Positions 1-57,375 of a stretch of DNA of 57,375 nucleotides are shown here, piece by piece. The notes below the pieces were generated by a model that did not search any database, was not told the origin of the DNA, and was given only the letters and a program-made list of their open reading frames with translations. The position numbers and the translations under genes were made by a program. Source of the DNA: a virus (taxonomy: Duplodnaviria; Caudoviricetes); IMG/VR virus record IMGVR_UViG_3300033150_001333, positions 1 through 57,375 of that record; one strand, written 5' to 3'. Every line of letters starts with the position of its first letter. Position 1 is the first letter of the stretch.

Positions 1-113
1 CTAACTCTTTTCTCTAATATCCAATCTAGTTGTCTCTCCGTAAAACATGCCTTTGCCGTGCTTAAATCAATAGGTGCATCAAGTTGTATTGATGGCTGTG
101 GGCAAATCATCAC

Positions 114-497
114 TCACCAGATATATTTACCTGCTATATCTACCAAAGCAAGAAACACATCATCCTTCACCTTTTCTCTTGGGTCTAATTTTTCATAGGG
201 AACAAGGTCTGGATGTATTTTCCTATCTGGGTCATAAACTTTGCCATACTTCCATCCCATTTCCTTATACTTTCTCATCCAAGAGTCATGAGCAGTTTTG
301 GGGTCAGAAAATGCCCGTTTCCCTGTAATTAAATCATCAACAAGCTCAATAAATTGTGATTTAAACTCACCTTCTCGTTCATTCCAAGGTTTAGGGATTA
401 CTGGGCAATTAAGCATCCTTGCATGTAGTCTTGCTCCTTCATAAACAAAGATTGCCCTACGAATTGCCTTACTCATTTCTAATGCATCTTTTTTCAT
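114..497 (-). CDS. RyR (ryanodine receptor repeat) domain protein
   Basis: HDSWMRKYKEMGWKYGKVYDPDRKIHPDLVPYEKLDPREKVKD fits the RyR pattern H..W....GW.YG...D...K.HP.LVPY..L...EK..D. Confidence 0.85.
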   Translation of the reverse strand: MKKDALEMSKAIRRAIFVYEGARLHARMLNCPVIPKPWNEREGEFKSQFIELVDDLITGKRAFSDPKTAHDSWMRKYKEMGWKYGKVYDPDRKIHPDLVPYEKLDPREKVKDDVFLALVDIAGKYIW

Positions 498-545
498 TTG
501 TTCCTCCTTATACTCGTTGTCTTAATTGCTTAACTTTTCTTGCAT

Positions 546-806
546 TCATTTTTTGTCCTCTCCAATTTTGTATTTTGGCTCAGTAATTTCCAACCCTCTT
601 TCAAGGCTAACTTCTATCCATGCCCTCTTTGCTTCTTGCAATCTTTTTAGAGCTTCTTCTCTAGTCTTGCCCTCAGCTCCACAACCAGGTAATTCAGGTA
701 TTTCTGCACCAAAATATTTCTCGCCATTGTATTCAGTGTATTTGAATATTCTGATAGTATAAGGCAAATTTAAATAATATTTTAAATCTTTCTTTAAAAC
801 TCCCAT
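546..806 (-). CDS. hicB: HicB-like antitoxin, N-terminal domain only
   Basis: AEIPELPGCGAEGKTREEALKRLQEAKRAWIEVSLERGLEITEP is the HicB signature; no C-terminal DNA-binding domain. Confidence 0.85.
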   Translation of the reverse strand: MGVLKKDLKYYLNLPYTIRIFKYTEYNGEKYFGAEIPELPGCGAEGKTREEALKRLQEAKRAWIEVSLERGLEITEPKYKIGEDKK

Positions 807-1225
807 ACCACATATTCTCCTTTATAAAACTTCCTTCTAATTATTTTTCCAATCAAATGTAAACTATCACATCCCAGCATAAAAATATCCACATGCCCAT
901 CTTCTCTTTTAACCCATATTTGCACCATGTCCTCTTTGCCCCAAGGCACTGTTTGCAAGGCTTTCTTTTTTTCTCCTAGACCTGTATGTAGTGTAGCTTG
1001 TATCCATAAAGTAGGCTTATTCTCTTTTTTAGCAATTAAATCCACACAACCAAATACATCGTTTCGTTGGCTAATATAGATTTGTTTCTTTTTACCAAAC
1101 TTATCTTTTGTAACAATCATCCGTCCCACAGGTTTCTGGTTATGAATAATCCACCCTAATTCCTCAAGCCATTTTTTAATCCAGTCTTGAAAGGCTAGTC
1201 CTTTTTTTCTGCGAGTGTCTTTCAT
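794..1225 (-). CDS. PD-(D/E)xK nuclease, Hjc-like Holliday junction resolvase
   Basis: RRKKGLAFQ...LEELGW...DVFGCVDLIA...LWIQAT. Confidence 0.7.
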   Translation of the reverse strand: MKDTRRKKGLAFQDWIKKWLEELGWIIHNQKPVGRMIVTKDKFGKKKQIYISQRNDVFGCVDLIAKKENKPTLWIQATLHTGLGEKKKALQTVPWGKEDMVQIWVKREDGHVDIFMLGCDSLHLIGKIIRRKFYKGEYVVWEF

Positions 1226-1768
1226 TTATTTCTCCCTACACAATTTTTCTTTCAAAGCTTTATAATCTTCATCAGATACTTCAATTTCTATACCATCAAT
1301 AATTATTGTATGCTTTTTAGGAATGGGGCGGGCATACTCATAAAATACACAGTCAAAACTCTTACCTTCTCTAAATCTATTCTCATCAAGTGAGTGCACG
1401 CATACATAAGGACGACTACTTCCATCAGCATAAGCTACATAAATTCTTTTTTTCCATTCTCCATCAGGCTGAGTAATTTCAATACCAGACCGACTAACTT
1501 CAATAAGTTCTCCAAATTTAAAGGCGTAACCTTCAAACATTTCATCAATCCAACAGCACCGCCCATTGTCTTCTTCAATATGATAATAGTCGTCCCTGAC
1601 TTCTCTTATAGTTACAACTTGTCCGCAAAATTTCCTGTTCGTCTTGAGAAATAGGAATGATTTCCCAAGAAAGCTAATGTTATCACATACCAATTTATTT
1701 CCTCTTAACATTGCTTTCCACTGACGAACCCTTACTCTATTTCCTACTTTATAACGCATTCTATTCAT
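1226..1768 (-). CDS. Hypothetical phage protein with SH3/KOW-like N-terminus
   Basis: YKVGNRVRVR start; translationally coupled to neighbours. Confidence 0.6.
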   Translation of the reverse strand: MNRMRYKVGNRVRVRQWKAMLRGNKLVCDNISFLGKSFLFLKTNRKFCGQVVTIREVRDDYYHIEEDNGRCCWIDEMFEGYAFKFGELIEVSRSGIEITQPDGEWKKRIYVAYADGSSRPYVCVHSLDENRFREGKSFDCVFYEYARPIPKKHTIIIDGIEIEVSDEDYKALKEKLCREK

Positions 1769-2696
1769 CCTCCTTCTCTCTTAATATTTCTTTTAATTGT
1801 CCTCTATGATGACAATCCTCTAAATGAACTAAACGACCATTCTCTTCAAACTGCAAGTAAATTTCTTTACCCTCTGTATAATATTCGCTCTGCCTAACCT
1901 TTGTAAATTGCAGGATAGGATATTCTTTCCGTTTATCTTCGCCGTCATACAGAATTTCAAAACCATAGGCAGGCCGCTGCAATGAGCTTTCCCTGCCATA
2001 AGGTTTTAACTTCCCATATTCTTCTTTGGCCTGCCAGAATAAAAAGATTAAACTTCTATGTCCTTCCTGTAACTTACGAATAAACTTATTTACTCTATCA
2101 TACCTGCCAGTTAAATCTGCCCAGTCCCAAATGATTATGCTGTTTTTACTTATTGCTAAAGGTTTCATGAAAGGGTCTGTAATGGGAATAAATCTAACTT
2201 TTCCTTGTTCTTCCCATTCAATCATTTGTTCTACATCAACCAGTTTAGCAAATCTGTAAGCGATATTTTCCTTACATTCAGAATAATAGTAATGGACGGT
2301 CAATCCTCTTTGTAAATAAAAAAGAGCTATGTTAATAGCAAAGTAACTCTTTCCCTGTCCATAACTCGCATAAATCAAAATGATGTCTGAAGGAAACAAT
2401 AAACATTTATATCTAATGCCAAACGGTAAGGGTATCTTAAGCTCTGGCTTTAACATATCTTGGAAAGAAGTGGGCGTGGTATGCTTGATGATGCGGTAAT
2501 CTCTTGAATTGACTTTCTCTACCTTGCCAAATTCAACAGCCTTGTTCAATATTTTATATGCCGTTGAATATTGACTGCTGTTTAGTCCTAAAGTTTGCAT
2601 CATCTCTTTTATAGTAAAAACAAATTCACCGTCATAGTCTTGGAAACTGTCTAAATACTCCAAGACCAACTTTAAAACAGAACCTTTCTGCGTCAT
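1761..2696 (-). CDS. Winged-helix plus RecA-fold ATPase, probable DnaB/RepA-like helicase
   Basis: N-terminal wHTH-like segment; Walker A IILIYASYGQGKS, Walker B IIIWDW, C-terminal Q...YGRESSLQR...KVR resembling SF4 helicase motifs. Confidence 0.65.
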   Translation of the reverse strand: MTQKGSVLKLVLEYLDSFQDYDGEFVFTIKEMMQTLGLNSSQYSTAYKILNKAVEFGKVEKVNSRDYRIIKHTTPTSFQDMLKPELKIPLPFGIRYKCLLFPSDIILIYASYGQGKSYFAINIALFYLQRGLTVHYYYSECKENIAYRFAKLVDVEQMIEWEEQGKVRFIPITDPFMKPLAISKNSIIIWDWADLTGRYDRVNKFIRKLQEGHRSLIFLFWQAKEEYGKLKPYGRESSLQRPAYGFEILYDGEDKRKEYPILQFTKVRQSEYYTEGKEIYLQFEENGRLVHLEDCHHRGQLKEILREKEDE

Positions 2697-2719
2697 TCAG
2701 CTCAAGTCCAGATGCCACT

Positions 2720-2872
2720 TTAGTCTTTGATTTTAAAATATTGCTTCAATGCCTGCCTTATTATATAGCTCCGATTGACATCTTTTTTCTCGCATTCTTT
2801 ATCAATCCTTACCAAATAATCAAGAGGTAAAGAAACAGTTACCGTGGTATTTCTTCCTCGTTGCATTTTCAT
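2720..2872 (-). CDS. Ribbon-helix-helix (CopG/Arc-like) regulator, 50 aa, not in ORF track
   Basis: MKMQRGRNTTVTVSLPLDYLVRIDKECEKKDVNRSYIIRQALKQYFKIKD; ATG overlaps upstream TGA (ATGA), GGAGG upstream. Confidence 0.8.
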   Translation of the reverse strand: MKMQRGRNTTVTVSLPLDYLVRIDKECEKKDVNRSYIIRQALKQYFKIKD

Positions 2873-3510
2873 TTTGTTTTGTCCTCCTTATCAATTTTAA
2901 TATATTCTTTTAAAGCCTGTCTTGTTAATTGTTCAATTAACATTCTTCCAACTGGCATTCTGATAGGATGTGGTATCACAAAAGTTTCTTGATATATATC
3001 AAGGGCTACAGTAAGAGCCTGTCTTAATTCAAAAGGAGTAAGTGAACAATCCAAAATAAGATTTAACATAAAATCAACCACTTCTTTAAATTCATCATCA
3101 TAAAGATACCTTTCTCTTGGATTATCCTTTCTAATTGCATTTCTTTCATTATTAAATTGTTTTATACAAAATGAGCTAAAATTATATGTATGTCTTATAT
3201 CTTCTAATTGCTTTTCATCCAATACCATCAAATACTTTTCTGTATCTATATCAAACATCATACTTTTCAATGTTTCGCCTGCAACTTCCAATGCTCCAAA
3301 TCCATTTTCTTCTATTTCTTGAGCGATTAATTTCATAATCTCACGCAGTATTCTCACTCTTGACCTACGCTTTATTTCTTCTTCAAATTGTGCATACTCA
3401 TATTTATTAAATGTTTCTATTATTTTAAGAGCAAATATTCTTTCAATACTAACACCAAAACTTTCATTTCTAATTCTTAAATCCAAATAATCATCTATTT
3501 TCTTACTCAT
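2869..3510 (-). CDS. Hypothetical protein sharing a domain with 44676..44927
   Basis: 213-aa ORF in operon; MKLIAQEI...GF...YLMVLDEKQL. Confidence 0.65.
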   Translation of the reverse strand: MSKKIDDYLDLRIRNESFGVSIERIFALKIIETFNKYEYAQFEEEIKRRSRVRILREIMKLIAQEIEENGFGALEVAGETLKSMMFDIDTEKYLMVLDEKQLEDIRHTYNFSSFCIKQFNNERNAIRKDNPRERYLYDDEFKEVVDFMLNLILDCSLTPFELRQALTVALDIYQETFVIPHPIRMPVGRMLIEQLTRQALKEYIKIDKEDKTK

Positions 3511-3576
3511 AAGCTTTCCTTTATTAAAATAAGTTTTTCTTTTATTTCAAGTTTGCTTAATAAATTGAAATAATGT

Positions 3577-3766
3577 TTATTCTTCATTTCCTCCTTTAAT
3601 CTTCTTTAATTCCATTGGGTGCAAATAAAAAATGTTATCACCTATCTTTACTTTAATTTTGACTATTGTGTTGAAAAAGGAAATACCTCCAATTACTTTC
3701 GCCGTCTTCCCTATATGGGCAGGGCAAAACTTCAACAATGTCTCCTATTTCAAAAGGGTGTTCCAT
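3577..3766 (-). pseudogene. Frameshifted SH3/KOW-like small protein
   Basis: Removing 1 nt at tgccctgccc (about 3716-3725) restores MEHPFEIGDIVEVLPAHIGKTAKVIGG...FYLHPMELKKI, similar to 53778..53969. Confidence 0.55.
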
Positions 3767-3769
3767 TTT

Positions 3770-4186
3770 TTAAAGCCCTTCAAAACTACTTGGTATGTCA
3801 TTCTCTGTTACAATTGGATTTATGGTCTTTTCTGGCAAAGATTTAACCCACTTTATAAATTTTTTTCTTAAAGTATTAGGTATCCCAAACCAATTATCCT
3901 TATCACTCCACCCGTAAGTTGCTATTCCAAAAAGTTTTTTACTAGTGTTTGGGTCATCAACAATTACAAATATAGCATCGTAAGACAATTTAAAGCGTTC
4001 TATATATAAATAAAAAGAGTTACCTTCTAATTCTCCATTATAAACAGAAATTGTTTTGCCTTCAATTCTCAAATAAATCCGATTTTTATATAATTCTATT
4101 AATGTGCCATCTAAGCATTTGATAATCGGCACGGTATTCTTCCCATTTTCATCCCATGCCATATAGTCCCAATTAAAAGAAGACAT
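3770..4186 (-). CDS. Hypothetical protein
   Basis: 138-aa ORF with GGAGG SD. Confidence 0.7.
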   Translation of the reverse strand: MSSFNWDYMAWDENGKNTVPIIKCLDGTLIELYKNRIYLRIEGKTISVYNGELEGNSFYLYIERFKLSYDAIFVIVDDPNTSKKLFGIATYGWSDKDNWFGIPNTLRKKFIKWVKSLPEKTINPIVTENDIPSSFEGL

Positions 4187-4410
4187 TTTATCCTCCTTAA
4201 TACAATAATTTAATTTCGTGAAAAAGTTTGAATTTGCTAACTTCTCTATAATCCATTAAAAACTTAACCAATTTTACCTCGTTATTCAAACTTTGAATTT
4301 CACCACTTTAGCTAAATATCCAATATATCATTCTTAAAAGCACCTTTTAAAATTTTGCTCAAAATGTATGAGGGTAATAGTAATAAATAATAAATATATA
4401 TAATAACTTA

Positions 4411-4593
4411 CTATGTTTCATCCTTTTCAAGCTCGTCAATAATTCTTTTAATATCAAGTAATGTATCTGCACAAATATTTACTACTCCATTACCTTGGTA
4501 TGTAGCTGTATAAGTTGCACTACTTGCTGTTAATTCTCTATTGTCTTCTAGATAGATATGATAGCCTTTATAAACTTCTATAAAGGTTTTCAT
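4411..4593 (-). CDS. Hypothetical protein, paralog of 10451..10660
   Basis: FIEVYKGYHIYLEDN vs FIEKYRNYAIYLEGN. Confidence 0.7.
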   Translation of the reverse strand: MKTFIEVYKGYHIYLEDNRELTASSATYTATYQGNGVVNICADTLLDIKRIIDELEKDET

Positions 4594-4934
4594 TTAAAAG
4601 CTCCTTTATATTTGCTTTCAATTAGTAATATTTCCTCATAAGTTTCTATTGCAACCTTAAAATAATCTTCTATCTTTTGAATGTTCTCATATCTCGTTTT
4701 AAAATTACTTATTATTCTTGTAAGGTCTTCAGAGCTAAATGGTGTTGACTTTGGACTATGTTTAAGTTCTATTTTAATAAGACCAAGAGAAGTTGGAATT
4801 ATTTGTGTTTTAATTCTCATCTCCCATATTTTATCTTGCATTTCTTCAACAAATATATCTACATTGGCTTTTATCCATTGTTCTTTTGCATTATAATTAC
4901 CTACACTATCAATCAAGTCCTTTGTTATTTTCAT
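4590..4934 (-). CDS. Hypothetical protein
   Basis: GGAGG SD, ATGA coupling to next gene. Confidence 0.7.
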   Translation of the reverse strand: MKITKDLIDSVGNYNAKEQWIKANVDIFVEEMQDKIWEMRIKTQIIPTSLGLIKIELKHSPKSTPFSSEDLTRIISNFKTRYENIQKIEDYFKVAIETYEEILLIESKYKGAFK

Positions 4935-4960
4935 TTATTAAACTCCTCCATATTTTGTTT

Positions 4961-5037
4961 CTGAGCGAGGTTTAATGGCTTAGACAATGTTTTTATATGT
5001 CTTTTGGGTTGAAACTAGCTCAGCGGTTAAATATGTG
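4961..5037 (-). repeat. Imperfect palindromic intergenic element, copy 1 (copy 2 at 47106-47190)
   Basis: CTGAGC/GCTCAG, GTTT/AAAC and AGACA/TGTCT arms; CACATATTTA-rCCkCTGAG shared with copy 2. Confidence 0.6.
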
Positions 5038-5117
5038 CGTCTGAGAGCGGATGAGATGTTGTTTAGATACCCGATTTTAAATTGGCTTTTCATTATCTTA
5101 ATGATAAAACAAGTAAT

Positions 5118-5663
5118 TTATTTTGTCAAGGGTCTAATTTTTTTAAGTATAATTTTTTTCCCTTCCTGTGTTGTCCTGATGCCTGTGATAAAGTAATTAA
5201 CCTTTCTTAACTGTTTCCACCATTTCGTTGCTATTTCACTGTCTGCCATGGTTATTGAATGAACCTTATTGCTGTCATAGGCACTTATCACTCGCAATAG
5301 TGCATTATATTCCATATCATTAGGGTTAGGTAGTTTGCAATTTTTTACTTTAAATCTATTATAAGGGTTTGGCTGAGGTTCTTCTGGATGTTTGTGGTGA
5401 TATTTAATTCTAATTTTATTTATGACTTGTTGTGAGGATAATATACCTTTTTTTAACTTATCATATAAAAACAAACAGAAAGCTGCAAAACAATTTTTCT
5501 TGGCTCTAAGCTTGCAAAGGTTTTCCACTGCCTCAATGAATTGCAGGTCTGTATAATCATCACTAATAGTAATCAACCTTATCATTTCTTTCTCATGAAC
5601 CACTACATCATTTTTTTTGGCAATATCCTTAAAAATTTCAAGCCTGCTGTCTGAGTTAGTCAT
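5118..5663 (-). CDS. Hypothetical protein
   Basis: 181-aa ORF with GGAGG SD in the replication operon. Confidence 0.7.
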   Translation of the reverse strand: MTNSDSRLEIFKDIAKKNDVVVHEKEMIRLITISDDYTDLQFIEAVENLCKLRAKKNCFAAFCLFLYDKLKKGILSSQQVINKIRIKYHHKHPEEPQPNPYNRFKVKNCKLPNPNDMEYNALLRVISAYDSNKVHSITMADSEIATKWWKQLRKVNYFITGIRTTQEGKKIILKKIRPLTK

Positions 5664-5666
5664 TAT

Positions 5667-6095
5667 TCAGCCTCCTTGGTTGAAGGTTATGTATCCATTT
5701 TCTCTTAACCAAATTGCCATTTTGGCTCGTGCATTAGCTTCAATTTTTTCTATAGCATACCATTCTGTAATATTTAATCTATCATAGTAATAATCGAAAC
5801 CATCTTCATTTTTTTCTATTCTTAAAAATCCCAGTTCTGGCAAATAAAATGGCAACCATTCACCCAATTCTGAGTTAGTAGGAGCTTTAATTACTTCTCT
5901 ATAACTAGGGTTGCAATTTCTTAGCATCTGCCAAAACTTTTTGTCCCGTTCTCTTTCAAGCAGCAATTGGACTCTATCCCCATCTTTATCATGATAAACT
6001 ACCCAAAACCAGCCTGGCTCTTTTTGAGGAAACCCTAATTCTTTTAGCCTCCTACTTAATTCCAAACTAGTTACTTCTTTTTCTGCCCAATGCAT
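5667..6095 (-). CDS. Hypothetical phage protein
   Basis: TSLELSRRLKELGFPQ...APTNSELGEWLP; SD present. Confidence 0.75.
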   Translation of the reverse strand: MHWAEKEVTSLELSRRLKELGFPQKEPGWFWVVYHDKDGDRVQLLLERERDKKFWQMLRNCNPSYREVIKAPTNSELGEWLPFYLPELGFLRIEKNEDGFDYYYDRLNITEWYAIEKIEANARAKMAIWLRENGYITFNQGG

Positions 6096-6096
6096 T

Positions 6097-6372
6097 TTAT
6101 CCCTCCTTATTAGGGTATAAATTATTCATAAGATTTAATCCGGGATATGTTTCAAGTTCTTTATATGTAGGTTCTTTTCCTTCCGCAATTCTGTTCATGA
6201 TTGCATATATTTCATCATATTTTCGGCGTGCTTCTGCTGTTTGCTTCCTTAATGTTTCATATTTTTTGATATTCCGTTCTTTTAACAACTCAGCTCTTAA
6301 TTTTTGCCAAGCTTCTCGGTATTTTTGCATAATAGTATGTGCTTGTTTAAAACTTATTTCATTTTCTTTCAT
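6097..6372 (-). CDS. Hypothetical coiled-coil protein
   Basis: 91-aa ORF with GGAGG SD. Confidence 0.65.
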   Translation of the reverse strand: MKENEISFKQAHTIMQKYREAWQKLRAELLKERNIKKYETLRKQTAEARRKYDEIYAIMNRIAEGKEPTYKELETYPGLNLMNNLYPNKEG

Positions 6373-6420
6373 ATTTGCCTCCTTTATTCAAAAAAATTTC
6401 AAGTCTGCTGTCTGGATTGG

Positions 6421-6708
6421 TTATTGTTTATCCTCCTTATCCTTCATTTGTTTTCTACATTCCAAATAAGATTGGCAAAAGAGTTCTAAAGTAAATTTAT
6501 CTTGCTCGCTTAAAAAATCTACTTGTGCCAAATCCCGCCCAAATTTTTGGTAGCTTAATTGAGTAAAACTATTATCAAGATGTCTTCTACTATTTAAATT
6601 GCTAGTAATAGAAAATATTGGTCTCCCATTTCCATCCCTGTGAAACTGTAAGGACAAAAGTGCATCGGTATGTGCTTTGTGTTTGTATTTATATTTTGGC
6701 CATTTCAT
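6421..6708 (-). CDS. Hypothetical protein
   Basis: TAATG coupling to upstream gene. Confidence 0.55.
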   Translation of the reverse strand: MKWPKYKYKHKAHTDALLSLQFHRDGNGRPIFSITSNLNSRRHLDNSFTQLSYQKFGRDLAQVDFLSEQDKFTLELFCQSYLECRKQMKDKEDKQ

Positions 6709-6911
6709 TATTTACTCCTTTCATTATAAATTGAATATATTGTTTCAGGTGGGGTTGCAGTTGAATTTTGGCGTCCCATTAATGGACGAATAAGAATTTC
6801 AAACAAAGGAGCAAGCAGGGGCATTTCCTTTTTTAATTCTATCCATGCAGTGCTCTGTAAATTTCCTGAAGAAGATATTAGTTTTGCTATCTCTCTTTTA
6901 ATTTCTTTCAT
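6708..6911 (-). CDS. Hypothetical protein
   Basis: Overlaps end of initiator gene; GGAG SD. Confidence 0.55.
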   Translation of the reverse strand: MKEIKREIAKLISSSGNLQSTAWIELKKEMPLLAPLFEILIRPLMGRQNSTATPPETIYSIYNERSK

Positions 6912-8166
6912 AATTGTCTCCTTTGCTTAAACTTAAATAAGCCCTTCGGAGAAGCTTTAAATCTTGGATATATTCTGGGCAGTAGTTGTTGTTTTTTAAG
7001 GCTTCATTGTAACTAGCTTCGTTTGTAATATCTTTATAAACCTCGTGATGAAGCCATCTTAAAGCAGCTTCAAAAGCTATTTTGTAATCCATTTTGTCTC
7101 TTTCTTCTTCAGTAGTCGTCCAGACTTTTTCAGGTTTGGGATATTGAACGCCTGGCTTATCCTCCCACCGCCGTTGAGCAAGGAATGTGCTGGGATATAT
7201 AATATATTCTAGTTCCATATTAGGCCATTCATACTTTATGTAATTATCTAAGCCTTCCATTATTTGGTTAAATAAAGCTTCATCAGGATTTATTTTTAAC
7301 CACTCTGCTAAAGCTCCTACTTTGTTTACTTTTCTGGGATAGTTTAGCCAAAACTTCTCAAATAGAATTCGTTGCTTTTTAATATTTTGTAGTAGTAAAT
7401 TATCTGGTGGTTTATAGGGCGGAAAAGGTTGTTGTTTTTCTTTTCCACTGATGAATTCACTTTTCTTATTTGAATCTTTAGAGCTATATAGATTATTATT
7501 TATATATTTTTTATTATTTTCTTTAAAAGAGTTATTTAAAGAAGATTTTATATCTGTAGTATTCTTTGTAGTATTCTTTGTATTTGTCCTAACTTCAGGA
7601 GAAGGAGGTGGTAACTTTGAAGTAGGGGGGTGGTTACTTTGAAGTAAAGAGGTATTTACTTCGGAATTAGGAGGTGGTGATTCTGAAGTAGGAAGGTGGT
7701 TATCTTGAGGTAAAGAGGGGGTTTTTTTAGATTTGCGTTGGTCGTATGTAATTTTAAGGACATTGTCAATAATTGGTTCTATAAACATGACATTTGAAAG
7801 TTTTAAACCTTCGTTAGTTTCTATTGTTTTAAATTCTCTTTTAACAAGTTTTAATCTTATCAAATCATCAAAAGCTCTTTTAACCTGTATTTTTGTGAAA
7901 CCAAATAAATCCACATAAGACTGGTAATTCTTTTGTAATCTATCAGCTTTAAACTTTTGTCTATAACCAATTACTTCGCCTGTTTCTGGATTTCTTTCTT
8001 CAACTGGCCTATACCAAAAAACAATGTCCGCCAATAATGTTATAGCTACATGATTCACTGTTCCGTTTTGAGTTTTTATATATCTATACCAACTTAAGGG
8101 GACAGTATTACCAGAAAATTCAACGCCAATTAGTTTTTTACATTGTTCATTTATTTCATTTCTCAT
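6898..8166 (-). CDS. Phage replication initiator (lambda O/DnaD-type organisation)
   Basis: N-terminal wHTH-like domain (LLADIVFWYRP...KRAFDDLIRLKLVKRE), low-complexity linker carrying DNA iterons, C-terminal FEKFWLNYPRK...YPSTFLAQRRWED. Confidence 0.85.
   Translation of the reverse strand: MRNEINEQCKKLIGVEFSGNTVPLSWYRYIKTQNGTVNHVAITLLADIVFWYRPVEERNPETGEVIGYRQKFKADRLQKNYQSYVDLFGFTKIQVKRAFDDLIRLKLVKREFKTIETNEGLKLSNVMFIEPIIDNVLKITYDQRKSKKTPSLPQDNHLPTSESPPPNSEVNTSLLQSNHPPTSKLPPPSPEVRTNTKNTTKNTTDIKSSLNNSFKENNKKYINNNLYSSKDSNKKSEFISGKEKQQPFPPYKPPDNLLLQNIKKQRILFEKFWLNYPRKVNKVGALAEWLKINPDEALFNQIMEGLDNYIKYEWPNMELEYIIYPSTFLAQRRWEDKPGVQYPKPEKVWTTTEEERDKMDYKIAFEAALRWLHHEVYKDITNEASYNEALKNNNYCPEYIQDLKLLRRAYLSLSKGDNYERN
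7480..7722. promoter_or_regulatory. Putative replication origin: six tandem 22-bp iterons (7591-7722) next to an AT-rich tract
   Basis: aacttcaggagaaggaggtggt / aactttgaagtaggggggtggt / tactttgaagtaaagaggtatt / tacttcggaattaggaggtggt / gattctgaagtaggaaggtggt / tatcttgaggtaaagagggggt; period is not a multiple of 3, so it is a DNA-level repeat. Confidence 0.8.
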
Positions 8167-8770
8167 TTAACTCCTCCTGAAATATATTATGGAATTTTTT
8201 ATGGCAATTATCACATAGCACTATTAAATCTTCTTTTCATGTTAAATATTCTCTTCCTCTATTTTCATAGGTTTTATGGTGAACATTTAAATTTTGGTTT
8301 GAACCACATAATGAGCAAGTAGGGTTTTTCCATTTGACATATCTAGATACAACTCGCCAATAAAGGGTCTGGAGAAAATCTTTATAATTCATACTAGATA
8401 GGATTTCTATATCCTCTTTAGTTATTAAATCAAATAATAAATAAAAATCACAAGCTGGAGTATTTTTGCCTGTCCCAAAATTTGCTAGTTTTCTCTGTTG
8501 TCTTTCTTTTTCTCTTTTCTGGCGTTCTAATTCGGCTTTTTCTTCTCTTTCTTTGCGTTTTTCGTATCGTATTCTTTTACATTCAGGGCAAATTGCATTT
8601 TTGAAATCCCATTTATTATTTACAATTATAGTTTTCCCACAAATTGAACAAGCGATTTTATATTGTCTTAGTTTTAAAAATTCTCTTACTTTATTAAAAA
8701 CTTCTGTTTGATTTACTTCAATAGGCACTAATAAACAGGCTTCTTTTAATGCCTCTTCCCATTTCTCCAT
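8156..8770 (-). pseudogene. Zn-ribbon plus HNH endonuclease interrupted by in-frame TGA at 8237-8239
   Basis: CSLCGSNQNLNVHHKTYENRGREYLT*KEDLIVLCDNCHKKFH: the HNH motif continues in frame past the stop to a TGA overlapping the initiator start. Confidence 0.8.
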
Positions 8771-8784
8771 TTTAATTCCCTAAA

Positions 8785-8925
8785 AATAAAAAACCCACAC
8801 AGACAGAACAAGACTTTTTTGACATGGTGAAAGGCCAAGGTGTCTTGCTTGTCCGTGCGGGCTTGGTTTCAAAATGCCTTTCACCATATTGATTTATTCT
8901 TACCAGATTATTTTTAACTTGTCAA
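8785..8925 (-). promoter_or_regulatory. Sigma70-like promoter followed by an attenuator-like leader
   Basis: TTGACA(8925-8920)-17-TAAGAA; hairpin 8861-8794 plus U-tract; loop GCCTTTCACCAT complementary to the leader 5' end ATGGTGAAAGGC. Confidence 0.7.
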
Positions 8926-8928
8926 TAT

Positions 8929-8999
8929 CAAAAATGCCTACACAAGCAAACAGGTGAGAAAGGGAGGAGAAAAGGTGGGACCTGTCTGCCCGTGCAGGC
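8929..8999 (-). terminator. 20-bp hairpin with pyrimidine-rich loop and U-tract after recT
   Basis: GCCTGCACGGGCAGACAGGT / ACCTGTTTGCTTGTGTAGGC then ATTTTT; all four non-Watson-Crick pairs are G-U on the minus strand. Confidence 0.75.
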
Positions 9000-9005
9000 T
9001 GTGAT

Positions 9006-10253
9006 TTAAAATAATTCTTCTAATTCTTTTGCTTTGGTGTCAATCATCAAGTAGATTTCTGTAGCTTCCGCCTCATCCGAAATATCATAAATACTATTAT
9101 AACCCTTTTCTTTCAAAACCTCATTCACTAGTTCACGGTCATAATTTGACAATTGCTCTTCTAATTCCACAAGCCATTGTGCGGGAGGTTGAGCTTTCTT
9201 TTCTGGTTTAGCCTTTTTAGGTTTTGGAGGAGAAGTAGCAGGCTTATTCTTTGCTTCCCATTCCTTAAATTTTTCTACAAACCTATCTATTTTCTTTGTA
9301 GCTTTTTCTTTTACATATTCCATCGAGCAATTAACACTCTTTGCTACTGTTTCAATGTATTCTTCTACTCTTTCTTTATCTAATTTTTTTTTAGCAATCA
9401 CATCATCAAAAAATATTATTCGTTCAGGTTCAGGAGCTTGGTCTTCAATTTGTTTGGGTTTGTCGTCCTTTTTTTCTTTTCCAGCCTCCATATCCTTTAT
9501 ATCAATCACTTTACCTTGGAAAGTTACTTCTTCCTTTTTAGGTTCTTCTTCAATTGTAGACAATACAATGTCCTCTTCTTCCTCAGAAATTGCTATATCT
9601 AATTCAGGTGTTTTGCGTTTCATTTTAAGCATTTTCAAAACTGCACTCTTTCTCATCATAGCTTCAGGCCATAAATGCCAAGGACTATCTTTAGTTCCAG
9701 CTTGTTCAGCCTTTCTCCATGAAAGAGACATTTTTCTTCTTTTTTCAATTTCTTCCATTCTGATTATATCGAAATCCACTCTATCATCCTTTTTCCAAAG
9801 AGCGTAAGCACAAACAGCTTTCCCTCTGTCTTTTAATGCAATTTTATGGTGCAAATAAGCATCAGTGCCCAATTGATAATTAAACTCATCATTCTCATAA
9901 ACTACATGGGCTTCCACTTCAGCATCTGTTACTCTGTTTACCAACTCAATAAGACCTTGATAACCAATTTGGGCATTGCATTCTATTGGATGTCCTTGTT
10001 TTCTATTATTACGCCTAGGTATCAAATAAACATTATCTCCGCCTGGTAGTAATCCCCACTCTGCACATTTCAATAATGCACTGAGCAAACTTTCAGGAGT
10101 GCATTGTTGCAATTGAGGGTTTTTGAAAAGAGCGTTCCAAAAGGCTGCAATCAGGACATCTTTCTTCATTCCTTTAGGTAGCACTTTTAACTTCTCACTT
10201 GTTTCAGGAGAAACTAATTTGGCCTTGATTTCTGCTAGTTGATTTTTTTTCAT
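9006..10253 (-). CDS. recT: RecT-family single-strand annealing protein with long C-terminal extension
   Basis: NPQLQQCTPESLLSALLKCAEWGL...YLIP...QIGYQGLIEL...VVYENDEF...SPW...EAMMRKS. Confidence 0.92.
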   Translation of the reverse strand: MKKNQLAEIKAKLVSPETSEKLKVLPKGMKKDVLIAAFWNALFKNPQLQQCTPESLLSALLKCAEWGLLPGGDNVYLIPRRNNRKQGHPIECNAQIGYQGLIELVNRVTDAEVEAHVVYENDEFNYQLGTDAYLHHKIALKDRGKAVCAYALWKKDDRVDFDIIRMEEIEKRRKMSLSWRKAEQAGTKDSPWHLWPEAMMRKSAVLKMLKMKRKTPELDIAISEEEEDIVLSTIEEEPKKEEVTFQGKVIDIKDMEAGKEKKDDKPKQIEDQAPEPERIIFFDDVIAKKKLDKERVEEYIETVAKSVNCSMEYVKEKATKKIDRFVEKFKEWEAKNKPATSPPKPKKAKPEKKAQPPAQWLVELEEQLSNYDRELVNEVLKEKGYNSIYDISDEAEATEIYLMIDTKAKELEELF

Positions 10254-10256
10254 TGC

Positions 10257-10451
10257 CTATCCTCCTACATTTATTATTTTAAAAACTAAATCTATTGCTA
10301 CGACAATACAAGAAAAAAGGATAATAGAAAATAATACCATACCAAGAAAGAAAAAAGGTGGACTTAGTTCTTCAAATTTTGTTTCTATTTTAAGCCCAAT
10401 ATTATTAAGCAAGATAAAAAATATAACTACAAAATAACAAAATGTTTTCAT
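10257..10451 (-). CDS. Small membrane protein (two hydrophobic segments)
   Basis: Two hydrophobic stretches; coupled start. Confidence 0.6.
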   Translation of the reverse strand: MKTFCYFVVIFFILLNNIGLKIETKFEELSPPFFFLGMVLFSIILFSCIVVAIDLVFKIINVGG

Positions 10452-10660
10452 TATTTTTCTCCTTTATTTATTAAATCTTCAAGAGCTTCTCTTTCTTTCA
10501 CATAGTCTATCCATAGTTTAACTTCATCAACAGTCTTTCCATAGATATTTGTAAATTTTGGTTTTGGCACAGCTATATATTCATTGCCTTCCAAATAAAT
10601 TGCATAATTCCGATACTTTTCTATAAATCTTTTTCCTTCTTTGGTTTTTATTTTCCCCAT
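10451..10660 (-). CDS. Hypothetical protein, paralog of 4411..4593
   Basis: FIE.Y..Y.IYLE.N and NI...T..(D/E).K..ID shared. Confidence 0.7.
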   Translation of the reverse strand: MGKIKTKEGKRFIEKYRNYAIYLEGNEYIAVPKPKFTNIYGKTVDEVKLWIDYVKEREALEDLINKGEK

Positions 10661-11335
10661 TCAAATCCTCCTTGTTGCTATTTCTACTTCTTGATATATT
10701 TCAAGGCCATCAATATTTCTTACTCCTGCCCTAATAGCTGCATTAACTTTTTTGTTATCTACCATTAAATATTCTTTTGGTATTTTGTCAAAGTCCACTA
10801 TTTTAAATGTCCAATATTTTCTTTCATATACAGTGCCATTGTCCGTGCTTACTTTTAATTTTTCTTTAGGCATAGCAATTTCAGGTAGCTTGACTGGTTC
10901 AATACCTTTTTCTTTAGCTTCCTTATCCAGTTGCTCTTGTAATTTTTTCCTTTCTTCTTCAGCTTTCTTTTCCATTTCTCTGCGTTCCATTTCAAGACGA
11001 GTTTTGTAATTTTTTAACTTCAATTTTACTATTTTCTTTGAATTAGAAAGAGGTTTAACTACTTCATTAACCCTAGCTTTCACCTTTTTTATAAATGTTT
11101 TAGGGACAATTATTCTTTTCTCACACTCTTCATTAATTCGTTTTTCGTATTTTGCTATTGTAGCCAATAGCTCAGCAGCCTTTTGGCAATTTTCTTCATT
11201 TGTTATTTCTAGCATCTTTACTTCTTTTTCTAACTGAGTAAATCTTTTCTTCCAAACCAAAAAGGCATTTTGTGCCTCTATTAAAGCTAAATTAGCCTTG
11301 AATTCCGTAAATACTCCATTACTTTTCTCCATCAT
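10661..11335 (-). CDS. Coiled-coil recombination-module protein (Gam/gp157-like)
   Basis: Long coiled coil then WTFKIVDFDKIPKEYLMVDNKKVNAAIRAGVRNIDGLEIYQE; lies between exonuclease and recT. Confidence 0.65.
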   Translation of the reverse strand: MMEKSNGVFTEFKANLALIEAQNAFLVWKKRFTQLEKEVKMLEITNEENCQKAAELLATIAKYEKRINEECEKRIIVPKTFIKKVKARVNEVVKPLSNSKKIVKLKLKNYKTRLEMERREMEKKAEEERKKLQEQLDKEAKEKGIEPVKLPEIAMPKEKLKVSTDNGTVYERKYWTFKIVDFDKIPKEYLMVDNKKVNAAIRAGVRNIDGLEIYQEVEIATRRI

Positions 11336-11682
11336 TTATCTCCTTTTAATAAATTTGGATTTTCCCATACATTTCCTATTACTTCTAAATCATACCAATT
11401 TATTATCTCGCTTGATAAATCCATATAACTGCTGGTTATGGGATTTTTTAAATAAAAAGAACCGTTCCCAAAGCTAACTATCCATTTATCATAAAAAGAA
11501 GATATAATATCTTCTTCATAAATTTCTTTGCCGTTTATATCGGTCAATCCAGTAAATAGCATAAGAATAACATTTTTATAAAAACAACCTTCTATACTTA
11601 TTTCTTGATGTTTTAACCATATAGCATCAGGGTATAACATTTTTCTATTCTTTTTATCCCAAGCCCTAACTTTAATCTGCAT
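11332..11682 (-). CDS. YopX-family protein
   Basis: IKVRAWDK...LMLFTGLTDINGKEIYEEDII...LEVIGNVWENPNLL. Confidence 0.9.
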   Translation of the reverse strand: MQIKVRAWDKKNRKMLYPDAIWLKHQEISIEGCFYKNVILMLFTGLTDINGKEIYEEDIISSFYDKWIVSFGNGSFYLKNPITSSYMDLSSEIINWYDLEVIGNVWENPNLLKGDK

Positions 11683-12196
11683 TTAAATACCTCCATCCAT
11701 TCAAAAAATTTAAAAATGCCTGAAAGCCCTTATTCAGGTCATCAATAAAAATAGTGTCAACAATAGCAGGTTTCCCGTCTTTTTTAAGCCTTACCGCCGC
11801 CACTTTATTAGGTTTCAATTCTTCAGGCAGAGCATAATAATAAGCACTTAACTGCATTATCCATGCCTTGTTAGCTACCTCAGAGGTTTTTAAATCCCAT
11901 AGCCATTTTTCACCTTTCCATTCAACCAACATATCTGGATGCCCGATGTAGCCAAACTGCTTATGTTTAACTTCAAATTCAGCCTTGATTAGTTTCACAG
12001 GTAACAAGTTTCTAAAGGATTGAATATATCCTTCCAACTCTCCATATTCAGGCACAAACAAATTTTCAAGTTCAGCTACACAATACTTATGAATTAGCTT
12101 GCCTCTTTCACAAGCTAGCTCTAGCGTATTGCTTGAAACAGGAAATTCTAGGAAAGGTGATATTACTTCTGTAACTCTGGGATAACGCATAATCAC
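11672..12196 (-). CDS. PD-(D/E)xK exonuclease (Cas4/RecB-like), RecT partner
   Basis: PRVTEVI...ERGKLIH...AEFEV...YIGHPD...WDLKTS...QLSAY. Confidence 0.85.
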   Translation of the reverse strand: MIMRYPRVTEVISPFLEFPVSSNTLELACERGKLIHKYCVAELENLFVPEYGELEGYIQSFRNLLPVKLIKAEFEVKHKQFGYIGHPDMLVEWKGEKWLWDLKTSEVANKAWIMQLSAYYYALPEELKPNKVAAVRLKKDGKPAIVDTIFIDDLNKGFQAFLNFLNGWRYLNAD

Positions 12197-12201
12197 TCCT
12201 T

Positions 12202-12402
12202 TTAAGCTAAGTCTCTTATTCTTCCTTCTTCTTCTGAAACTTCGTGCAGAAAAGAACTAATCCTTTCAATTTCTGTATCAGAAAGCCGTTTTTCTATAGG
12301 CAAAAGATTATTTAAGGCGTAAAGGAAATTATGAACTCTACGTTTGTGGTCAAGTGGAATGTATTTTCCATTTTTTTCTTTGTAATTAATTTCGTAATTC
12401 AT
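12202..12402 (-). CDS. Hypothetical protein
   Basis: GGAGG SD. Confidence 0.6.
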   Translation of the reverse strand: MNYEINYKEKNGKYIPLDHKRRVHNFLYALNNLLPIEKRLSDTEIERISSFLHEVSEEEGRIRDLA

Positions 12403-12417
12403 ATTTGCCTCCTTTTT

Positions 12418-12645
12418 TTATTCTACAAATGAATGATTACAAATAATACATCCTGTAATCCGTTTATTTGACACAATGAAAGCTCCACAAATAGGACAGC
12501 TATCCCAGTTAAACAAATCCCACTTCTGTTGCACTTTTTCTAAATGCCCTGTTTCCCATAACTCTACCACTTCAGAAGCCTCTTTTTCAGTAAAGCCTTC
12601 AAAGTGGTAATTTGACCGTCTTGCTACAATCTTTCTTCCATTCAT
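12418..12645 (-). CDS. Small Zn-ribbon protein
   Basis: CPICG...GCIICNHSF. Confidence 0.7.
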   Translation of the reverse strand: MNGRKIVARRSNYHFEGFTEKEASEVVELWETGHLEKVQQKWDLFNWDSCPICGAFIVSNKRITGCIICNHSFVE

Positions 12646-12658
12646 TCCGACCTCCCTC

Positions 12659-12904
12659 TTATATAAAAACTTTCAATCTAATTCCATCCGTTCCATATTT
12701 TGAATACCTAAAATTTTTACACCAAATAATTCCTGATTCCATAATTCCAATAAAGTCTTCAATACCATCCTCATCTAAAGCAAAAATAAAAACAGGGATT
12801 ACAGTGTAGGATACTGGGATAATGAAGAATTCTTTAGAAAGAGCTGGATAATAATGACAAAATACGCCTTCCTCATTAATTGTAATCAATTTTAATTCAT
12901 CCAT
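12659..12904 (-). CDS. Hypothetical protein (true start 12904), paralog of 13584..13847
   Basis: GGAGG SD before ATG at 12904; FIGIMESGIIWCKNFRYS vs YIGDLEKGGVWCTEWRYG. Confidence 0.7.
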   Translation of the reverse strand: MDELKLITINEEGVFCHYYPALSKEFFIIPVSYTVIPVFIFALDEDGIEDFIGIMESGIIWCKNFRYSKYGTDGIRLKVFI

Positions 12905-12952
12905 CTTTCTCCTCCCTTTTTTTAAATTTAAATTAAATCCCCAAAAACTATC

Positions 12953-12981
12953 TTGCACCTTGTATGCTGTTAGGTTATAAT
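12953..12981 (+). promoter_or_regulatory. Sigma70-like promoter for 13031..13306
   Basis: TTGCAC-17 bp-TATAAT. Confidence 0.7.
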
Positions 12982-13030
12982 CTTCTTTTAAGTATTCTAC
13001 TGTATGCTTCTTATGGAGGGATAGTAAATC

Positions 13031-13306
13031 ATGCCAAAACGGCTTGTTTACCACACCAAAACAGAAGAAAATAAAATCGTAACCCTCTATCCGCCAAGGC
13101 TTCATTCTTTTGAACAGATTTTGAATTACATTGCATTCATTTGCAAAGGAGTAGAGAAAGGTTTGATTTCTGAAACTCAAGCCACCACAGTTAAGGAGTT
13201 GATTAGCATTGCAATAGAGGCCGTCCGTAAGAAACAAGAATTTGAGAAGTATGATGAAGTAGTAAGGTTCAGAGAGAAAGATGAAGAGGAAGACGAGGAA
13301 GAATAA
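13031..13306 (+). CDS. Counter-oriented small protein with acidic tail
   Basis: Own promoter, GGAGG SD, ends EKDEEEDEEE. Confidence 0.75.
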   Translation: MPKRLVYHTKTEENKIVTLYPPRLHSFEQILNYIAFICKGVEKGLISETQATTVKELISIAIEAVRKKQEFEKYDEVVRFREKDEEEDEEE

Positions 13307-13329
13307 ATTTATATTGGCACTATTTAGCA

Positions 13330-13584
13330 TTATTTATCTTCCCTCCAAATTACCCAAACATTTGTTTTGACTGTATATAAAATAGTAATTCGCTTTATCT
13401 TAGCCGTTTTACATCTCTGCTTAACAAAATATTGTGCTATTTTTATTGCATCAATAGGAGAAAGGTTAGGTTTAAGGGAAATAGAAGTTTTATAAGTGTT
13501 TCTGGTAATTTTTCTAGTGATATGGTAACCTATAGCAACTGAGGCAATCCAGAGAGCAATTAGTAAGATAATTAAGTCTTTCAT
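13330..13584 (-). CDS. Membrane-anchored small protein
   Basis: N-terminal hydrophobic helix LIILLIALWIASVAIGY. Confidence 0.65.
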   Translation of the reverse strand: MKDLIILLIALWIASVAIGYHITRKITRNTYKTSISLKPNLSPIDAIKIAQYFVKQRCKTAKIKRITILYTVKTNVWVIWREDK

Positions 13585-13847
13585 TAATCAACTCCTAGAA
13601 TTGCTTTTAAACATTCAACCTCAGTTTCTACTTGGCAGACAATACATAATTTGCCAAGGTGAAGACCATATCGCCATTCAGTACACCATACTCCACCTTT
13701 CTCTAAGTCTCCGATATAGACTAAACTATTATACATTTCCACTTTCAATGGCGAAAAAGAGAGAGGCACGCCTATAATTTTATCTTCACAAAAATATAAA
13801 ATAGTTTCATTTTTTGTTACATGAATATTGTAAGGTGGCAATTTCAT
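13584..13847 (-). CDS. Hypothetical protein, paralog of 12659..12904
   Basis: Shared IG..E.G..WC...RY motif. Confidence 0.7.
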   Translation of the reverse strand: MKLPPYNIHVTKNETILYFCEDKIIGVPLSFSPLKVEMYNSLVYIGDLEKGGVWCTEWRYGLHLGKLCIVCQVETEVECLKAILGVD

Positions 13848-14020
13848 TTAACAAGCTCCTTTTCCAGTCTTTTGCATTGATTATGTAGGGCACTTTCAAT
13901 TACTTTCCTAAACGATTTATTTGCCATTATCCGTCTTGTGCCTTTTACATGCGACCTATGTCCATAACGGCTAAACCCCACCTTGGGCAATTTCTTCTTG
14001 AGTATTTTTTCTTTAAACAT
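13844..14020 (-). CDS. Small basic protein, 58 aa, not in ORF track
   Basis: MFKEKILKKKLPKVGFSRYGHRSHVKGTRRIMANKSFRK...; GGAGG SD, ATGA coupling. Confidence 0.6.
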   Translation of the reverse strand: MFKEKILKKKLPKVGFSRYGHRSHVKGTRRIMANKSFRKVIESALHNQCKRLEKELVK

Positions 14021-14022
14021 TG

Positions 14023-14643
14023 CTAGCCTCCTTTTTCATCTAAGCAAACTAATAAACCTTTCATTTTTTGCTCCGTTATAGTGTTAACGACTTCAAACTT
14101 AATAAATTTGTTATATTCATCTTGATAAATAGAAATAGTAACGGGTTTATTTTTCTCATCATTAAATTTTTCAACTTGAGTGGCTATTTCTTTTAAGAGC
14201 TTTGCATTTACAGTTAGTGTTATAATTGGATTTTCTTTAGGATATGCTTTATCTGTATCAGGATATGAAATATCTTTGTTTTTTATGGACATTGTAAAGA
14301 CATTATCTAAATCTGTTGTTACCAAGATTGTCTTATCTTCTTTTTGAGATACCATGACATTTTCAAGAATAGGAAGAGGGCTTTTAGGGATTAACTTTCG
14401 AATTTTTGTTACTTCATTTTTGCTAAGATAGAAATCTCGCTCTTGTTTATATTCAAGCCCAGTTTCAGGATATTCCTCATAAGGTAAATTTGGCCTTGTT
14501 ACTTCTATTAATAAATACCTATCAGTAACAACTGTTTTTTCTTTAGTCACTTTAATAACTTGTGAAATATCAAAGTCATCTGAACTGTAATCACTTTCCT
14601 TTTCAAGTAAATTTGCTATTTGAAGATTGTATTTATTTAGCAT
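14023..14643 (-). CDS. Truncated DNA sliding clamp (DnaN)-like protein
   Basis: VVTDRYLL (cf. VATDGHRL), PLPILENVMV (cf. LPILSNVLL), TTDLD, YPDTDKAYP, VNAKLLKEI; 206 aa, shorter than three-domain DnaN. Confidence 0.65.
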   Translation of the reverse strand: MLNKYNLQIANLLEKESDYSSDDFDISQVIKVTKEKTVVTDRYLLIEVTRPNLPYEEYPETGLEYKQERDFYLSKNEVTKIRKLIPKSPLPILENVMVSQKEDKTILVTTDLDNVFTMSIKNKDISYPDTDKAYPKENPIITLTVNAKLLKEIATQVEKFNDEKNKPVTISIYQDEYNKFIKFEVVNTITEQKMKGLLVCLDEKGG

Positions 14644-14667
14644 TTTTATTACCTCCTTCTCTTTTTT

Positions 14668-15189
14668 TTATAAATAAAATTCTTTTCCCAAAACATACTG
14701 CAATGCTTCAGCAATATGGGTTGTCTTGATATTATCTTCTTTGTCTATTTCGCTAATAGTTTTAGCAACTCTTAAAGTTGTCTCTAATTCAGAAGGAAGC
14801 ATCCCTTTGGTTTTATATGCAGTTTCCAGAAGATTTAACCCTTCTTTATCTATTTTGCTTTTATCAAATTCAAGATACTCAAAGTTAAAGCAGTTAATTG
14901 CTGTAAAAGTCATATCCGTTTGAGGAAGATTTATTTGATACTTTTTAATTTCTTCTGGCGTGCATTTACATATTCTATTTGTGGAATTGAAGTTACCGCA
15001 AGGGCAAGGTTTTTTGACATAAATGATTTCTTCCAAAAGGTATCTTTGTTCTTCAGGAATGGTCTTTTTTAATCCGAATACTACTTGTTGAATGAAATAT
15101 ACATCACTCGTAATAATCAATAATGAATGTTTGCCATTTAAAGCAACATCTAAAACTCTTAAAAAATGTGGTGAATTAAATTTAATCAT
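14668..15189 (-). CDS. Miniature ComM/YifB (Mg-chelatase-like AAA+) homolog lacking ATPase motifs
   Basis: RVLDVALNGKHSLLII, PCPCG...CKCTPEEIKKY and LRVAKTISEIDKEDNIKTTHIAEALQY match ComM; P-loop replaced by TSDVYFIQ. Confidence 0.8.
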   Translation of the reverse strand: MIKFNSPHFLRVLDVALNGKHSLLIITSDVYFIQQVVFGLKKTIPEEQRYLLEEIIYVKKPCPCGNFNSTNRICKCTPEEIKKYQINLPQTDMTFTAINCFNFEYLEFDKSKIDKEGLNLLETAYKTKGMLPSELETTLRVAKTISEIDKEDNIKTTHIAEALQYVLGKEFYL

Positions 15190-15274
15190 TTTAGCCTCCT
15201 TTCTTAATCATTTATCCATTTACAAATAATCCATCCTGTTAACCAAAACGCTATTAAATAACCAAAAAAATCAA

Positions 15275-15466
15275 TCATCTTTGCTTCCTCCTTGTTTCTT
15301 TTGCAATTTTGTTTCTTCTTCTTCGTTTTAGAAATGTCTTTATAAGATGTCCTCTTTTTCTAGTAGAAGGCCTTTTACCAGTAAGATTGAATTTATTTTG
15401 GCCAAATAAAATGTCATGATATTCAAAGAATTTTGTTAATAGTTGTTGGTATGTTTTATAATTCAT
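15275..15466 (-). CDS. Small basic protein
   Basis: Arg/Lys-rich C-terminus KRRRRNKIAKETRRKQR; ATGA coupling. Confidence 0.65.
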   Translation of the reverse strand: MNYKTYQQLLTKFFEYHDILFGQNKFNLTGKRPSTRKRGHLIKTFLKRRRRNKIAKETRRKQR

Positions 15467-15684
15467 TTTGTTCTCCTTTTCACAAGCAATTTAGTCAAGC
15501 CGTCCTCTGCACCATCAACTTGCTTTCTTCTTTGTTCTTCCCTAATTTCTGCCTGTAAATAATAAATAGCACTTTCAATATTATTTAATTCTCTTTGTTT
15601 AGCTACCTCAGTCATCATAGTATGCGATTTTTCTAATATTTCTTTTGTTTTTAGCAATCTTTGTAAAGTTTCTAATTTCCCCAT
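15463..15684 (-). CDS. Hypothetical protein (likely start MGKLETL)
   Basis: AGGAGG SD before the internal ATG; the upstream extension runs through a terminator hairpin. Confidence 0.6.
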   Translation of the reverse strand: MGKLETLQRLLKTKEILEKSHTMMTEVAKQRELNNIESAIYYLQAEIREEQRRKQVDGAEDGLTKLLVKRRTK

Positions 15685-15701
15685 TTCAAGCCCTCCTTTC
15701 A

Positions 15702-15741
15702 AAATAAAAAAGCCCGATGCTCCATAAAGGAACACCGAGCC
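15702..15741 (-). terminator. Intrinsic terminator in the early operon
   Basis: GCTCGGTGTTCC-TTTAT-GGAGCATCGGGC followed by TTTTTATTTT. Confidence 0.7.
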
Positions 15742-15771
15742 TAAATTTTTAGGGTGGGTGCTTAATTATTC

Positions 15772-15960
15772 TTATAAATCAACTTCTGAATGCTTCCCGC
15801 AATACTCTTTTTCCATTTCCTCCCATTTTTGTTTTTCTTTATAATAGCAATCTTCACAAAGTCCGTGTGCCCATTCTGCTTGAGGTGGAAAAATCCTTCC
15901 ACATCTTTTACAAGTAAAAGTTTCTTCTTCCCATCCTATTTCTTCTTTTTCTTTTGTCAT
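15772..15960 (-). CDS. Small Zn-finger protein
   Basis: CKRCG...GLCEDCY; strong SD. Confidence 0.7.
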   Translation of the reverse strand: MTKEKEEIGWEEETFTCKRCGRIFPPQAEWAHGLCEDCYYKEKQKWEEMEKEYCGKHSEVDL

Positions 15961-15987
15961 TTACTTTACCTCCTTTCTCTTAAATTC

Positions 15988-16404
15988 TTAGATATTCAAC
16001 GCTTCTTTTATTTTTGCTATTTTCTCTGCTTCAGTTTCAAATGTTTTCATTTTTGAGATATTTTCAAGAAACTCTTCAAGTGCGACGCTGGCATCCTTTA
16101 TATTGATATATGTCAGTTCAATAATATATACAGGCACAACTCAATCTGATATTTCAATCACCGCTTTACCATTTCTCAAGGCGAAATTAGCCTCCCCACC
16201 ACAATTATTATGCCAATTATGTCCATCCCAGTAGTCATATTTAACAATGAATTTCTGCTTTGTATCATATCCTGTTACAGCATCAGGCACTTGCTTAGAC
16301 ACCCAATCCAATATTGCTTGGATATCTTCTTTAGCCTTTTTGGTTGCTCTTTCCCTTCTTTTCATTCTTTCAATTATCCCTGTAATTCTTTCTATTTCTT
16401 GCAT
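15988..16404 (-). pseudogene. Early gene with in-frame TGA at 16141-16143
   Basis: Frame stays open for 50 more codons (VVPVYII...LEEFLENISKMKTFETEAEKIAKIKEALNI*) up to the next SD. Confidence 0.55.
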
Positions 16405-16419
16405 TGTTACTTACCTCCT

Positions 16420-17628
16420 TTAAATAAATTTAGCTAAATTATTTACTTCTTTGGCAAAAGGTGAAAATAAAGGCGGTTTATAAGGTCTTTTTCTACACCA
16501 AATGTCAATTATGGCCTTAGCTAATAAATAGTTGTCTTCTAGCATGTCATTTGAACAAGCTCCGCTATTTAGTGCTTGCTGAGCCATTTCATACATTGTT
16601 TGTTTAGAGTTTTCTAGCATTTCATTTATTTGCTCTTTAACTTGTTTGAGTTTTTGTTCTTCAGTCATTTTTACTTACCTCCTTTCTTTATATAGTATTA
16701 TTTAATGCATTTTTAATAGCTTGTATCTTGCCTCTTTCATAATCATTGTAAGGTTTATGCTTTACAACTTTCTTTAAAATATTCATAGATGCTCTTTTAG
16801 CGATTTGACAGCCATGATAATACCCCAATTTATACGTTTTTTCCCCATCGTTGTTTGTTACAAACTCTCCATTATGATAATAGCCTTTTCCTATATAATG
16901 TTTACCATTTTGATACATCGTTACTCCTCTCCTTTCTTCAAAATTTTCTCCGTCACCCGCTCAGTACCAATAAGATGCCGACGGAGAGTAGTTATTTCAG
17001 CCTGCAATTTGGCAAGGCATTGAGGGCAAATTCCATGTGTTACGCCCGTGCCTTGCTTTTGCCCTATTACCTTTTTGCACCAAGCACAGATGATAGTCAT
17101 AGTATCACCTCCCTTCAAAATATTCCTTTTCACAATGCCTAGAGCAGAAAACTAAATGCAAATCCGTTTCAAAAGCACGCCGTATTTTTACGGGATAGCG
17201 TGCTTTCTTTTCATAGCAATTAGAACAAACATCAGGATAGTTTCCCTTTTTGAGCCAGTCCCGATGAGGATGAAATACTTCCCAGTTTTCAGGATATTTG
17301 ATTTTCATTTTATCACCTCCTTTTTTTATTTCAACGGGATAACTATCCCGTCATACCGCCAGTATTTCAATTTATCTTTGTCAGAATGCAAACAAAGAGG
17401 CATTCCTCTAGGGTCTGAGCAAATATCAACATGAAGTCCCCATTTCTTGGCTATTTCCTTAACTTTCTTTTCAAGTTTTATTACTCTTTTTTCTTGTCTA
17501 GGAGTTAGGCCGTAATTGCAATGCTGTGTGTATAGATTGTGTAGAGAGCGAGCCAACCTTTTCAATTCTTCATAATCTGCTAGAAACTCTTTTAAATCCT
17601 CAATGTTTTTGATGTTTTTCATTTTCAA
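16420..17628 (-). CDS. Cluster of five small early genes (16420-16668, 16688-16918, 16921-17100, 17105-17308, 17326-17628)
   Basis: Closely packed with strong GGAGG(T) SDs; two carry CxxC Zn-finger motifs (CAWCKK...HGICPQC; CSNC...FCSRHC). Confidence 0.7.
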
Positions 17629-17799
17629 ACCTCCCTTATTGTTCTTTCTTTAAAAAGCTTACGATTAATATTTTCCTGTCTTCAAAGCACCACCACATTA
17701 AAAAGTGTAATCTTTCAAGCCTTAGTCCTTTTGTTACCTTTACCACTTCTTTGATTTTTTCTAACATTTTTTAATCACCTCCCTTTCTCATGATACCCT

Positions 17800-17829
17800 A
17801 TTTTAGCATAATTAAATTTTGTTTGTCAA
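17800..17829 (-). promoter_or_regulatory. Early sigma70-like promoter
   Basis: TTGACA-18 bp-TAAAAT with extended TG, upstream of the first minus-strand gene. Confidence 0.7.
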
Positions 17830-18044
17830 GCCCTATTTTAAATTTCTTTGAAAACCACATTAGACAAGGCTTTGAAAAGAATTTGCACATAACTAGCCTG
17901 TAAGCTTGATTAAAACTTATATACCTTAGCCTTCAACCCTTGCTCACAATTGAAATATGACAATATATGTCAATATATTTATTTGCTGACCTGCTTAGCT
18001 TGCTTATGTCTTCTGCTTCCTTTTATTTTGTCTTGCCTAAATAA

Positions 18045-18112
18045 ATTAAAACCATTCCTAGTCTAAAATAATTCCTAATTTAGAACCATTCTAAACTAAC
18101 ACTCATTCTAAA
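18045..18112. repeat. Four tandem 17-bp quasi-palindromes (TTTAGAA-N3-TTCTAAA-like)
   Basis: attaaaaccattcctag / tctaaaataattcctaa / tttagaaccattctaaa / ctaacactcattctaaa. Confidence 0.75.
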
Positions 18113-18298
18113 TAATATGTTTCCTTTGTTTCTGTAGAAATGATGCGTGTTTTATAAGATATGGCTGACTTAAAAAGTGTGGGAAAGGATGTCTTGCCCG
18201 CGTTAACCTCGTTAACTCACTTGGTTAACCAGTTTAGTCTAGTAAAATTGCCTAATTATATTGATTAAATAAGGGTTTTAGGGTATTATAATAGTATT

Positions 18299-18814
18299 AT
18301 GAAGCAAGGATATAAAGTAAAAAAGGAAGAAATTAGAGAAATTGTAAGACTTTATGTTAAAGAGCATTTGTCTTGTGGGAAGATTGCCAAAAAGATAGGA
18401 AAGATTAGCAGACAACAAGTATGGAATGTATTGAAAAGTTATGGAGTAAATACAACTAAAAAAGATAATGCAGAAGTTGAGGTTAGATGTGAGTATTGTG
18501 GCCAAGTTTTTAAACGGAAACGCTATATTTATTTGAAAAGTCATAAACATTTCTGTTCTTTATCATGTTACCACAAATATTTAAAATTGTCTTCTTATTT
18601 TGAGTGGAGACAAGGCCAAAGGATTGCTAGAAAAGTAATTCAATCACACTTTCCTGAAATTGATAGTTTATATCCTAATTGGGTAGCCCATCACATTGAC
18701 GGTGATTGCACTAACAATCATATTTCTAATCTTATGGCTTTTAAATGCCAAGGAGACCATATTAAATGGCATCGTTCCAAAAATAAACCTAAGCCAATTT
18801 GGCCAAAGCAATAG
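18299..18814 (+). CDS. HTH plus Zn-finger plus HNH endonuclease
   Basis: LSCGKIAKKIG..SRQQV; CEYCG...FCSLSC; VAHHIDGDCTNNHISNLMAFKCQGDHIKWH. Confidence 0.85.
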   Translation: MKQGYKVKKEEIREIVRLYVKEHLSCGKIAKKIGKISRQQVWNVLKSYGVNTTKKDNAEVEVRCEYCGQVFKRKRYIYLKSHKHFCSLSCYHKYLKLSSYFEWRQGQRIARKVIQSHFPEIDSLYPNWVAHHIDGDCTNNHISNLMAFKCQGDHIKWHRSKNKPKPIWPKQ

Positions 18815-19020
18815 CCTGCCTTTTTAATTCCTGTCAAACTGTGCCCATGTGCCCTATTTTACTTTGCTTTTCACAACCAGAGCATTGCCCTTATGCGTTC
18901 TAGTTTACTTTGTTGCTTGATTGCTTGGCTGTTTTTTTAGGCAGATGGGGGGGTAGGAAAAGGCAGGGGTGAGGGGCGTTATGAGGGGGTTATATTCCCA
19001 CCTCACTCTCCACGCCATGA

Positions 19021-19079
19021 TTTAGAATAATTCTAAATTAAGAATGGTTCTTGACAAACAGTTACAAATGTGTTATAGG
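19021..19079 (+). promoter_or_regulatory. Capsid promoter overlapped by two 17-bp palindromic boxes
   Basis: tttagaataattctaaa and ttaagaatggttcttga; TTGACA(19051)-17 bp-TATAGG with extended TG. Confidence 0.65.
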
Positions 19080-19225
19080 ATATATATCTGGCAGTATAGG
19101 AGTTCGCCACTCCGTTCTTTTATTTCTTAGTTTTCCTATTATTGGCTGTAGTAGGTTTCGCCAGCCTAAAGATAAATGGGTTTACGTGTAAACGTATAAT
19201 AAATTTATATAGGAGGTAAAGAAAG

Positions 19226-20230
19226 ATGGCAGATTGGAAACCTGGGAGTTCAATGTATGCAAAGAGGTATGCCACATCTACCTTTATTGAATATAAGACT
19301 GGTATTTGGTGGGACAAGCATGGATATGTGGGGAAGGATGAGAACAATGTAATACAGTTAATAGAGGATTTCACGAGGGAACCTGGTAATAGTATGAGGT
19401 TTTATTTGACTATGGTGCCTGAAGGAGACCCGATTGTTGATGATGATACCTTAGAAGGCAACGAGATGAATATTACCAATTACTATCAGGACGTAACGCT
19501 TCATGAGTATCGTGGTGGTATTCGTCTTTATGGTAATATGGAAGAGAAGGCGGTTGCCTTTAATATGAGGGAGACAGCGAGGAGAGTATTAGGAATTTGG
19601 AAGAGGCAGGAAACGGGTGATGCTATATTTAGTGCATTAGCCAGTTCTCCGACCAAGGTTATATATGGTGGGGATGCTACTTCTACTTCTACTTTAGAGT
19701 CTAGTGATTTATGCAATCTTAAGCTTTTATTGCATGCTGCTACTTATGCGGAAAGTGTAGCTGACCCTCGTATTCCTCCGTTAATAATAGATGGTGAGGA
19801 GAAGTATATAGTTATTTTGCACAAGCATTGTTTATCTGATATGCAGTTATATGATAGTGATTTTCGTGCATTAGGGCAGAGTGTATATCAGAGAAATAGT
19901 GATAATCCTTTGATTAAGAGGGCTGCTTTTGTTTACAATAATCTTATTGTTTATTCTACTGATAAGATACCCACTGCTGATAATTGGGGTTCTGGCGGTG
20001 ATGTTCATGGAGCTACCAATTTATTGCTTGGTGCTCAAGCAGCTCTTTTAGGTAGGGGCAAGACCAAAGGTGGAGTTATTCCTCAATTTGATTGGAGAGA
20101 GCAGACTTGGGATTATGGGCATAAATATGGTATTGCTGTTGGTGAAACCAGAGCATTAGCCAAGACTGTTTTTAATTCCAAGGACTTTTCTACTGTAGCT
20201 ATTAGGACTGCTGCTAATAGTTATGCTTAA
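19226..20230 (+). CDS. Major capsid protein, N4-gp56/DUF4043 type
   Basis: IQLIEDFTREPGNSMRF...TLEGNE...FNMRETAR...NPL...LLLGAQA...EQTWDYGHKYGIAV...KTVFNSKDF. Confidence 0.9.
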   Translation: MADWKPGSSMYAKRYATSTFIEYKTGIWWDKHGYVGKDENNVIQLIEDFTREPGNSMRFYLTMVPEGDPIVDDDTLEGNEMNITNYYQDVTLHEYRGGIRLYGNMEEKAVAFNMRETARRVLGIWKRQETGDAIFSALASSPTKVIYGGDATSTSTLESSDLCNLKLLLHAATYAESVADPRIPPLIIDGEEKYIVILHKHCLSDMQLYDSDFRALGQSVYQRNSDNPLIKRAAFVYNNLIVYSTDKIPTADNWGSGGDVHGATNLLLGAQAALLGRGKTKGGVIPQFDWREQTWDYGHKYGIAVGETRALAKTVFNSKDFSTVAIRTAANSYA

Positions 20231-20247
20231 TAAACAAGGAGGATTTT

Positions 20248-20784
20248 ATGCCAAAAAGTAAATTATCCGAGGAAGAATTGGAAAAGATTAAGGAAGAAGT
20301 AATAAAGGAAGCTTCTCCTTATTCTGAAGGTAATCTTATAATTAAGGCAAAAAAACTGCGTGAGCCAGCTCCTCCACTTGAAAAATTAGGAATAAAAGCT
20401 TCTGATGTAATTAAATGGGTTGGTCCCGTTTCAGAGGATTATCAAAATTATCCATCTATACCTGTTAAGATAAGAGGCAGGTTTGTAGATGTGGTTTTTG
20501 ATAGAGTTTATAAAGGATATAAGTATTGTGCTCATGTTCCTAATGATGTTATTAAGGCTGAAATATTTTGTAAATTCTTTTTTAATCCAGCGACAGATAG
20601 GACTGAGGTAGTTGTTAATAAGGATGTAGCTTTTGTTCTTCCCAAAGCTCAGGCAAAACAAAAGATTAGGCAGTTAAAGAGCATTTTTCTTAAAAGACAT
20701 CGCAATTCTCCTGAAGCTTATGATATAGCAGACCATGTGGTGACTGTAGCTGATGTTGCAGCAGCCTTAGGGGAGGGTTTGTGA
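20248..20784 (+). CDS. Hypothetical head-region protein
   Basis: Directly after capsid gene; SD present. Confidence 0.7.
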   Translation: MPKSKLSEEELEKIKEEVIKEASPYSEGNLIIKAKKLREPAPPLEKLGIKASDVIKWVGPVSEDYQNYPSIPVKIRGRFVDVVFDRVYKGYKYCAHVPNDVIKAEIFCKFFFNPATDRTEVVVNKDVAFVLPKAQAKQKIRQLKSIFLKRHRNSPEAYDIADHVVTVADVAAALGEGL

Positions 20785-21101
20785 TGGCTAGGGCTAAAAA
20801 GAAAAAGAAGGTTAAAGAAGGCCCTTTTTTACAAACGCCAAGAGCTAAAAAAAGACCTGGGAAGACAGTTGCTCCTAGTGGAATACAGGTAATTAAGCCT
20901 GTTAAAAAAGGGCAGAAGCCTATTGCTTTTAAAAAAGGAGCATTAACAAAACAGGCTGCCAAATATGGTATGACGCCTAGAGAGTTTTGCCAGAGCAAAA
21001 AAGGAGATTCTCCTTTAAAACGCAAGAGATGCACTCTTGCCTTTAAGGGAGCATTAGCTGCGGGAAGAAAAACATTAGCTGCTAAAAGGAAGAAAAAATA
21101 G
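20781..21101 (+). CDS. Highly basic putative DNA-condensing virion protein
   Basis: Lys/Arg-rich, KKGALTKQA...KRKRCTLAFK. Confidence 0.6.
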   Translation: MMARAKKKKKVKEGPFLQTPRAKKRPGKTVAPSGIQVIKPVKKGQKPIAFKKGALTKQAAKYGMTPREFCQSKKGDSPLKRKRCTLAFKGALAAGRKTLAAKRKKK

Positions 21102-21115
21102 GGGAGGTTAAGGTT

Positions 21116-21577
21116 ATGGGAATAGAAAAATATATTATCAGTCCATATGAGCCTGCTTCTGCATGGGCTGGTTTAATCTGGGTGGATACTTCTGCTACTC
21201 CTTATATAGTGAAGATGAGAAATAGCACTAATACAGCTTGGATTAATATATTTGGTAAAGCTAGAATAGTGGATAAGACAAGTAATTACACTGTTACTAA
21301 AGAGGATTCGTTTACTGTTTTTACCAATAAAGGTGCTACCAGCACAGTTACATTTACATTGCCTGCTGCTGAAGCTGGATTGAAATATACTTTTGTTAGA
21401 ATAGCAAGCCAAGAAGTTCGTATTGACCCTAATGGAAGTGAAACTATTGCTGGTGGTAGTGCTGGTAAATATGCTATTTTGGATGCTGACTATGAAAGTA
21501 TTACTGTTCAAGCTACCCAGACAGGCAAATGGGAAGTTGTGGCTTATTATGGCTGGGGAGGAACTTTTGAATCTTAA
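21116..21577 (+). CDS. Putative head decoration/fibre protein
   Basis: Beta-rich KTSNYTVT...VTFTLPAAEAGLKYTF. Confidence 0.65.
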   Translation: MGIEKYIISPYEPASAWAGLIWVDTSATPYIVKMRNSTNTAWINIFGKARIVDKTSNYTVTKEDSFTVFTNKGATSTVTFTLPAAEAGLKYTFVRIASQEVRIDPNGSETIAGGSAGKYAILDADYESITVQATQTGKWEVVAYYGWGGTFES

Positions 21578-21607
21578 TTAAAATAAAAATAAAGGAGGAA
21601 ATAGCAA

Positions 21608-22027
21608 ATGGCAACTGATAGTTATTTTTTAAAACATTGCAGGACAAATTTACAAGTAGGGGCAGTTGAGGGTAATTGTCTTTGTTATGTAGATACCAGT
21701 GAACATAATCTTGCCAGTGGAGATACCTGCCCAGTGCTTTATATTCCTGAGAATTGTCTTGTTAGGCGTGTTACTGTGATAAATGTTACTGCTGAAGGTG
21801 CGGCTGCTACCCTTAAAGTAGGTGATGGTAGCGATGATGATGGTTGGGATACCGATGCTAATGTGAACTCTGCTGGAACGATTACCATTGGTGATGGTGC
21901 TTATGCCAGTGCTAATGGGAAAATATATGCTTCAGCGGATACAATTGATGTTATTCCAAGCACTGATTTAGACCAAGCTACTTTTTGGGTAATAGCAGAA
22001 TTTTTCAAACTGCCTGATAATGATTAA
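21608..22027 (+). CDS. Putative capsid decoration/spike-base protein
   Basis: IPENCLVRRVTV...ATLKVGDGSDDDGW...ADTIDV; location after capsid. Confidence 0.65.
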   Translation: MATDSYFLKHCRTNLQVGAVEGNCLCYVDTSEHNLASGDTCPVLYIPENCLVRRVTVINVTAEGAAATLKVGDGSDDDGWDTDANVNSAGTITIGDGAYASANGKIYASADTIDVIPSTDLDQATFWVIAEFFKLPDND

Positions 22028-22033
22028 GTTTTG

Positions 22034-22098
22034 TTGGGGAATAAGGTATAAAAAGTGTTGATTTTTACCCATTAACTTCTGCCTTATTCCCCAATTTT
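22034..22098 (+). terminator. Long-loop hairpin/terminator after head genes
   Basis: TTGGGGAATAAGG...CCTTATTCCCCAA followed by TTTT. Confidence 0.6.
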
Positions 22099-22115
22099 AA
22101 AATAGGAGAAGTTAA

Positions 22116-22760
22116 TTGTCTCAAGTATCTACTATAATTCAATATATTGGGGATGAATTAGGGCAGGGTATAACAATAACTTCTACTTCAAGACCTTCTA
22201 CCGCAGAGATTATAAGGCGGATAAATAGAACAACCAAAACTTTTGCTAAAATTCTTGCTCAATACCAGAGTGATTTATCTAGAGAAGAAGGCACTATAAC
22301 AACTATTGCTGGCACGGCAGAATATGCTGATTTAGCAAGTGAAATGTTAACTCCAGATGACACAGCTTATTATATAGATGGAGATAGTAAAGTTCCTATT
22401 TATAAAAAAAATTACCAAGAAATTCTTTATTTACCAACTGATTCTGCTGCACCTTATTACTTTTATGTAACTAAAAACAATCATATAGGATTTTATCCTA
22501 CTCCAGATGATACTTATACAATAAAAGTGCCGTATTGGCATATTGGAAAAGAAGTTTCAAGTGAGAATGATGATATGCCATTTAAAGGAATGTTAGATGA
22601 TATTTATGTGGAAGCTATTGTAAGACGGCTTTTGAATAGAGATGAATTTAATGTTGATTTTGAAAGTAAATGGTTACAGTTTGTAACTATGAATATATTA
22701 AGCACACTTAACTTAAGGAGAGAAAATTTAACACAATTAGGGAAGAATGACTACTTATGA
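22116..22760 (+). CDS. Head-tail adaptor (P22 gp4/T7 gp11-like)
   Basis: TITTIAGTAEY...PYYFYV...IGFYPTPDDTYTIKVPY. Confidence 0.75.
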   Translation: MSQVSTIIQYIGDELGQGITITSTSRPSTAEIIRRINRTTKTFAKILAQYQSDLSREEGTITTIAGTAEYADLASEMLTPDDTAYYIDGDSKVPIYKKNYQEILYLPTDSAAPYYFYVTKNNHIGFYPTPDDTYTIKVPYWHIGKEVSSENDDMPFKGMLDDIYVEAIVRRLLNRDEFNVDFESKWLQFVTMNILSTLNLRRENLTQLGKNDYL

Positions 22761-24361
22761 GCATACGGTCTTCTAAACATCAAGGACAAACATATATATT
22801 TATTAAAAAATTTAAAGGAGTAAATATTGCCAATAGTCCTTGGTATGTAAGTGAAGAAGATGTTGGTTCTCTTTCAGTAGGAACTAATGTTATTTTTGAT
22901 AGAAATGGGGTTTTAAGAACTCGCTACGGTTTAACTCAAAAAACTTCCACTGCTTTATCAAATCCGATAGATTGTATTCATTATTTTATATATGATAAAG
23001 TAAATAATAAAAAACAATATTTAGTTACTTCAGGACATAAATTATATAAAGTCGTTCAAGGCACTACAGATTGGTCATTTACTTCAATAGGAAATTTAAC
23101 AGGAACTAATCGCCCTACTATATTTTCTTCAGAAGCTTTATTTAATGGCAAAGCTATTATAGCTTCTGGAGGTAAATTACAATCTTATGATTATACTAAT
23201 TTAGAGACTATAACAGGTGTGAGTTTACCAGAGTTTACCAGTGGTGATGGAACGCTGGACGATTTAAGTGCTCAGGGAACTTATACAGGCTCTGCTGATT
23301 ATACAGATTATGTAGTTAAAATAGATGCTAAGGGTAGTCCTGATACTTTTAAATGGTCTGATGATGGTGGTGATACTTGGGAAGCTACAGGAGTAAGTAT
23401 TACTGGTGATTGGCAGGATTTAAATAATGGTATTCAAATTAAATTTGATAACACTACTGGGCATGAAGTAGATGATTATTGGACTTTTAGGGCTTATTAC
23501 GCTCCTAAAGCAAAATGGGTAATAATGCAAACAGCCTCTTTAATTGTTTCTGGAGATTCAAATAATCCAAGTTATGTATATGCCAGTGGAGTAGGAGATG
23601 AAACAGGATGGTATACAGATAATCCAGTTAACTGGGCAAAGCGTATAGATACAGGAAATGTTATTGGATTAACTTCAGTTGGTGATTATGTTATTGCTTT
23701 TTGCCGAGACCCAGAAGAAATAAATTTATTAGATTTTATTGATTGTAAATTACGCCAGTTAGTTAAAGGTGTATCTGCAATAAATCATTATTCTATTGTT
23801 ACTATTGGCTCGTTTGTTTTTATTATTGATAATGATGGAATAAAACAAATTGCTTTAGGACGGTCAACAGGTAAAGGTAGATTAAGTGACCCTATAGGAG
23901 AAAATTTTGTTTCTCCAGATGAAGACCATGCTTTTGCTTTTTATTATCCTCCACATGCCCAATTATGGTTTATTTTTGAAAACTCAAATTATGCTTGGTG
24001 TTATCATGTTATACATAAAGCTTGGACTAAATTAGTTTTCCCAATTACTATAACATCAGCTTATTACAATCCAGATGCCCAAGAGCTTATTTTAGGTGGG
24101 AATGATGGGCATCTTTATTTATATGACCCTGATAATTTTATAGAAAGTTTTGATGTAGAAATAATTACCAAATTCTTTGAAGCAGACCCTCTTAATGAGG
24201 CTTTATATGATGTATTGGAATATACATTTGAAAAATTAAGACCAGGAACTATTACAGCTTATGCTGTTGATGAATTAGAAAATGAAACTGAAATCGGCTC
24301 TACTACATTTGGTGGTTATGGTAGAGGAACTTATGGAAGTAGTAATTATGGAGAAGGATAG
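22757..24361 (+). CDS. Tail nozzle/stabilisation protein (P22 gp10/T7 gp12-like), lacking its C-terminal strands
   Basis: FKGVN...NVIFDRNGVLRTRYG propeller start; follows adaptor; ends abruptly at GGYGRGTYGSSNYGEG. Confidence 0.75.
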   Translation: MSIRSSKHQGQTYIFIKKFKGVNIANSPWYVSEEDVGSLSVGTNVIFDRNGVLRTRYGLTQKTSTALSNPIDCIHYFIYDKVNNKKQYLVTSGHKLYKVVQGTTDWSFTSIGNLTGTNRPTIFSSEALFNGKAIIASGGKLQSYDYTNLETITGVSLPEFTSGDGTLDDLSAQGTYTGSADYTDYVVKIDAKGSPDTFKWSDDGGDTWEATGVSITGDWQDLNNGIQIKFDNTTGHEVDDYWTFRAYYAPKAKWVIMQTASLIVSGDSNNPSYVYASGVGDETGWYTDNPVNWAKRIDTGNVIGLTSVGDYVIAFCRDPEEINLLDFIDCKLRQLVKGVSAINHYSIVTIGSFVFIIDNDGIKQIALGRSTGKGRLSDPIGENFVSPDEDHAFAFYYPPHAQLWFIFENSNYAWCYHVIHKAWTKLVFPITITSAYYNPDAQELILGGNDGHLYLYDPDNFIESFDVEIITKFFEADPLNEALYDVLEYTFEKLRPGTITAYAVDELENETEIGSTTFGGYGRGTYGSSNYGEG

Positions 24362-24376
24362 TTAGGAGGTTTAAAT

Positions 24377-25882
24377 ATGGCAAGGTTACCAGTAATTGGT
24401 CAAGATGAAGATAGCTGGGGTGGTATTTTAAATGAGTTTTTACAAGTAGGACATTATGAAGATGGAACATTAAAGAGTGGATTAGGAGCATATTCAGCAA
24501 TTGTTTATATTGATGGTAGTTCTGTAATTGCAAGGGATTATAAAGGCGATTTGATTGCTTCAGGCACAGCAGGCACAGATGATTACTCTGTATTACAGGC
24601 TGCTATAAACAATCAATCAGGTCTAATCAAAGTTATAAGTGATTTGACTTTGACTAATAAAGTAGAACCTGCAAGCAATATAATTTTAGATTTCCGTGGG
24701 CAGACTATAAAATCTGCCTTTACTAATGCCATCATTCAAAAAACAACTACGGGTAATGATATTACTATAATTGGAGGGATTTTTGATTCTCAAAACAGCT
24801 ATGCCACTCCAATTGCCTTTTACAATATAACTAATTTGAGAATAATTGATGTAGAGGTTAAAGATGTCAATGTTACAGATGGTGGATATGGGATATACAT
24901 TGAGGATTGTGATTATGTTTGGATAATAAATCCAAAAATCTCAAATATAACTTCAAGAGATGGATTACAATTCAAGGGCGTGCATAATGGTTGGATTATC
25001 AATCCTTATGTGAATTCGGCTTCTATTTATGGGATTGATTGCCATGCTTCCACAACTCCAAGATATTGTGAGGATATTTATATTGTTAATCCTAAAGTTT
25101 ATAACTCTCAGAATGGAATTCATCTTGCTGATACATCCTTTCATTTAATTAATCCCCGAATTACTGGGTCATCTGCTAATGGATTGACCATTGATGGTGA
25201 TGGAACTGTAGTATATATAATTTCTCCTTACATTTATAATTCGGGTCAAAATGGTATTAATACTTACGATGCTACTAGTATAAGCTTTCTTCAGGTGATA
25301 GGTGGTGAAATAGATACGACGGGAGCAGATAAGGATGGAATGTATCTTAAGAACATAACTAAGACAAAAATTGAGAATATTTTTATTCATAATGCAGGAA
25401 GATATGGAGTGAATGTTCAGAGTGATAATATTGATATTAGTTTTGCTGAAATAAAAGATTGTGGTAATCATGGTATTTTCATTGGAGGAAAAAGTCATAC
25501 TCGTATAATCAACAATGTCATTAAAAATAATGGAGGATATGGCATTCTTGAATACACTGGTAGCGATAATAATGTGATAGAATTGAATGAATTTAGCGGT
25601 AATACTTCTGGTGCTGTTTCTAAGGTTGGCAGTAATACTAAAGTGCAAAATAATATTGGTTATGTTACCGAAAATGAAAGTTCAGCTACAATCACTAATG
25701 GCAATACCTCTGTAACGGTAAATCATGGCCTTGTTGATACTCCTACTAATATTCAGTTGACTGGCACTCATAGCGAAGTAAAAGATGCTTATGTTACAAA
25801 CCCGGGTGCTACGAGTTTTGATATTACTGTAGATGCTGCAGTAACAGCAGACAGAACAGTTTATTGGAAAGCTAAGGTATGA
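24377..25882 (+). CDS. Right-handed beta-helix tailspike/receptor-binding protein
   Basis: DDYSVLQAAIN followed by parallel beta-helix repeats (GIYIED, GIHLAD, GIFIGG); C-terminal VTVNHGLVDTP...VYWKA. Confidence 0.85.
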   Translation: MARLPVIGQDEDSWGGILNEFLQVGHYEDGTLKSGLGAYSAIVYIDGSSVIARDYKGDLIASGTAGTDDYSVLQAAINNQSGLIKVISDLTLTNKVEPASNIILDFRGQTIKSAFTNAIIQKTTTGNDITIIGGIFDSQNSYATPIAFYNITNLRIIDVEVKDVNVTDGGYGIYIEDCDYVWIINPKISNITSRDGLQFKGVHNGWIINPYVNSASIYGIDCHASTTPRYCEDIYIVNPKVYNSQNGIHLADTSFHLINPRITGSSANGLTIDGDGTVVYIISPYIYNSGQNGINTYDATSISFLQVIGGEIDTTGADKDGMYLKNITKTKIENIFIHNAGRYGVNVQSDNIDISFAEIKDCGNHGIFIGGKSHTRIINNVIKNNGGYGILEYTGSDNNVIELNEFSGNTSGAVSKVGSNTKVQNNIGYVTENESSATITNGNTSVTVNHGLVDTPTNIQLTGTHSEVKDAYVTNPGATSFDITVDAAVTADRTVYWKAKV

Positions 25883-26022
25883 AATTAACAAGATGGAGAA
25901 TATTTCCACCTACTTTATTAAGAGATAGAAGTTATAAATTTAAAATAACCAGTAGTGGAATTATGTTTAAATTATATTCTTTAAGTATAAGTATTAAAAC
26001 AGTTAAAAAGGTAGGAAATTAA
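25879..26022 (+). CDS. 47-aa peptide resembling the detached nozzle C-terminus, not in ORF track
   Basis: MKLTRWRIFPPTLLRDRSYKFKITSSGIMFKLYSLSISIKTVKKVGN; ATGA and TAATG overlaps on both sides. Confidence 0.65.
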   Translation: MKLTRWRIFPPTLLRDRSYKFKITSSGIMFKLYSLSISIKTVKKVGN

Positions 26023-27209
26023 TGACTATTACGGACGGGAAAGGTGATTTAATTTATTCCAGTAGAGATTTAAAAAGAAAATTTCCAGAACAAGGTTTTT
26101 ATAACCATATCAAAATTGATACTAGTGGTATAGTTTTAAGTAATAGTTGCCGTCCTTTTTTAGATATAGATGGGAATGCTATAAATGATGGTAGTATTCC
26201 TGATAGTAAAATAATAGATGTAGATTTTGCCAAAATAAAAAATGTTTTAATAGATACAGCACAAATTAAAGATGCTGCCATTACAACTGCTAAGATAGCC
26301 GACCTTGCCGTAACAAATGCCAAAATAGCAAATGCTGCTATTACTAATGCCAAAATAGCTAATTTAGCCGTAACAAATGCTAAAATAGCTGACTTATCTG
26401 CTTCAAAAATCAATGCAGGATATATTGTTACTACTCAATTAGAGGCAGGTTCTAATCCTTCCACTGGATGTATTTTGGACGGTAATGGTTTACGAGCCTA
26501 TAAATCAGGCACAAAGATGGTGGATATAAGCGAAGACCCATTTTTTAGAGGTGTAGGGCATTTTGGGGATGATAATTTTTTTATAGAAATAGGGAATGAT
26601 ACTTATCCAGGATATATTTTGTTTGAAAAAGATAGTGAATACAAAACGCAGATTTATATAGCAGGGACAAATTATAATGAGTTATATATTACTGCAAAAA
26701 GTAGAATACACTTTTTCCCTGGAAGCGCAGTGCGGTTTAGGGTCACTGATACAGAAAATATTTCAATCACTCTTCGTCCTTGGTCAGATGCCGCTTCTGA
26801 CCTTGGAACATCCTCTTATGCATGGAACAATGTTTATTATTGTGTGGCAAATGATGTTTGCTCGCTTGGAGTAGTAGAAGAAATATCAAATCCACTTGAA
26901 CTGCTTAAAAATATTAAGGTCAGTAAAGACAAATATACCCCAAAAGAAATCCCTAAGGCAGATTACAAAACTCTACCCAAATTTATTAAAACGGTAAAGT
27001 ATAGTGATTTAAAAAAGAGTAAGAAAAACTTTAAAGAACATTTACAAAGCGTTTTATCTAAAAATGCAGAAGTAACTTATGAGGATGATAAAAAAGTAAC
27101 TGTAAAAATAGAGGCATTAGATATAACAGCAACAATAAGTCTATTATTAGGGGCTATAAGACAATTAAGTGAGAAGATAGAAGCATTAGAAAGGGGTAAT
27201 ATACAATGA
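26022..27209 (+). CDS. Tail fibre/needle with 10-aa repeats and chaperone-like coiled-coil end
   Basis: AITTAKIADL/AVTNAKIANA/AITNAKIANL/AVTNAKIADL; ends LLLGAIRQLSEKIEALE. Confidence 0.75.
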   Translation: MTITDGKGDLIYSSRDLKRKFPEQGFYNHIKIDTSGIVLSNSCRPFLDIDGNAINDGSIPDSKIIDVDFAKIKNVLIDTAQIKDAAITTAKIADLAVTNAKIANAAITNAKIANLAVTNAKIADLSASKINAGYIVTTQLEAGSNPSTGCILDGNGLRAYKSGTKMVDISEDPFFRGVGHFGDDNFFIEIGNDTYPGYILFEKDSEYKTQIYIAGTNYNELYITAKSRIHFFPGSAVRFRVTDTENISITLRPWSDAASDLGTSSYAWNNVYYCVANDVCSLGVVEEISNPLELLKNIKVSKDKYTPKEIPKADYKTLPKFIKTVKYSDLKKSKKNFKEHLQSVLSKNAEVTYEDDKKVTVKIEALDITATISLLLGAIRQLSEKIEALERGNIQ

Positions 27210-27394
27210 AAGAATTAAAACAAAAAATTATGGAAATACTTGCTGTATTTAAACAAGAAGAATTAGGTAATAGGCTTTCTCAATTTTCTATAAATGGTCT
27301 AATTATAGCAATTGATAATGTATTTGAGGAAGAAATGAAGAAAGATAAAAAGGAGGAAAAGATAAATGGCAAAGATGTTCAAAAGAACAAGTGA
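27206..27394 (+). CDS. Small fibre-associated protein
   Basis: ATGA coupling to fibre gene. Confidence 0.6.
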   Translation: MKELKQKIMEILAVFKQEELGNRLSQFSINGLIIAIDNVFEEEMKKDKKEEKINGKDVQKNK

Positions 27395-27977
27395 TACTGA
27401 TATGGTAGGAACTTTTCTTGCACTGCAAAAAGTAAGTGATAAGTATCCCTGGGGTAATGGTTTTACTTATCTTTTAATGCTTAATCCTTCTCCTTCAGAT
27501 TTGGATGGTGATGATACATTGGATTATGAAGAAAAAACAAATATTACTGATACTTCTGAAGCATTACAAATTGGTAAGACTTTTGTATTTGCAGATTTAT
27601 TACCTGCAGATGGTAATTTACCAAGAGTTGCACGTGGCGGTTATGTTAGGGCTGTGGTGCAGGCTGGCATTGCAAGAACAGGTAGCACTGATGGAAATGT
27701 TTATCTGACTAAAATCACTTTTGACCTGGGCTATGTAGATTCCAGCAGCAACTTTATTTCTAAATCTAGTGCAAACGCAACACCTAATTTTCACACAAAT
27801 GAGACGGATTATCAGCTTTGTAGTAGCCAAGTTTGGCTTGATTATAATTTTGATATACCTAGCGGGTATATGCTTGCTCTGCGAGTAAGGCTTTATGGTT
27901 ATATTGCTACAACTGAAAGTGGTAAGATGAAATTGTGTTGTAGTAGGGGCTCTTCCGACAGTTATCTGGAGTTTTAG
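27366..27977 (+). CDS. Putative beta-rich virion protein
   Basis: GGAGG SD; tail region. Confidence 0.65.
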   Translation: MAKMFKRTSDTDMVGTFLALQKVSDKYPWGNGFTYLLMLNPSPSDLDGDDTLDYEEKTNITDTSEALQIGKTFVFADLLPADGNLPRVARGGYVRAVVQAGIARTGSTDGNVYLTKITFDLGYVDSSSNFISKSSANATPNFHTNETDYQLCSSQVWLDYNFDIPSGYMLALRVRLYGYIATTESGKMKLCCSRGSSDSYLEF

Positions 27978-28158
27978 GAGGTGAATATGAAAGTTTTGGG
28001 CTTGTCATATTATCCACTGGATTGCAGGTTAGGAAAATGGTCGCCAGATGAAGTCCGTGAAAACATGTATCGCTCACCAATTTACAGAATGTTGCGAAGC
28101 TTGCCACACAGCATGATATATACGAGAGTGCCTTGGAAACAGATACAAGGAGGAAATT

Positions 28159-28365
28159 GTGCCAAGTAGAAGTAGGGCTCAACACCGTTTAATGAGTATG
28201 GCTTATTGTTATAAGAAAGGACAATGCAAATTATCAAATTTTCCTATAGGTGTAAGAAAGAAAATACAAAAAATAGCTAAGAATATGACTTTGAGCCAAT
28301 TAAGAGATTTTGCTAAGACAAAAGAAACTGGATTGCCATATAGAAAGAAAAAACGGAGGAAATGA
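28159..28365 (+). CDS. DUF3008-like basic phage protein
   Basis: MPSRSRAQHRLM...KNMTLSQLRDFAKTKETGLP. Confidence 0.75.
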   Translation: MPSRSRAQHRLMSMAYCYKKGQCKLSNFPIGVRKKIQKIAKNMTLSQLRDFAKTKETGLPYRKKKRRK

Positions 28366-28586
28366 AAATGCCATCTAACAGTAATAATCTTATTGGGATT
28401 ATTAACAGAGAGACATTTGAAACATTAGATACTGAACAAAAGTTGCAATTGATTTATGGAATTTTACTTGAGATACAAAAAGAAATGAAAACAAAAAAGC
28501 GAGCAGATAAATTTTTTAGTTTTGTTGGCGGAGTTATAGGTGGCATTCTTTTTTGGTTAGGCATAAAAATAAATAAAGGAGGATAG
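28362..28586 (+). CDS. Small protein with C-terminal TM helix (holin-like candidate)
   Basis: FFSFVGGVIGGILFWLG. Confidence 0.5.
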   Translation: MKMPSNSNNLIGIINRETFETLDTEQKLQLIYGILLEIQKEMKTKKRADKFFSFVGGVIGGILFWLGIKINKGG

Positions 28587-28594
28587 AATATATT

Positions 28595-29566
28595 ATGTAT
28601 CAGGCAAGTGGTTATTTAGAAGTAAATGGCACTAAATTTCCTGTTGTTATGGATAATGGTATTTATTATTTAATGGACCCAAATACAGAACAAGCCATTG
28701 CTTATTTTAATCCTAGCGACCCTAATTTACAAATTATGGATTATAATACAAATCAACCTATAGGAGTATTTGACTATAATAATAACAGAGTAATTGGTAT
28801 TGGTGCTTATGAAGGGATTGTAGGTTCTTATAGACCTTTTACATCTGCAACAATAAATGAAGTTTTTACTCCTATTGGAGAAACTGTTATAGGCAATACT
28901 CAATATTTTGTTGCTCCATATCAAGGTAAGAATTGGCTTATAAATCCACAAACAGGTGAAGCTCCTTTTTATGCAGATGATAATGGGAATATTTATGATG
29001 CTGTAACAGGCCAAATAGTGGGGAAAGGACAACCAGACCCAACTTCACCTACTGGTGCATGGACTGTTACTATTGGTAATGCCATAGGTGCTTATCAGCC
29101 TTATCAAGCAGGATTTAATATTCCTACTAATTTATTTCCTTTTACCACAAGAGAGCAAGAAGAGCAAAGTTGGCAAGAAAGTCAAAGCCGTCAATATTTG
29201 CCTGAATGGGCAGCTAAATTATTAGAAGAAATAGTAACTACTTTAAAAAATCCATCTGCTTTTGCTTATTCTGTTAAACCTGCAATAAATCAAGCATTTA
29301 CTAGAACATTAGGAGAGTTAGCTAAAAGAGGAGTGATAGGTGGACGTGCTGGCGGTAGTAGTGTTGTTTCTAAAGCGTTAGGAGAAGTAGGTAGAGCTAT
29401 ACCTCAAGCATGGGGACAAACATTAATAGGTGCAGGAGGGTTGTTAGGGCAGGCAAGAGAAGCTACTGCACAAAGTAGTGGTGGTGGTTGGGGACGGTCT
29501 TATACTTACCAGGCCAATCCTTTAGCACCATATACTTTAATGGGAAGTTTATTAGACTTATTATAG
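28595..29566 (+). CDS. Putative ejection/internal virion protein with duplicated N-terminal domain
   Basis: Two similar modules (YLMDPNT...IMDYNTNQPIG...GSYRPF; WLINPQT...IYDAVTGQIVG...GAYQPY) then Gly/Ala-rich LAKRG..G. Confidence 0.6.
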   Translation: MYQASGYLEVNGTKFPVVMDNGIYYLMDPNTEQAIAYFNPSDPNLQIMDYNTNQPIGVFDYNNNRVIGIGAYEGIVGSYRPFTSATINEVFTPIGETVIGNTQYFVAPYQGKNWLINPQTGEAPFYADDNGNIYDAVTGQIVGKGQPDPTSPTGAWTVTIGNAIGAYQPYQAGFNIPTNLFPFTTREQEEQSWQESQSRQYLPEWAAKLLEEIVTTLKNPSAFAYSVKPAINQAFTRTLGELAKRGVIGGRAGGSSVVSKALGEVGRAIPQAWGQTLIGAGGLLGQAREATAQSSGGGWGRSYTYQANPLAPYTLMGSLLDLL

Positions 29567-29576
29567 GAGGCTAAAG

Positions 29577-29975
29577 ATGGATTATATTAAAATTAAAGCT
29601 ATATTAACAAATGCTTTAATGAATGGAGATATGCAAACTACTGCAGCTATTCTTGCTCAATTAGGTATTGACCCTAATATTGCTTTAACATATATGAATG
29701 CTATTACTCCAAGGATACCAGGTGAAGTTCCAGCAAATAGTTTATTTGATTTATTAGGAGCAACTCCTAGAATGTCTCAATTACAGCCTCCCCCTGCTAC
29801 TACTCAGCAACAACAACCACAAATTCCTACTCTTCCTCAATCTCAATTTAAATTAAATCTTAAATCTTCTACTCCTGATATAAATAAGAATTTGTATTGG
29901 CAACCTGGGCAAACGCCTAATACTACAACTACTACCAGTCGTAAGAAAGACCTTATTTCTTTATTAGGGCTATAA
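29577..29975 (+). CDS. Putative internal virion protein, Gln/Pro/Thr-rich
   Basis: Position and composition. Confidence 0.55.
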   Translation: MDYIKIKAILTNALMNGDMQTTAAILAQLGIDPNIALTYMNAITPRIPGEVPANSLFDLLGATPRMSQLQPPPATTQQQQPQIPTLPQSQFKLNLKSSTPDINKNLYWQPGQTPNTTTTTSRKKDLISLLGL

Positions 29976-29977
29976 AA

Positions 29978-30436
29978 ATGAAAGGCATTTTAATTGCAAA
30001 TGATGCTATTTGGCAAAAGTATAAAGAGCAATTACTTCCCTTAATGGAAGATTATAATAAAAGAGCTAAAAAGCATTGTGTATTTAATGATTATAAAGAT
30101 TGGGATATGGTAGAGTGGATAGATAATTTTATAAATTATCCACAAATTATGATGTGTGCTATTTGGGATGAAGAAAAAGATAAATTTATTGGATTTGTTG
30201 TTTTTGAGATAGTAAATTTCGTAGATATGATAATCTTATTCTGGAGACAAACTTATGTTATTCCTGAAATAAACTTTTCAAAAATTATTGGGAATATAAT
30301 AGAAATTATAACGCCAATTTCTTTATTTTTAGGAATAAATTTATGGATAACTTTAAGTTTGAGTGATTCAATAAATAAAGTTTTAAAGAAATATGATGTT
30401 ACTCATAGTGGATATTTTTGGAAGATAAAAATATAG
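29978..30436 (+). CDS. GNAT-like acetyltransferase (putative)
   Basis: CAIWDEEKDKFIGFVVFEI...QTYVIPE; GNATs occupy this position in many podoviruses. Confidence 0.5.
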   Translation: MKGILIANDAIWQKYKEQLLPLMEDYNKRAKKHCVFNDYKDWDMVEWIDNFINYPQIMMCAIWDEEKDKFIGFVVFEIVNFVDMIILFWRQTYVIPEINFSKIIGNIIEIITPISLFLGINLWITLSLSDSINKVLKKYDVTHSGYFWKIKI

Positions 30437-30450
30437 TAAGGGGGTGAATT

Positions 30451-31236
30451 ATGCCAGCACCAGTAGCTGCAGCAGGAATAATTGGAGCGAGCACTTTAGG
30501 TGCAGCAGCTTTGAGTAAAGGAGGCCAAAAAGCAGGTAAAGTTCCTAGACCTTCAGCAGAAGAAAGGTCACTTCAAAAAGCTTTATTACCTTTATTATTA
30601 TCTTCTTTATATGAAAAACCTGAAGATGCTTTACGTGCTCCTAAAAGTTGGACACAAGAAGAATGGGAAGCTTATTTAAGGGAAACAGGTATCCCTGTTG
30701 ATTTAGTTAAATCAGGTATTTTAAGTAAGTATAAAAAAACAATTGATGAGATTGAGAAAATGATTGCTGGTATGTCAGAAAGAGAAAAAGAAGAGCTTGC
30801 ACCAATTATTGAAGATTATGAAAGATATAAAAAATCTTTAGAACCAGGGTTAAAATCAGTTCCATTATCGCTTGGTGGTAGATATATAGGTAGTGCTTTC
30901 CCAGCTAGAAGGGCAGATTTCTTACGCTTATTATTAGGAGAAGAAGCAAAAACCATAACACAATCTTATAATAGATTATTACAAGAAGCTCAAGAAAGAG
31001 AACGCTTAGCTGGTGCAAGATTGGGATTATTTGAATATCCTTATAGTTTGTATAAAACAATGCTTACTGCACGATATGGAGTTTCTCCAGTGCAAACGAC
31101 AGGAGTATTACCAGGGCTTTTTGCAGGATTAGGAACGGCAGGAGGACAAATTTTGGGACAAATTTTAACTAAAAAGCCAACTACAACAAATTTAGGGGCT
31201 AAATTCCCTACTAATTATGTGCCCTTAACTTATTAA
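30451..31236 (+). CDS. Ejection protein (P22 gp7-like)
   Basis: Gly/Ala-rich hydrophobic termini around a coiled coil. Confidence 0.65.
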   Translation: MPAPVAAAGIIGASTLGAAALSKGGQKAGKVPRPSAEERSLQKALLPLLLSSLYEKPEDALRAPKSWTQEEWEAYLRETGIPVDLVKSGILSKYKKTIDEIEKMIAGMSEREKEELAPIIEDYERYKKSLEPGLKSVPLSLGGRYIGSAFPARRADFLRLLLGEEAKTITQSYNRLLQEAQERERLAGARLGLFEYPYSLYKTMLTARYGVSPVQTTGVLPGLFAGLGTAGGQILGQILTKKPTTTNLGAKFPTNYVPLTY

Positions 31237-31246
31237 GGAGGTAATA

Positions 31247-32839
31247 ATGGCTTTTTCAGATTTTATAAAAAGTCCAGAATTTTTAGGATTACTTTTAGCA
31301 GGGTTAGGTGGAGCTTCTATGGCTAATTTGCCTCCCAGTATTGGCATTCCTGCTGCCCAAAGTTTAGGAGCTGGTATAGGTGCAGGATTAGCCAAATATA
31401 GAGAAGCAAAGGATTTTAAAGAAAAGGTAAGAATTATTAGTGATGCTGTTAAAAATAAAAATATATCTATCTCTGAAATAAATGCAATGTTAAATGAAAT
31501 TCCTGATGAAGATAGACGGAAAAAGATAGAACTTCTTATTAAGCCTTACTTAGAGCAAAAAAAATTACAAGTAATGGATGAGATGTATAAAAGATATATA
31601 AATGGAGATATAAGTGGGGCTGAACAATTAGGGATGTTAAATGGTATTAATTTATATGATAAAGAAGTGCAAAATTATTTTGCTACAAAACATGCACTAG
31701 GGCCAGCAGGTATTACTCAAAATATATTTAGGCAGAACATCCCTCAAACGCCAATGGTTAATATAAATATTCCACAGACACGTCAAGAATTTATGAGAAC
31801 TCCTGTAACTCAAGCAATAACTCCAATTGTTAGGTCAACAAGGCCATTAACATCTATAACAGGGCAACCTACACAGCAACCGTCAATAGCAAGTATGCCT
31901 CCTAGTGGGATGGAGAGATTTCCTGCTAAAACAAGCTCTTATAATGTTCCTAGCACAGGATTAGGGCAAGGAATTGCTAGTTATTTAAGTAGGCTTTCTG
32001 GCCCAGAATTATTATTAGCAAGCAAAAGTCCAGCTTTTCATCCTTTAGTAGATTATCTATTTAAAGACATATTAGCAAGAGAACGATGGGTAAGAGAAAG
32101 GAAAGGAAAAGAATTAGATTGGCAAATAAAGATGCAAACTCCTAAAACAGAATTTAGAGTTATTAATAGTGAAGGTTATACAATAACTTATCTCCCAACT
32201 GGAGATATTGTGAATGTAAACAAAACAAAACTTTCAGAAGATTTAGGCAAGATTGAAAATATCATTGCTTATAATGATAAGGTTTATATTATTCCGCAAG
32301 GAAGAAAAGCTGTATCAATAAGTGATATTAAAGATAAAACACTTAAAAGAGACTATTTAATGACAGCTCTAGGATTTGTAGATAATGAAATAAAGGCTCT
32401 TTTATCTAAAATAGGAACGGCTAAATTATCAGCTTCTGAATTGAGAAATTTAAGAAATTTTGCTATGAGACTTAATATTAGTGATGAAGATTTAGATAAA
32501 TTAATGAAAGAAGCAGAAGCACAAGGCGTTAATATAGGATTACCTAAAACAGAAGAAGTTAAAGACCCAGAAGAAATAATAAGGTATATGAATAAATTAG
32601 AAAATACAAGGCAAGTAATTTTAGATAATCTTAGTAAATTAGGAATGAAGAAAAAAGAAATAGAAAGGATTAAACGGTTAGATGCAGAAAAAATACCGCA
32701 GGGGATAGAAATTACTGAGAAAACTTCTACGCAAACCCTTAGTGATGAAGAAGTGCTTAAACGCTATCCAGATGCAAAGAAAGCACCTGATGGAAATTGG
32801 TATGTTAAAAGAAATGGGAAATGGTATAGAATTGAGTAA
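31247..32839 (+). CDS. Ejection protein (P22 gp20-like)
   Basis: Gly-rich hydrophobic N-terminus, helical body, C-terminal YPDAKKAPDGNWYVKRNGKWYRIE. Confidence 0.65.
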   Translation: MAFSDFIKSPEFLGLLLAGLGGASMANLPPSIGIPAAQSLGAGIGAGLAKYREAKDFKEKVRIISDAVKNKNISISEINAMLNEIPDEDRRKKIELLIKPYLEQKKLQVMDEMYKRYINGDISGAEQLGMLNGINLYDKEVQNYFATKHALGPAGITQNIFRQNIPQTPMVNINIPQTRQEFMRTPVTQAITPIVRSTRPLTSITGQPTQQPSIASMPPSGMERFPAKTSSYNVPSTGLGQGIASYLSRLSGPELLLASKSPAFHPLVDYLFKDILARERWVRERKGKELDWQIKMQTPKTEFRVINSEGYTITYLPTGDIVNVNKTKLSEDLGKIENIIAYNDKVYIIPQGRKAVSISDIKDKTLKRDYLMTALGFVDNEIKALLSKIGTAKLSASELRNLRNFAMRLNISDEDLDKLMKEAEAQGVNIGLPKTEEVKDPEEIIRYMNKLENTRQVILDNLSKLGMKKKEIERIKRLDAEKIPQGIEITEKTSTQTLSDEEVLKRYPDAKKAPDGNWYVKRNGKWYRIE

Positions 32840-32852
32840 ATAGGAGAAAAAC

Positions 32853-35800
32853 ATGCCATTAACCCCAGTTGACTATGACCCTTTTAAAGAAGAAAAACAA
32901 TCTTCAAAAAAATTAACAAAAAAACAAAAAGCAAAATTAGTTCCCGTTGATTATGACCCTTTTGCTTCTGAAAAAAAGCAACCAGAAATCAGTGCTGAAA
33001 AAGGTATCCCACAATACCTCATCCCTTTTAGTAAATACCTAGGTATAGAACCAACTTATGTAAAACCAGGCTCATTTCTTGGTAATTTATTGGCTGTGCC
33101 TCATGCCTTTTTTGAAGCTGGAACGACTGCATTTGAAAGCCCTTATTATATTTTAAAAGGGCTAGGGAAAATATTACGATTACCTTCTTTAGAAAAAGCT
33201 GGCGAATGGGGGATTAAAGGACTTGAACCTACAAGAAGACATCATGAATTAATGCGTAAACAATTATATGTGCCACCTACTTCACCAACAGCACGATTAG
33301 CCCATTCCATTAGTAAAAAAGTAGCAGAAGCAATAGGAAGTTTTGCCCGTCCTGATTTGCCTGTTTTAGTAGCTAGTCCTACAGCTTATGGTTTTCTTAG
33401 TGGATTAGAAACATTAGGAGCAGGAGCTCCACCTACACAAGCTTTAACAGCAGGCATACATGGAATGATAGCAGGTAAAACTTTTGAAGCTGTTAGAGGA
33501 TTAAGTCCTATGCAGGCACTTACTAGAGCCGGGGCTGTTGGAGCTACACCTGAAGTTGCAAGAGGTCTTATTACTGGTAAACCAGAGCAAATTGGTAAAG
33601 GAATAGAGGAAGGACTAAGCCTTGGTATATTTTCTGCATTGGCTACAATAAAAACTCCCTTAGCAAGAGAAATATATAGAAATAAAGTAAAAGCAGGCGT
33701 TCCAAGAGAAAAAGCATTACAAACAGCCTCTTTAGTAGAAGAAACAATTAAATCCTTAGATATTGATAAAGCTAAAAGTCTACCTCTTAAAGAAAAAGAA
33801 ATACAAAAAGTAGAGAAAATCATTAGGGAGATAAGTAAACAAATAGAAGATTTACCAGAAGTTATAAAAGGTAAACGGGGATATAAGACAGAGAAAGGAG
33901 CTAAAATAGGGTTAAGATTGTTTGCTAAAGAAAATAAATTACCAAAAGATATGGATTTAACCCAACATTACAATTTAGAGAAGGACGAAGCAGGTAATTT
34001 TGTTTGGAGAAAGATAACTGAAAAGCCAACGGAAATTAAACCTGCAATTAAACCTAAAGAAGAAGTAAAGCCTCCAGAGGTAGAAATTCCTAAAGAAGAA
34101 AAACCTCCAGCAAAAGAAATCAAAGAAAAGGTTGAAGAAAAGCCTAAGAAAGCCAAACCTTATGAAAGCGTTGAACCTGGCAGTGCAGAATGGATGAAAA
34201 TCTGGAAAGAGCATCCAGAGCTACAAAAGGAGATGGCTGAGATACGCCAGAAACAAATAGTTGAGGAAGGTAAGAAAGAAGAAGCTTTACCAGAGGCTAA
34301 ACCTGAAAAAGAACCTCCCAAAGAAAAACCTCCAGTAGTGCCTTTAACTAAGACACTTTATGAAAATTCCTATCCCATTGAATTAAGTAAGGCCAGTGAG
34401 GTGTTTCCTAAACATAGACTTGGCGTTGATTATGTAGTTAAGCTGGTGGATAAAAATACAGGTAAGGTTACTTGGGCTAGTTTAAGTGAGAAAAGGGCAA
34501 GAGAGTTATTTCCACGGTCTTTTGAAGAAAAGGCTAAGGAAGTTCCTAAAGCAGAAGCTGAATGGCAACCTGTAAAGGATTACAGCAAAGAAATAACTGA
34601 AGGAACTCATGTCAAATGGAAATATAAAGGCAAAGAGGGTGAAGGAATAGCCACAGGCAAGACAGGAAGGCGTAAGACAGGATTTGTTTATCATAAAGTT
34701 AAAACTCCAGAAGGCAAAACAAAATATATGCCTTGGACACCTAAAGCAGAATATTGGATTAAGGCAGAGAAAAAAGTTAAACCTGTTAAAGAAACAAAGG
34801 CAGAGGTTAAAGAAAAAGAACCTATAATAGCTATTTCTAAACGTGAACCTAATTTACAATTTGAAATTGACCGTATAGAAGGAAATAAATTTATTGTAAA
34901 ACGTCCTGTTATTATAAGCACATTGAAAGGAGAAGAAGGGAAAATAGTAGAAACACCTGATAAATATTTAATAGGGCGAGAATATCCCGTTGAGAATTTT
35001 AGATTTGTAACACCCAAAGAATATGTAGCAGAAGTAAAAACAAAAGAAGCAAAAATAAAAGCAGAAAGAGAAGCACAAAGGGAAACAGAACGAAAAAAAC
35101 AGGAAGAAATTAAACAAGCACTTAAAGCCAAGCCAGTTACAGATAAGTATTATATTTATTTAAAGGACAAAGGTTTTGAGGAAGTTGAGAAAGCCTATCC
35201 TGTTAAAATCTCAGGGTTTGAAAAGTATGATTTATTTGCCCATAAGGTAGGTAAAAAATGGAAAGTTTCTGAAAGTAAAACTGGTGTTGCTATAACAAAA
35301 GCCCTTCCAACCCGTAAAGAAGCAATAAAACAAGCTACTGAAATTTTAAATAGGCATAAAGAAAAATCTGATGAAATGATAGAAGATGCTATAGCCTATG
35401 CGTTATCTCAGACAGGAATTTCTCCACGATATAAGCCTATTTCTAAAGAACCTACAATAACTCAACCCAAAGAAAATTTATATGAAGTGCGTCATCCAGA
35501 GAAAAAGACATGGTATCAAATCAAAGAAGACCCAGAAACAGAGCAATGGAGAGTTATAAAGTTTGAGCCTTATGAAACTATACATGAAGGACAAAAAGTA
35601 ACTGTTAATAAAGCTACTGAAACAAAGTTTTTTAAAACTTTAGAAGAAGCAAAAGATTTTGCTCAAAAAGGAATTATAGGCAAGCCAGTAGAAGTAAAAA
35701 TAAGTTCTTTTGTAAAAGATGCTTATCTGGAAGAATATGGCAAAGAAAAAGGCACACAAGAATTATCAAATTTAAAAAATAAAGTTCAAAAAGCATGGGA

Positions 35801-38800
35801 TATTTTAAAAAAGAAATATCCTCAATATGCTAATAAAATTACTTCAATTACTATTCATAGAATGTCCCCAGAAGATATAGCATTAGGTGGTGTTTCTTCT
35901 ATTGGTAAGAAAGGAGATGTTATTGTTGACCCAACTCATGCTAAAACAGAGCCTATGGAAACGCTTGCTCATGAAATGTTACATGCAACAGGAGCTACTG
36001 AAAAAGAAGCTCGTGCTTTTGAAAAAACTATATCTAAAGAAACTAAATTTTATTCTGGTATCCCTATTGATGAAATAGTTAAAACAGTCAATGAAACAAC
36101 TAAGAAGGTTGTTGATTATATTAAACAAAAAAAGATTGAAAAAGTTGATAAAGCAGAAATAGAACATACAGATAGATTTCTTTCTTTTTATGCTAAACAA
36201 ATACCTAAAGTATTAACTAGACTATATGAAAAAGAACACCTCAAAACAGCTCATCCAGAAACTGTTTATAGAGAGGCTTTAGGTGAATTACCTACTACTA
36301 TGCCTGAAAAAGTTAAAAAGCCAATAGTTAATGCTTTGGATGCTTCAAGAGAACACGATTATAAGCTTAGTGGTTATGAAATAAAAGTTAAAGAAAAATT
36401 ATTAGGTAGTTACAATGCTATTTATAAAATATATGGCAAAAAAGGAATAAAAAGATTTTTTGATTTACTTTCTGCTGAAGCACATAAACGCCATGCAATT
36501 AGTGAAAAACAGTTAAAAGAATTACCACCTGAGTTTCAATTAGCTTATAAAAGAACAAAAGAATATTTATTAAACCCATTAAAAGAATATATGAAGTTTT
36601 TAGAAGAAAAATATCCTGAAGGATATAAAACAGAAGAAATGGCTAAAAAAGCATTAGCTGAAGTTGCAGAAAAGAAACAAATAGAAAATATAGAAAGCTT
36701 ATATACTTTAAAACAAAATAAAGCCAACCTATTTTATTGGGAGAAAAACCCTAATGCTGAAAAAATAGCTAAAAAGAAATTACCTCAAATTATTACAAAA
36801 TGGAATAAAGAATATCAAAAAGTAAAAGAGTTATTAAAACAGGCAGAAAAAGATTATTTTTATCAACCTACTGTTAGAACTCATGAAGATATTATCCTTG
36901 TTCTTAAAAAACCTAAAAAAGAAGGTGCTAAATCTACCGTTGTAGGAGCTTTTGAATTCCCTAATGAAAGGAAAGCTAAACAACAATACAATAGAATGCT
37001 TAAAGGTGATTATACAGCTATTCTTAATTGGTTTAGACGGGTAGGAGATTTAGAAGCTGGAAGAGATTTTGTAAATAACATTAAAAAGGGTGATTATACA
37101 TTAAAGCTTATCAAATTTAAAACAGAGCCTACTTATACTCCTGAAGATATACCTCTACAAAGTGTAATGGGCATTTTATCTAAATACAAAGGGAAACAAA
37201 TCAAAGCTAAAAATCTTCAGGCTAAAGCTATTGCTGAAGATATACAGCGGTTTATTGAGAAGTTTGTTAATCCTATTAGTGTTAAAAGTTTTCATTTAGA
37301 AAAGAAGAATATCCCTGGATGGAGCTTAGACCCTCTTGATAGAAATGATATTTTACTTAGAAGGGTGCTTTCTGAAAAATCTCTTATTGAGAAATTAAAA
37401 CTTTCTGATGTTATAACTAATTCTTTTGCTCAAATAGACCCAGAACAACATCCACAATATTATAAATGGCTTTCTGATTTTAATAAATATATGATGACGC
37501 CTAGAGAACCTGAAACTACTCGCCGTATTCTTTCTGCTTGGAGTATGTGGGGCAATGCAATGTCTGTTATAGCTAATGCTACTCAGTCTTATATTTTAGG
37601 CCCCGCTGTAATAATAGAAAATAAATTAAATCCTGCTAAGTTTTTAAAATATGAAACTGAGTATTTAAGAAAGTATATTGAAAGTGATTACGATAGTAAA
37701 GACTTAGCTTATCTTGAATGGGGAAAGAAAAACGGTGTATTTGCTCCTACAGCATGGAAAGAAGCTATGCTTGGTTTAACGGGAGAGAGAGGAGGAGTAA
37801 TACCCAAGATAGAAGATATAGGTTATGCGGGATTTACTTTTGTTGAGTCTGTTAAAAACAGAATGAATACTTTTCTCTCTGTAGCTAAAATGCTTGAAGA
37901 AAAAGGAATGCCTTTTGAAGAAGCTATGAAAAAAGCTCGTGATATTACTTTTGATATTCATTTTGATATGAATAAATGGAATACGTTGATTAGAAAGAAA
38001 TATCCTAGATTATTTCAAACCTTAATGAGTTTTACATTTCATTCCTTTAAAACATTAAGAAGACTTATTTTTAAATCTTTTCCTTCTGCTAGAGAAAGAA
38101 AATATGCTATAGGTGCATTAGCTACTTTTTATTTAACTCATTTTTTAGTTGGCGGAATGGCAGCTACTCCAGGCGGAGAACTTTTCTGGCAGATGGTTGA
38201 TATTCCCTTTAAAAAAGTTTTTAGGCAATCTATAAAGACTTATTTAATGAATGAATTTTCTGATAAAGAACGCAAAAAATTACGTTTGTTCATACAATAT
38301 GGATTGTTGGGATTGGCAGGATTACCAAGTGTAGCAGATAGAATTGGATTTGGTTATAGAGAAGTAAGTAAACTTAATAATTTTATAGCAGATGCAATGG
38401 CTCATTTAGCTCCTATTCCAGTAATGGTTGCTAATCAAGCTGTTAAAGCTATTAGAATGACGCAAAAGGGATATTCTTGGCCGACTGCTATTTCTCAACA
38501 ATTCTCTCCTACCGTTGTAAGGAATATTTCTAGAACGCTGTATGCAATTAAAAAAGGTTATTTGCCAACATCCTATGGTAAACCTCTGCAAGATATATAT
38601 GGTAATAACTTTGTGCCTACTGGATTAGAAGAAATTGCTATGTCTTTTATTGGTGCAATTCCACCTGAACAACAAGAGATTTATGAAATTAAAGAAGCTC
38701 AAAGAAAAAAAGAAGATATAAGATTGGCTCACTTACACGATATTACTAATGATATAGTATTAGGATACCTTGATAAAGATTATGCACGAATAGGAAGAGG

Positions 38801-39080
38801 GTTTGCAAAATGGACAAAATATAATAAAGAAATAATTAAAAAGATAATTAAGGCAAAAAAAGAGAAAAGAAATGATTTAGCTCGCTTCTGGTCAACTCAG
38901 TTAATAGAGCAAAAAGCAGTTGAAACATCTATTAGAAATAGATTAGGAAGACATGAAAGTGCACCAAATTTGTTAATGATGAGCTGGTGGAAAAAAGGAC
39001 AAAAAGGTTATGAAGAAGCTGTTAAAGTTATTCTCTTAAGGGAATATTTACGCAGGCTTAAACAAAGGTTAAGGAGGTAA
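32853..39080 (+). CDS. Giant ejection/polyvalent protein with zincin HExxH motif
   Basis: 2075 aa; twin PVDYDPF motifs, Lys/Glu/Pro linkers, TLAHEMLHA, helical C-terminal half with hydrophobic segments. Confidence 0.75.
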   Translation: MPLTPVDYDPFKEEKQSSKKLTKKQKAKLVPVDYDPFASEKKQPEISAEKGIPQYLIPFSKYLGIEPTYVKPGSFLGNLLAVPHAFFEAGTTAFESPYYILKGLGKILRLPSLEKAGEWGIKGLEPTRRHHELMRKQLYVPPTSPTARLAHSISKKVAEAIGSFARPDLPVLVASPTAYGFLSGLETLGAGAPPTQALTAGIHGMIAGKTFEAVRGLSPMQALTRAGAVGATPEVARGLITGKPEQIGKGIEEGLSLGIFSALATIKTPLAREIYRNKVKAGVPREKALQTASLVEETIKSLDIDKAKSLPLKEKEIQKVEKIIREISKQIEDLPEVIKGKRGYKTEKGAKIGLRLFAKENKLPKDMDLTQHYNLEKDEAGNFVWRKITEKPTEIKPAIKPKEEVKPPEVEIPKEEKPPAKEIKEKVEEKPKKAKPYESVEPGSAEWMKIWKEHPELQKEMAEIRQKQIVEEGKKEEALPEAKPEKEPPKEKPPVVPLTKTLYENSYPIELSKASEVFPKHRLGVDYVVKLVDKNTGKVTWASLSEKRARELFPRSFEEKAKEVPKAEAEWQPVKDYSKEITEGTHVKWKYKGKEGEGIATGKTGRRKTGFVYHKVKTPEGKTKYMPWTPKAEYWIKAEKKVKPVKETKAEVKEKEPIIAISKREPNLQFEIDRIEGNKFIVKRPVIISTLKGEEGKIVETPDKYLIGREYPVENFRFVTPKEYVAEVKTKEAKIKAEREAQRETERKKQEEIKQALKAKPVTDKYYIYLKDKGFEEVEKAYPVKISGFEKYDLFAHKVGKKWKVSESKTGVAITKALPTRKEAIKQATEILNRHKEKSDEMIEDAIAYALSQTGISPRYKPISKEPTITQPKENLYEVRHPEKKTWYQIKEDPETEQWRVIKFEPYETIHEGQKVTVNKATETKFFKTLEEAKDFAQKGIIGKPVEVKISSFVKDAYLEEYGKEKGTQELSNLKNKVQKAWDILKKKYPQYANKITSITIHRMSPEDIALGGVSSIGKKGDVIVDPTHAKTEPMETLAHEMLHATGATEKEARAFEKTISKETKFYSGIPIDEIVKTVNETTKKVVDYIKQKKIEKVDKAEIEHTDRFLSFYAKQIPKVLTRLYEKEHLKTAHPETVYREALGELPTTMPEKVKKPIVNALDASREHDYKLSGYEIKVKEKLLGSYNAIYKIYGKKGIKRFFDLLSAEAHKRHAISEKQLKELPPEFQLAYKRTKEYLLNPLKEYMKFLEEKYPEGYKTEEMAKKALAEVAEKKQIENIESLYTLKQNKANLFYWEKNPNAEKIAKKKLPQIITKWNKEYQKVKELLKQAEKDYFYQPTVRTHEDIILVLKKPKKEGAKSTVVGAFEFPNERKAKQQYNRMLKGDYTAILNWFRRVGDLEAGRDFVNNIKKGDYTLKLIKFKTEPTYTPEDIPLQSVMGILSKYKGKQIKAKNLQAKAIAEDIQRFIEKFVNPISVKSFHLEKKNIPGWSLDPLDRNDILLRRVLSEKSLIEKLKLSDVITNSFAQIDPEQHPQYYKWLSDFNKYMMTPREPETTRRILSAWSMWGNAMSVIANATQSYILGPAVIIENKLNPAKFLKYETEYLRKYIESDYDSKDLAYLEWGKKNGVFAPTAWKEAMLGLTGERGGVIPKIEDIGYAGFTFVESVKNRMNTFLSVAKMLEEKGMPFEEAMKKARDITFDIHFDMNKWNTLIRKKYPRLFQTLMSFTFHSFKTLRRLIFKSFPSARERKYAIGALATFYLTHFLVGGMAATPGGELFWQMVDIPFKKVFRQSIKTYLMNEFSDKERKKLRLFIQYGLLGLAGLPSVADRIGFGYREVSKLNNFIADAMAHLAPIPVMVANQAVKAIRMTQKGYSWPTAISQQFSPTVVRNISRTLYAIKKGYLPTSYGKPLQDIYGNNFVPTGLEEIAMSFIGAIPPEQQEIYEIKEAQRKKEDIRLAHLHDITNDIVLGYLDKDYARIGRGFAKWTKYNKEIIKKIIKAKKEKRNDLARFWSTQLIEQKAVETSIRNRLGRHESAPNLLMMSWWKKGQKGYEEAVKVILLREYLRRLKQRLRR

Positions 39081-39084
39081 TATA

Positions 39085-39342
39085 ATGGGAGAGAACAAAG
39101 ATAAACAGGCAGGATTACAGTGGCTTTGGCAACATGCTCTTTTCTTGCCTAAGAATAGTGTAAGGGCAATTGCATTTCTGTTTACACTTATGCTTCTTGG
39201 TTATCTAGCATTAAATTTAAAAGGGCAAGTTCAAATGACGATTATAGGTGGACTTATTAGCGTGCTTACAAGTGCTCTGCATTATTATTTTGGAGGAAGA
39301 GAAAAACAAGAGGAGAGAAATAATGAGCAAAGTAATAGCTGA
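39085..39342 (+). CDS. Holin-like membrane protein (two TM helices)
   Basis: LPKNSVRAIAFLFTLMLLGYLAL...IIGGLISVLTSALHYYFG, charged tail. Confidence 0.6.
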   Translation: MGENKDKQAGLQWLWQHALFLPKNSVRAIAFLFTLMLLGYLALNLKGQVQMTIIGGLISVLTSALHYYFGGREKQEERNNEQSNS

Positions 39343-39640
39343 AAATGAGAATTGGAGAATAAGACAAGCAGAAGGAGACAATTATGCTCTTACTTGTGCA
39401 AAAGGCCACTTCACATTCTACATTAAGGGTAAAAATGAAAAGCTGGTATTCTATAATACTCTTAAATCAGTAGAAGCAAAAATGAAAGAGGTAGCTTTTC
39501 TTACTTTTGGCGGATGGTTTGCTTTATGGTTAACTACAGAAGATGTAGCATTTCTTTTAGCAAATCTTCCTATGACTGATGCAGAAAAACAGGCAAGTAT
39601 AAATGCTGAAGTAGTAGATGAAAAGATAACTATTCAGTAA
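39323..39640 (+). CDS. Hypothetical protein (likely start MSKVIAE)
   Basis: GGAG SD before the internal ATG. Confidence 0.6.
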   Translation: MSKVIAENENWRIRQAEGDNYALTCAKGHFTFYIKGKNEKLVFYNTLKSVEAKMKEVAFLTFGGWFALWLTTEDVAFLLANLPMTDAEKQASINAEVVDEKITIQ

Positions 39641-40297
39641 ATGATGGAAAATAAAAAGATAATTTGTATCAGCGACCTTCACATTCCTTATACTAGCCGA
39701 TATTTTATTCCTTTTGCTGGTTATGCTTGTAAAGCGGATAAGGTAATTTTTAATGGAGATATTCTGGATTTAGTGAGATGCAATACAAACGAAATTAAAA
39801 ATAGCTATATTGGACAAAAGTTGATTAGTGCATTGAAAAAGATTGTAAAATCAACCCAAACAATGTTCATTGAGGGTAATCATGACCCAGAATTAGAAAA
39901 AAGTCTAACTGAATTATTAGGAATGGAAATTGCTACATTCCCTTTTTATCGTATAGGCAGGATAGGATTTGTGCATGGACATCAATTTGACCCCTTCTGC
40001 AAACATTGGAATTGGCAATTACTATCAAAGTTTGGGCCTTGGTTTTTTAATCCACCTTCTAGATGGAAACAGAAAGATAGAGAAAAATGGAAAGAGAAAA
40101 TAGGAAAAATATATACAGAAGCATTTTCTTTCTTAGAAAAAGCTAGTTGGTGTAGAATATTAGTTATTGGACATACTCATTATCCTTCTGTCCATAAATT
40201 GGAAACAGGACAAAAGCTAGCTGATTGTGGAGATTGGATAGATAGTAAGAGTTGGGTGGAAATTGAAAGAGGTAAAGTGGAAATTAAAACATTGTAA
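39641..40297 (+). CDS. Calcineurin-like metallophosphoesterase (LpxH-like motifs)
   Basis: ISDLH, NGDILD, EGNHD, HGHQFD, GHTH, CGDW. Confidence 0.9.
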   Translation: MMENKKIICISDLHIPYTSRYFIPFAGYACKADKVIFNGDILDLVRCNTNEIKNSYIGQKLISALKKIVKSTQTMFIEGNHDPELEKSLTELLGMEIATFPFYRIGRIGFVHGHQFDPFCKHWNWQLLSKFGPWFFNPPSRWKQKDREKWKEKIGKIYTEAFSFLEKASWCRILVIGHTHYPSVHKLETGQKLADCGDWIDSKSWVEIERGKVEIKTL

Positions 40298-41579
40298 GCT
40301 ACCCCTTTTTTACGGAAGGGGCTTTATCAGTGAGGAATAATCCTCCTGATTTAGGGCAGGCTTACAAACTGCCCAGCCCAAGAAGGAACTTTTGCCTTCA
40401 AGGGCAAAGATAGCAAGATTTTTGGAGGCATTGTAATCAGCATGGACTTGATAGCCACAAGCCTTACAACAAAAAACAGAACCATTACGATTAGAAGATT
40501 GAATATGGCCACACTTACTACATCTTTGAGAACTGTATTTAGGGTCAACAAACCAAACATCAATACCCTCTTCAAGTGCTTTGTATTGAATATAATTTGG
40601 GAGTTTAGAAAATGCCCAGAGAGAAACTTTATGTTTTTCAGCTTTTCTCCATTTTTTTACACTTCCTCTAATACTATTAAGATTTTCCATAGCAATTACT
40701 TGAGCACCAATCCTTTTTGCCTTCTCAACAATTTGCCGAGAAATATTATGCAAAACCCAGTTAACAAAGCGGTTTTCTCGCCCACTCATTCTCTTAAGCA
40801 AGAGATGGGCAGAGCGAGTGCCTTTCTTTTGGATTTTGCTTCTCCGTTCGGCAAACTGTCTTCTTTTATCATTAAGCATTCCTGCTTTAAAAAATTTGCC
40901 TATAGAGGTTACAGCAATATTCTTAACTCCCAAATCAACTCCCATAACAGTTTCAGGTTTTCTAACAAGAGCGGGTTTAATTATTGTAATATTAAGAAAG
41001 AAATCTTTGCCATTATAAGAAAGTGTAGCAGTCCTAAATTCATAATTTGTATTATCAAGTATTTTCTTTTGATAATCTCCAAGAAGATATTTGGCTTTTA
41101 CTCTACCATTTACAGTAGAAAAAGTGCATTCTCTATTTTTAATAGTTACAGTTCTTTTATCAAGTTGAATTGCAGAAAAAGGCCTGAAGGTTGGTTTAGT
41201 TGCTTTTCTCTTTTTACTCCAATTGATAACACAAAGTTTAACCGCATCACAAGCTTTATTCCGAGCAGAACATATCAAATTAGCTTGAAGATTGGTTTGC
41301 TTTTTAAGTGGATAGTAAACAAGTTTATGGAGTTTAGATTTATTGATTATCTTCTTTTCAGGCTTCCATGCTTCATTTATGCAAAAATTAAGAGCAAAAT
41401 TATATTGTCTAAAAGTTTCAAGAACATCTTGCTTTCTTTCTTGTGGAATATCCAGTTTTACTTTACAAGTCTTGATTATTTTTCTCATCGTGGTAAAATT
41501 ATATCATGTTTATCTGAAATGTCAAGAAAGGAGTAAAAAGGCAATTCCTCCCCACCCTTACGGATGGGGTCTCCTTGCC
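40294..41579 (-). mobile_element. IS200/IS605-family tnpB-only insertion sequence
   Basis: Left-end hairpin GGCAATTCCTCCCCACCCTTACGGATGGGGTCTCCTTGCC (41540-41579); right end AAAGCCCCTTCCGTAAAAAAGGGGTAGCTTAC; no tnpA; opposite to the host operon. Confidence 0.85.
40310..41488 (-). CDS. tnpB: TnpB RNA-guided endonuclease
   Basis: RuvC-I GVDLG, RuvC-II AMENL, Zn finger CSKCG...CKACG, RuvC-III HADYNAS; promoter TTGACA-16-TATAAT at 41525-41498. Confidence 0.95.
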   Translation of the reverse strand: MRKIIKTCKVKLDIPQERKQDVLETFRQYNFALNFCINEAWKPEKKIINKSKLHKLVYYPLKKQTNLQANLICSARNKACDAVKLCVINWSKKRKATKPTFRPFSAIQLDKRTVTIKNRECTFSTVNGRVKAKYLLGDYQKKILDNTNYEFRTATLSYNGKDFFLNITIIKPALVRKPETVMGVDLGVKNIAVTSIGKFFKAGMLNDKRRQFAERRSKIQKKGTRSAHLLLKRMSGRENRFVNWVLHNISRQIVEKAKRIGAQVIAMENLNSIRGSVKKWRKAEKHKVSLWAFSKLPNYIQYKALEEGIDVWFVDPKYSSQRCSKCGHIQSSNRNGSVFCCKACGYQVHADYNASKNLAIFALEGKSSFLGWAVCKPALNQEDYSSLIKPLP

Positions 41580-41588
41580 TAATTCTAG

Positions 41589-41774
41589 ATGAACCAGCAA
41601 GAGATAGAAGCAAGAAGACTTACTACTTTAATCAAGCAGTGGGCAATAGAAATTAGGACTAGATGTTCTGAAACAGAAGACCCAGAAGAGTGCAAAAGAC
41701 TTATAGAACAATTACTTAAAGCATGTGAAAAGTTTGAACGGTTGATAAATTTAATTGGATATTTTAAAAATTAA
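41589..41774 (+). CDS. Small helical hypothetical protein
   Basis: 61-aa ORF on the late strand. Confidence 0.55.
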   Translation: MNQQEIEARRLTTLIKQWAIEIRTRCSETEDPEECKRLIEQLLKACEKFERLINLIGYFKN

Positions 41775-41787
41775 GCAGGAGGCAAAA

Positions 41788-42162
41788 ATGAAGAAATTAC
41801 CTATTATTTTTCTCTGCTTTATATTTTTGGGTTGTGCTGGGCATACAGGTAAGCTTGTCAAGAATTATGATGATTTTATGAAACAGGCTAATGAGTTGGC
41901 CATTGTTCTTTGCACACATAGTGAATTCTCCACTTGTTATTGGCAGGCTGCACTAGGAGATGATATAAACAAACTGCCTGCTGAAGCTTTAAACATTCTG
42001 GATGAGATTGAACAAACAGTTAAAGGTAAAACGGTAGATGAACTAACGGAATGTGAAAAAGGGAAGTTATTAGGTTTATGGCAGAGATTTACTTATCTTG
42101 TAGGCAAGGATATAATAGAGAAGGTCGTGCCTTATATGATTAAGTTTGTAGGGGCTTTGTAA
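41788..42162 (+). CDS. Lipoprotein (spanin-like candidate)
   Basis: GGAGG SD, MKKLPIIFLCFIFLG-C lipobox. Confidence 0.7.
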   Translation: MKKLPIIFLCFIFLGCAGHTGKLVKNYDDFMKQANELAIVLCTHSEFSTCYWQAALGDDINKLPAEALNILDEIEQTVKGKTVDELTECEKGKLLGLWQRFTYLVGKDIIEKVVPYMIKFVGAL

Positions 42163-42323
42163 TGACATGGAAAGAATTTAAAGAGAAAGTTGATAAAGAA
42201 TTAAAAGAGCTTGAGATTAATGAGGATACTAATATTTGTTGGATTGATGTTACCTTTTATATTTCTACGGAAGTGAAAATTAGATATGACCGTGGTGGGA
42301 AGTGTTTAATAATTGAAAATTGA
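42162..42323 (+). CDS. Small hypothetical protein, 53 aa, not in ORF track
   Basis: MTWKEFKEKVDKELKELEINEDTNICWIDV...; TAATG coupling. Confidence 0.55.
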   Translation: MTWKEFKEKVDKELKELEINEDTNICWIDVTFYISTEVKIRYDRGGKCLIIEN

Positions 42324-42507
42324 GATGGAAAATAGAGAAACATGCTGACGAATGGTGGATTAGAATTAAATATAACATGTTTCAGTTAAGGGAAACAGAG
42401 ATAGTAGTTATAGAAATAGAGGACTTGCTTTATGCTGGCCCAAATAAAAAGATAAAAAATAAAATGGTTAGATTATTTAGGAAATTATATGGGAAGGAGG
42501 TTCGGTA

Positions 42508-43026
42508 ATGCCTGCTGAATTGCTTATAAAGGCTTGTGATGCAACCCACAGTAATGAGGTAAAAGACCTGCGGGGTTGTTATAAAAAAGGTTATGTGGTT
42601 GTAATTAAGCCTGATGGTTGGAAATGGGGCAAAGAAGAACTAAACAAGGAAAAGTTTTACATTGTCCGAGTTAAGGATGCTAATCCTGAAGACTTGCAAC
42701 ATCTAATACAATTCCATGAAATAAGCCTTGGAACTAGATACCATGCTATGTCAGATAAACTCGGTGTTTTTGTTAGCAGTCCAGACAAGGATGCTGCCGA
42801 GAGTGAGTGTTTGAAGAAATGTCAACTTGTGGCTCAAGAGTTAACTCGCTTTGGGATTAATGTAGGTGAAGAAGACTATAATATTAAAATTAAAGAAGAA
42901 CCAGAAATCCATACAATAGCACGGAGGCGGTATAAAATTGATATTAGTGGAATGGAAGATAGTTTAAAGAAAGGCATAATTGAGGTAAATGCAAAAGATT
43001 TAAAAATCATTGACCAGAGACAATAA
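42508..43026 (+). CDS. Virion-associated partner of the downstream beta-helix protein
   Basis: MPAELLIKA...YKKGYVVVIKPDGWKWGKEE...RRRYKID; TAATG coupling. Confidence 0.6.
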   Translation: MPAELLIKACDATHSNEVKDLRGCYKKGYVVVIKPDGWKWGKEELNKEKFYIVRVKDANPEDLQHLIQFHEISLGTRYHAMSDKLGVFVSSPDKDAAESECLKKCQLVAQELTRFGINVGEEDYNIKIKEEPEIHTIARRRYKIDISGMEDSLKKGIIEVNAKDLKIIDQRQ

Positions 43027-44555
43027 TGGCAACTGAAGTAGTAAAAGTGATTGACCCAGACAATGGCACGGGAGCGGATTATACCTCTCTTTCTGCTTGG
43101 GAAGCAGGAGAGGAGAAAGATTTACAACAGGCAGATGAGATAGCTGTTGCCAAGTGCCGATGCACAGGTGGAAGTGCAGATACTGATGCTGTGGTTATTG
43201 ATGGTAGTTGGAATCCAGATGCTACTCGTTACATTAAAATCTGGACTGACCCAAGTGAAGGATATAGGCATGATGGGAAATGGAATGACAGTAAATACAG
43301 GTTAGTTAATAATGCTGATTCTTATGCACTTGATGTTAATGAGCCTTATACGAAAATTGAGGGACTTCAAATCAGACAAACAGGGCCTGGTGATTACAAT
43401 CACGCTTTGGATGTTAGGAATGCTTCTTATTTTGAAGTTTCATATACTATCGTTCGTGGATGCAACGGAAATAATGCAAAGGGGATTTATGGAAGTGTAT
43501 CTGAAGGTCCTGTAAAACTTTGGAATAACATTGTTTATGATTTTAATAGCTCAGATGGAATAGTATTAAGTATATCCACGGCAGGACAAAAAGCTTATGT
43601 TTATAACAACACAGTTTATAATTGCAATATAGGTATTTATTCAGGAGGATACCAAGATATTGTAGCTAAAAATAACCTCGTTCAAGACTGCACTGATGGA
43701 TATGAAGGTGATTTTGACTCTGATTCTGATTACAACATCTCAGACATCTCTGGCGACGCACCAGGTGCAAATAGTAAGACCTGCACAGTTTCCTTTGTTG
43801 ATGAAGCTAATGATGATTTCCATCTTGCATCCAGTGATACTTGTACACGGAGCGGGACTTGGGATATTGGAGCGGATGAGTATGTAGTGGCTGGAGGCTT
43901 AATCAAAATAATGGATGAGACTGTTTCAATATCAGAGACTTTAATAAGAAGACTTTATGCAAATCGTTTTATCGGAGAGACAGTTGCAATTACTGAAACT
44001 ATGCCAAGGAGAGGATATTCAAATCGTTTAATAAACGAGACAATTACTATATCTGAAGGAATATTAAGAAGGTTAAGGTCAAATAGGATTATAAACGAGA
44101 CAATATCAATTGCTGAGGCAATATCTCGTAGAGCATTCTCAAGTAGAGTTATAAATGAAACATTAAGCATAGCTGAAGCAGTGCTTAAGCGATTAAGGGC
44201 TGTAAGGATTATCAGTGAGACTGTATCTGTATCTGAAAGCTTAGTAAGAAGATTACGGTCGATAAGGATAATTAGTGAGACAATTGGTATAACAGAGAAC
44301 TTTGTCCGTTCATGTGTTGCTACATTAGTAAAAATAATGAATGAAGTCATATCAATTACAGAAAATTTAGTTAAAATTAAAACTTTTATTGAAACAGTAA
44401 GTGAAGTAACAATAGGTAAAATAATTTTTCATGCTCATCGTGCATCTATAGGGTTTAAAAATTTTTATTCATCTATAGAATTTAAGAAGTTTTGTTCGTC
44501 TATAAGTTTTAAAAAGTTTATGGCTAAAATAAGCTTTAAAAGAAAAGGAGATTAA
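43026..44555 (+). CDS. Second beta-helix adhesin with 20-aa repeat stalk
   Basis: GADYTSLSAWEA, WNNIVY, YNNTVY, DFHLASSD...WDIGADEY then about seven I(N/S)ET(I/V)xIxExxxRR repeats. Confidence 0.75.
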   Translation: MATEVVKVIDPDNGTGADYTSLSAWEAGEEKDLQQADEIAVAKCRCTGGSADTDAVVIDGSWNPDATRYIKIWTDPSEGYRHDGKWNDSKYRLVNNADSYALDVNEPYTKIEGLQIRQTGPGDYNHALDVRNASYFEVSYTIVRGCNGNNAKGIYGSVSEGPVKLWNNIVYDFNSSDGIVLSISTAGQKAYVYNNTVYNCNIGIYSGGYQDIVAKNNLVQDCTDGYEGDFDSDSDYNISDISGDAPGANSKTCTVSFVDEANDDFHLASSDTCTRSGTWDIGADEYVVAGGLIKIMDETVSISETLIRRLYANRFIGETVAITETMPRRGYSNRLINETITISEGILRRLRSNRIINETISIAEAISRRAFSSRVINETLSIAEAVLKRLRAVRIISETVSVSESLVRRLRSIRIISETIGITENFVRSCVATLVKIMNEVISITENLVKIKTFIETVSEVTIGKIIFHAHRASIGFKNFYSSIEFKKFCSSISFKKFMAKISFKRKGD

Positions 44556-44675
44556 ATGTTTAAAAAATTACTTAGAAAAATCTTACGATATGTAAGAGAG
44601 AAAATGATAAGAGAAAAGATTGATATTTCAGATAATATGATTGTAGTTTTTAAATCTAAAGAAAAGAGGTGAAAC

Positions 44676-44927
44676 ATGAATGAATTAAATGATTTTTTTA
44701 AATTTTTGGAAGAAAAAGAAGAGAATAAGTCTGTATTTAGTTTTGAAGCTCTTAAACTTATTTTTATGAAACTAGTAGCTCAAGAGATTAAGGATAGTGG
44801 TTTTGACAGTTCAGTAGCATTTGAGGGTGATTTAGTAAAATGCAAACAGGTAGGCCATGACCAATTTCTTATGTTATTGAATGGAAAACAATTAGACAGA
44901 ATATTTAAAATGATTAAGGAGAAATGA
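44676..44927 (+). CDS. Hypothetical protein paralogous to the middle of 2869..3510
   Basis: MKLVAQEIKDSGF...FLMLLNGKQLDRI. Confidence 0.65.
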   Translation: MNELNDFFKFLEEKEENKSVFSFEALKLIFMKLVAQEIKDSGFDSSVAFEGDLVKCKQVGHDQFLMLLNGKQLDRIFKMIKEK

Positions 44928-44960
44928 AATTAAAATTATTTTAGAAGGAGGGAAAGAAGA

Positions 44961-45533
44961 ATGTTACTCGGTAAGAAAATTAAGTTAGGTAGGTTTGGAA
45001 AAATTTGGGTGCCGTTAAGGGTAATGTTTAATGAAGACTTAGCTTTACTGTCTGATGCTCTAGTTGTTCTTGTAAATGAAAAAACAGCAGACCGCATAAT
45101 TATCCCTGGACGCAATATTGTAACTGATGAGGGTGATAAATATTATGCTCAAAAGGCTTGTGGTGAAACTCCAGATAATGACTTTAATTCTCTTTATCTA
45201 GCGACGGCAGGTCCTGACCCTGTTGGTAAATCAGATAATTATGGCAGTTTTACTGTAGCTAGCGGTAGCGAAAAAGCCGTAAGTTCGGGTTATCCCAAGA
45301 CCAATGACAGTGATAGTGATAATACAGGTGCTGGTGTTGATGTAATAACTTGGTTATTTCAATATTCAACCAGTGATGGGCCTTTTAGTAATATAACTCA
45401 TTCATTTATTTCAATAGCTAGTGCTAGTGGCACTGACCCGATATTGAATAGTTACAAATGGGCATCTAGTTGGGATAAGGACGGCTCAACCTCTTGTAAA
45501 ATATTTGCAAACCATACTGAAAATGGGACATAA
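44961..45533 (+). CDS. Putative virion structural protein
   Basis: RNIVTDEGDKYYAQ...YPKTNDSDSDNTGAGVDVITW; SD present. Confidence 0.6.
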   Translation: MLLGKKIKLGRFGKIWVPLRVMFNEDLALLSDALVVLVNEKTADRIIIPGRNIVTDEGDKYYAQKACGETPDNDFNSLYLATAGPDPVGKSDNYGSFTVASGSEKAVSSGYPKTNDSDSDNTGAGVDVITWLFQYSTSDGPFSNITHSFISIASASGTDPILNSYKWASSWDKDGSTSCKIFANHTENGT

Positions 45534-45536
45534 AAG

Positions 45537-45890
45537 ATGCCGATAGATTTAAGTTTTAATATTACAGAGCAAAGCGGTGTAGTTATTGAAGCTAATTTTA
45601 TGGATGTGGATGGTTCTACTATTCCTGTGGCTAATATCAAATCTATAAAGTGGACGTTGAAGGATGTGCTTACTGGTAATATTGTAAATAATAGAGAAGA
45701 TGTATCTGAAGATATAGATAATCCTGTTTATATTTTTCTGTCTGATGATGATTTAGCGATTGTTGATAGAACAAACAAATCAGAAAAGAAAGAGCTAATA
45801 GTAACTGTAATTTATGATAGTAAATATAAGACAAACGCAAAGCTTAATGAGTCATGTTTATTTAAAGTTGATAGGCTAACTTCTGGTTAA
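45537..45890 (+). CDS. Putative Ig-like/BppU-like fibre attachment protein
   Basis: Beta-rich NFMDVDG...IKWTLKD...IVNNR...LSDDDL. Confidence 0.5.
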   Translation: MPIDLSFNITEQSGVVIEANFMDVDGSTIPVANIKSIKWTLKDVLTGNIVNNREDVSEDIDNPVYIFLSDDDLAIVDRTNKSEKKELIVTVIYDSKYKTNAKLNESCLFKVDRLTSG

Positions 45891-45899
45891 AGAGATTGG

Positions 45900-46391
45900 A
45901 TGATTAAATTTCTTGCATACAAAGGCACTGATTGGCTGGCTAAAGTAATTAAGTGGGAAACTCAGTCAGATTATTCCCACATAGCATATCTTTATGATGA
46001 CAACCATATAATAGAATGTTGGCCTGAGCATTGGTATCAATTGTTGAATGTAAGGTGGAATATCAGGCCAATGTTTAAAGGATACAAAAAGGGTGATGAA
46101 TACGAGATATGGGGCTTAGAGGTTTCGGACGGACAAGCTTGTGTTATTCATAATTTCTTTCTAGGGCTTGTAGAGAAGAAAGCCAAATTTGATTATGTAG
46201 CTGGATTTGGATTATTTACAAAATGGAAGAAAGAAAAAATAGGACAATATTTTTGCAGTGAAGGATGTATTACTCCACTTGTAAGAATATTTGATTGGAC
46301 ACATATTAAGCCTTGGAAAGTAACGCCTGAAAATTTCATACAAATTATTCAGGCTTGTGGTGGGAAGTTAATAGAAAAAGGTAAAGTTTAA
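45900..46391 (+). CDS. Permuted papain-like NlpC/P60 (YiiX/YebB-type) enzyme
   Basis: N-terminal YSHIAY (His) and C-terminal YFCSEG (Cys), plus FDY and VTP. Confidence 0.8.
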   Translation: MIKFLAYKGTDWLAKVIKWETQSDYSHIAYLYDDNHIIECWPEHWYQLLNVRWNIRPMFKGYKKGDEYEIWGLEVSDGQACVIHNFFLGLVEKKAKFDYVAGFGLFTKWKKEKIGQYFCSEGCITPLVRIFDWTHIKPWKVTPENFIQIIQACGGKLIEKGKV

Positions 46392-47092
46392 TGTCAAATT
46401 CTAACAAGCCATATAGAGTTGTCTATTTTTCTGGTGGTAAAGATAGCACTGCCATGTTAATAGTGTTATTGGAAAACCAAATACCTTTTGATGAAATAAT
46501 TTTTAATGATACTGAGGTAGAATTTCCAGAAATATACACACATATAAATTTAGTTCAAAAGAAGCTTGAGGTTAAAATAACATATTTAAAACCTAAGAAA
46601 CATTTTGAATACTGGATGTGTGAACACAGAACTAGAAAAGGGAATATTGGTTATGGATGGCCTCGGATAAAATTGCGATGGTGCACTAAACTTTTTAAGC
46701 AACGAGCAGAAAGTTCATACTTTAAGAAAAAACAATTAAAAAATATCCGTAAACTAATAGGAATAAGTACAAGTGAAATAAATAGAATGAAAAAATATTA
46801 TAAGCAAGAAATTTATCCTCTTGTAAAATTTGGAATTGACAGCCAAGAAGCGTTAAAAATATGTTATCGTTATGGTTTTGATTGGAATGGATTATATGAG
46901 AAATTAAGCCATACAGGCTGTTTTTGGTGTCCATTTCGGAGACTGAGAGAATTAGAAAATATTTATCGTTTTTATCCTCATTTATGGGTAAAAATGATGG
47001 AACTAGATGGTAAGTGTTGGAATAAATTTAGAGAAAATTGGACTTTGAAAGAATTAGAAAAACGATTTAAAAACACAGTTTATCTTTTTTAA
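46391..47092 (+). CDS. PAPS reductase-family (PP-loop) protein
   Basis: FSGGKDSTAM, FNDTEVEFPE, RWCTKLFK, YPL, TGCFWCP. Confidence 0.88.
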   Translation: MSNSNKPYRVVYFSGGKDSTAMLIVLLENQIPFDEIIFNDTEVEFPEIYTHINLVQKKLEVKITYLKPKKHFEYWMCEHRTRKGNIGYGWPRIKLRWCTKLFKQRAESSYFKKKQLKNIRKLIGISTSEINRMKKYYKQEIYPLVKFGIDSQEALKICYRYGFDWNGLYEKLSHTGCFWCPFRRLRELENIYRFYPHLWVKMMELDGKCWNKFRENWTLKELEKRFKNTVYLF

Positions 47093-47105
47093 GGCAATAA
47101 ACTGC

Positions 47106-47190
47106 CACATATTTAGCCTCTGAGGCAGGTTTGAATTGAAACAGGATGTTTGATATGGGTAAGGCCGAGAAAATGCAATACGGGGCAATC
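47106..47190 (+). repeat. Imperfect palindromic intergenic element, copy 2
   Basis: CACATATTTAGCCTCTGAGGCAGGTTT...ATGTTTGATATG...AAAA. Confidence 0.6.
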
Positions 47191-47192
47191 TC

Positions 47193-47762
47193 GTGCAAAA
47201 AACAGCTTTAGGAGAAAAAATTACACAACAAGACCATAATTTAAAAGTTAAGATTTATAAATATTTACTTTCTCTGCCTTTTGATGTTGTTCCTACTTCA
47301 GCAGAGATTGCAGAAAAGTTCCAGGTAGATGTTAAGGATGTTGAGAGGGTTCTTGGTTTATTATTGGAACGACTTTACGAATATAGAAGTAAGCATGTTA
47401 ATAGAGTTCTGCTTATGCTTGAAAGCAAGTTACTTGAAAAAGCTATGGAAGGCAAACTTGGTGCTATTGAATTAGGATTAAAAATATATAATAAATTAAA
47501 AGAAACTTTAGAAATCAGACATAATATAAATGTTGATACTCCTTTATCTCAATACAATATAAATATTTTTACAGAGCAAGATAAGAATTTAATAGATAGA
47601 ATAAACAGAGCATTAAGTTCCATTCCTTCTCTATCTGATAAAGAGAAAGATAAAGGAGTAATTGATGCAGAAGTGGTTAAAGAAGAGGGGGGGAATATAA
47701 AATTTCCAGAGCGTCAATTTGTTAAAAATTTGATTAAGAAGGACAAAAAGAAAAAGAAATAA
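47193..47762 (+). CDS. terS: Terminase small subunit (putative)
   Basis: HTH TSAEIAEKFQV, LLEKAMEGKLGAIELGLK, IDAEVV; adjacent to terL. Confidence 0.65.
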   Translation: MQKTALGEKITQQDHNLKVKIYKYLLSLPFDVVPTSAEIAEKFQVDVKDVERVLGLLLERLYEYRSKHVNRVLLMLESKLLEKAMEGKLGAIELGLKIYNKLKETLEIRHNINVDTPLSQYNINIFTEQDKNLIDRINRALSSIPSLSDKEKDKGVIDAEVVKEEGGNIKFPERQFVKNLIKKDKKKKK

Positions 47763-49451
47763 TTATTTACCTATCCAATGTCTTCTCTCTTTTTCTTGGT
47801 TTTGTAATTCTCTCCATCTATCTTTTCTTTTTTTAGCCATTTCACGGCGTTCAAAATAAGGGAATAAATATAAAATTATATATCCAATACAATCCATGCC
47901 ATGAGCTAAATATTCATCTCTTTCCCAAGTTAATTCATTAGTCTTTTTAGTTTTAAGATATTGGAAACATCTATGAATATAAGCACAACTTTCTGTTGAA
48001 ATAAAATTTTCTACAGGGTTATCAGGAATTTCATCATTTATCAAAAGCCCAGGTTTCCCATTATATTCATCAGTTAATTTATTTCTTATTTGCACGGTCA
48101 TCCGTTCTTTTCTGTTAGGAATAGGTATAACAGGAGATAAGCCAGCAGCTATTAAAGCTTCTACACTCATTCCTTTATCGGTTCTTTGTTGTCCTGCTTC
48201 ATCTGCAAGATAAATAAATGATGCTGCTTTTCCAAACCATTGTTTTAATTTACTTTTTACATATTTAGCAAAGGGAAATATATCTATTTGTTTACCAAGA
48301 ATACATTTTAAAATAAGAAGACAATCATCATCATCTACTTGAGCACATACCACGCAGGGATGTAGAAAGCCATAATCTATGCCTACATATACAGGTTTTT
48401 CTTTAATATATGTAAGCTGTCTTATATGCTTAAATTTATCATATTGGGGAAAATGTTTGCCTGATTGTGGAATATCAAAAGTTCCTAATACATTTATAGC
48501 AAAGTCAATAGCTCCTCTTTGTTGTTTTTCTCTTTCCACATCCTTTTTAGACATCTCATCATCATATCTCCAATCAAACTCATAAATACTAGGTAACTTT
48601 AAATTTGGATTTGTCCTTAACGGTTGTCTTTTACTGAATAATTGATAGAAATAATAAGAAGTATAATCATTATCAGCAGGTATAAGTCTTTCTCTAGCAG
48701 GAGTTCCACAAGCTATTCTACATGATACTGTATCAGTTAATGTTGACCATGCTGCGGCGTCTGTATGATACCATAAAGTATATTCATCTAAAAAGGCTGC
48801 TCTTGCTCTACCACCAGCTCCAAAATCTGCTGTATTTGCCTTTCCTCTAATAGATACTCCAGTTTCAGGATTGATTAAAAGGCGTGTCCTGTCATGTTCT
48901 CTCCATTTAAATCCTTTAGGTAATAACCAATCAGGTAGTGATTTCAATAAATATCTTACTTTTTCAAAAAGACTATCCATATCTCCTCTTCTATCTACTG
49001 TTTCTTCATTCACTGAACCAAGAAGAAAATCACTAGGAAAGAATGGATTAAGAAAAAAGAAAAGAAAAACTCCTGCTACTGTAAAAGTAAATCCGATACT
49101 TCTTTTTTTAAGAGCTATTAAATCGCCTCCATATAATATTCTTTCAACAATAGCTGGGACTAATATTTCTCTTTGATATTTCCATAAAATATATGGTCTA
49201 TGAGGACTATTAGGATGTCTTACTGGACAATATATATAAAGAAAACAATCAAAGAAAAAGATTATATCTTTAAAAGTATATAATTTAATATCCTGTCTGA
49301 ATTTACTATCTTTCCTTGCTTTTTTGAGAAGTTCTCTTCTAAATTCTAAATTTGCCTTATATTCTATTGGATATTTTATCTTATTTTTAGGAAAAACAGC
49401 ATTTAAATGTTCAATAGAGGGTGCAAACTCAGAGAATTTTTGGGATTTCAT
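47763..49451 (-). CDS. terL: Terminase large subunit, inverted orientation
   Basis: LWKYQ, KKRSIGFT (Walker A-like), AFLDEY (Walker B), GTP, VGIDYGF and HGMDCIGY nuclease motifs. Confidence 0.92.
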   Translation of the reverse strand: MKSQKFSEFAPSIEHLNAVFPKNKIKYPIEYKANLEFRRELLKKARKDSKFRQDIKLYTFKDIIFFFDCFLYIYCPVRHPNSPHRPYILWKYQREILVPAIVERILYGGDLIALKKRSIGFTFTVAGVFLFFFLNPFFPSDFLLGSVNEETVDRRGDMDSLFEKVRYLLKSLPDWLLPKGFKWREHDRTRLLINPETGVSIRGKANTADFGAGGRARAAFLDEYTLWYHTDAAAWSTLTDTVSCRIACGTPARERLIPADNDYTSYYFYQLFSKRQPLRTNPNLKLPSIYEFDWRYDDEMSKKDVEREKQQRGAIDFAINVLGTFDIPQSGKHFPQYDKFKHIRQLTYIKEKPVYVGIDYGFLHPCVVCAQVDDDDCLLILKCILGKQIDIFPFAKYVKSKLKQWFGKAASFIYLADEAGQQRTDKGMSVEALIAAGLSPVIPIPNRKERMTVQIRNKLTDEYNGKPGLLINDEIPDNPVENFISTESCAYIHRCFQYLKTKKTNELTWERDEYLAHGMDCIGYIILYLFPYFERREMAKKRKDRWRELQNQEKERRHWIGK

Positions 49452-49457
49452 ATATAT

Positions 49458-49527
49458 TTTTTATATTAAATCGTTCTTTTTGTCAATTTACCATTGCCTT
49501 GACAAAATTATGATTATAATTTATCAT
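49458..49527. promoter_or_regulatory. Back-to-back sigma70-like promoters for terL and portal
   Basis: Minus: TTGACA(49486-49481)-17-TAAAAA; plus: TTGACA(49499-49504)-17-TATCAT. Confidence 0.65.
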
Positions 49528-49544
49528 ATCCATAATAAATTCTT

Positions 49545-51461
49545 ATGAGAAAAAAGAAAGAAATAGATGTTATTTTAGAACGATATGAAGAAACAAAGTC
49601 TGCCTATAAGGATTTTTGGAAAAAGGCTGAAGAAAGCTACGGCTTTGTTTATGGCAACAAATATCAATGGTATGTAGATGGAAGCGACAAATACTATAAA
49701 GATTTAAAAGATGCAGAGCGCCCTACTTTATCTATAAATAGAATACAGGCCAAATTAAATCTCCTTGATGGTTATTTTCTTACTACCAGATATGATATTA
49801 AATTCCGTCCACAACAAAAGAAAGACCAAGAAATAGTTGATATAGCTAATCAATTATATAAATTAGTTTGGTATCAAATAAAAGGCGATGCGATTGAAGG
49901 AGAAGTTTTTTATAATGGCATAATTTCAGGAGAGCATTATTTTTATATTTATCCTGATTATTCTAAAGATATTATTCGTGGTGATGTAGGTCTTTGTGCT
50001 TGTTCTCCATGGGAGATAATGTTTGACCCACGAGCAAAACGATATGATAAAACAGATGCTGAATATGTCTTTAGGTCTGTATGGCTTCCCATAGAAACAA
50101 TTAAACGAAGATGGCCTCAAAAAGCCAGACAAATAGATAAATTAGTTAAAGTTTTAACTATTATCTCTACTGAAGGATTTGAAGCTCTTAAACAAAGCGT
50201 TCATATTACACATCCTTACGATAGATGGAGAGATGCTTTATCACGGCCTTATAATATTAAAGCAAATGAAGGAAGAATAGATGAGTATTGGTATAAAACT
50301 TGGGAAAAAGTTGAAATTATTGTTGATGCTATTACAAAAAAAGTCATTGATGAAAGTGAAATAGACAAAGAAACCTTGGAAATTAGGAAAAAAGCTGGAG
50401 ATATAGAAGTTTTAACCAGATATATTCCTAAAGTAAGAGTTAAATATTTGTTTGGAGATATAGAGCTTAGTGATGAACCTTCTCCTTGGACAAAAGGAGA
50501 ATTAGCAAAGAATTTCCCTTTTGTTCCTTTTACAATATATAAAATATATTTACCTACAGAAAAGAAATATTTAATCTGGGGTGCTGTAGAAGTTCTTAAA
50601 GATGTTCAAAGAGAGATAAATAAAAGGCATAGTTATCTTGTAGAGGCTATGCTTAATGCTCCTTATAGTGTTTTAATATATGAAGACCAAACTTTTACTC
50701 CTGAAAGTGAAGAAGCTTTAAGCAAAAAAGGTTTCCGCCCAGGTATGTCTTTAAAAACTTATCCAGGGAAAATAAATAGTTATAAAATTGAAAACACTGT
50801 GCAATTCCCTGTAGGTTTATTGGAATTAGAAAATTTAGCTCTTAAAGACGCTGATATAGTTTCTCCTATTATTCCGCCTTCTGGTAAAGTTAAATCTGGT
50901 TCTGCAATGCTTCAAGAAGAAAGAATTATGCTTACAGATAAAGCAAGAATATTTAATAATTTCAAAGATACAAAAATACTTTTAGCTAGATATTTATTTA
51001 ATGCTATTCAGCAAACTTATGATTATGAGAAAACTTTTAAGGCTGTTGACAGCGATGAAGAATATACTATAAATCAAGTAGTTTTTGCTACCAAAACAGA
51101 GCCTCATCCACTTACTGGTTCTCCTGTTGAAACTGTTGTTAGAGATAAATTTGGCAGGCCTGTAATAGAAAAAATAGTAAATGATATTACAAATGAAGCT
51201 CTTGATTTTGATATTATTGCTACTGAAGTTAATGCTTCACCAAGTTATAGATTAGCAGTAGCCAATGATTTATTAAAAATAATTCAGACAACGCCAAATC
51301 CGATTTTTATTAAAATGTTGTTTGAATATCTAGATTTACCTTCCCATATTAAAAAAGAATTAGAGCAACAAATGAATGCTCAAACGCAGCAAGCATTACA
51401 ACAACAAAATTTGCCACAAAATATAAGACAGTTACAAACCCCATTCAAGCAAGGAGGATAA
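49545..51461 (+). CDS. Portal protein, P22-like
   Basis: QW...RPTLSINRIQAKLNLLDG...FDPRAKRYDKTDAEY...FPFVPF...GAVEVLKDVQREINKRHS; Gln-rich tail. Confidence 0.9.
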   Translation: MRKKKEIDVILERYEETKSAYKDFWKKAEESYGFVYGNKYQWYVDGSDKYYKDLKDAERPTLSINRIQAKLNLLDGYFLTTRYDIKFRPQQKKDQEIVDIANQLYKLVWYQIKGDAIEGEVFYNGIISGEHYFYIYPDYSKDIIRGDVGLCACSPWEIMFDPRAKRYDKTDAEYVFRSVWLPIETIKRRWPQKARQIDKLVKVLTIISTEGFEALKQSVHITHPYDRWRDALSRPYNIKANEGRIDEYWYKTWEKVEIIVDAITKKVIDESEIDKETLEIRKKAGDIEVLTRYIPKVRVKYLFGDIELSDEPSPWTKGELAKNFPFVPFTIYKIYLPTEKKYLIWGAVEVLKDVQREINKRHSYLVEAMLNAPYSVLIYEDQTFTPESEEALSKKGFRPGMSLKTYPGKINSYKIENTVQFPVGLLELENLALKDADIVSPIIPPSGKVKSGSAMLQEERIMLTDKARIFNNFKDTKILLARYLFNAIQQTYDYEKTFKAVDSDEEYTINQVVFATKTEPHPLTGSPVETVVRDKFGRPVIEKIVNDITNEALDFDIIATEVNASPSYRLAVANDLLKIIQTTPNPIFIKMLFEYLDLPSHIKKELEQQMNAQTQQALQQQNLPQNIRQLQTPFKQGG

Positions 51462-51464
51462 GGC

Positions 51465-52439
51465 ATGGGTGAAGAAGAAACCAAAGAAACAATAGAAAAC
51501 CCTGAGGAAACTTTATCTCCAGAAGGAACTGAAGAAACTACAAAGCCACAAGTATCTTCTGAAGAAACTGAAAAAGAACCTGAAACACCGCCAGAGAAAA
51601 AAGATAAAGAATATAATTTTAAAGTTTTAAGAAATGAATTAGAAAAACAGAAGAAGTTAGTTGATTATTATGCTAATCTAGCAAAACAAACACAAACTCA
51701 GCCAGTTCAACCACCTTATGATATTCCTAAGCAACCATTTCCACAGAATATTCCACAAACTCCTCTTATTCCTACACCAACAATGCCTACTTCTTTTAGT
51801 CCTGTGCCACCTAATGTTACTCCAACTTCGCCTACTTTATCTAAAGATATAACTGAGTTTAGCCCTGAAGAAGAAACACAAATAGCTGAAGCAGATGATC
51901 CTGCTGCTAAAGCAAAAGAAATTTTACAAAATAAAATTCGTGCTTATACTGATTATATTTATCAAGCACAAGCCCTACAGCAACCACAAATCTCTCCAAC
52001 AGATATTGCTCGTTTAATAGATGAAAAGGTAAATGAAAAATTAGAAATGGATAGAGTGCAAAGAGGATTAGAAGAAGTAAGCCAAAACCCAGAATTTATT
52101 GAACTTGTTAAGAAACATGTAGAACCTACTAAAGATAGATTAGCATCTTTCTGGAATAGTTTTTATGTATTTGGAGAAAATGCAGGTAAGGTTTTGTATG
52201 AAGTTTTAAAGGCTTTAGATAAAAGTGAGCCAGAGGTAGCTAAGGAAGCTTTTAAAGCTGGGCAAAAACAAATTGTTGAAAAGTTACAGCAAAGAGCAAC
52301 AGCTCCAACTCCACCTATGGGTAGAGTATCTACAAAAACAGAATATACAGCAGAAGATTTAGAAAATATGTCTGTTGATGAGATAATGAATGTTCCACCT
52401 GAAATAATAGAGAAATGGAGAAAAGGAGAATTGGATTAA
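51465..52439 (+). CDS. Scaffolding protein
   Basis: Acidic N-terminus, EYNFKVLR coiled coil, C-terminal DLENMSVDEI; follows portal. Confidence 0.75.
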   Translation: MGEEETKETIENPEETLSPEGTEETTKPQVSSEETEKEPETPPEKKDKEYNFKVLRNELEKQKKLVDYYANLAKQTQTQPVQPPYDIPKQPFPQNIPQTPLIPTPTMPTSFSPVPPNVTPTSPTLSKDITEFSPEEETQIAEADDPAAKAKEILQNKIRAYTDYIYQAQALQQPQISPTDIARLIDEKVNEKLEMDRVQRGLEEVSQNPEFIELVKKHVEPTKDRLASFWNSFYVFGENAGKVLYEVLKALDKSEPEVAKEAFKAGQKQIVEKLQQRATAPTPPMGRVSTKTEYTAEDLENMSVDEIMNVPPEIIEKWRKGELD

Positions 52440-52870
52440 TCTTTTTTTGCTAAGTTTTTAAGTTGTTTTAATTTTCTCATAAGTTGTATTTCTTTTTTTC
52501 TTTCTAACTGTATCATTTTATACATTTCCTGTTTGCTTAAACGGGCTTTTTCTTTTTCTTGTTCTATTTCTTTCACTCTCTTTTTCACATCCATCTTAGC
52601 CAATTCCATTAATTCTAATACTTTTAAAAGAGGATTACCAAATTCTTTTGGATACAGCCAACATAATCTACTAACTCCTGTTACTTGTTCTAGCTTTTTT
52701 GCTAATTCTAAAGAAGGTCTTGTATCCTGATGAGCCCATCTACATAAAGAGCCAAATGAGGCCCCAGTTGCCTGAGACAACTTCTTTAAAATTTCATAAT
52801 ATTGCTTTCTTAGTTTGCGGTATCGTCTTTTTGGTTTTTCTATTGGTTCGTCAAACCACTTATTCTTCAT
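52436..52870 (-). CDS. XRE-type HTH regulator with coiled-coil tail
   Basis: LSQATGASFGSLCRWAHQDTRPSLELAKKLEQVTG. Confidence 0.8.
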   Translation of the reverse strand: MKNKWFDEPIEKPKRRYRKLRKQYYEILKKLSQATGASFGSLCRWAHQDTRPSLELAKKLEQVTGVSRLCWLYPKEFGNPLLKVLELMELAKMDVKKRVKEIEQEKEKARLSKQEMYKMIQLERKKEIQLMRKLKQLKNLAKKD

Positions 52871-53009
52871 TAGCAGTGCAACAGATTATATATACTTGCC
52901 CATCAATAGTGCACATTCCTGATGGGAATGTCCCAATAGGACATATTTCACCTGCTGGCACTATAATACAAAAATAAAGAGCAAATAAAAGTGCAAGTAT
53001 TCTTTTCAT
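52860..53009 (-). CDS. Small Cys-rich peptide with signal-like N-terminus, 49 aa, not in ORF track
   Basis: MKRILALLFALYFCIIVPAGEICPIGTFPSGMCTIDGQVYIICCTANEE; GGAGG SD. Confidence 0.7.
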   Translation of the reverse strand: MKRILALLFALYFCIIVPAGEICPIGTFPSGMCTIDGQVYIICCTANEE

Positions 53010-53024
53010 TTTTAACCTCCTAAT

Positions 53025-53252
53025 TTAATATTCTACTTCTTCTTTTTCCATCCAAATTCTAAATTTCCAACCACATTCGCTACAATTGAAGTTAATTGCA
53101 TTGTCAGAAATATTTTTTTTATTTGGGCAAGAAAATATTATTTTAAGTTCTTCTCCTTCTGGCCAATGCCCAAATGTATATATTTTACCACAATTTGGAC
53201 ACTGCCAAATAAGTTTACAAAGTTTTTCTTTCATTTTTTTCTCCTTATTCAA
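53025..53252 (-). CDS. Zn-ribbon protein
   Basis: CPNCG...CSECG. Confidence 0.65.
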   Translation of the reverse strand: MNKEKKMKEKLCKLIWQCPNCGKIYTFGHWPEGEELKIIFSCPNKKNISDNAINFNCSECGWKFRIWMEKEEVEY

Positions 53253-53781
53253 TATTTAACAAATATCTTTTAATCCCATTATTAATTAAAAATGCTGCTT
53301 TTATTTGGGCATCGGAAGAATGTAATGGGAGAAGGGGATTATCTATAAAACCTACTTCAATTAAAACAGCAGGCATTTTGGTTTTCCTTAATACATAAAA
53401 ATTTCCTTCTTTAATTCCTCTGAACTTGCCTGGGACAATCTCATCAATAAATGTAGCAATATTATCTGCTAGTTTAGCACTTTTAATTGAACCAGGATAA
53501 ATCCAGATTTCCTCTCCCTTAGCATTATGTTTAGGAGAAGCATTAACATGAATACTAACAAAGGCATCTGCTTTTACACTATTTGCAATAAAAACCCTAT
53601 CTCGCAATGGCACATATATATCAGCCGTTCTGGTATAAATACAGTTTACCATATTGGATAAAAAACCACCCAAATATAATGCAATAGGCAAAACTATATC
53701 TTTTTCTTTGTATCCTGCATAAACAGCCCCTGGGTCTTTACCTCCATGCCCTGGGTCAATTACTATGGTGTATTTTTTCAT
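53245..53781 (-). CDS. N-acetylmuramoyl-L-alanine amidase (Amidase_3), probable endolysin
   Basis: IDPGHGGKDPGA, EK, FVSIHVNA, MPAVLIEVGFIDN. Confidence 0.95.
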   Translation of the reverse strand: MKKYTIVIDPGHGGKDPGAVYAGYKEKDIVLPIALYLGGFLSNMVNCIYTRTADIYVPLRDRVFIANSVKADAFVSIHVNASPKHNAKGEEIWIYPGSIKSAKLADNIATFIDEIVPGKFRGIKEGNFYVLRKTKMPAVLIEVGFIDNPLLPLHSSDAQIKAAFLINNGIKRYLLNIE

Positions 53782-53969
53782 ATCTTTTCTACCTCACTTA
53801 ACAACAAATAAAACTTCCCTCTATTTGGCACTTCAACCCTTACTTGTTTAGGCTCGTCATTGCATATATGCACTACAGTGGCCTCCTCTCCACATATATT
53901 AAGCTCCTTAGTGTAAAAATTAGGTAAAATCCTTACTTTATCACCTATTTTAAAGCTGGTTTGACTCAT
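53778..53969 (-). CDS. SH3/KOW-like small protein (start MSQTSF)
   Basis: FKIGDKVRILP...ATVV...VRVEV...FYLLLSEVEKI. Confidence 0.6.
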   Translation of the reverse strand: MSQTSFKIGDKVRILPNFYTKELNICGEEATVVHICNDEPKQVRVEVPNRGKFYLLLSEVEKI

Positions 53970-54142
53970 TACCTTTCTCCATCTCCAATTCAGGAATATA
54001 ATTAGAACAATACTCAATAAAAGGCCCTCCATTTTTTGTCCCAGCTGAACAATTTTGACTAAAAAGATTATTCCAATATTTACATTTTGTATTAATACAG
54101 GGGGTTTCAGCAGATTTTGCTCTTTCCACTAATTCCATCTTT

Positions 54143-54682
54143 TTACCTTTCATTACTTATTTCCTCCATCTCCAAAATTTTATCTGCAATTATCTTAGCA
54201 GTTTCTTTTGGCTTATTTTCAATAATATACACTTCCTCATAAGGCAATGTAAACCGCACTAACACTTTCCTAACTGCCTCGGTTACTTCAGCGTCCTCTC
54301 TTTCCTTAGACCTCATAAAGAAAGTATATAAATTAACTCCATGAAAATCCAATAAATGAATTGTATTTAATGGCAACTTGGCTAATAAACGGTAAGCACA
54401 CATATCAACTATGCTTCTGTCTGCTACAATTATCTTGTCTCTATGAACCAAATAGCTACTAATAGTGCAAAAATCTAATGCATTTTCAAAGTAATTGTAA
54501 GCTGGACGGTTAGTAAAAATCTTTTCTTTCCAAGTATCCCTTATTCCCATTTGCACCAATATCCAATGAGCAAACTCACCTACAAAGGCAAACTTTTCAG
54601 GTGGCAATAGCTTTTCAAGATAGACAAATGTCATTGTCTTGCCAATACCGTGACTTCCGCTTAATGCGTAAACTTTAATCAT
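54143..54682 (-). CDS. P-loop nucleotide kinase-like (AAA_28-type) protein
   Basis: ALSGSHGIGKT, VGEFA, IVADRSIVD. Confidence 0.75.
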   Translation of the reverse strand: MIKVYALSGSHGIGKTMTFVYLEKLLPPEKFAFVGEFAHWILVQMGIRDTWKEKIFTNRPAYNYFENALDFCTISSYLVHRDKIIVADRSIVDMCAYRLLAKLPLNTIHLLDFHGVNLYTFFMRSKEREDAEVTEAVRKVLVRFTLPYEEVYIIENKPKETAKIIADKILEMEEISNER

Positions 54683-54694
54683 AATTTAGCTCCT

Positions 54695-55496
54695 TTACCA
54701 TTTAAAAGCATTCTCTATTATTCTTACCCGTGTTACCAATCTAGGATAATCTTCCTTAAACAACTCCAGTGCTTCTTGGCTCATTAAAAATCGGTTAAAT
54801 CTCTCCACATCCTCCAATTCAATAGAGCTACGCACAAGAGAAATAATTGAATCTACCTGCAATGCAATGCGTAACCAATAGTCTATGTCTGGTTTTAATT
54901 GAGTTACTTTGTTTGGCATAGTTTACTCCTTTTTAAATAAATTTCTTACCGAATTTGATATAAATAGTTTTTTACACTCTTCTTCAGCTTTCGTGTAAAA
55001 TTTAGCTACCAATTCTATTTTCTCTAATTCTCTTTCATGCTCAAATCCATAATCTTTTATATCTAAGAAATCCCGATAAGTTTGATAAGCATCATCCAAA
55101 TTATCAGATATTACATATACAGTCTTATATTGACTACCAAACCCTTTAACTGTTACTTTAAAAAGACAAAGTGTATTCATTTATTTCCTCCTTTTTTAAA
55201 TATTCTAATGTAAACAATTTTGCACAATCAGGGCATAAAATCATAACTGGCATATCCAAGGAAAATAAATCACCCTCTTCAAATGCTTGATCAAATTCTT
55301 CTTCAGTTAATTCCCATGTTACGTAAAAACATTGTTCGATAGGATACCAAAGCCGTCTAGGATGTAAAATATGGTCATTATCACAACGTAACTTTTTAGG
55401 CAATTTACCTTCCTTATATTCTTTCGTTTCTGTTACTGGTTTGGGTTTGCTCCACCTACCACGCCTTGGACCGCAAATGAAGCCTTTAATCTCCAT
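54695..55496 (-). CDS. Three small hypothetical genes (54695-54919, 54923-55180, 55158-55496)
   Basis: Consecutive ORFs with SDs and overlaps. Confidence 0.6.
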
Positions 55497-56016
55497 TTAC
55501 TTTTCCTCCTTTAACTTTCCATTTTCCCTCTTTTCTATCATAATAATATCCCTGTTTTTTTAGATAAATTGCCAAATTAATAGAATGAACTTTACAAACT
55601 TTACTGAATTTTGCCATGCTTCCAAATTGTTTCAAAACTGCTTCTATTCCGCCATATTTTTCAAATGCTTCGCTAGCTAAACCATGTGGAGCGTTATTAT
55701 ATATTGGCGGTTTGATTTTAATACCCATTTTTTTAAGTCCTTCCTGTATTGTATGATAATCAAATCCCCATAATTTCCCCATTTCTATCGTGCCTTTTTC
55801 TTTGTATTGCTTCCTTAATTCTTCCCTTACCTTTTCTGCATCACACTCATAATGATAAAATGCGTTCCAAAGAAAAGATCCTCTGGAATATCCAGATAAA
55901 GCACAAGCAAGGGCATCTTTGACTTTTTTAGCAAGAGTAGGATTAAGCTTGTCAGCCCACTTAAATAATTCCTTGCCTTCTTGATTTGAGATATTTAGTT
56001 TAAGTTGTTTCCACAT
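55486..56016 (-). CDS. Putative HTH DNA-binding protein (likely start MWKQLK)
   Basis: TIEMGKLWGFDYHTIQEGLKKMGI and SMAKFSKVCKVHSINLAIYLKKQG helix-turn-helix-like segments. Confidence 0.55.
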   Translation of the reverse strand: MWKQLKLNISNQEGKELFKWADKLNPTLAKKVKDALACALSGYSRGSFLWNAFYHYECDAEKVREELRKQYKEKGTIEMGKLWGFDYHTIQEGLKKMGIKIKPPIYNNAPHGLASEAFEKYGGIEAVLKQFGSMAKFSKVCKVHSINLAIYLKKQGYYYDRKEGKWKVKGGKVNGD

Positions 56017-57110
56017 TTTTTCTCCTCTCCCAATCTTCATTTACAAGCAACTGCAACATTTTAACGGTTCTTGAATTTTTAAACTTTACAGGCTTTTTCC
56101 TTCTACTAGCATACCTTATATACTGGTTTAACCAACATCCAACACAATACCTTCCCTTTGGAATAGCTGGCTTTCCACAGAGGATACATCTACCCTCTTC
56201 CATCATTTTCCTCTGCCATTTTAACTGTCTTGATATAATTTCTTTCATAATTACCTCCTATAATATTCTCTCTTAGCAAGTTCAATCACTAATTGGGTAA
56301 ATTTCTTTTCAAAATTCTCAATAAAATTCTTTATTTCAAACATATCTTTTTTAAGCTCTTCAAGCTCTTTTTTTATTTCTTCTTTAGATTCTTGCTCTAT
56401 CTTCTTCGGCCATTTAATTTGGCTTGAGATAATTTCCTTCATGATTGTCCTCCATTTAATTTATTTACCATTTCATCCAACTCTCTATTACTAACTGGAT
56501 TCTTCTCAATACTGCCTTTCTACAATCATTCCAACCATCTTTGTATGCACGAAGTTCGTTTTCAGGAATTTTCCAATCTTTTTTCATTTCTTTAAGATGT
56601 GCTTCAGGGGGCAGGAAGTCAAAAAAACAGCAATGTGCATAAACATTCATTATTTCTCTTACAAATGCTTCCCAACTAAAATTTCTACTCCAAATTTTTC
56701 TTAATTCTTCTTCAAAATCCATTGATGTCTTTACTACAATAATCTTTCCTTCATTAACTTCTTGTCCCATTTTTTCCTCCTAGGCTCAAGACAAATAGTT
56801 ATCTTTTTTCCTTAATAATATCCCAATCTCGCTTATACTCATCATACTAAGCAAATATGAGGGTTGAGATATCATCAATTTTCTTATATCTCTTTTGTAA
56901 ATACTTCTGTATTTTTTCAAATACAAACGGATAAAATAATCTTTCTTTGTCTTTATTCGTTAATTTTCTAAATTCTTTTTTGGAATAAGTTGAATTAATG
57001 ATTATTATTCTTTTATGAGTTCTAACAGTATCATAAATAAATGATGGATTTTGTAAGTAATTTTTTTGACCAGCAACTCTAACTTTTATTCCGAAAGTAA
57101 TTCGCATCAT
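56000..57110 (-). CDS. Small hypothetical genes (56000-56248 Zn finger, 56251-56442, 56465-56770, 56847-57110)
   Basis: SD-preceded ORFs; CILCGK...YCVGC in the first. Confidence 0.6.
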
Positions 57111-57375
57111 GGCCTCCTATAATCATTAATAATTTAATTACCAATAACTCAATATACCTATCCCACTCTTTCTTTCTTCTAAGATGGTGATAACAAACTG
57201 TGCATAAACCTGCACTATGGTGTTTTCTCAATCTTTTACAATGGGTGCAAATTATCTTATTACCTCTTGTTACCTCTCTTATTCCATATCTTATTTTTTT
57301 ATCCCGCTTGAGATATCCATAACAATGGACGCACATCCCTTTGCTTTTATGAATACGCAGTTGCCCACATCTCTT
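57079..57375 (-). CDS. Partial protein with tandem CxxC...H...GxCxxC Zn fingers (5' end outside window)
   Basis: Frame open to the edge: KRCGQLRIHKSKGMCVHCY repeats as CTHCKRLRKHHSAGLCTVCY. Confidence 0.7.
   Translation of the reverse strand, partial: KRCGQLRIHKSKGMCVHCYGYLKRDKKIRYGIREVTRGNKIICTHCKRLRKHHSAGLCTVCYHHLRRKKEWDRYIELLVIKLLMIIGGHDANYFRNKS

Follow-up and report, generated by a model that had tools for sequence, protein, structure and literature searches.

The clamp-loader subunits delta and delta-prime (HolA and HolB) are catalytically inert AAA+ modules that serve for binding only. They offer a comparison for the phage protein described here, which is also derived from an AAA+ module and would likewise act by binding only. 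Its closest described relative is ComM (YifB), a bacterial AAA+ motor that serves as a branch-migration helicase and is represented by the structures 8rxd, from Legionella, and 8rxt. ComM is monomeric and forms a hexamer only with ATP and DNA (PMC6158740; PMC11612176). The latter report places the Walker B residue of Legionella ComM at E302, the helix-2 insert at 281-289, sensor 3 at R316, and the pre-sensor-1 hairpin at 324-336, and it gives the zinc finger as unresolved in the cryo-EM structures (PMC11612176).

Proteins that dock on ComM have also been described. The C-terminal winged helix of DprA binds ComM, and in ComM-Vc the substitution L455E abolishes and R497E weakens this binding; Gram-positive DprA is reported to be without the winged helix (PMC12012524). 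[quoted passage not shown] A C4 finger is also found in RadA/Sms, where it is required for interaction with RecA and for oriented loading (PMC5512693). That finger is N-terminal, whereas the finger of ComM is embedded, and the two positions are not homologous; RadA/Sms is an analogy for what the retained finger may do.

The protein considered here, which we call mini-ComM, has in common with ComM/YifB (8rxd, 8rxt) the a0-b1 motif, the embedded C4 finger with the helix that follows it, and the terminal lid helices. It differs in being about one third as long and in lacking the Lon-like domain, Walker A and B, the helix-2 insert, the pre-sensor-1 hairpin, sensor 1, and the trans Arg, and its lid is modelled in the classical AAA+ position and not in that of ComM.

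The phage genome and its ComM-like gene

The window, by which we mean the whole stretch of DNA that was analysed, is an IMG/VR record of 57,375 bp with 33% G+C, an estimated completeness of 99% (CheckV), and no end repeats. Its gene content, assigned with Pfam and PHROGs, is that of a tailed phage. Between about 17.8 kb and the left end, genes that are mostly small form a leftward block, which contains the mini-ComM gene.

6898-8166, in the leftward block: replication-initiation protein
9006-10253, in the leftward block: RecT
10661-11335 and 11672-12196, in the leftward block: two exonuclease-like genes
In the leftward block: YopX
14023..14643, minus strand: remote homologue of the beta sliding clamp, 206 aa, about half size, adjoining the mini-ComM gene downstream
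14668..15189, minus strand: mini-ComM coding sequence, 173 aa plus stop (open reading frame, Pfam, hhalign, AlphaFold2)
15195..15200, minus strand: Shine-Dalgarno sequence AGGAGG, 5 nt 5' of the ATG (read from the sequence)
17800..17829, minus strand: best promoter-like site of the leftward block, TTGACA-18-TAAAAT with TG (consensus match, 11/12)
19226-20230: major capsid protein (Pfam/PHROGs)
47763-49451, minus strand: large terminase (Pfam/PHROGs)
49545-51461: P22-like portal (Pfam/PHROGs)
53245-53781: Amidase_3 endolysin (Pfam/PHROGs)
SU10-type adaptor (Pfam/PHROGs)

Searches of the whole record with Pfam and PHROGs detected no polymerase, helicase, or integrase. The promoter-like site lies about 2.6 kb upstream of the mini-ComM gene, and the number of such sites in the scanned region does not exceed the shuffled expectation; a place for the gene in the early region is plausible. 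Other small CxxC proteins are abundant in the block around it. Signals of the host are mixed. The record yielded no tRNA; the nearest matches of the portal are Pseudomonas and Aeromonas phages, at 23-24% identity; the nearest named relatives of the endolysin are Clostridia, at about 48% identity; and the named relatives of TnpB, at 65-72%, are spread over Bathyarchaeota, Thermococcus, WS2, and Omnitrophota.

The initial annotation, made from the letters alone, had taken the 173-aa frame as a ComM/YifB derivative with an intact frame and a good Shine-Dalgarno sequence. The frame is present on the minus strand with every string quoted from it, the ribosome-binding sequence is as listed above, and profile searches bear out the derivation. 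Two Pfam families match above their cut-offs: Mg_chelatase_C (PF13335; E 2.6e-8, 34.8 bits versus 26), with residues 112-165 on positions 40-93 of 94, and Mg_chelatase (E 3.4e-6, 27 bits versus 20.3), with residues 55-88 on positions 152-185 of 207. The YifB model TIGR00368 gives an E value of 3.2e-10 but scores 39.2 bits, below its cut-off of 362.4, and NF007365, at 17.5 bits, is also below its cut-off, 530. Legionella ComM (8rxd, E 8.7e-6) is the sole convincing sequence match in the PDB. When a family profile was aligned by hhalign with 17 full-length ComMs, residues 49-167 fell on consensus positions 353-519 with a probability of 99.9% and an E value of 3.7e-36. These matches establish that the 173-aa protein descends from a ComM ancestor. 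PHROGs has no family for it (best E 0.09), PADLOC-DB, searched for known anti-phage defence and anti-defence proteins, returned no family at E ≤ 0.01, and a literature search limited to one collection found no description of a phage-encoded truncated ComM.

Parts of the ComM subunit lost and kept

The mapping of mini-ComM onto ComM comes from an alignment bridged through intermediate forms (class B, described below), and it divides the protein as follows.

15109..15177, minus strand: helix a0 and strand b1, residues 5-27, matching ComM GQxxAKRALEIAAAGGHNLLLIG (alignment, AlphaFold2)
15025..15108, minus strand: former P-loop and helix a1 (TSDVYFIQ...), then a variable helix closing a deletion of about 110 residues; residues 28-55
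14959..15024, minus strand: strand b4 and C4 zinc finger CPCG-x8-CKC, residues 56-77
14899..14958, minus strand: helix a4 (TPEEIKKYQ) and strand b5, residues 78-97
14848..14898, minus strand: short linker in place of about 50 residues; residues 98-114 (alignment, hhalign)
14689..14847, minus strand: last three lid helices (LLETAY..., LRVAKTISEI, HIAEALQY), residues 115-167
14671..14688, minus strand: C-terminal tail ...GKEFYL, residues 168-173, conserved in the close family only

The motif losses that had been read from the letters were borne out by this alignment. In the bridged alignment the position of Walker A, GPPGxGKT, is taken by TSDVYFIQ, and the roughly 110 absent residues are those that carry Walker B, the helix-2 insert, sensor 3, and the pre-sensor-1 hairpin. 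With the second deletion, of about 50 residues, the segment after b5 and the first lid helices are lost. The sensor-1 Asn has become Lys60, and SGPLLDRID has shrunk to P-QTDM, with Gln90 at the position of the LDRID Arg. LSxR reads LPSE, with Ser133 at the sensor-2/trans Arg position, where in Legionella ComM R463 contacts the ATP of the neighbouring subunit. The Lon-like N-domain is absent; mini-ComM begins at helix a0 of the AAA+ module, and no N-domain family matched. In the parts that are kept, the zinc-finger cysteines C62, C64, C74, and C76 are all present and form a predicted metal site, and in the lid VARTIADL has become VAKTISEI and HIAEALQY is unchanged. The tail KEFYL is found in 21 of 21 close relatives.

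The strands of the AAA+ sheet are ordered 5-1-4-3-2. The three that remain, b5, b1, and b4, are therefore neighbours, and the deletion takes off the edge of the sheet and the pore side of the subunit. As judged from its sequence, mini-ComM is unable to bind or hydrolyse ATP or to line a DNA pore and is no motor. With a pI of 6.3 (class A median 7.0) it is neutral overall, which is uninformative on DNA binding.

An AlphaFold2 model built from 66 sequences is a single compact domain (pLDDT 94.7, pTM 0.86). It has helix 7-19, strand 23-27, helices 30-43 and 46-55, strand 56-59, the finger loop 60-77, helix 78-86, strand 93-97, and lid helices 115-127, 132-148, and 156-167; in the C-terminal tail, 168-173, the pLDDT falls to 66. 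In the model the remnant is a contiguous three-stranded core (b5-b1-b4) with helices a0, a1, and a4, the finger, and three lid helices. The lid, residues 108-171, superposes on residues 438-500 of 8rxd, with an rmsd of 2.0-2.2 A over 63 residues (8rxd, 8rxt), and superposition of ComM and MCM chains on the model is limited to this part. The modelled lid packs on its own core in the classical AAA+ position, unlike the lid of ComM. Foldseek found no match in the PDB at E ≤ 0.001, the weak rows being nearly all AAA+ proteins, and a fold search of BFVD also gave no match at E ≤ 0.001.

A family of graded reductions and its surroundings

A word-indexed search returned 49 proteins, 21 of them at 63-100% identity and mostly of 159-180 aa. 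An exhaustive search of 1.84 billion representatives returned 825 at E ≤ 1e-3 and 32 at E ≤ 1e-10, a total that includes full-length ComMs. We sorted 196 collected proteins into 94 short ones without Walker A (class A), 26 of class B, and 19 full-length. Class B comprises short proteins with an intact Walker A and only 26-58 residues between Walker A and the finger. Class A was reduced to 91 by the removal of three N-terminally cut full-length fragments; P0029 and P0154, which the tree groups with full-length proteins, are among the few further members that may be fragments. In 58 of 59 proteins the spacing from Walker A to finger is spread almost continuously between 26 and 135 residues, with one outlier at 178. 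The conserved positions are distributed over the classes as follows.

Walker A Lys: class A 0/91, class B 26/26, full-length 17/19
Walker B Asp column occupied by a gap: class A 85/91, class B 20/26, full-length 1/19
Sensor-1 Asn: class A 0/91, class B 0/26, full-length 18/19
LDRID Arg: class A 12/91, class B 5/26, full-length 16/19
LSxR Arg: class A 8/91, class B 11/26, full-length 17/19
R of KRALE (R11): class A 88/91, class B 26/26, full-length 19/19
H of GGHN: class A 61/91, class B 26/26, full-length 19/19
E of HIAEALQY: class A 88/91, class B 26/26, full-length 19/19
Y of HIAEALQY: class A 85/91, class B 26/26, full-length 18/19

Every one of the 119 aligned proteins has the four cysteines (class A 74/74, class B 26/26, full-length 19/19). 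Only V15, I26, N66, and L120 were flagged as conserved specifically in the minis. Almost all other conserved positions are shared with ComM, a pattern that suggests retention of ComM's own core and surfaces and not the evolution of a new site.

Class B has the same two deletions as the window protein and no Lon domain. Its members are viral proteins of about 190-245 aa, automatically annotated as 'Mg chelatase', and are found in the three nearest ESM-Atlas clusters and on two viral contigs (L108 and L114). They differ from the window protein in keeping Walker A (26/26), often the LSxR Arg (11/26), and the first lid helix, and they may still bind nucleotide. The alignments order the proteins in a graded reduction, from full-length through Lon-less and P-loop-only (class B) to fully stripped (class A). 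In a tree of 119 proteins and 166 columns, poorly supported with 12 of 116 branches starred, class B lies closer to the full-length proteins and class A is divided among several groups, too little for a count of origins.

Selection has kept these proteins. dN/dS is 0.10-0.30 in 10 of 10 pairs from five phages, and together with the conserved family and the compact fold this sustains the earlier judgement that the gene is a selected miniature and not a product of decay. The relatives also behave as that judgement implied, since in class A the catalytic residues are mostly lost, the Cys motif and lid are kept, and dN/dS is below 1.

The distribution is chiefly viral. In the nearest three ESM-Atlas clusters, whose 133, 94, and 142 members are about 200 aa long and have Mg_chelatase domains, viruses account for 83%, 65%, and 83% of the members with a record. 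Among cultured phages (INPHARED) there was no mini-ComM, only two weak matches whose lengths look full-length. In species-representative genomes, the best 80 of 272 relatives comprised 69 open reading frames of at least 400 aa, which are full-length ComM genes, 10 shorter ones, at least five of them cut by contig ends, and one without an open reading frame under the criteria used; these best 80 of 272 contained no prophage copy of the close family or of class A minis. Mini-ComM is thus one of a large and conserved family of motor-less ComM derivatives, most of them viral.

The viral loci number 25, the window and 24 others, and were found partly with two subfamily alignments. In all 25 the mini-ComM gene is co-stranded with arrays of small genes. 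Pfam was run on 139 of the 157 neighbouring open reading frames of at least 100 aa, and the functions recognized belong to DNA metabolism and establishment.

L007: RadC directly downstream; RecA/KaiC-like ATPase
L096: RecA/KaiC-like ATPase
L008: DUF2800 nuclease, Enc34 SSB, PolA, VapE primase
L091, L126: SNF2 helicases
L107: ligase
L125: DprA-like SLOG protein
L124: ArdA
L114, L127: DNA methylases
L128: full-length beta clamp, about 2.5 kb from mini-ComM

This context is generic for early and replication regions of phages. Outside close relatives the loci have no neighbouring family in common, apart from the clamp-like gene, which 3 of the 25 carry. The clamp-like protein of the window matches Pfam DNA_pol3_beta at E 2.7e-4, below the cut-off, and phrog_947 at E 1e-5; with a three-sequence profile, 12 of 13 PDB matches were beta clamps (best E 7.5e-5). 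Its AlphaFold2 model, built from three sequences only, has a pLDDT of 34. Among the close records two of five have the gene. It is absent from a mini-ComM carrier at 69% identity that is 100% complete (CheckV), and we rejected it as an obligate partner on that ground; it is also absent from two further relatives, 15% and 82% complete.

How a motor-less ComM derivative may act

A protein that would neither bind nor hydrolyse ATP nor line a DNA pore could act only by binding, and the mini-ComM family probably works in this way and not as a motor. A decoy role in the ComM pathway, as the initial annotation had proposed, is possible. Because the published contact sites for DprA lie in the terminal lid of ComM, and because the minis seem to keep ComM's surfaces, we tentatively prefer the reading that mini-ComM is a decoy of the ComM docking face, titrating a ComM partner or a ligand of the finger; this is a plausible account that falls short of being likely.

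The two internal deletions and the loss of the Lon-like domain removed all ATP-handling and pore-lining parts. By this account, the protein would be made, presumably early, from the small-gene block beside the RecT/exonuclease module and would act stoichiometrically, through binding. The mechanism that seems most likely is mimicry of a ComM subunit's outer face, with mini-ComM taking up a partner whose usual docking site is the lid or zinc finger of ComM. Candidate partners are the DprA winged helix, since the contacts described for it map to the retained lid, and the nuclease YraN. The outcome would be to deny a host ComM-type motor access to the three-strand recombination intermediates that arise on phage DNA. 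Entry of mini-ComM into the ComM ring would be a less likely variant than competition for a partner.

The placement of the DprA contacts is approximate. ComM has roughly 500 residues, and Vibrio L455 and R497 would fall within 438-500, in the lid, if the register matches that of Legionella (the Walker A Lys is 224 in both). The Arg of 'QYR', a possible equivalent of R497, is Val166 in the window protein and Arg in 41 of 74 class A proteins. Moreover, DprA may not be the target here, because the nearest endolysin relatives are Clostridia and Gram-positive DprA is reported to have no winged helix (PMC12012524). The idea, also put forward earlier, that the protein blocks removal of the phage by transformation fits poorly, because no integrase was found in the record and no prophage copies among the best 80 of 272 relatives.

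The docking-face decoy can also be cast more broadly. Phage mini-ComMs would then be widespread decoys, made of lid and finger, that titrate the DprA winged helix, YraN, or another finger ligand and switch off the host branch migration that undoes phage recombination or replication intermediates, and the adjacent half-size clamp would suggest a strategy of truncated ring proteins. In this full form we regard the claim as quite doubtful.

Several other readings have to be weighed against the docking-face decoy. First, mini-ComM could be a positive accessory factor, a finger-lid adaptor that aids the phage in recombining or replicating its DNA and does not inhibit the host. It might, for instance, recruit a host or phage protein to RecT-made intermediates. 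Its gene always lies in a replication or recombination neighbourhood (RecT in the window, the RecA-like ATPases of L007 and L096, and the exonuclease, SSB, and PolA of L008), and the RadA finger offers an analogy for a finger needed for RecA interaction and oriented loading (PMC5512693). But no partner gene is conserved except the clamp-like gene of three loci, and a RecA–ComM interaction went undetected in the two-hybrid assay (PMC13663708). An accessory role is on balance rather unlikely.

A positive accessory role fits the same data as the decoy reading. Binding of RecA by the finger, considered by analogy with RadA, was demoted on the two-hybrid result (PMC13663708).

Second, mini-ComM could be a nucleic-acid-binding zinc-finger regulator built on a ComM scaffold and working outside the ComM pathway, for example on early transcription or translation. 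Such a role would suit a small protein from an early-looking block rich in small CxxC proteins, and the finger with the following helix is mildly basic, with a net charge of +3 (class A median +2). The features of the finger are the same as in ComM, however (CPCG[NY]xGDPx[KR]xCxC[TS]P), and conservation extends over a0 and the lid, beyond what a DNA-binding finger would need. Searches with Pfam, PHROGs, and curated families detected no helix-turn-helix or other DNA-binding family in mini-ComM. We consider a regulator of this kind unlikely.

Third, mini-ComM could be a dominant-negative subunit that stalls host ComM hexamers by entering or capping the ring, the form of decoy that the initial annotation had favoured. 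As a homologue of a ring subunit, the protein retains portions of the two lateral faces (a0-b1-a1 with the lid, and a4-b5). In class B, moreover, the P-loop (26/26), the LSxR Arg (11/26), and the LDRID Arg (5/26) persist, residues that serve a purpose only where two subunits meet. Mobile elements are known to target comM genes. Class A, however, has lost the P-loop and both trans Arg of an interface that is bridged by ATP, the ComM hexamer needs ATP and DNA, and the lid is modelled in an orientation that differs from ComM's. For these reasons we rank poisoning of the ring below competition for a partner and hold it to be decidedly unlikely; co-assembly with ComM is most plausible for class B, which keeps the P-loop and sometimes a trans Arg.

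Fourth, mini-ComM could pair with the half-size clamp-like protein in a clamp-associated or clamp-loader-like module. The two genes adjoin each other in the window and in L002 and are two genes apart in the distant L096, and there is the full-length clamp near mini-ComM in L128. But 22 of the 25 loci have no clamp-like gene, the 100%-complete carrier is without it, and the L002 copy is apparently split over two frames, which makes such a pairing very improbable.

Finally, that mini-ComM is a functionless, decaying gene fragment is suggested by the loss of every catalytic motif but is extremely improbable, given the low dN/dS, the intact frame and Shine-Dalgarno sequence, the dozens of divergent relatives with the same architecture, and the compact, confidently predicted fold.

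Whichever reading applies, mini-ComM isolates the least understood parts of ComM, the zinc finger and the terminal lid motif, on a 20-kDa scaffold that selection has maintained in many phages, and thus offers a small, soluble-looking probe for ligands of the finger and lid surfaces. The graded series to which it belongs is a clean natural example of the whittling of an AAA+ motor, through loss of the edge strands b2 and b3 and the first lid helices. If mini-ComM inhibits or hijacks the ComM pathway, as the docking-face decoy would, no phage factor directed at ComM is known from before it, and ComM/YifB would then matter in phage infection, beyond its place in competence.

A clamp-like neighbour and the mini-ComM tail

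14023–14643, minus strand: beta sliding clamp-like protein, 206 aa, directly 3′ of mini-ComM (PDB profile search)
14671–14688, minus strand: C-terminal tail of mini-ComM, ...GKEFYL (family alignment)

Judged from profile comparison, the 206-aa neighbour of mini-ComM (the 173-aa motor-less ComM/YifB derivative) is a remote beta sliding clamp homologue of about half the size of a clamp. Beta clamps account for 12 of its 13 PDB matches, the best with an E value of 7.5e-5, and the aligned segment corresponds to clamp residues ~192–306. The AF2 model has a pLDDT of 34 and no usable fold. The gene is present in 3 of the 25 mini-ComM loci, among them viral locus L096 (positions 3891–4499) and locus L002, whose copy is apparently split between two frames; it is also recorded for L133/L135.

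The ...GKEFYL tail is kept in all 21 close relatives of mini-ComM and is missing in distant family members. Because this C-terminal peptide is aromatic-hydrophobic and a clamp-like gene lies next door, it could conceivably be a clamp-binding motif.

The leftward block and other genes of the window

114–806 and 2720–2872, minus strand: RyR-domain protein, HicB-like antitoxin and CopG-type ribbon-helix-helix protein, at the distal end of the leftward gene block
15710–15742, minus strand: terminator-like hairpin of 14 pairs followed by a T-run, within the leftward block
15772–17308, minus strand: several small ORFs with paired CxxC motifs (62, 70 and 67 aa), upstream of mini-ComM
32853–39080, plus strand: ORF of 2075 aa, structural region
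40310–41488, minus strand: TnpB/IS605 OrfB (Cas12f-like), opposite in strand to the surrounding rightward block
45900–47092, plus strand: neighbouring enoyl-CoA-hydratase-like and PAPS-reductase-like genes

Some 520 bp separate the hairpin from the start of mini-ComM downstream of it. Since it falls within the leftward block of mostly small genes, that block may comprise more than one transcription unit. The paired-CxxC ORFs encode zinc-ribbon-like proteins. No HicA toxin was noted with the HicB-like antitoxin at the distal end. Searches of Pfam and PHROG with the 2075-aa ORF gave no match. Named relatives of TnpB, 65–72% identical to it, are encoded in MAGs of archaea and bacteria (Bathyarchaeota, Thermococcus, WS2 and Omnitrophota). 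A PAPS-reductase-like gene also lies near mini-ComM in locus L129.

ComM relatives elsewhere

The top-scoring full-length relative, P0095 (507 aa), is a full-size ComM homologue in whose alignment both Walker A and Walker B are degenerate, GK[ST] being absent and NC replacing DE; it is apparently a full-length yet inactive ComM. In four provirus-type viral contigs (L117, L119, L120 and L121), the terminal ~500 bp match the finger-to-C-terminus part of ComM alone, and prophages integrated in or beside comM would fit these contig ends.
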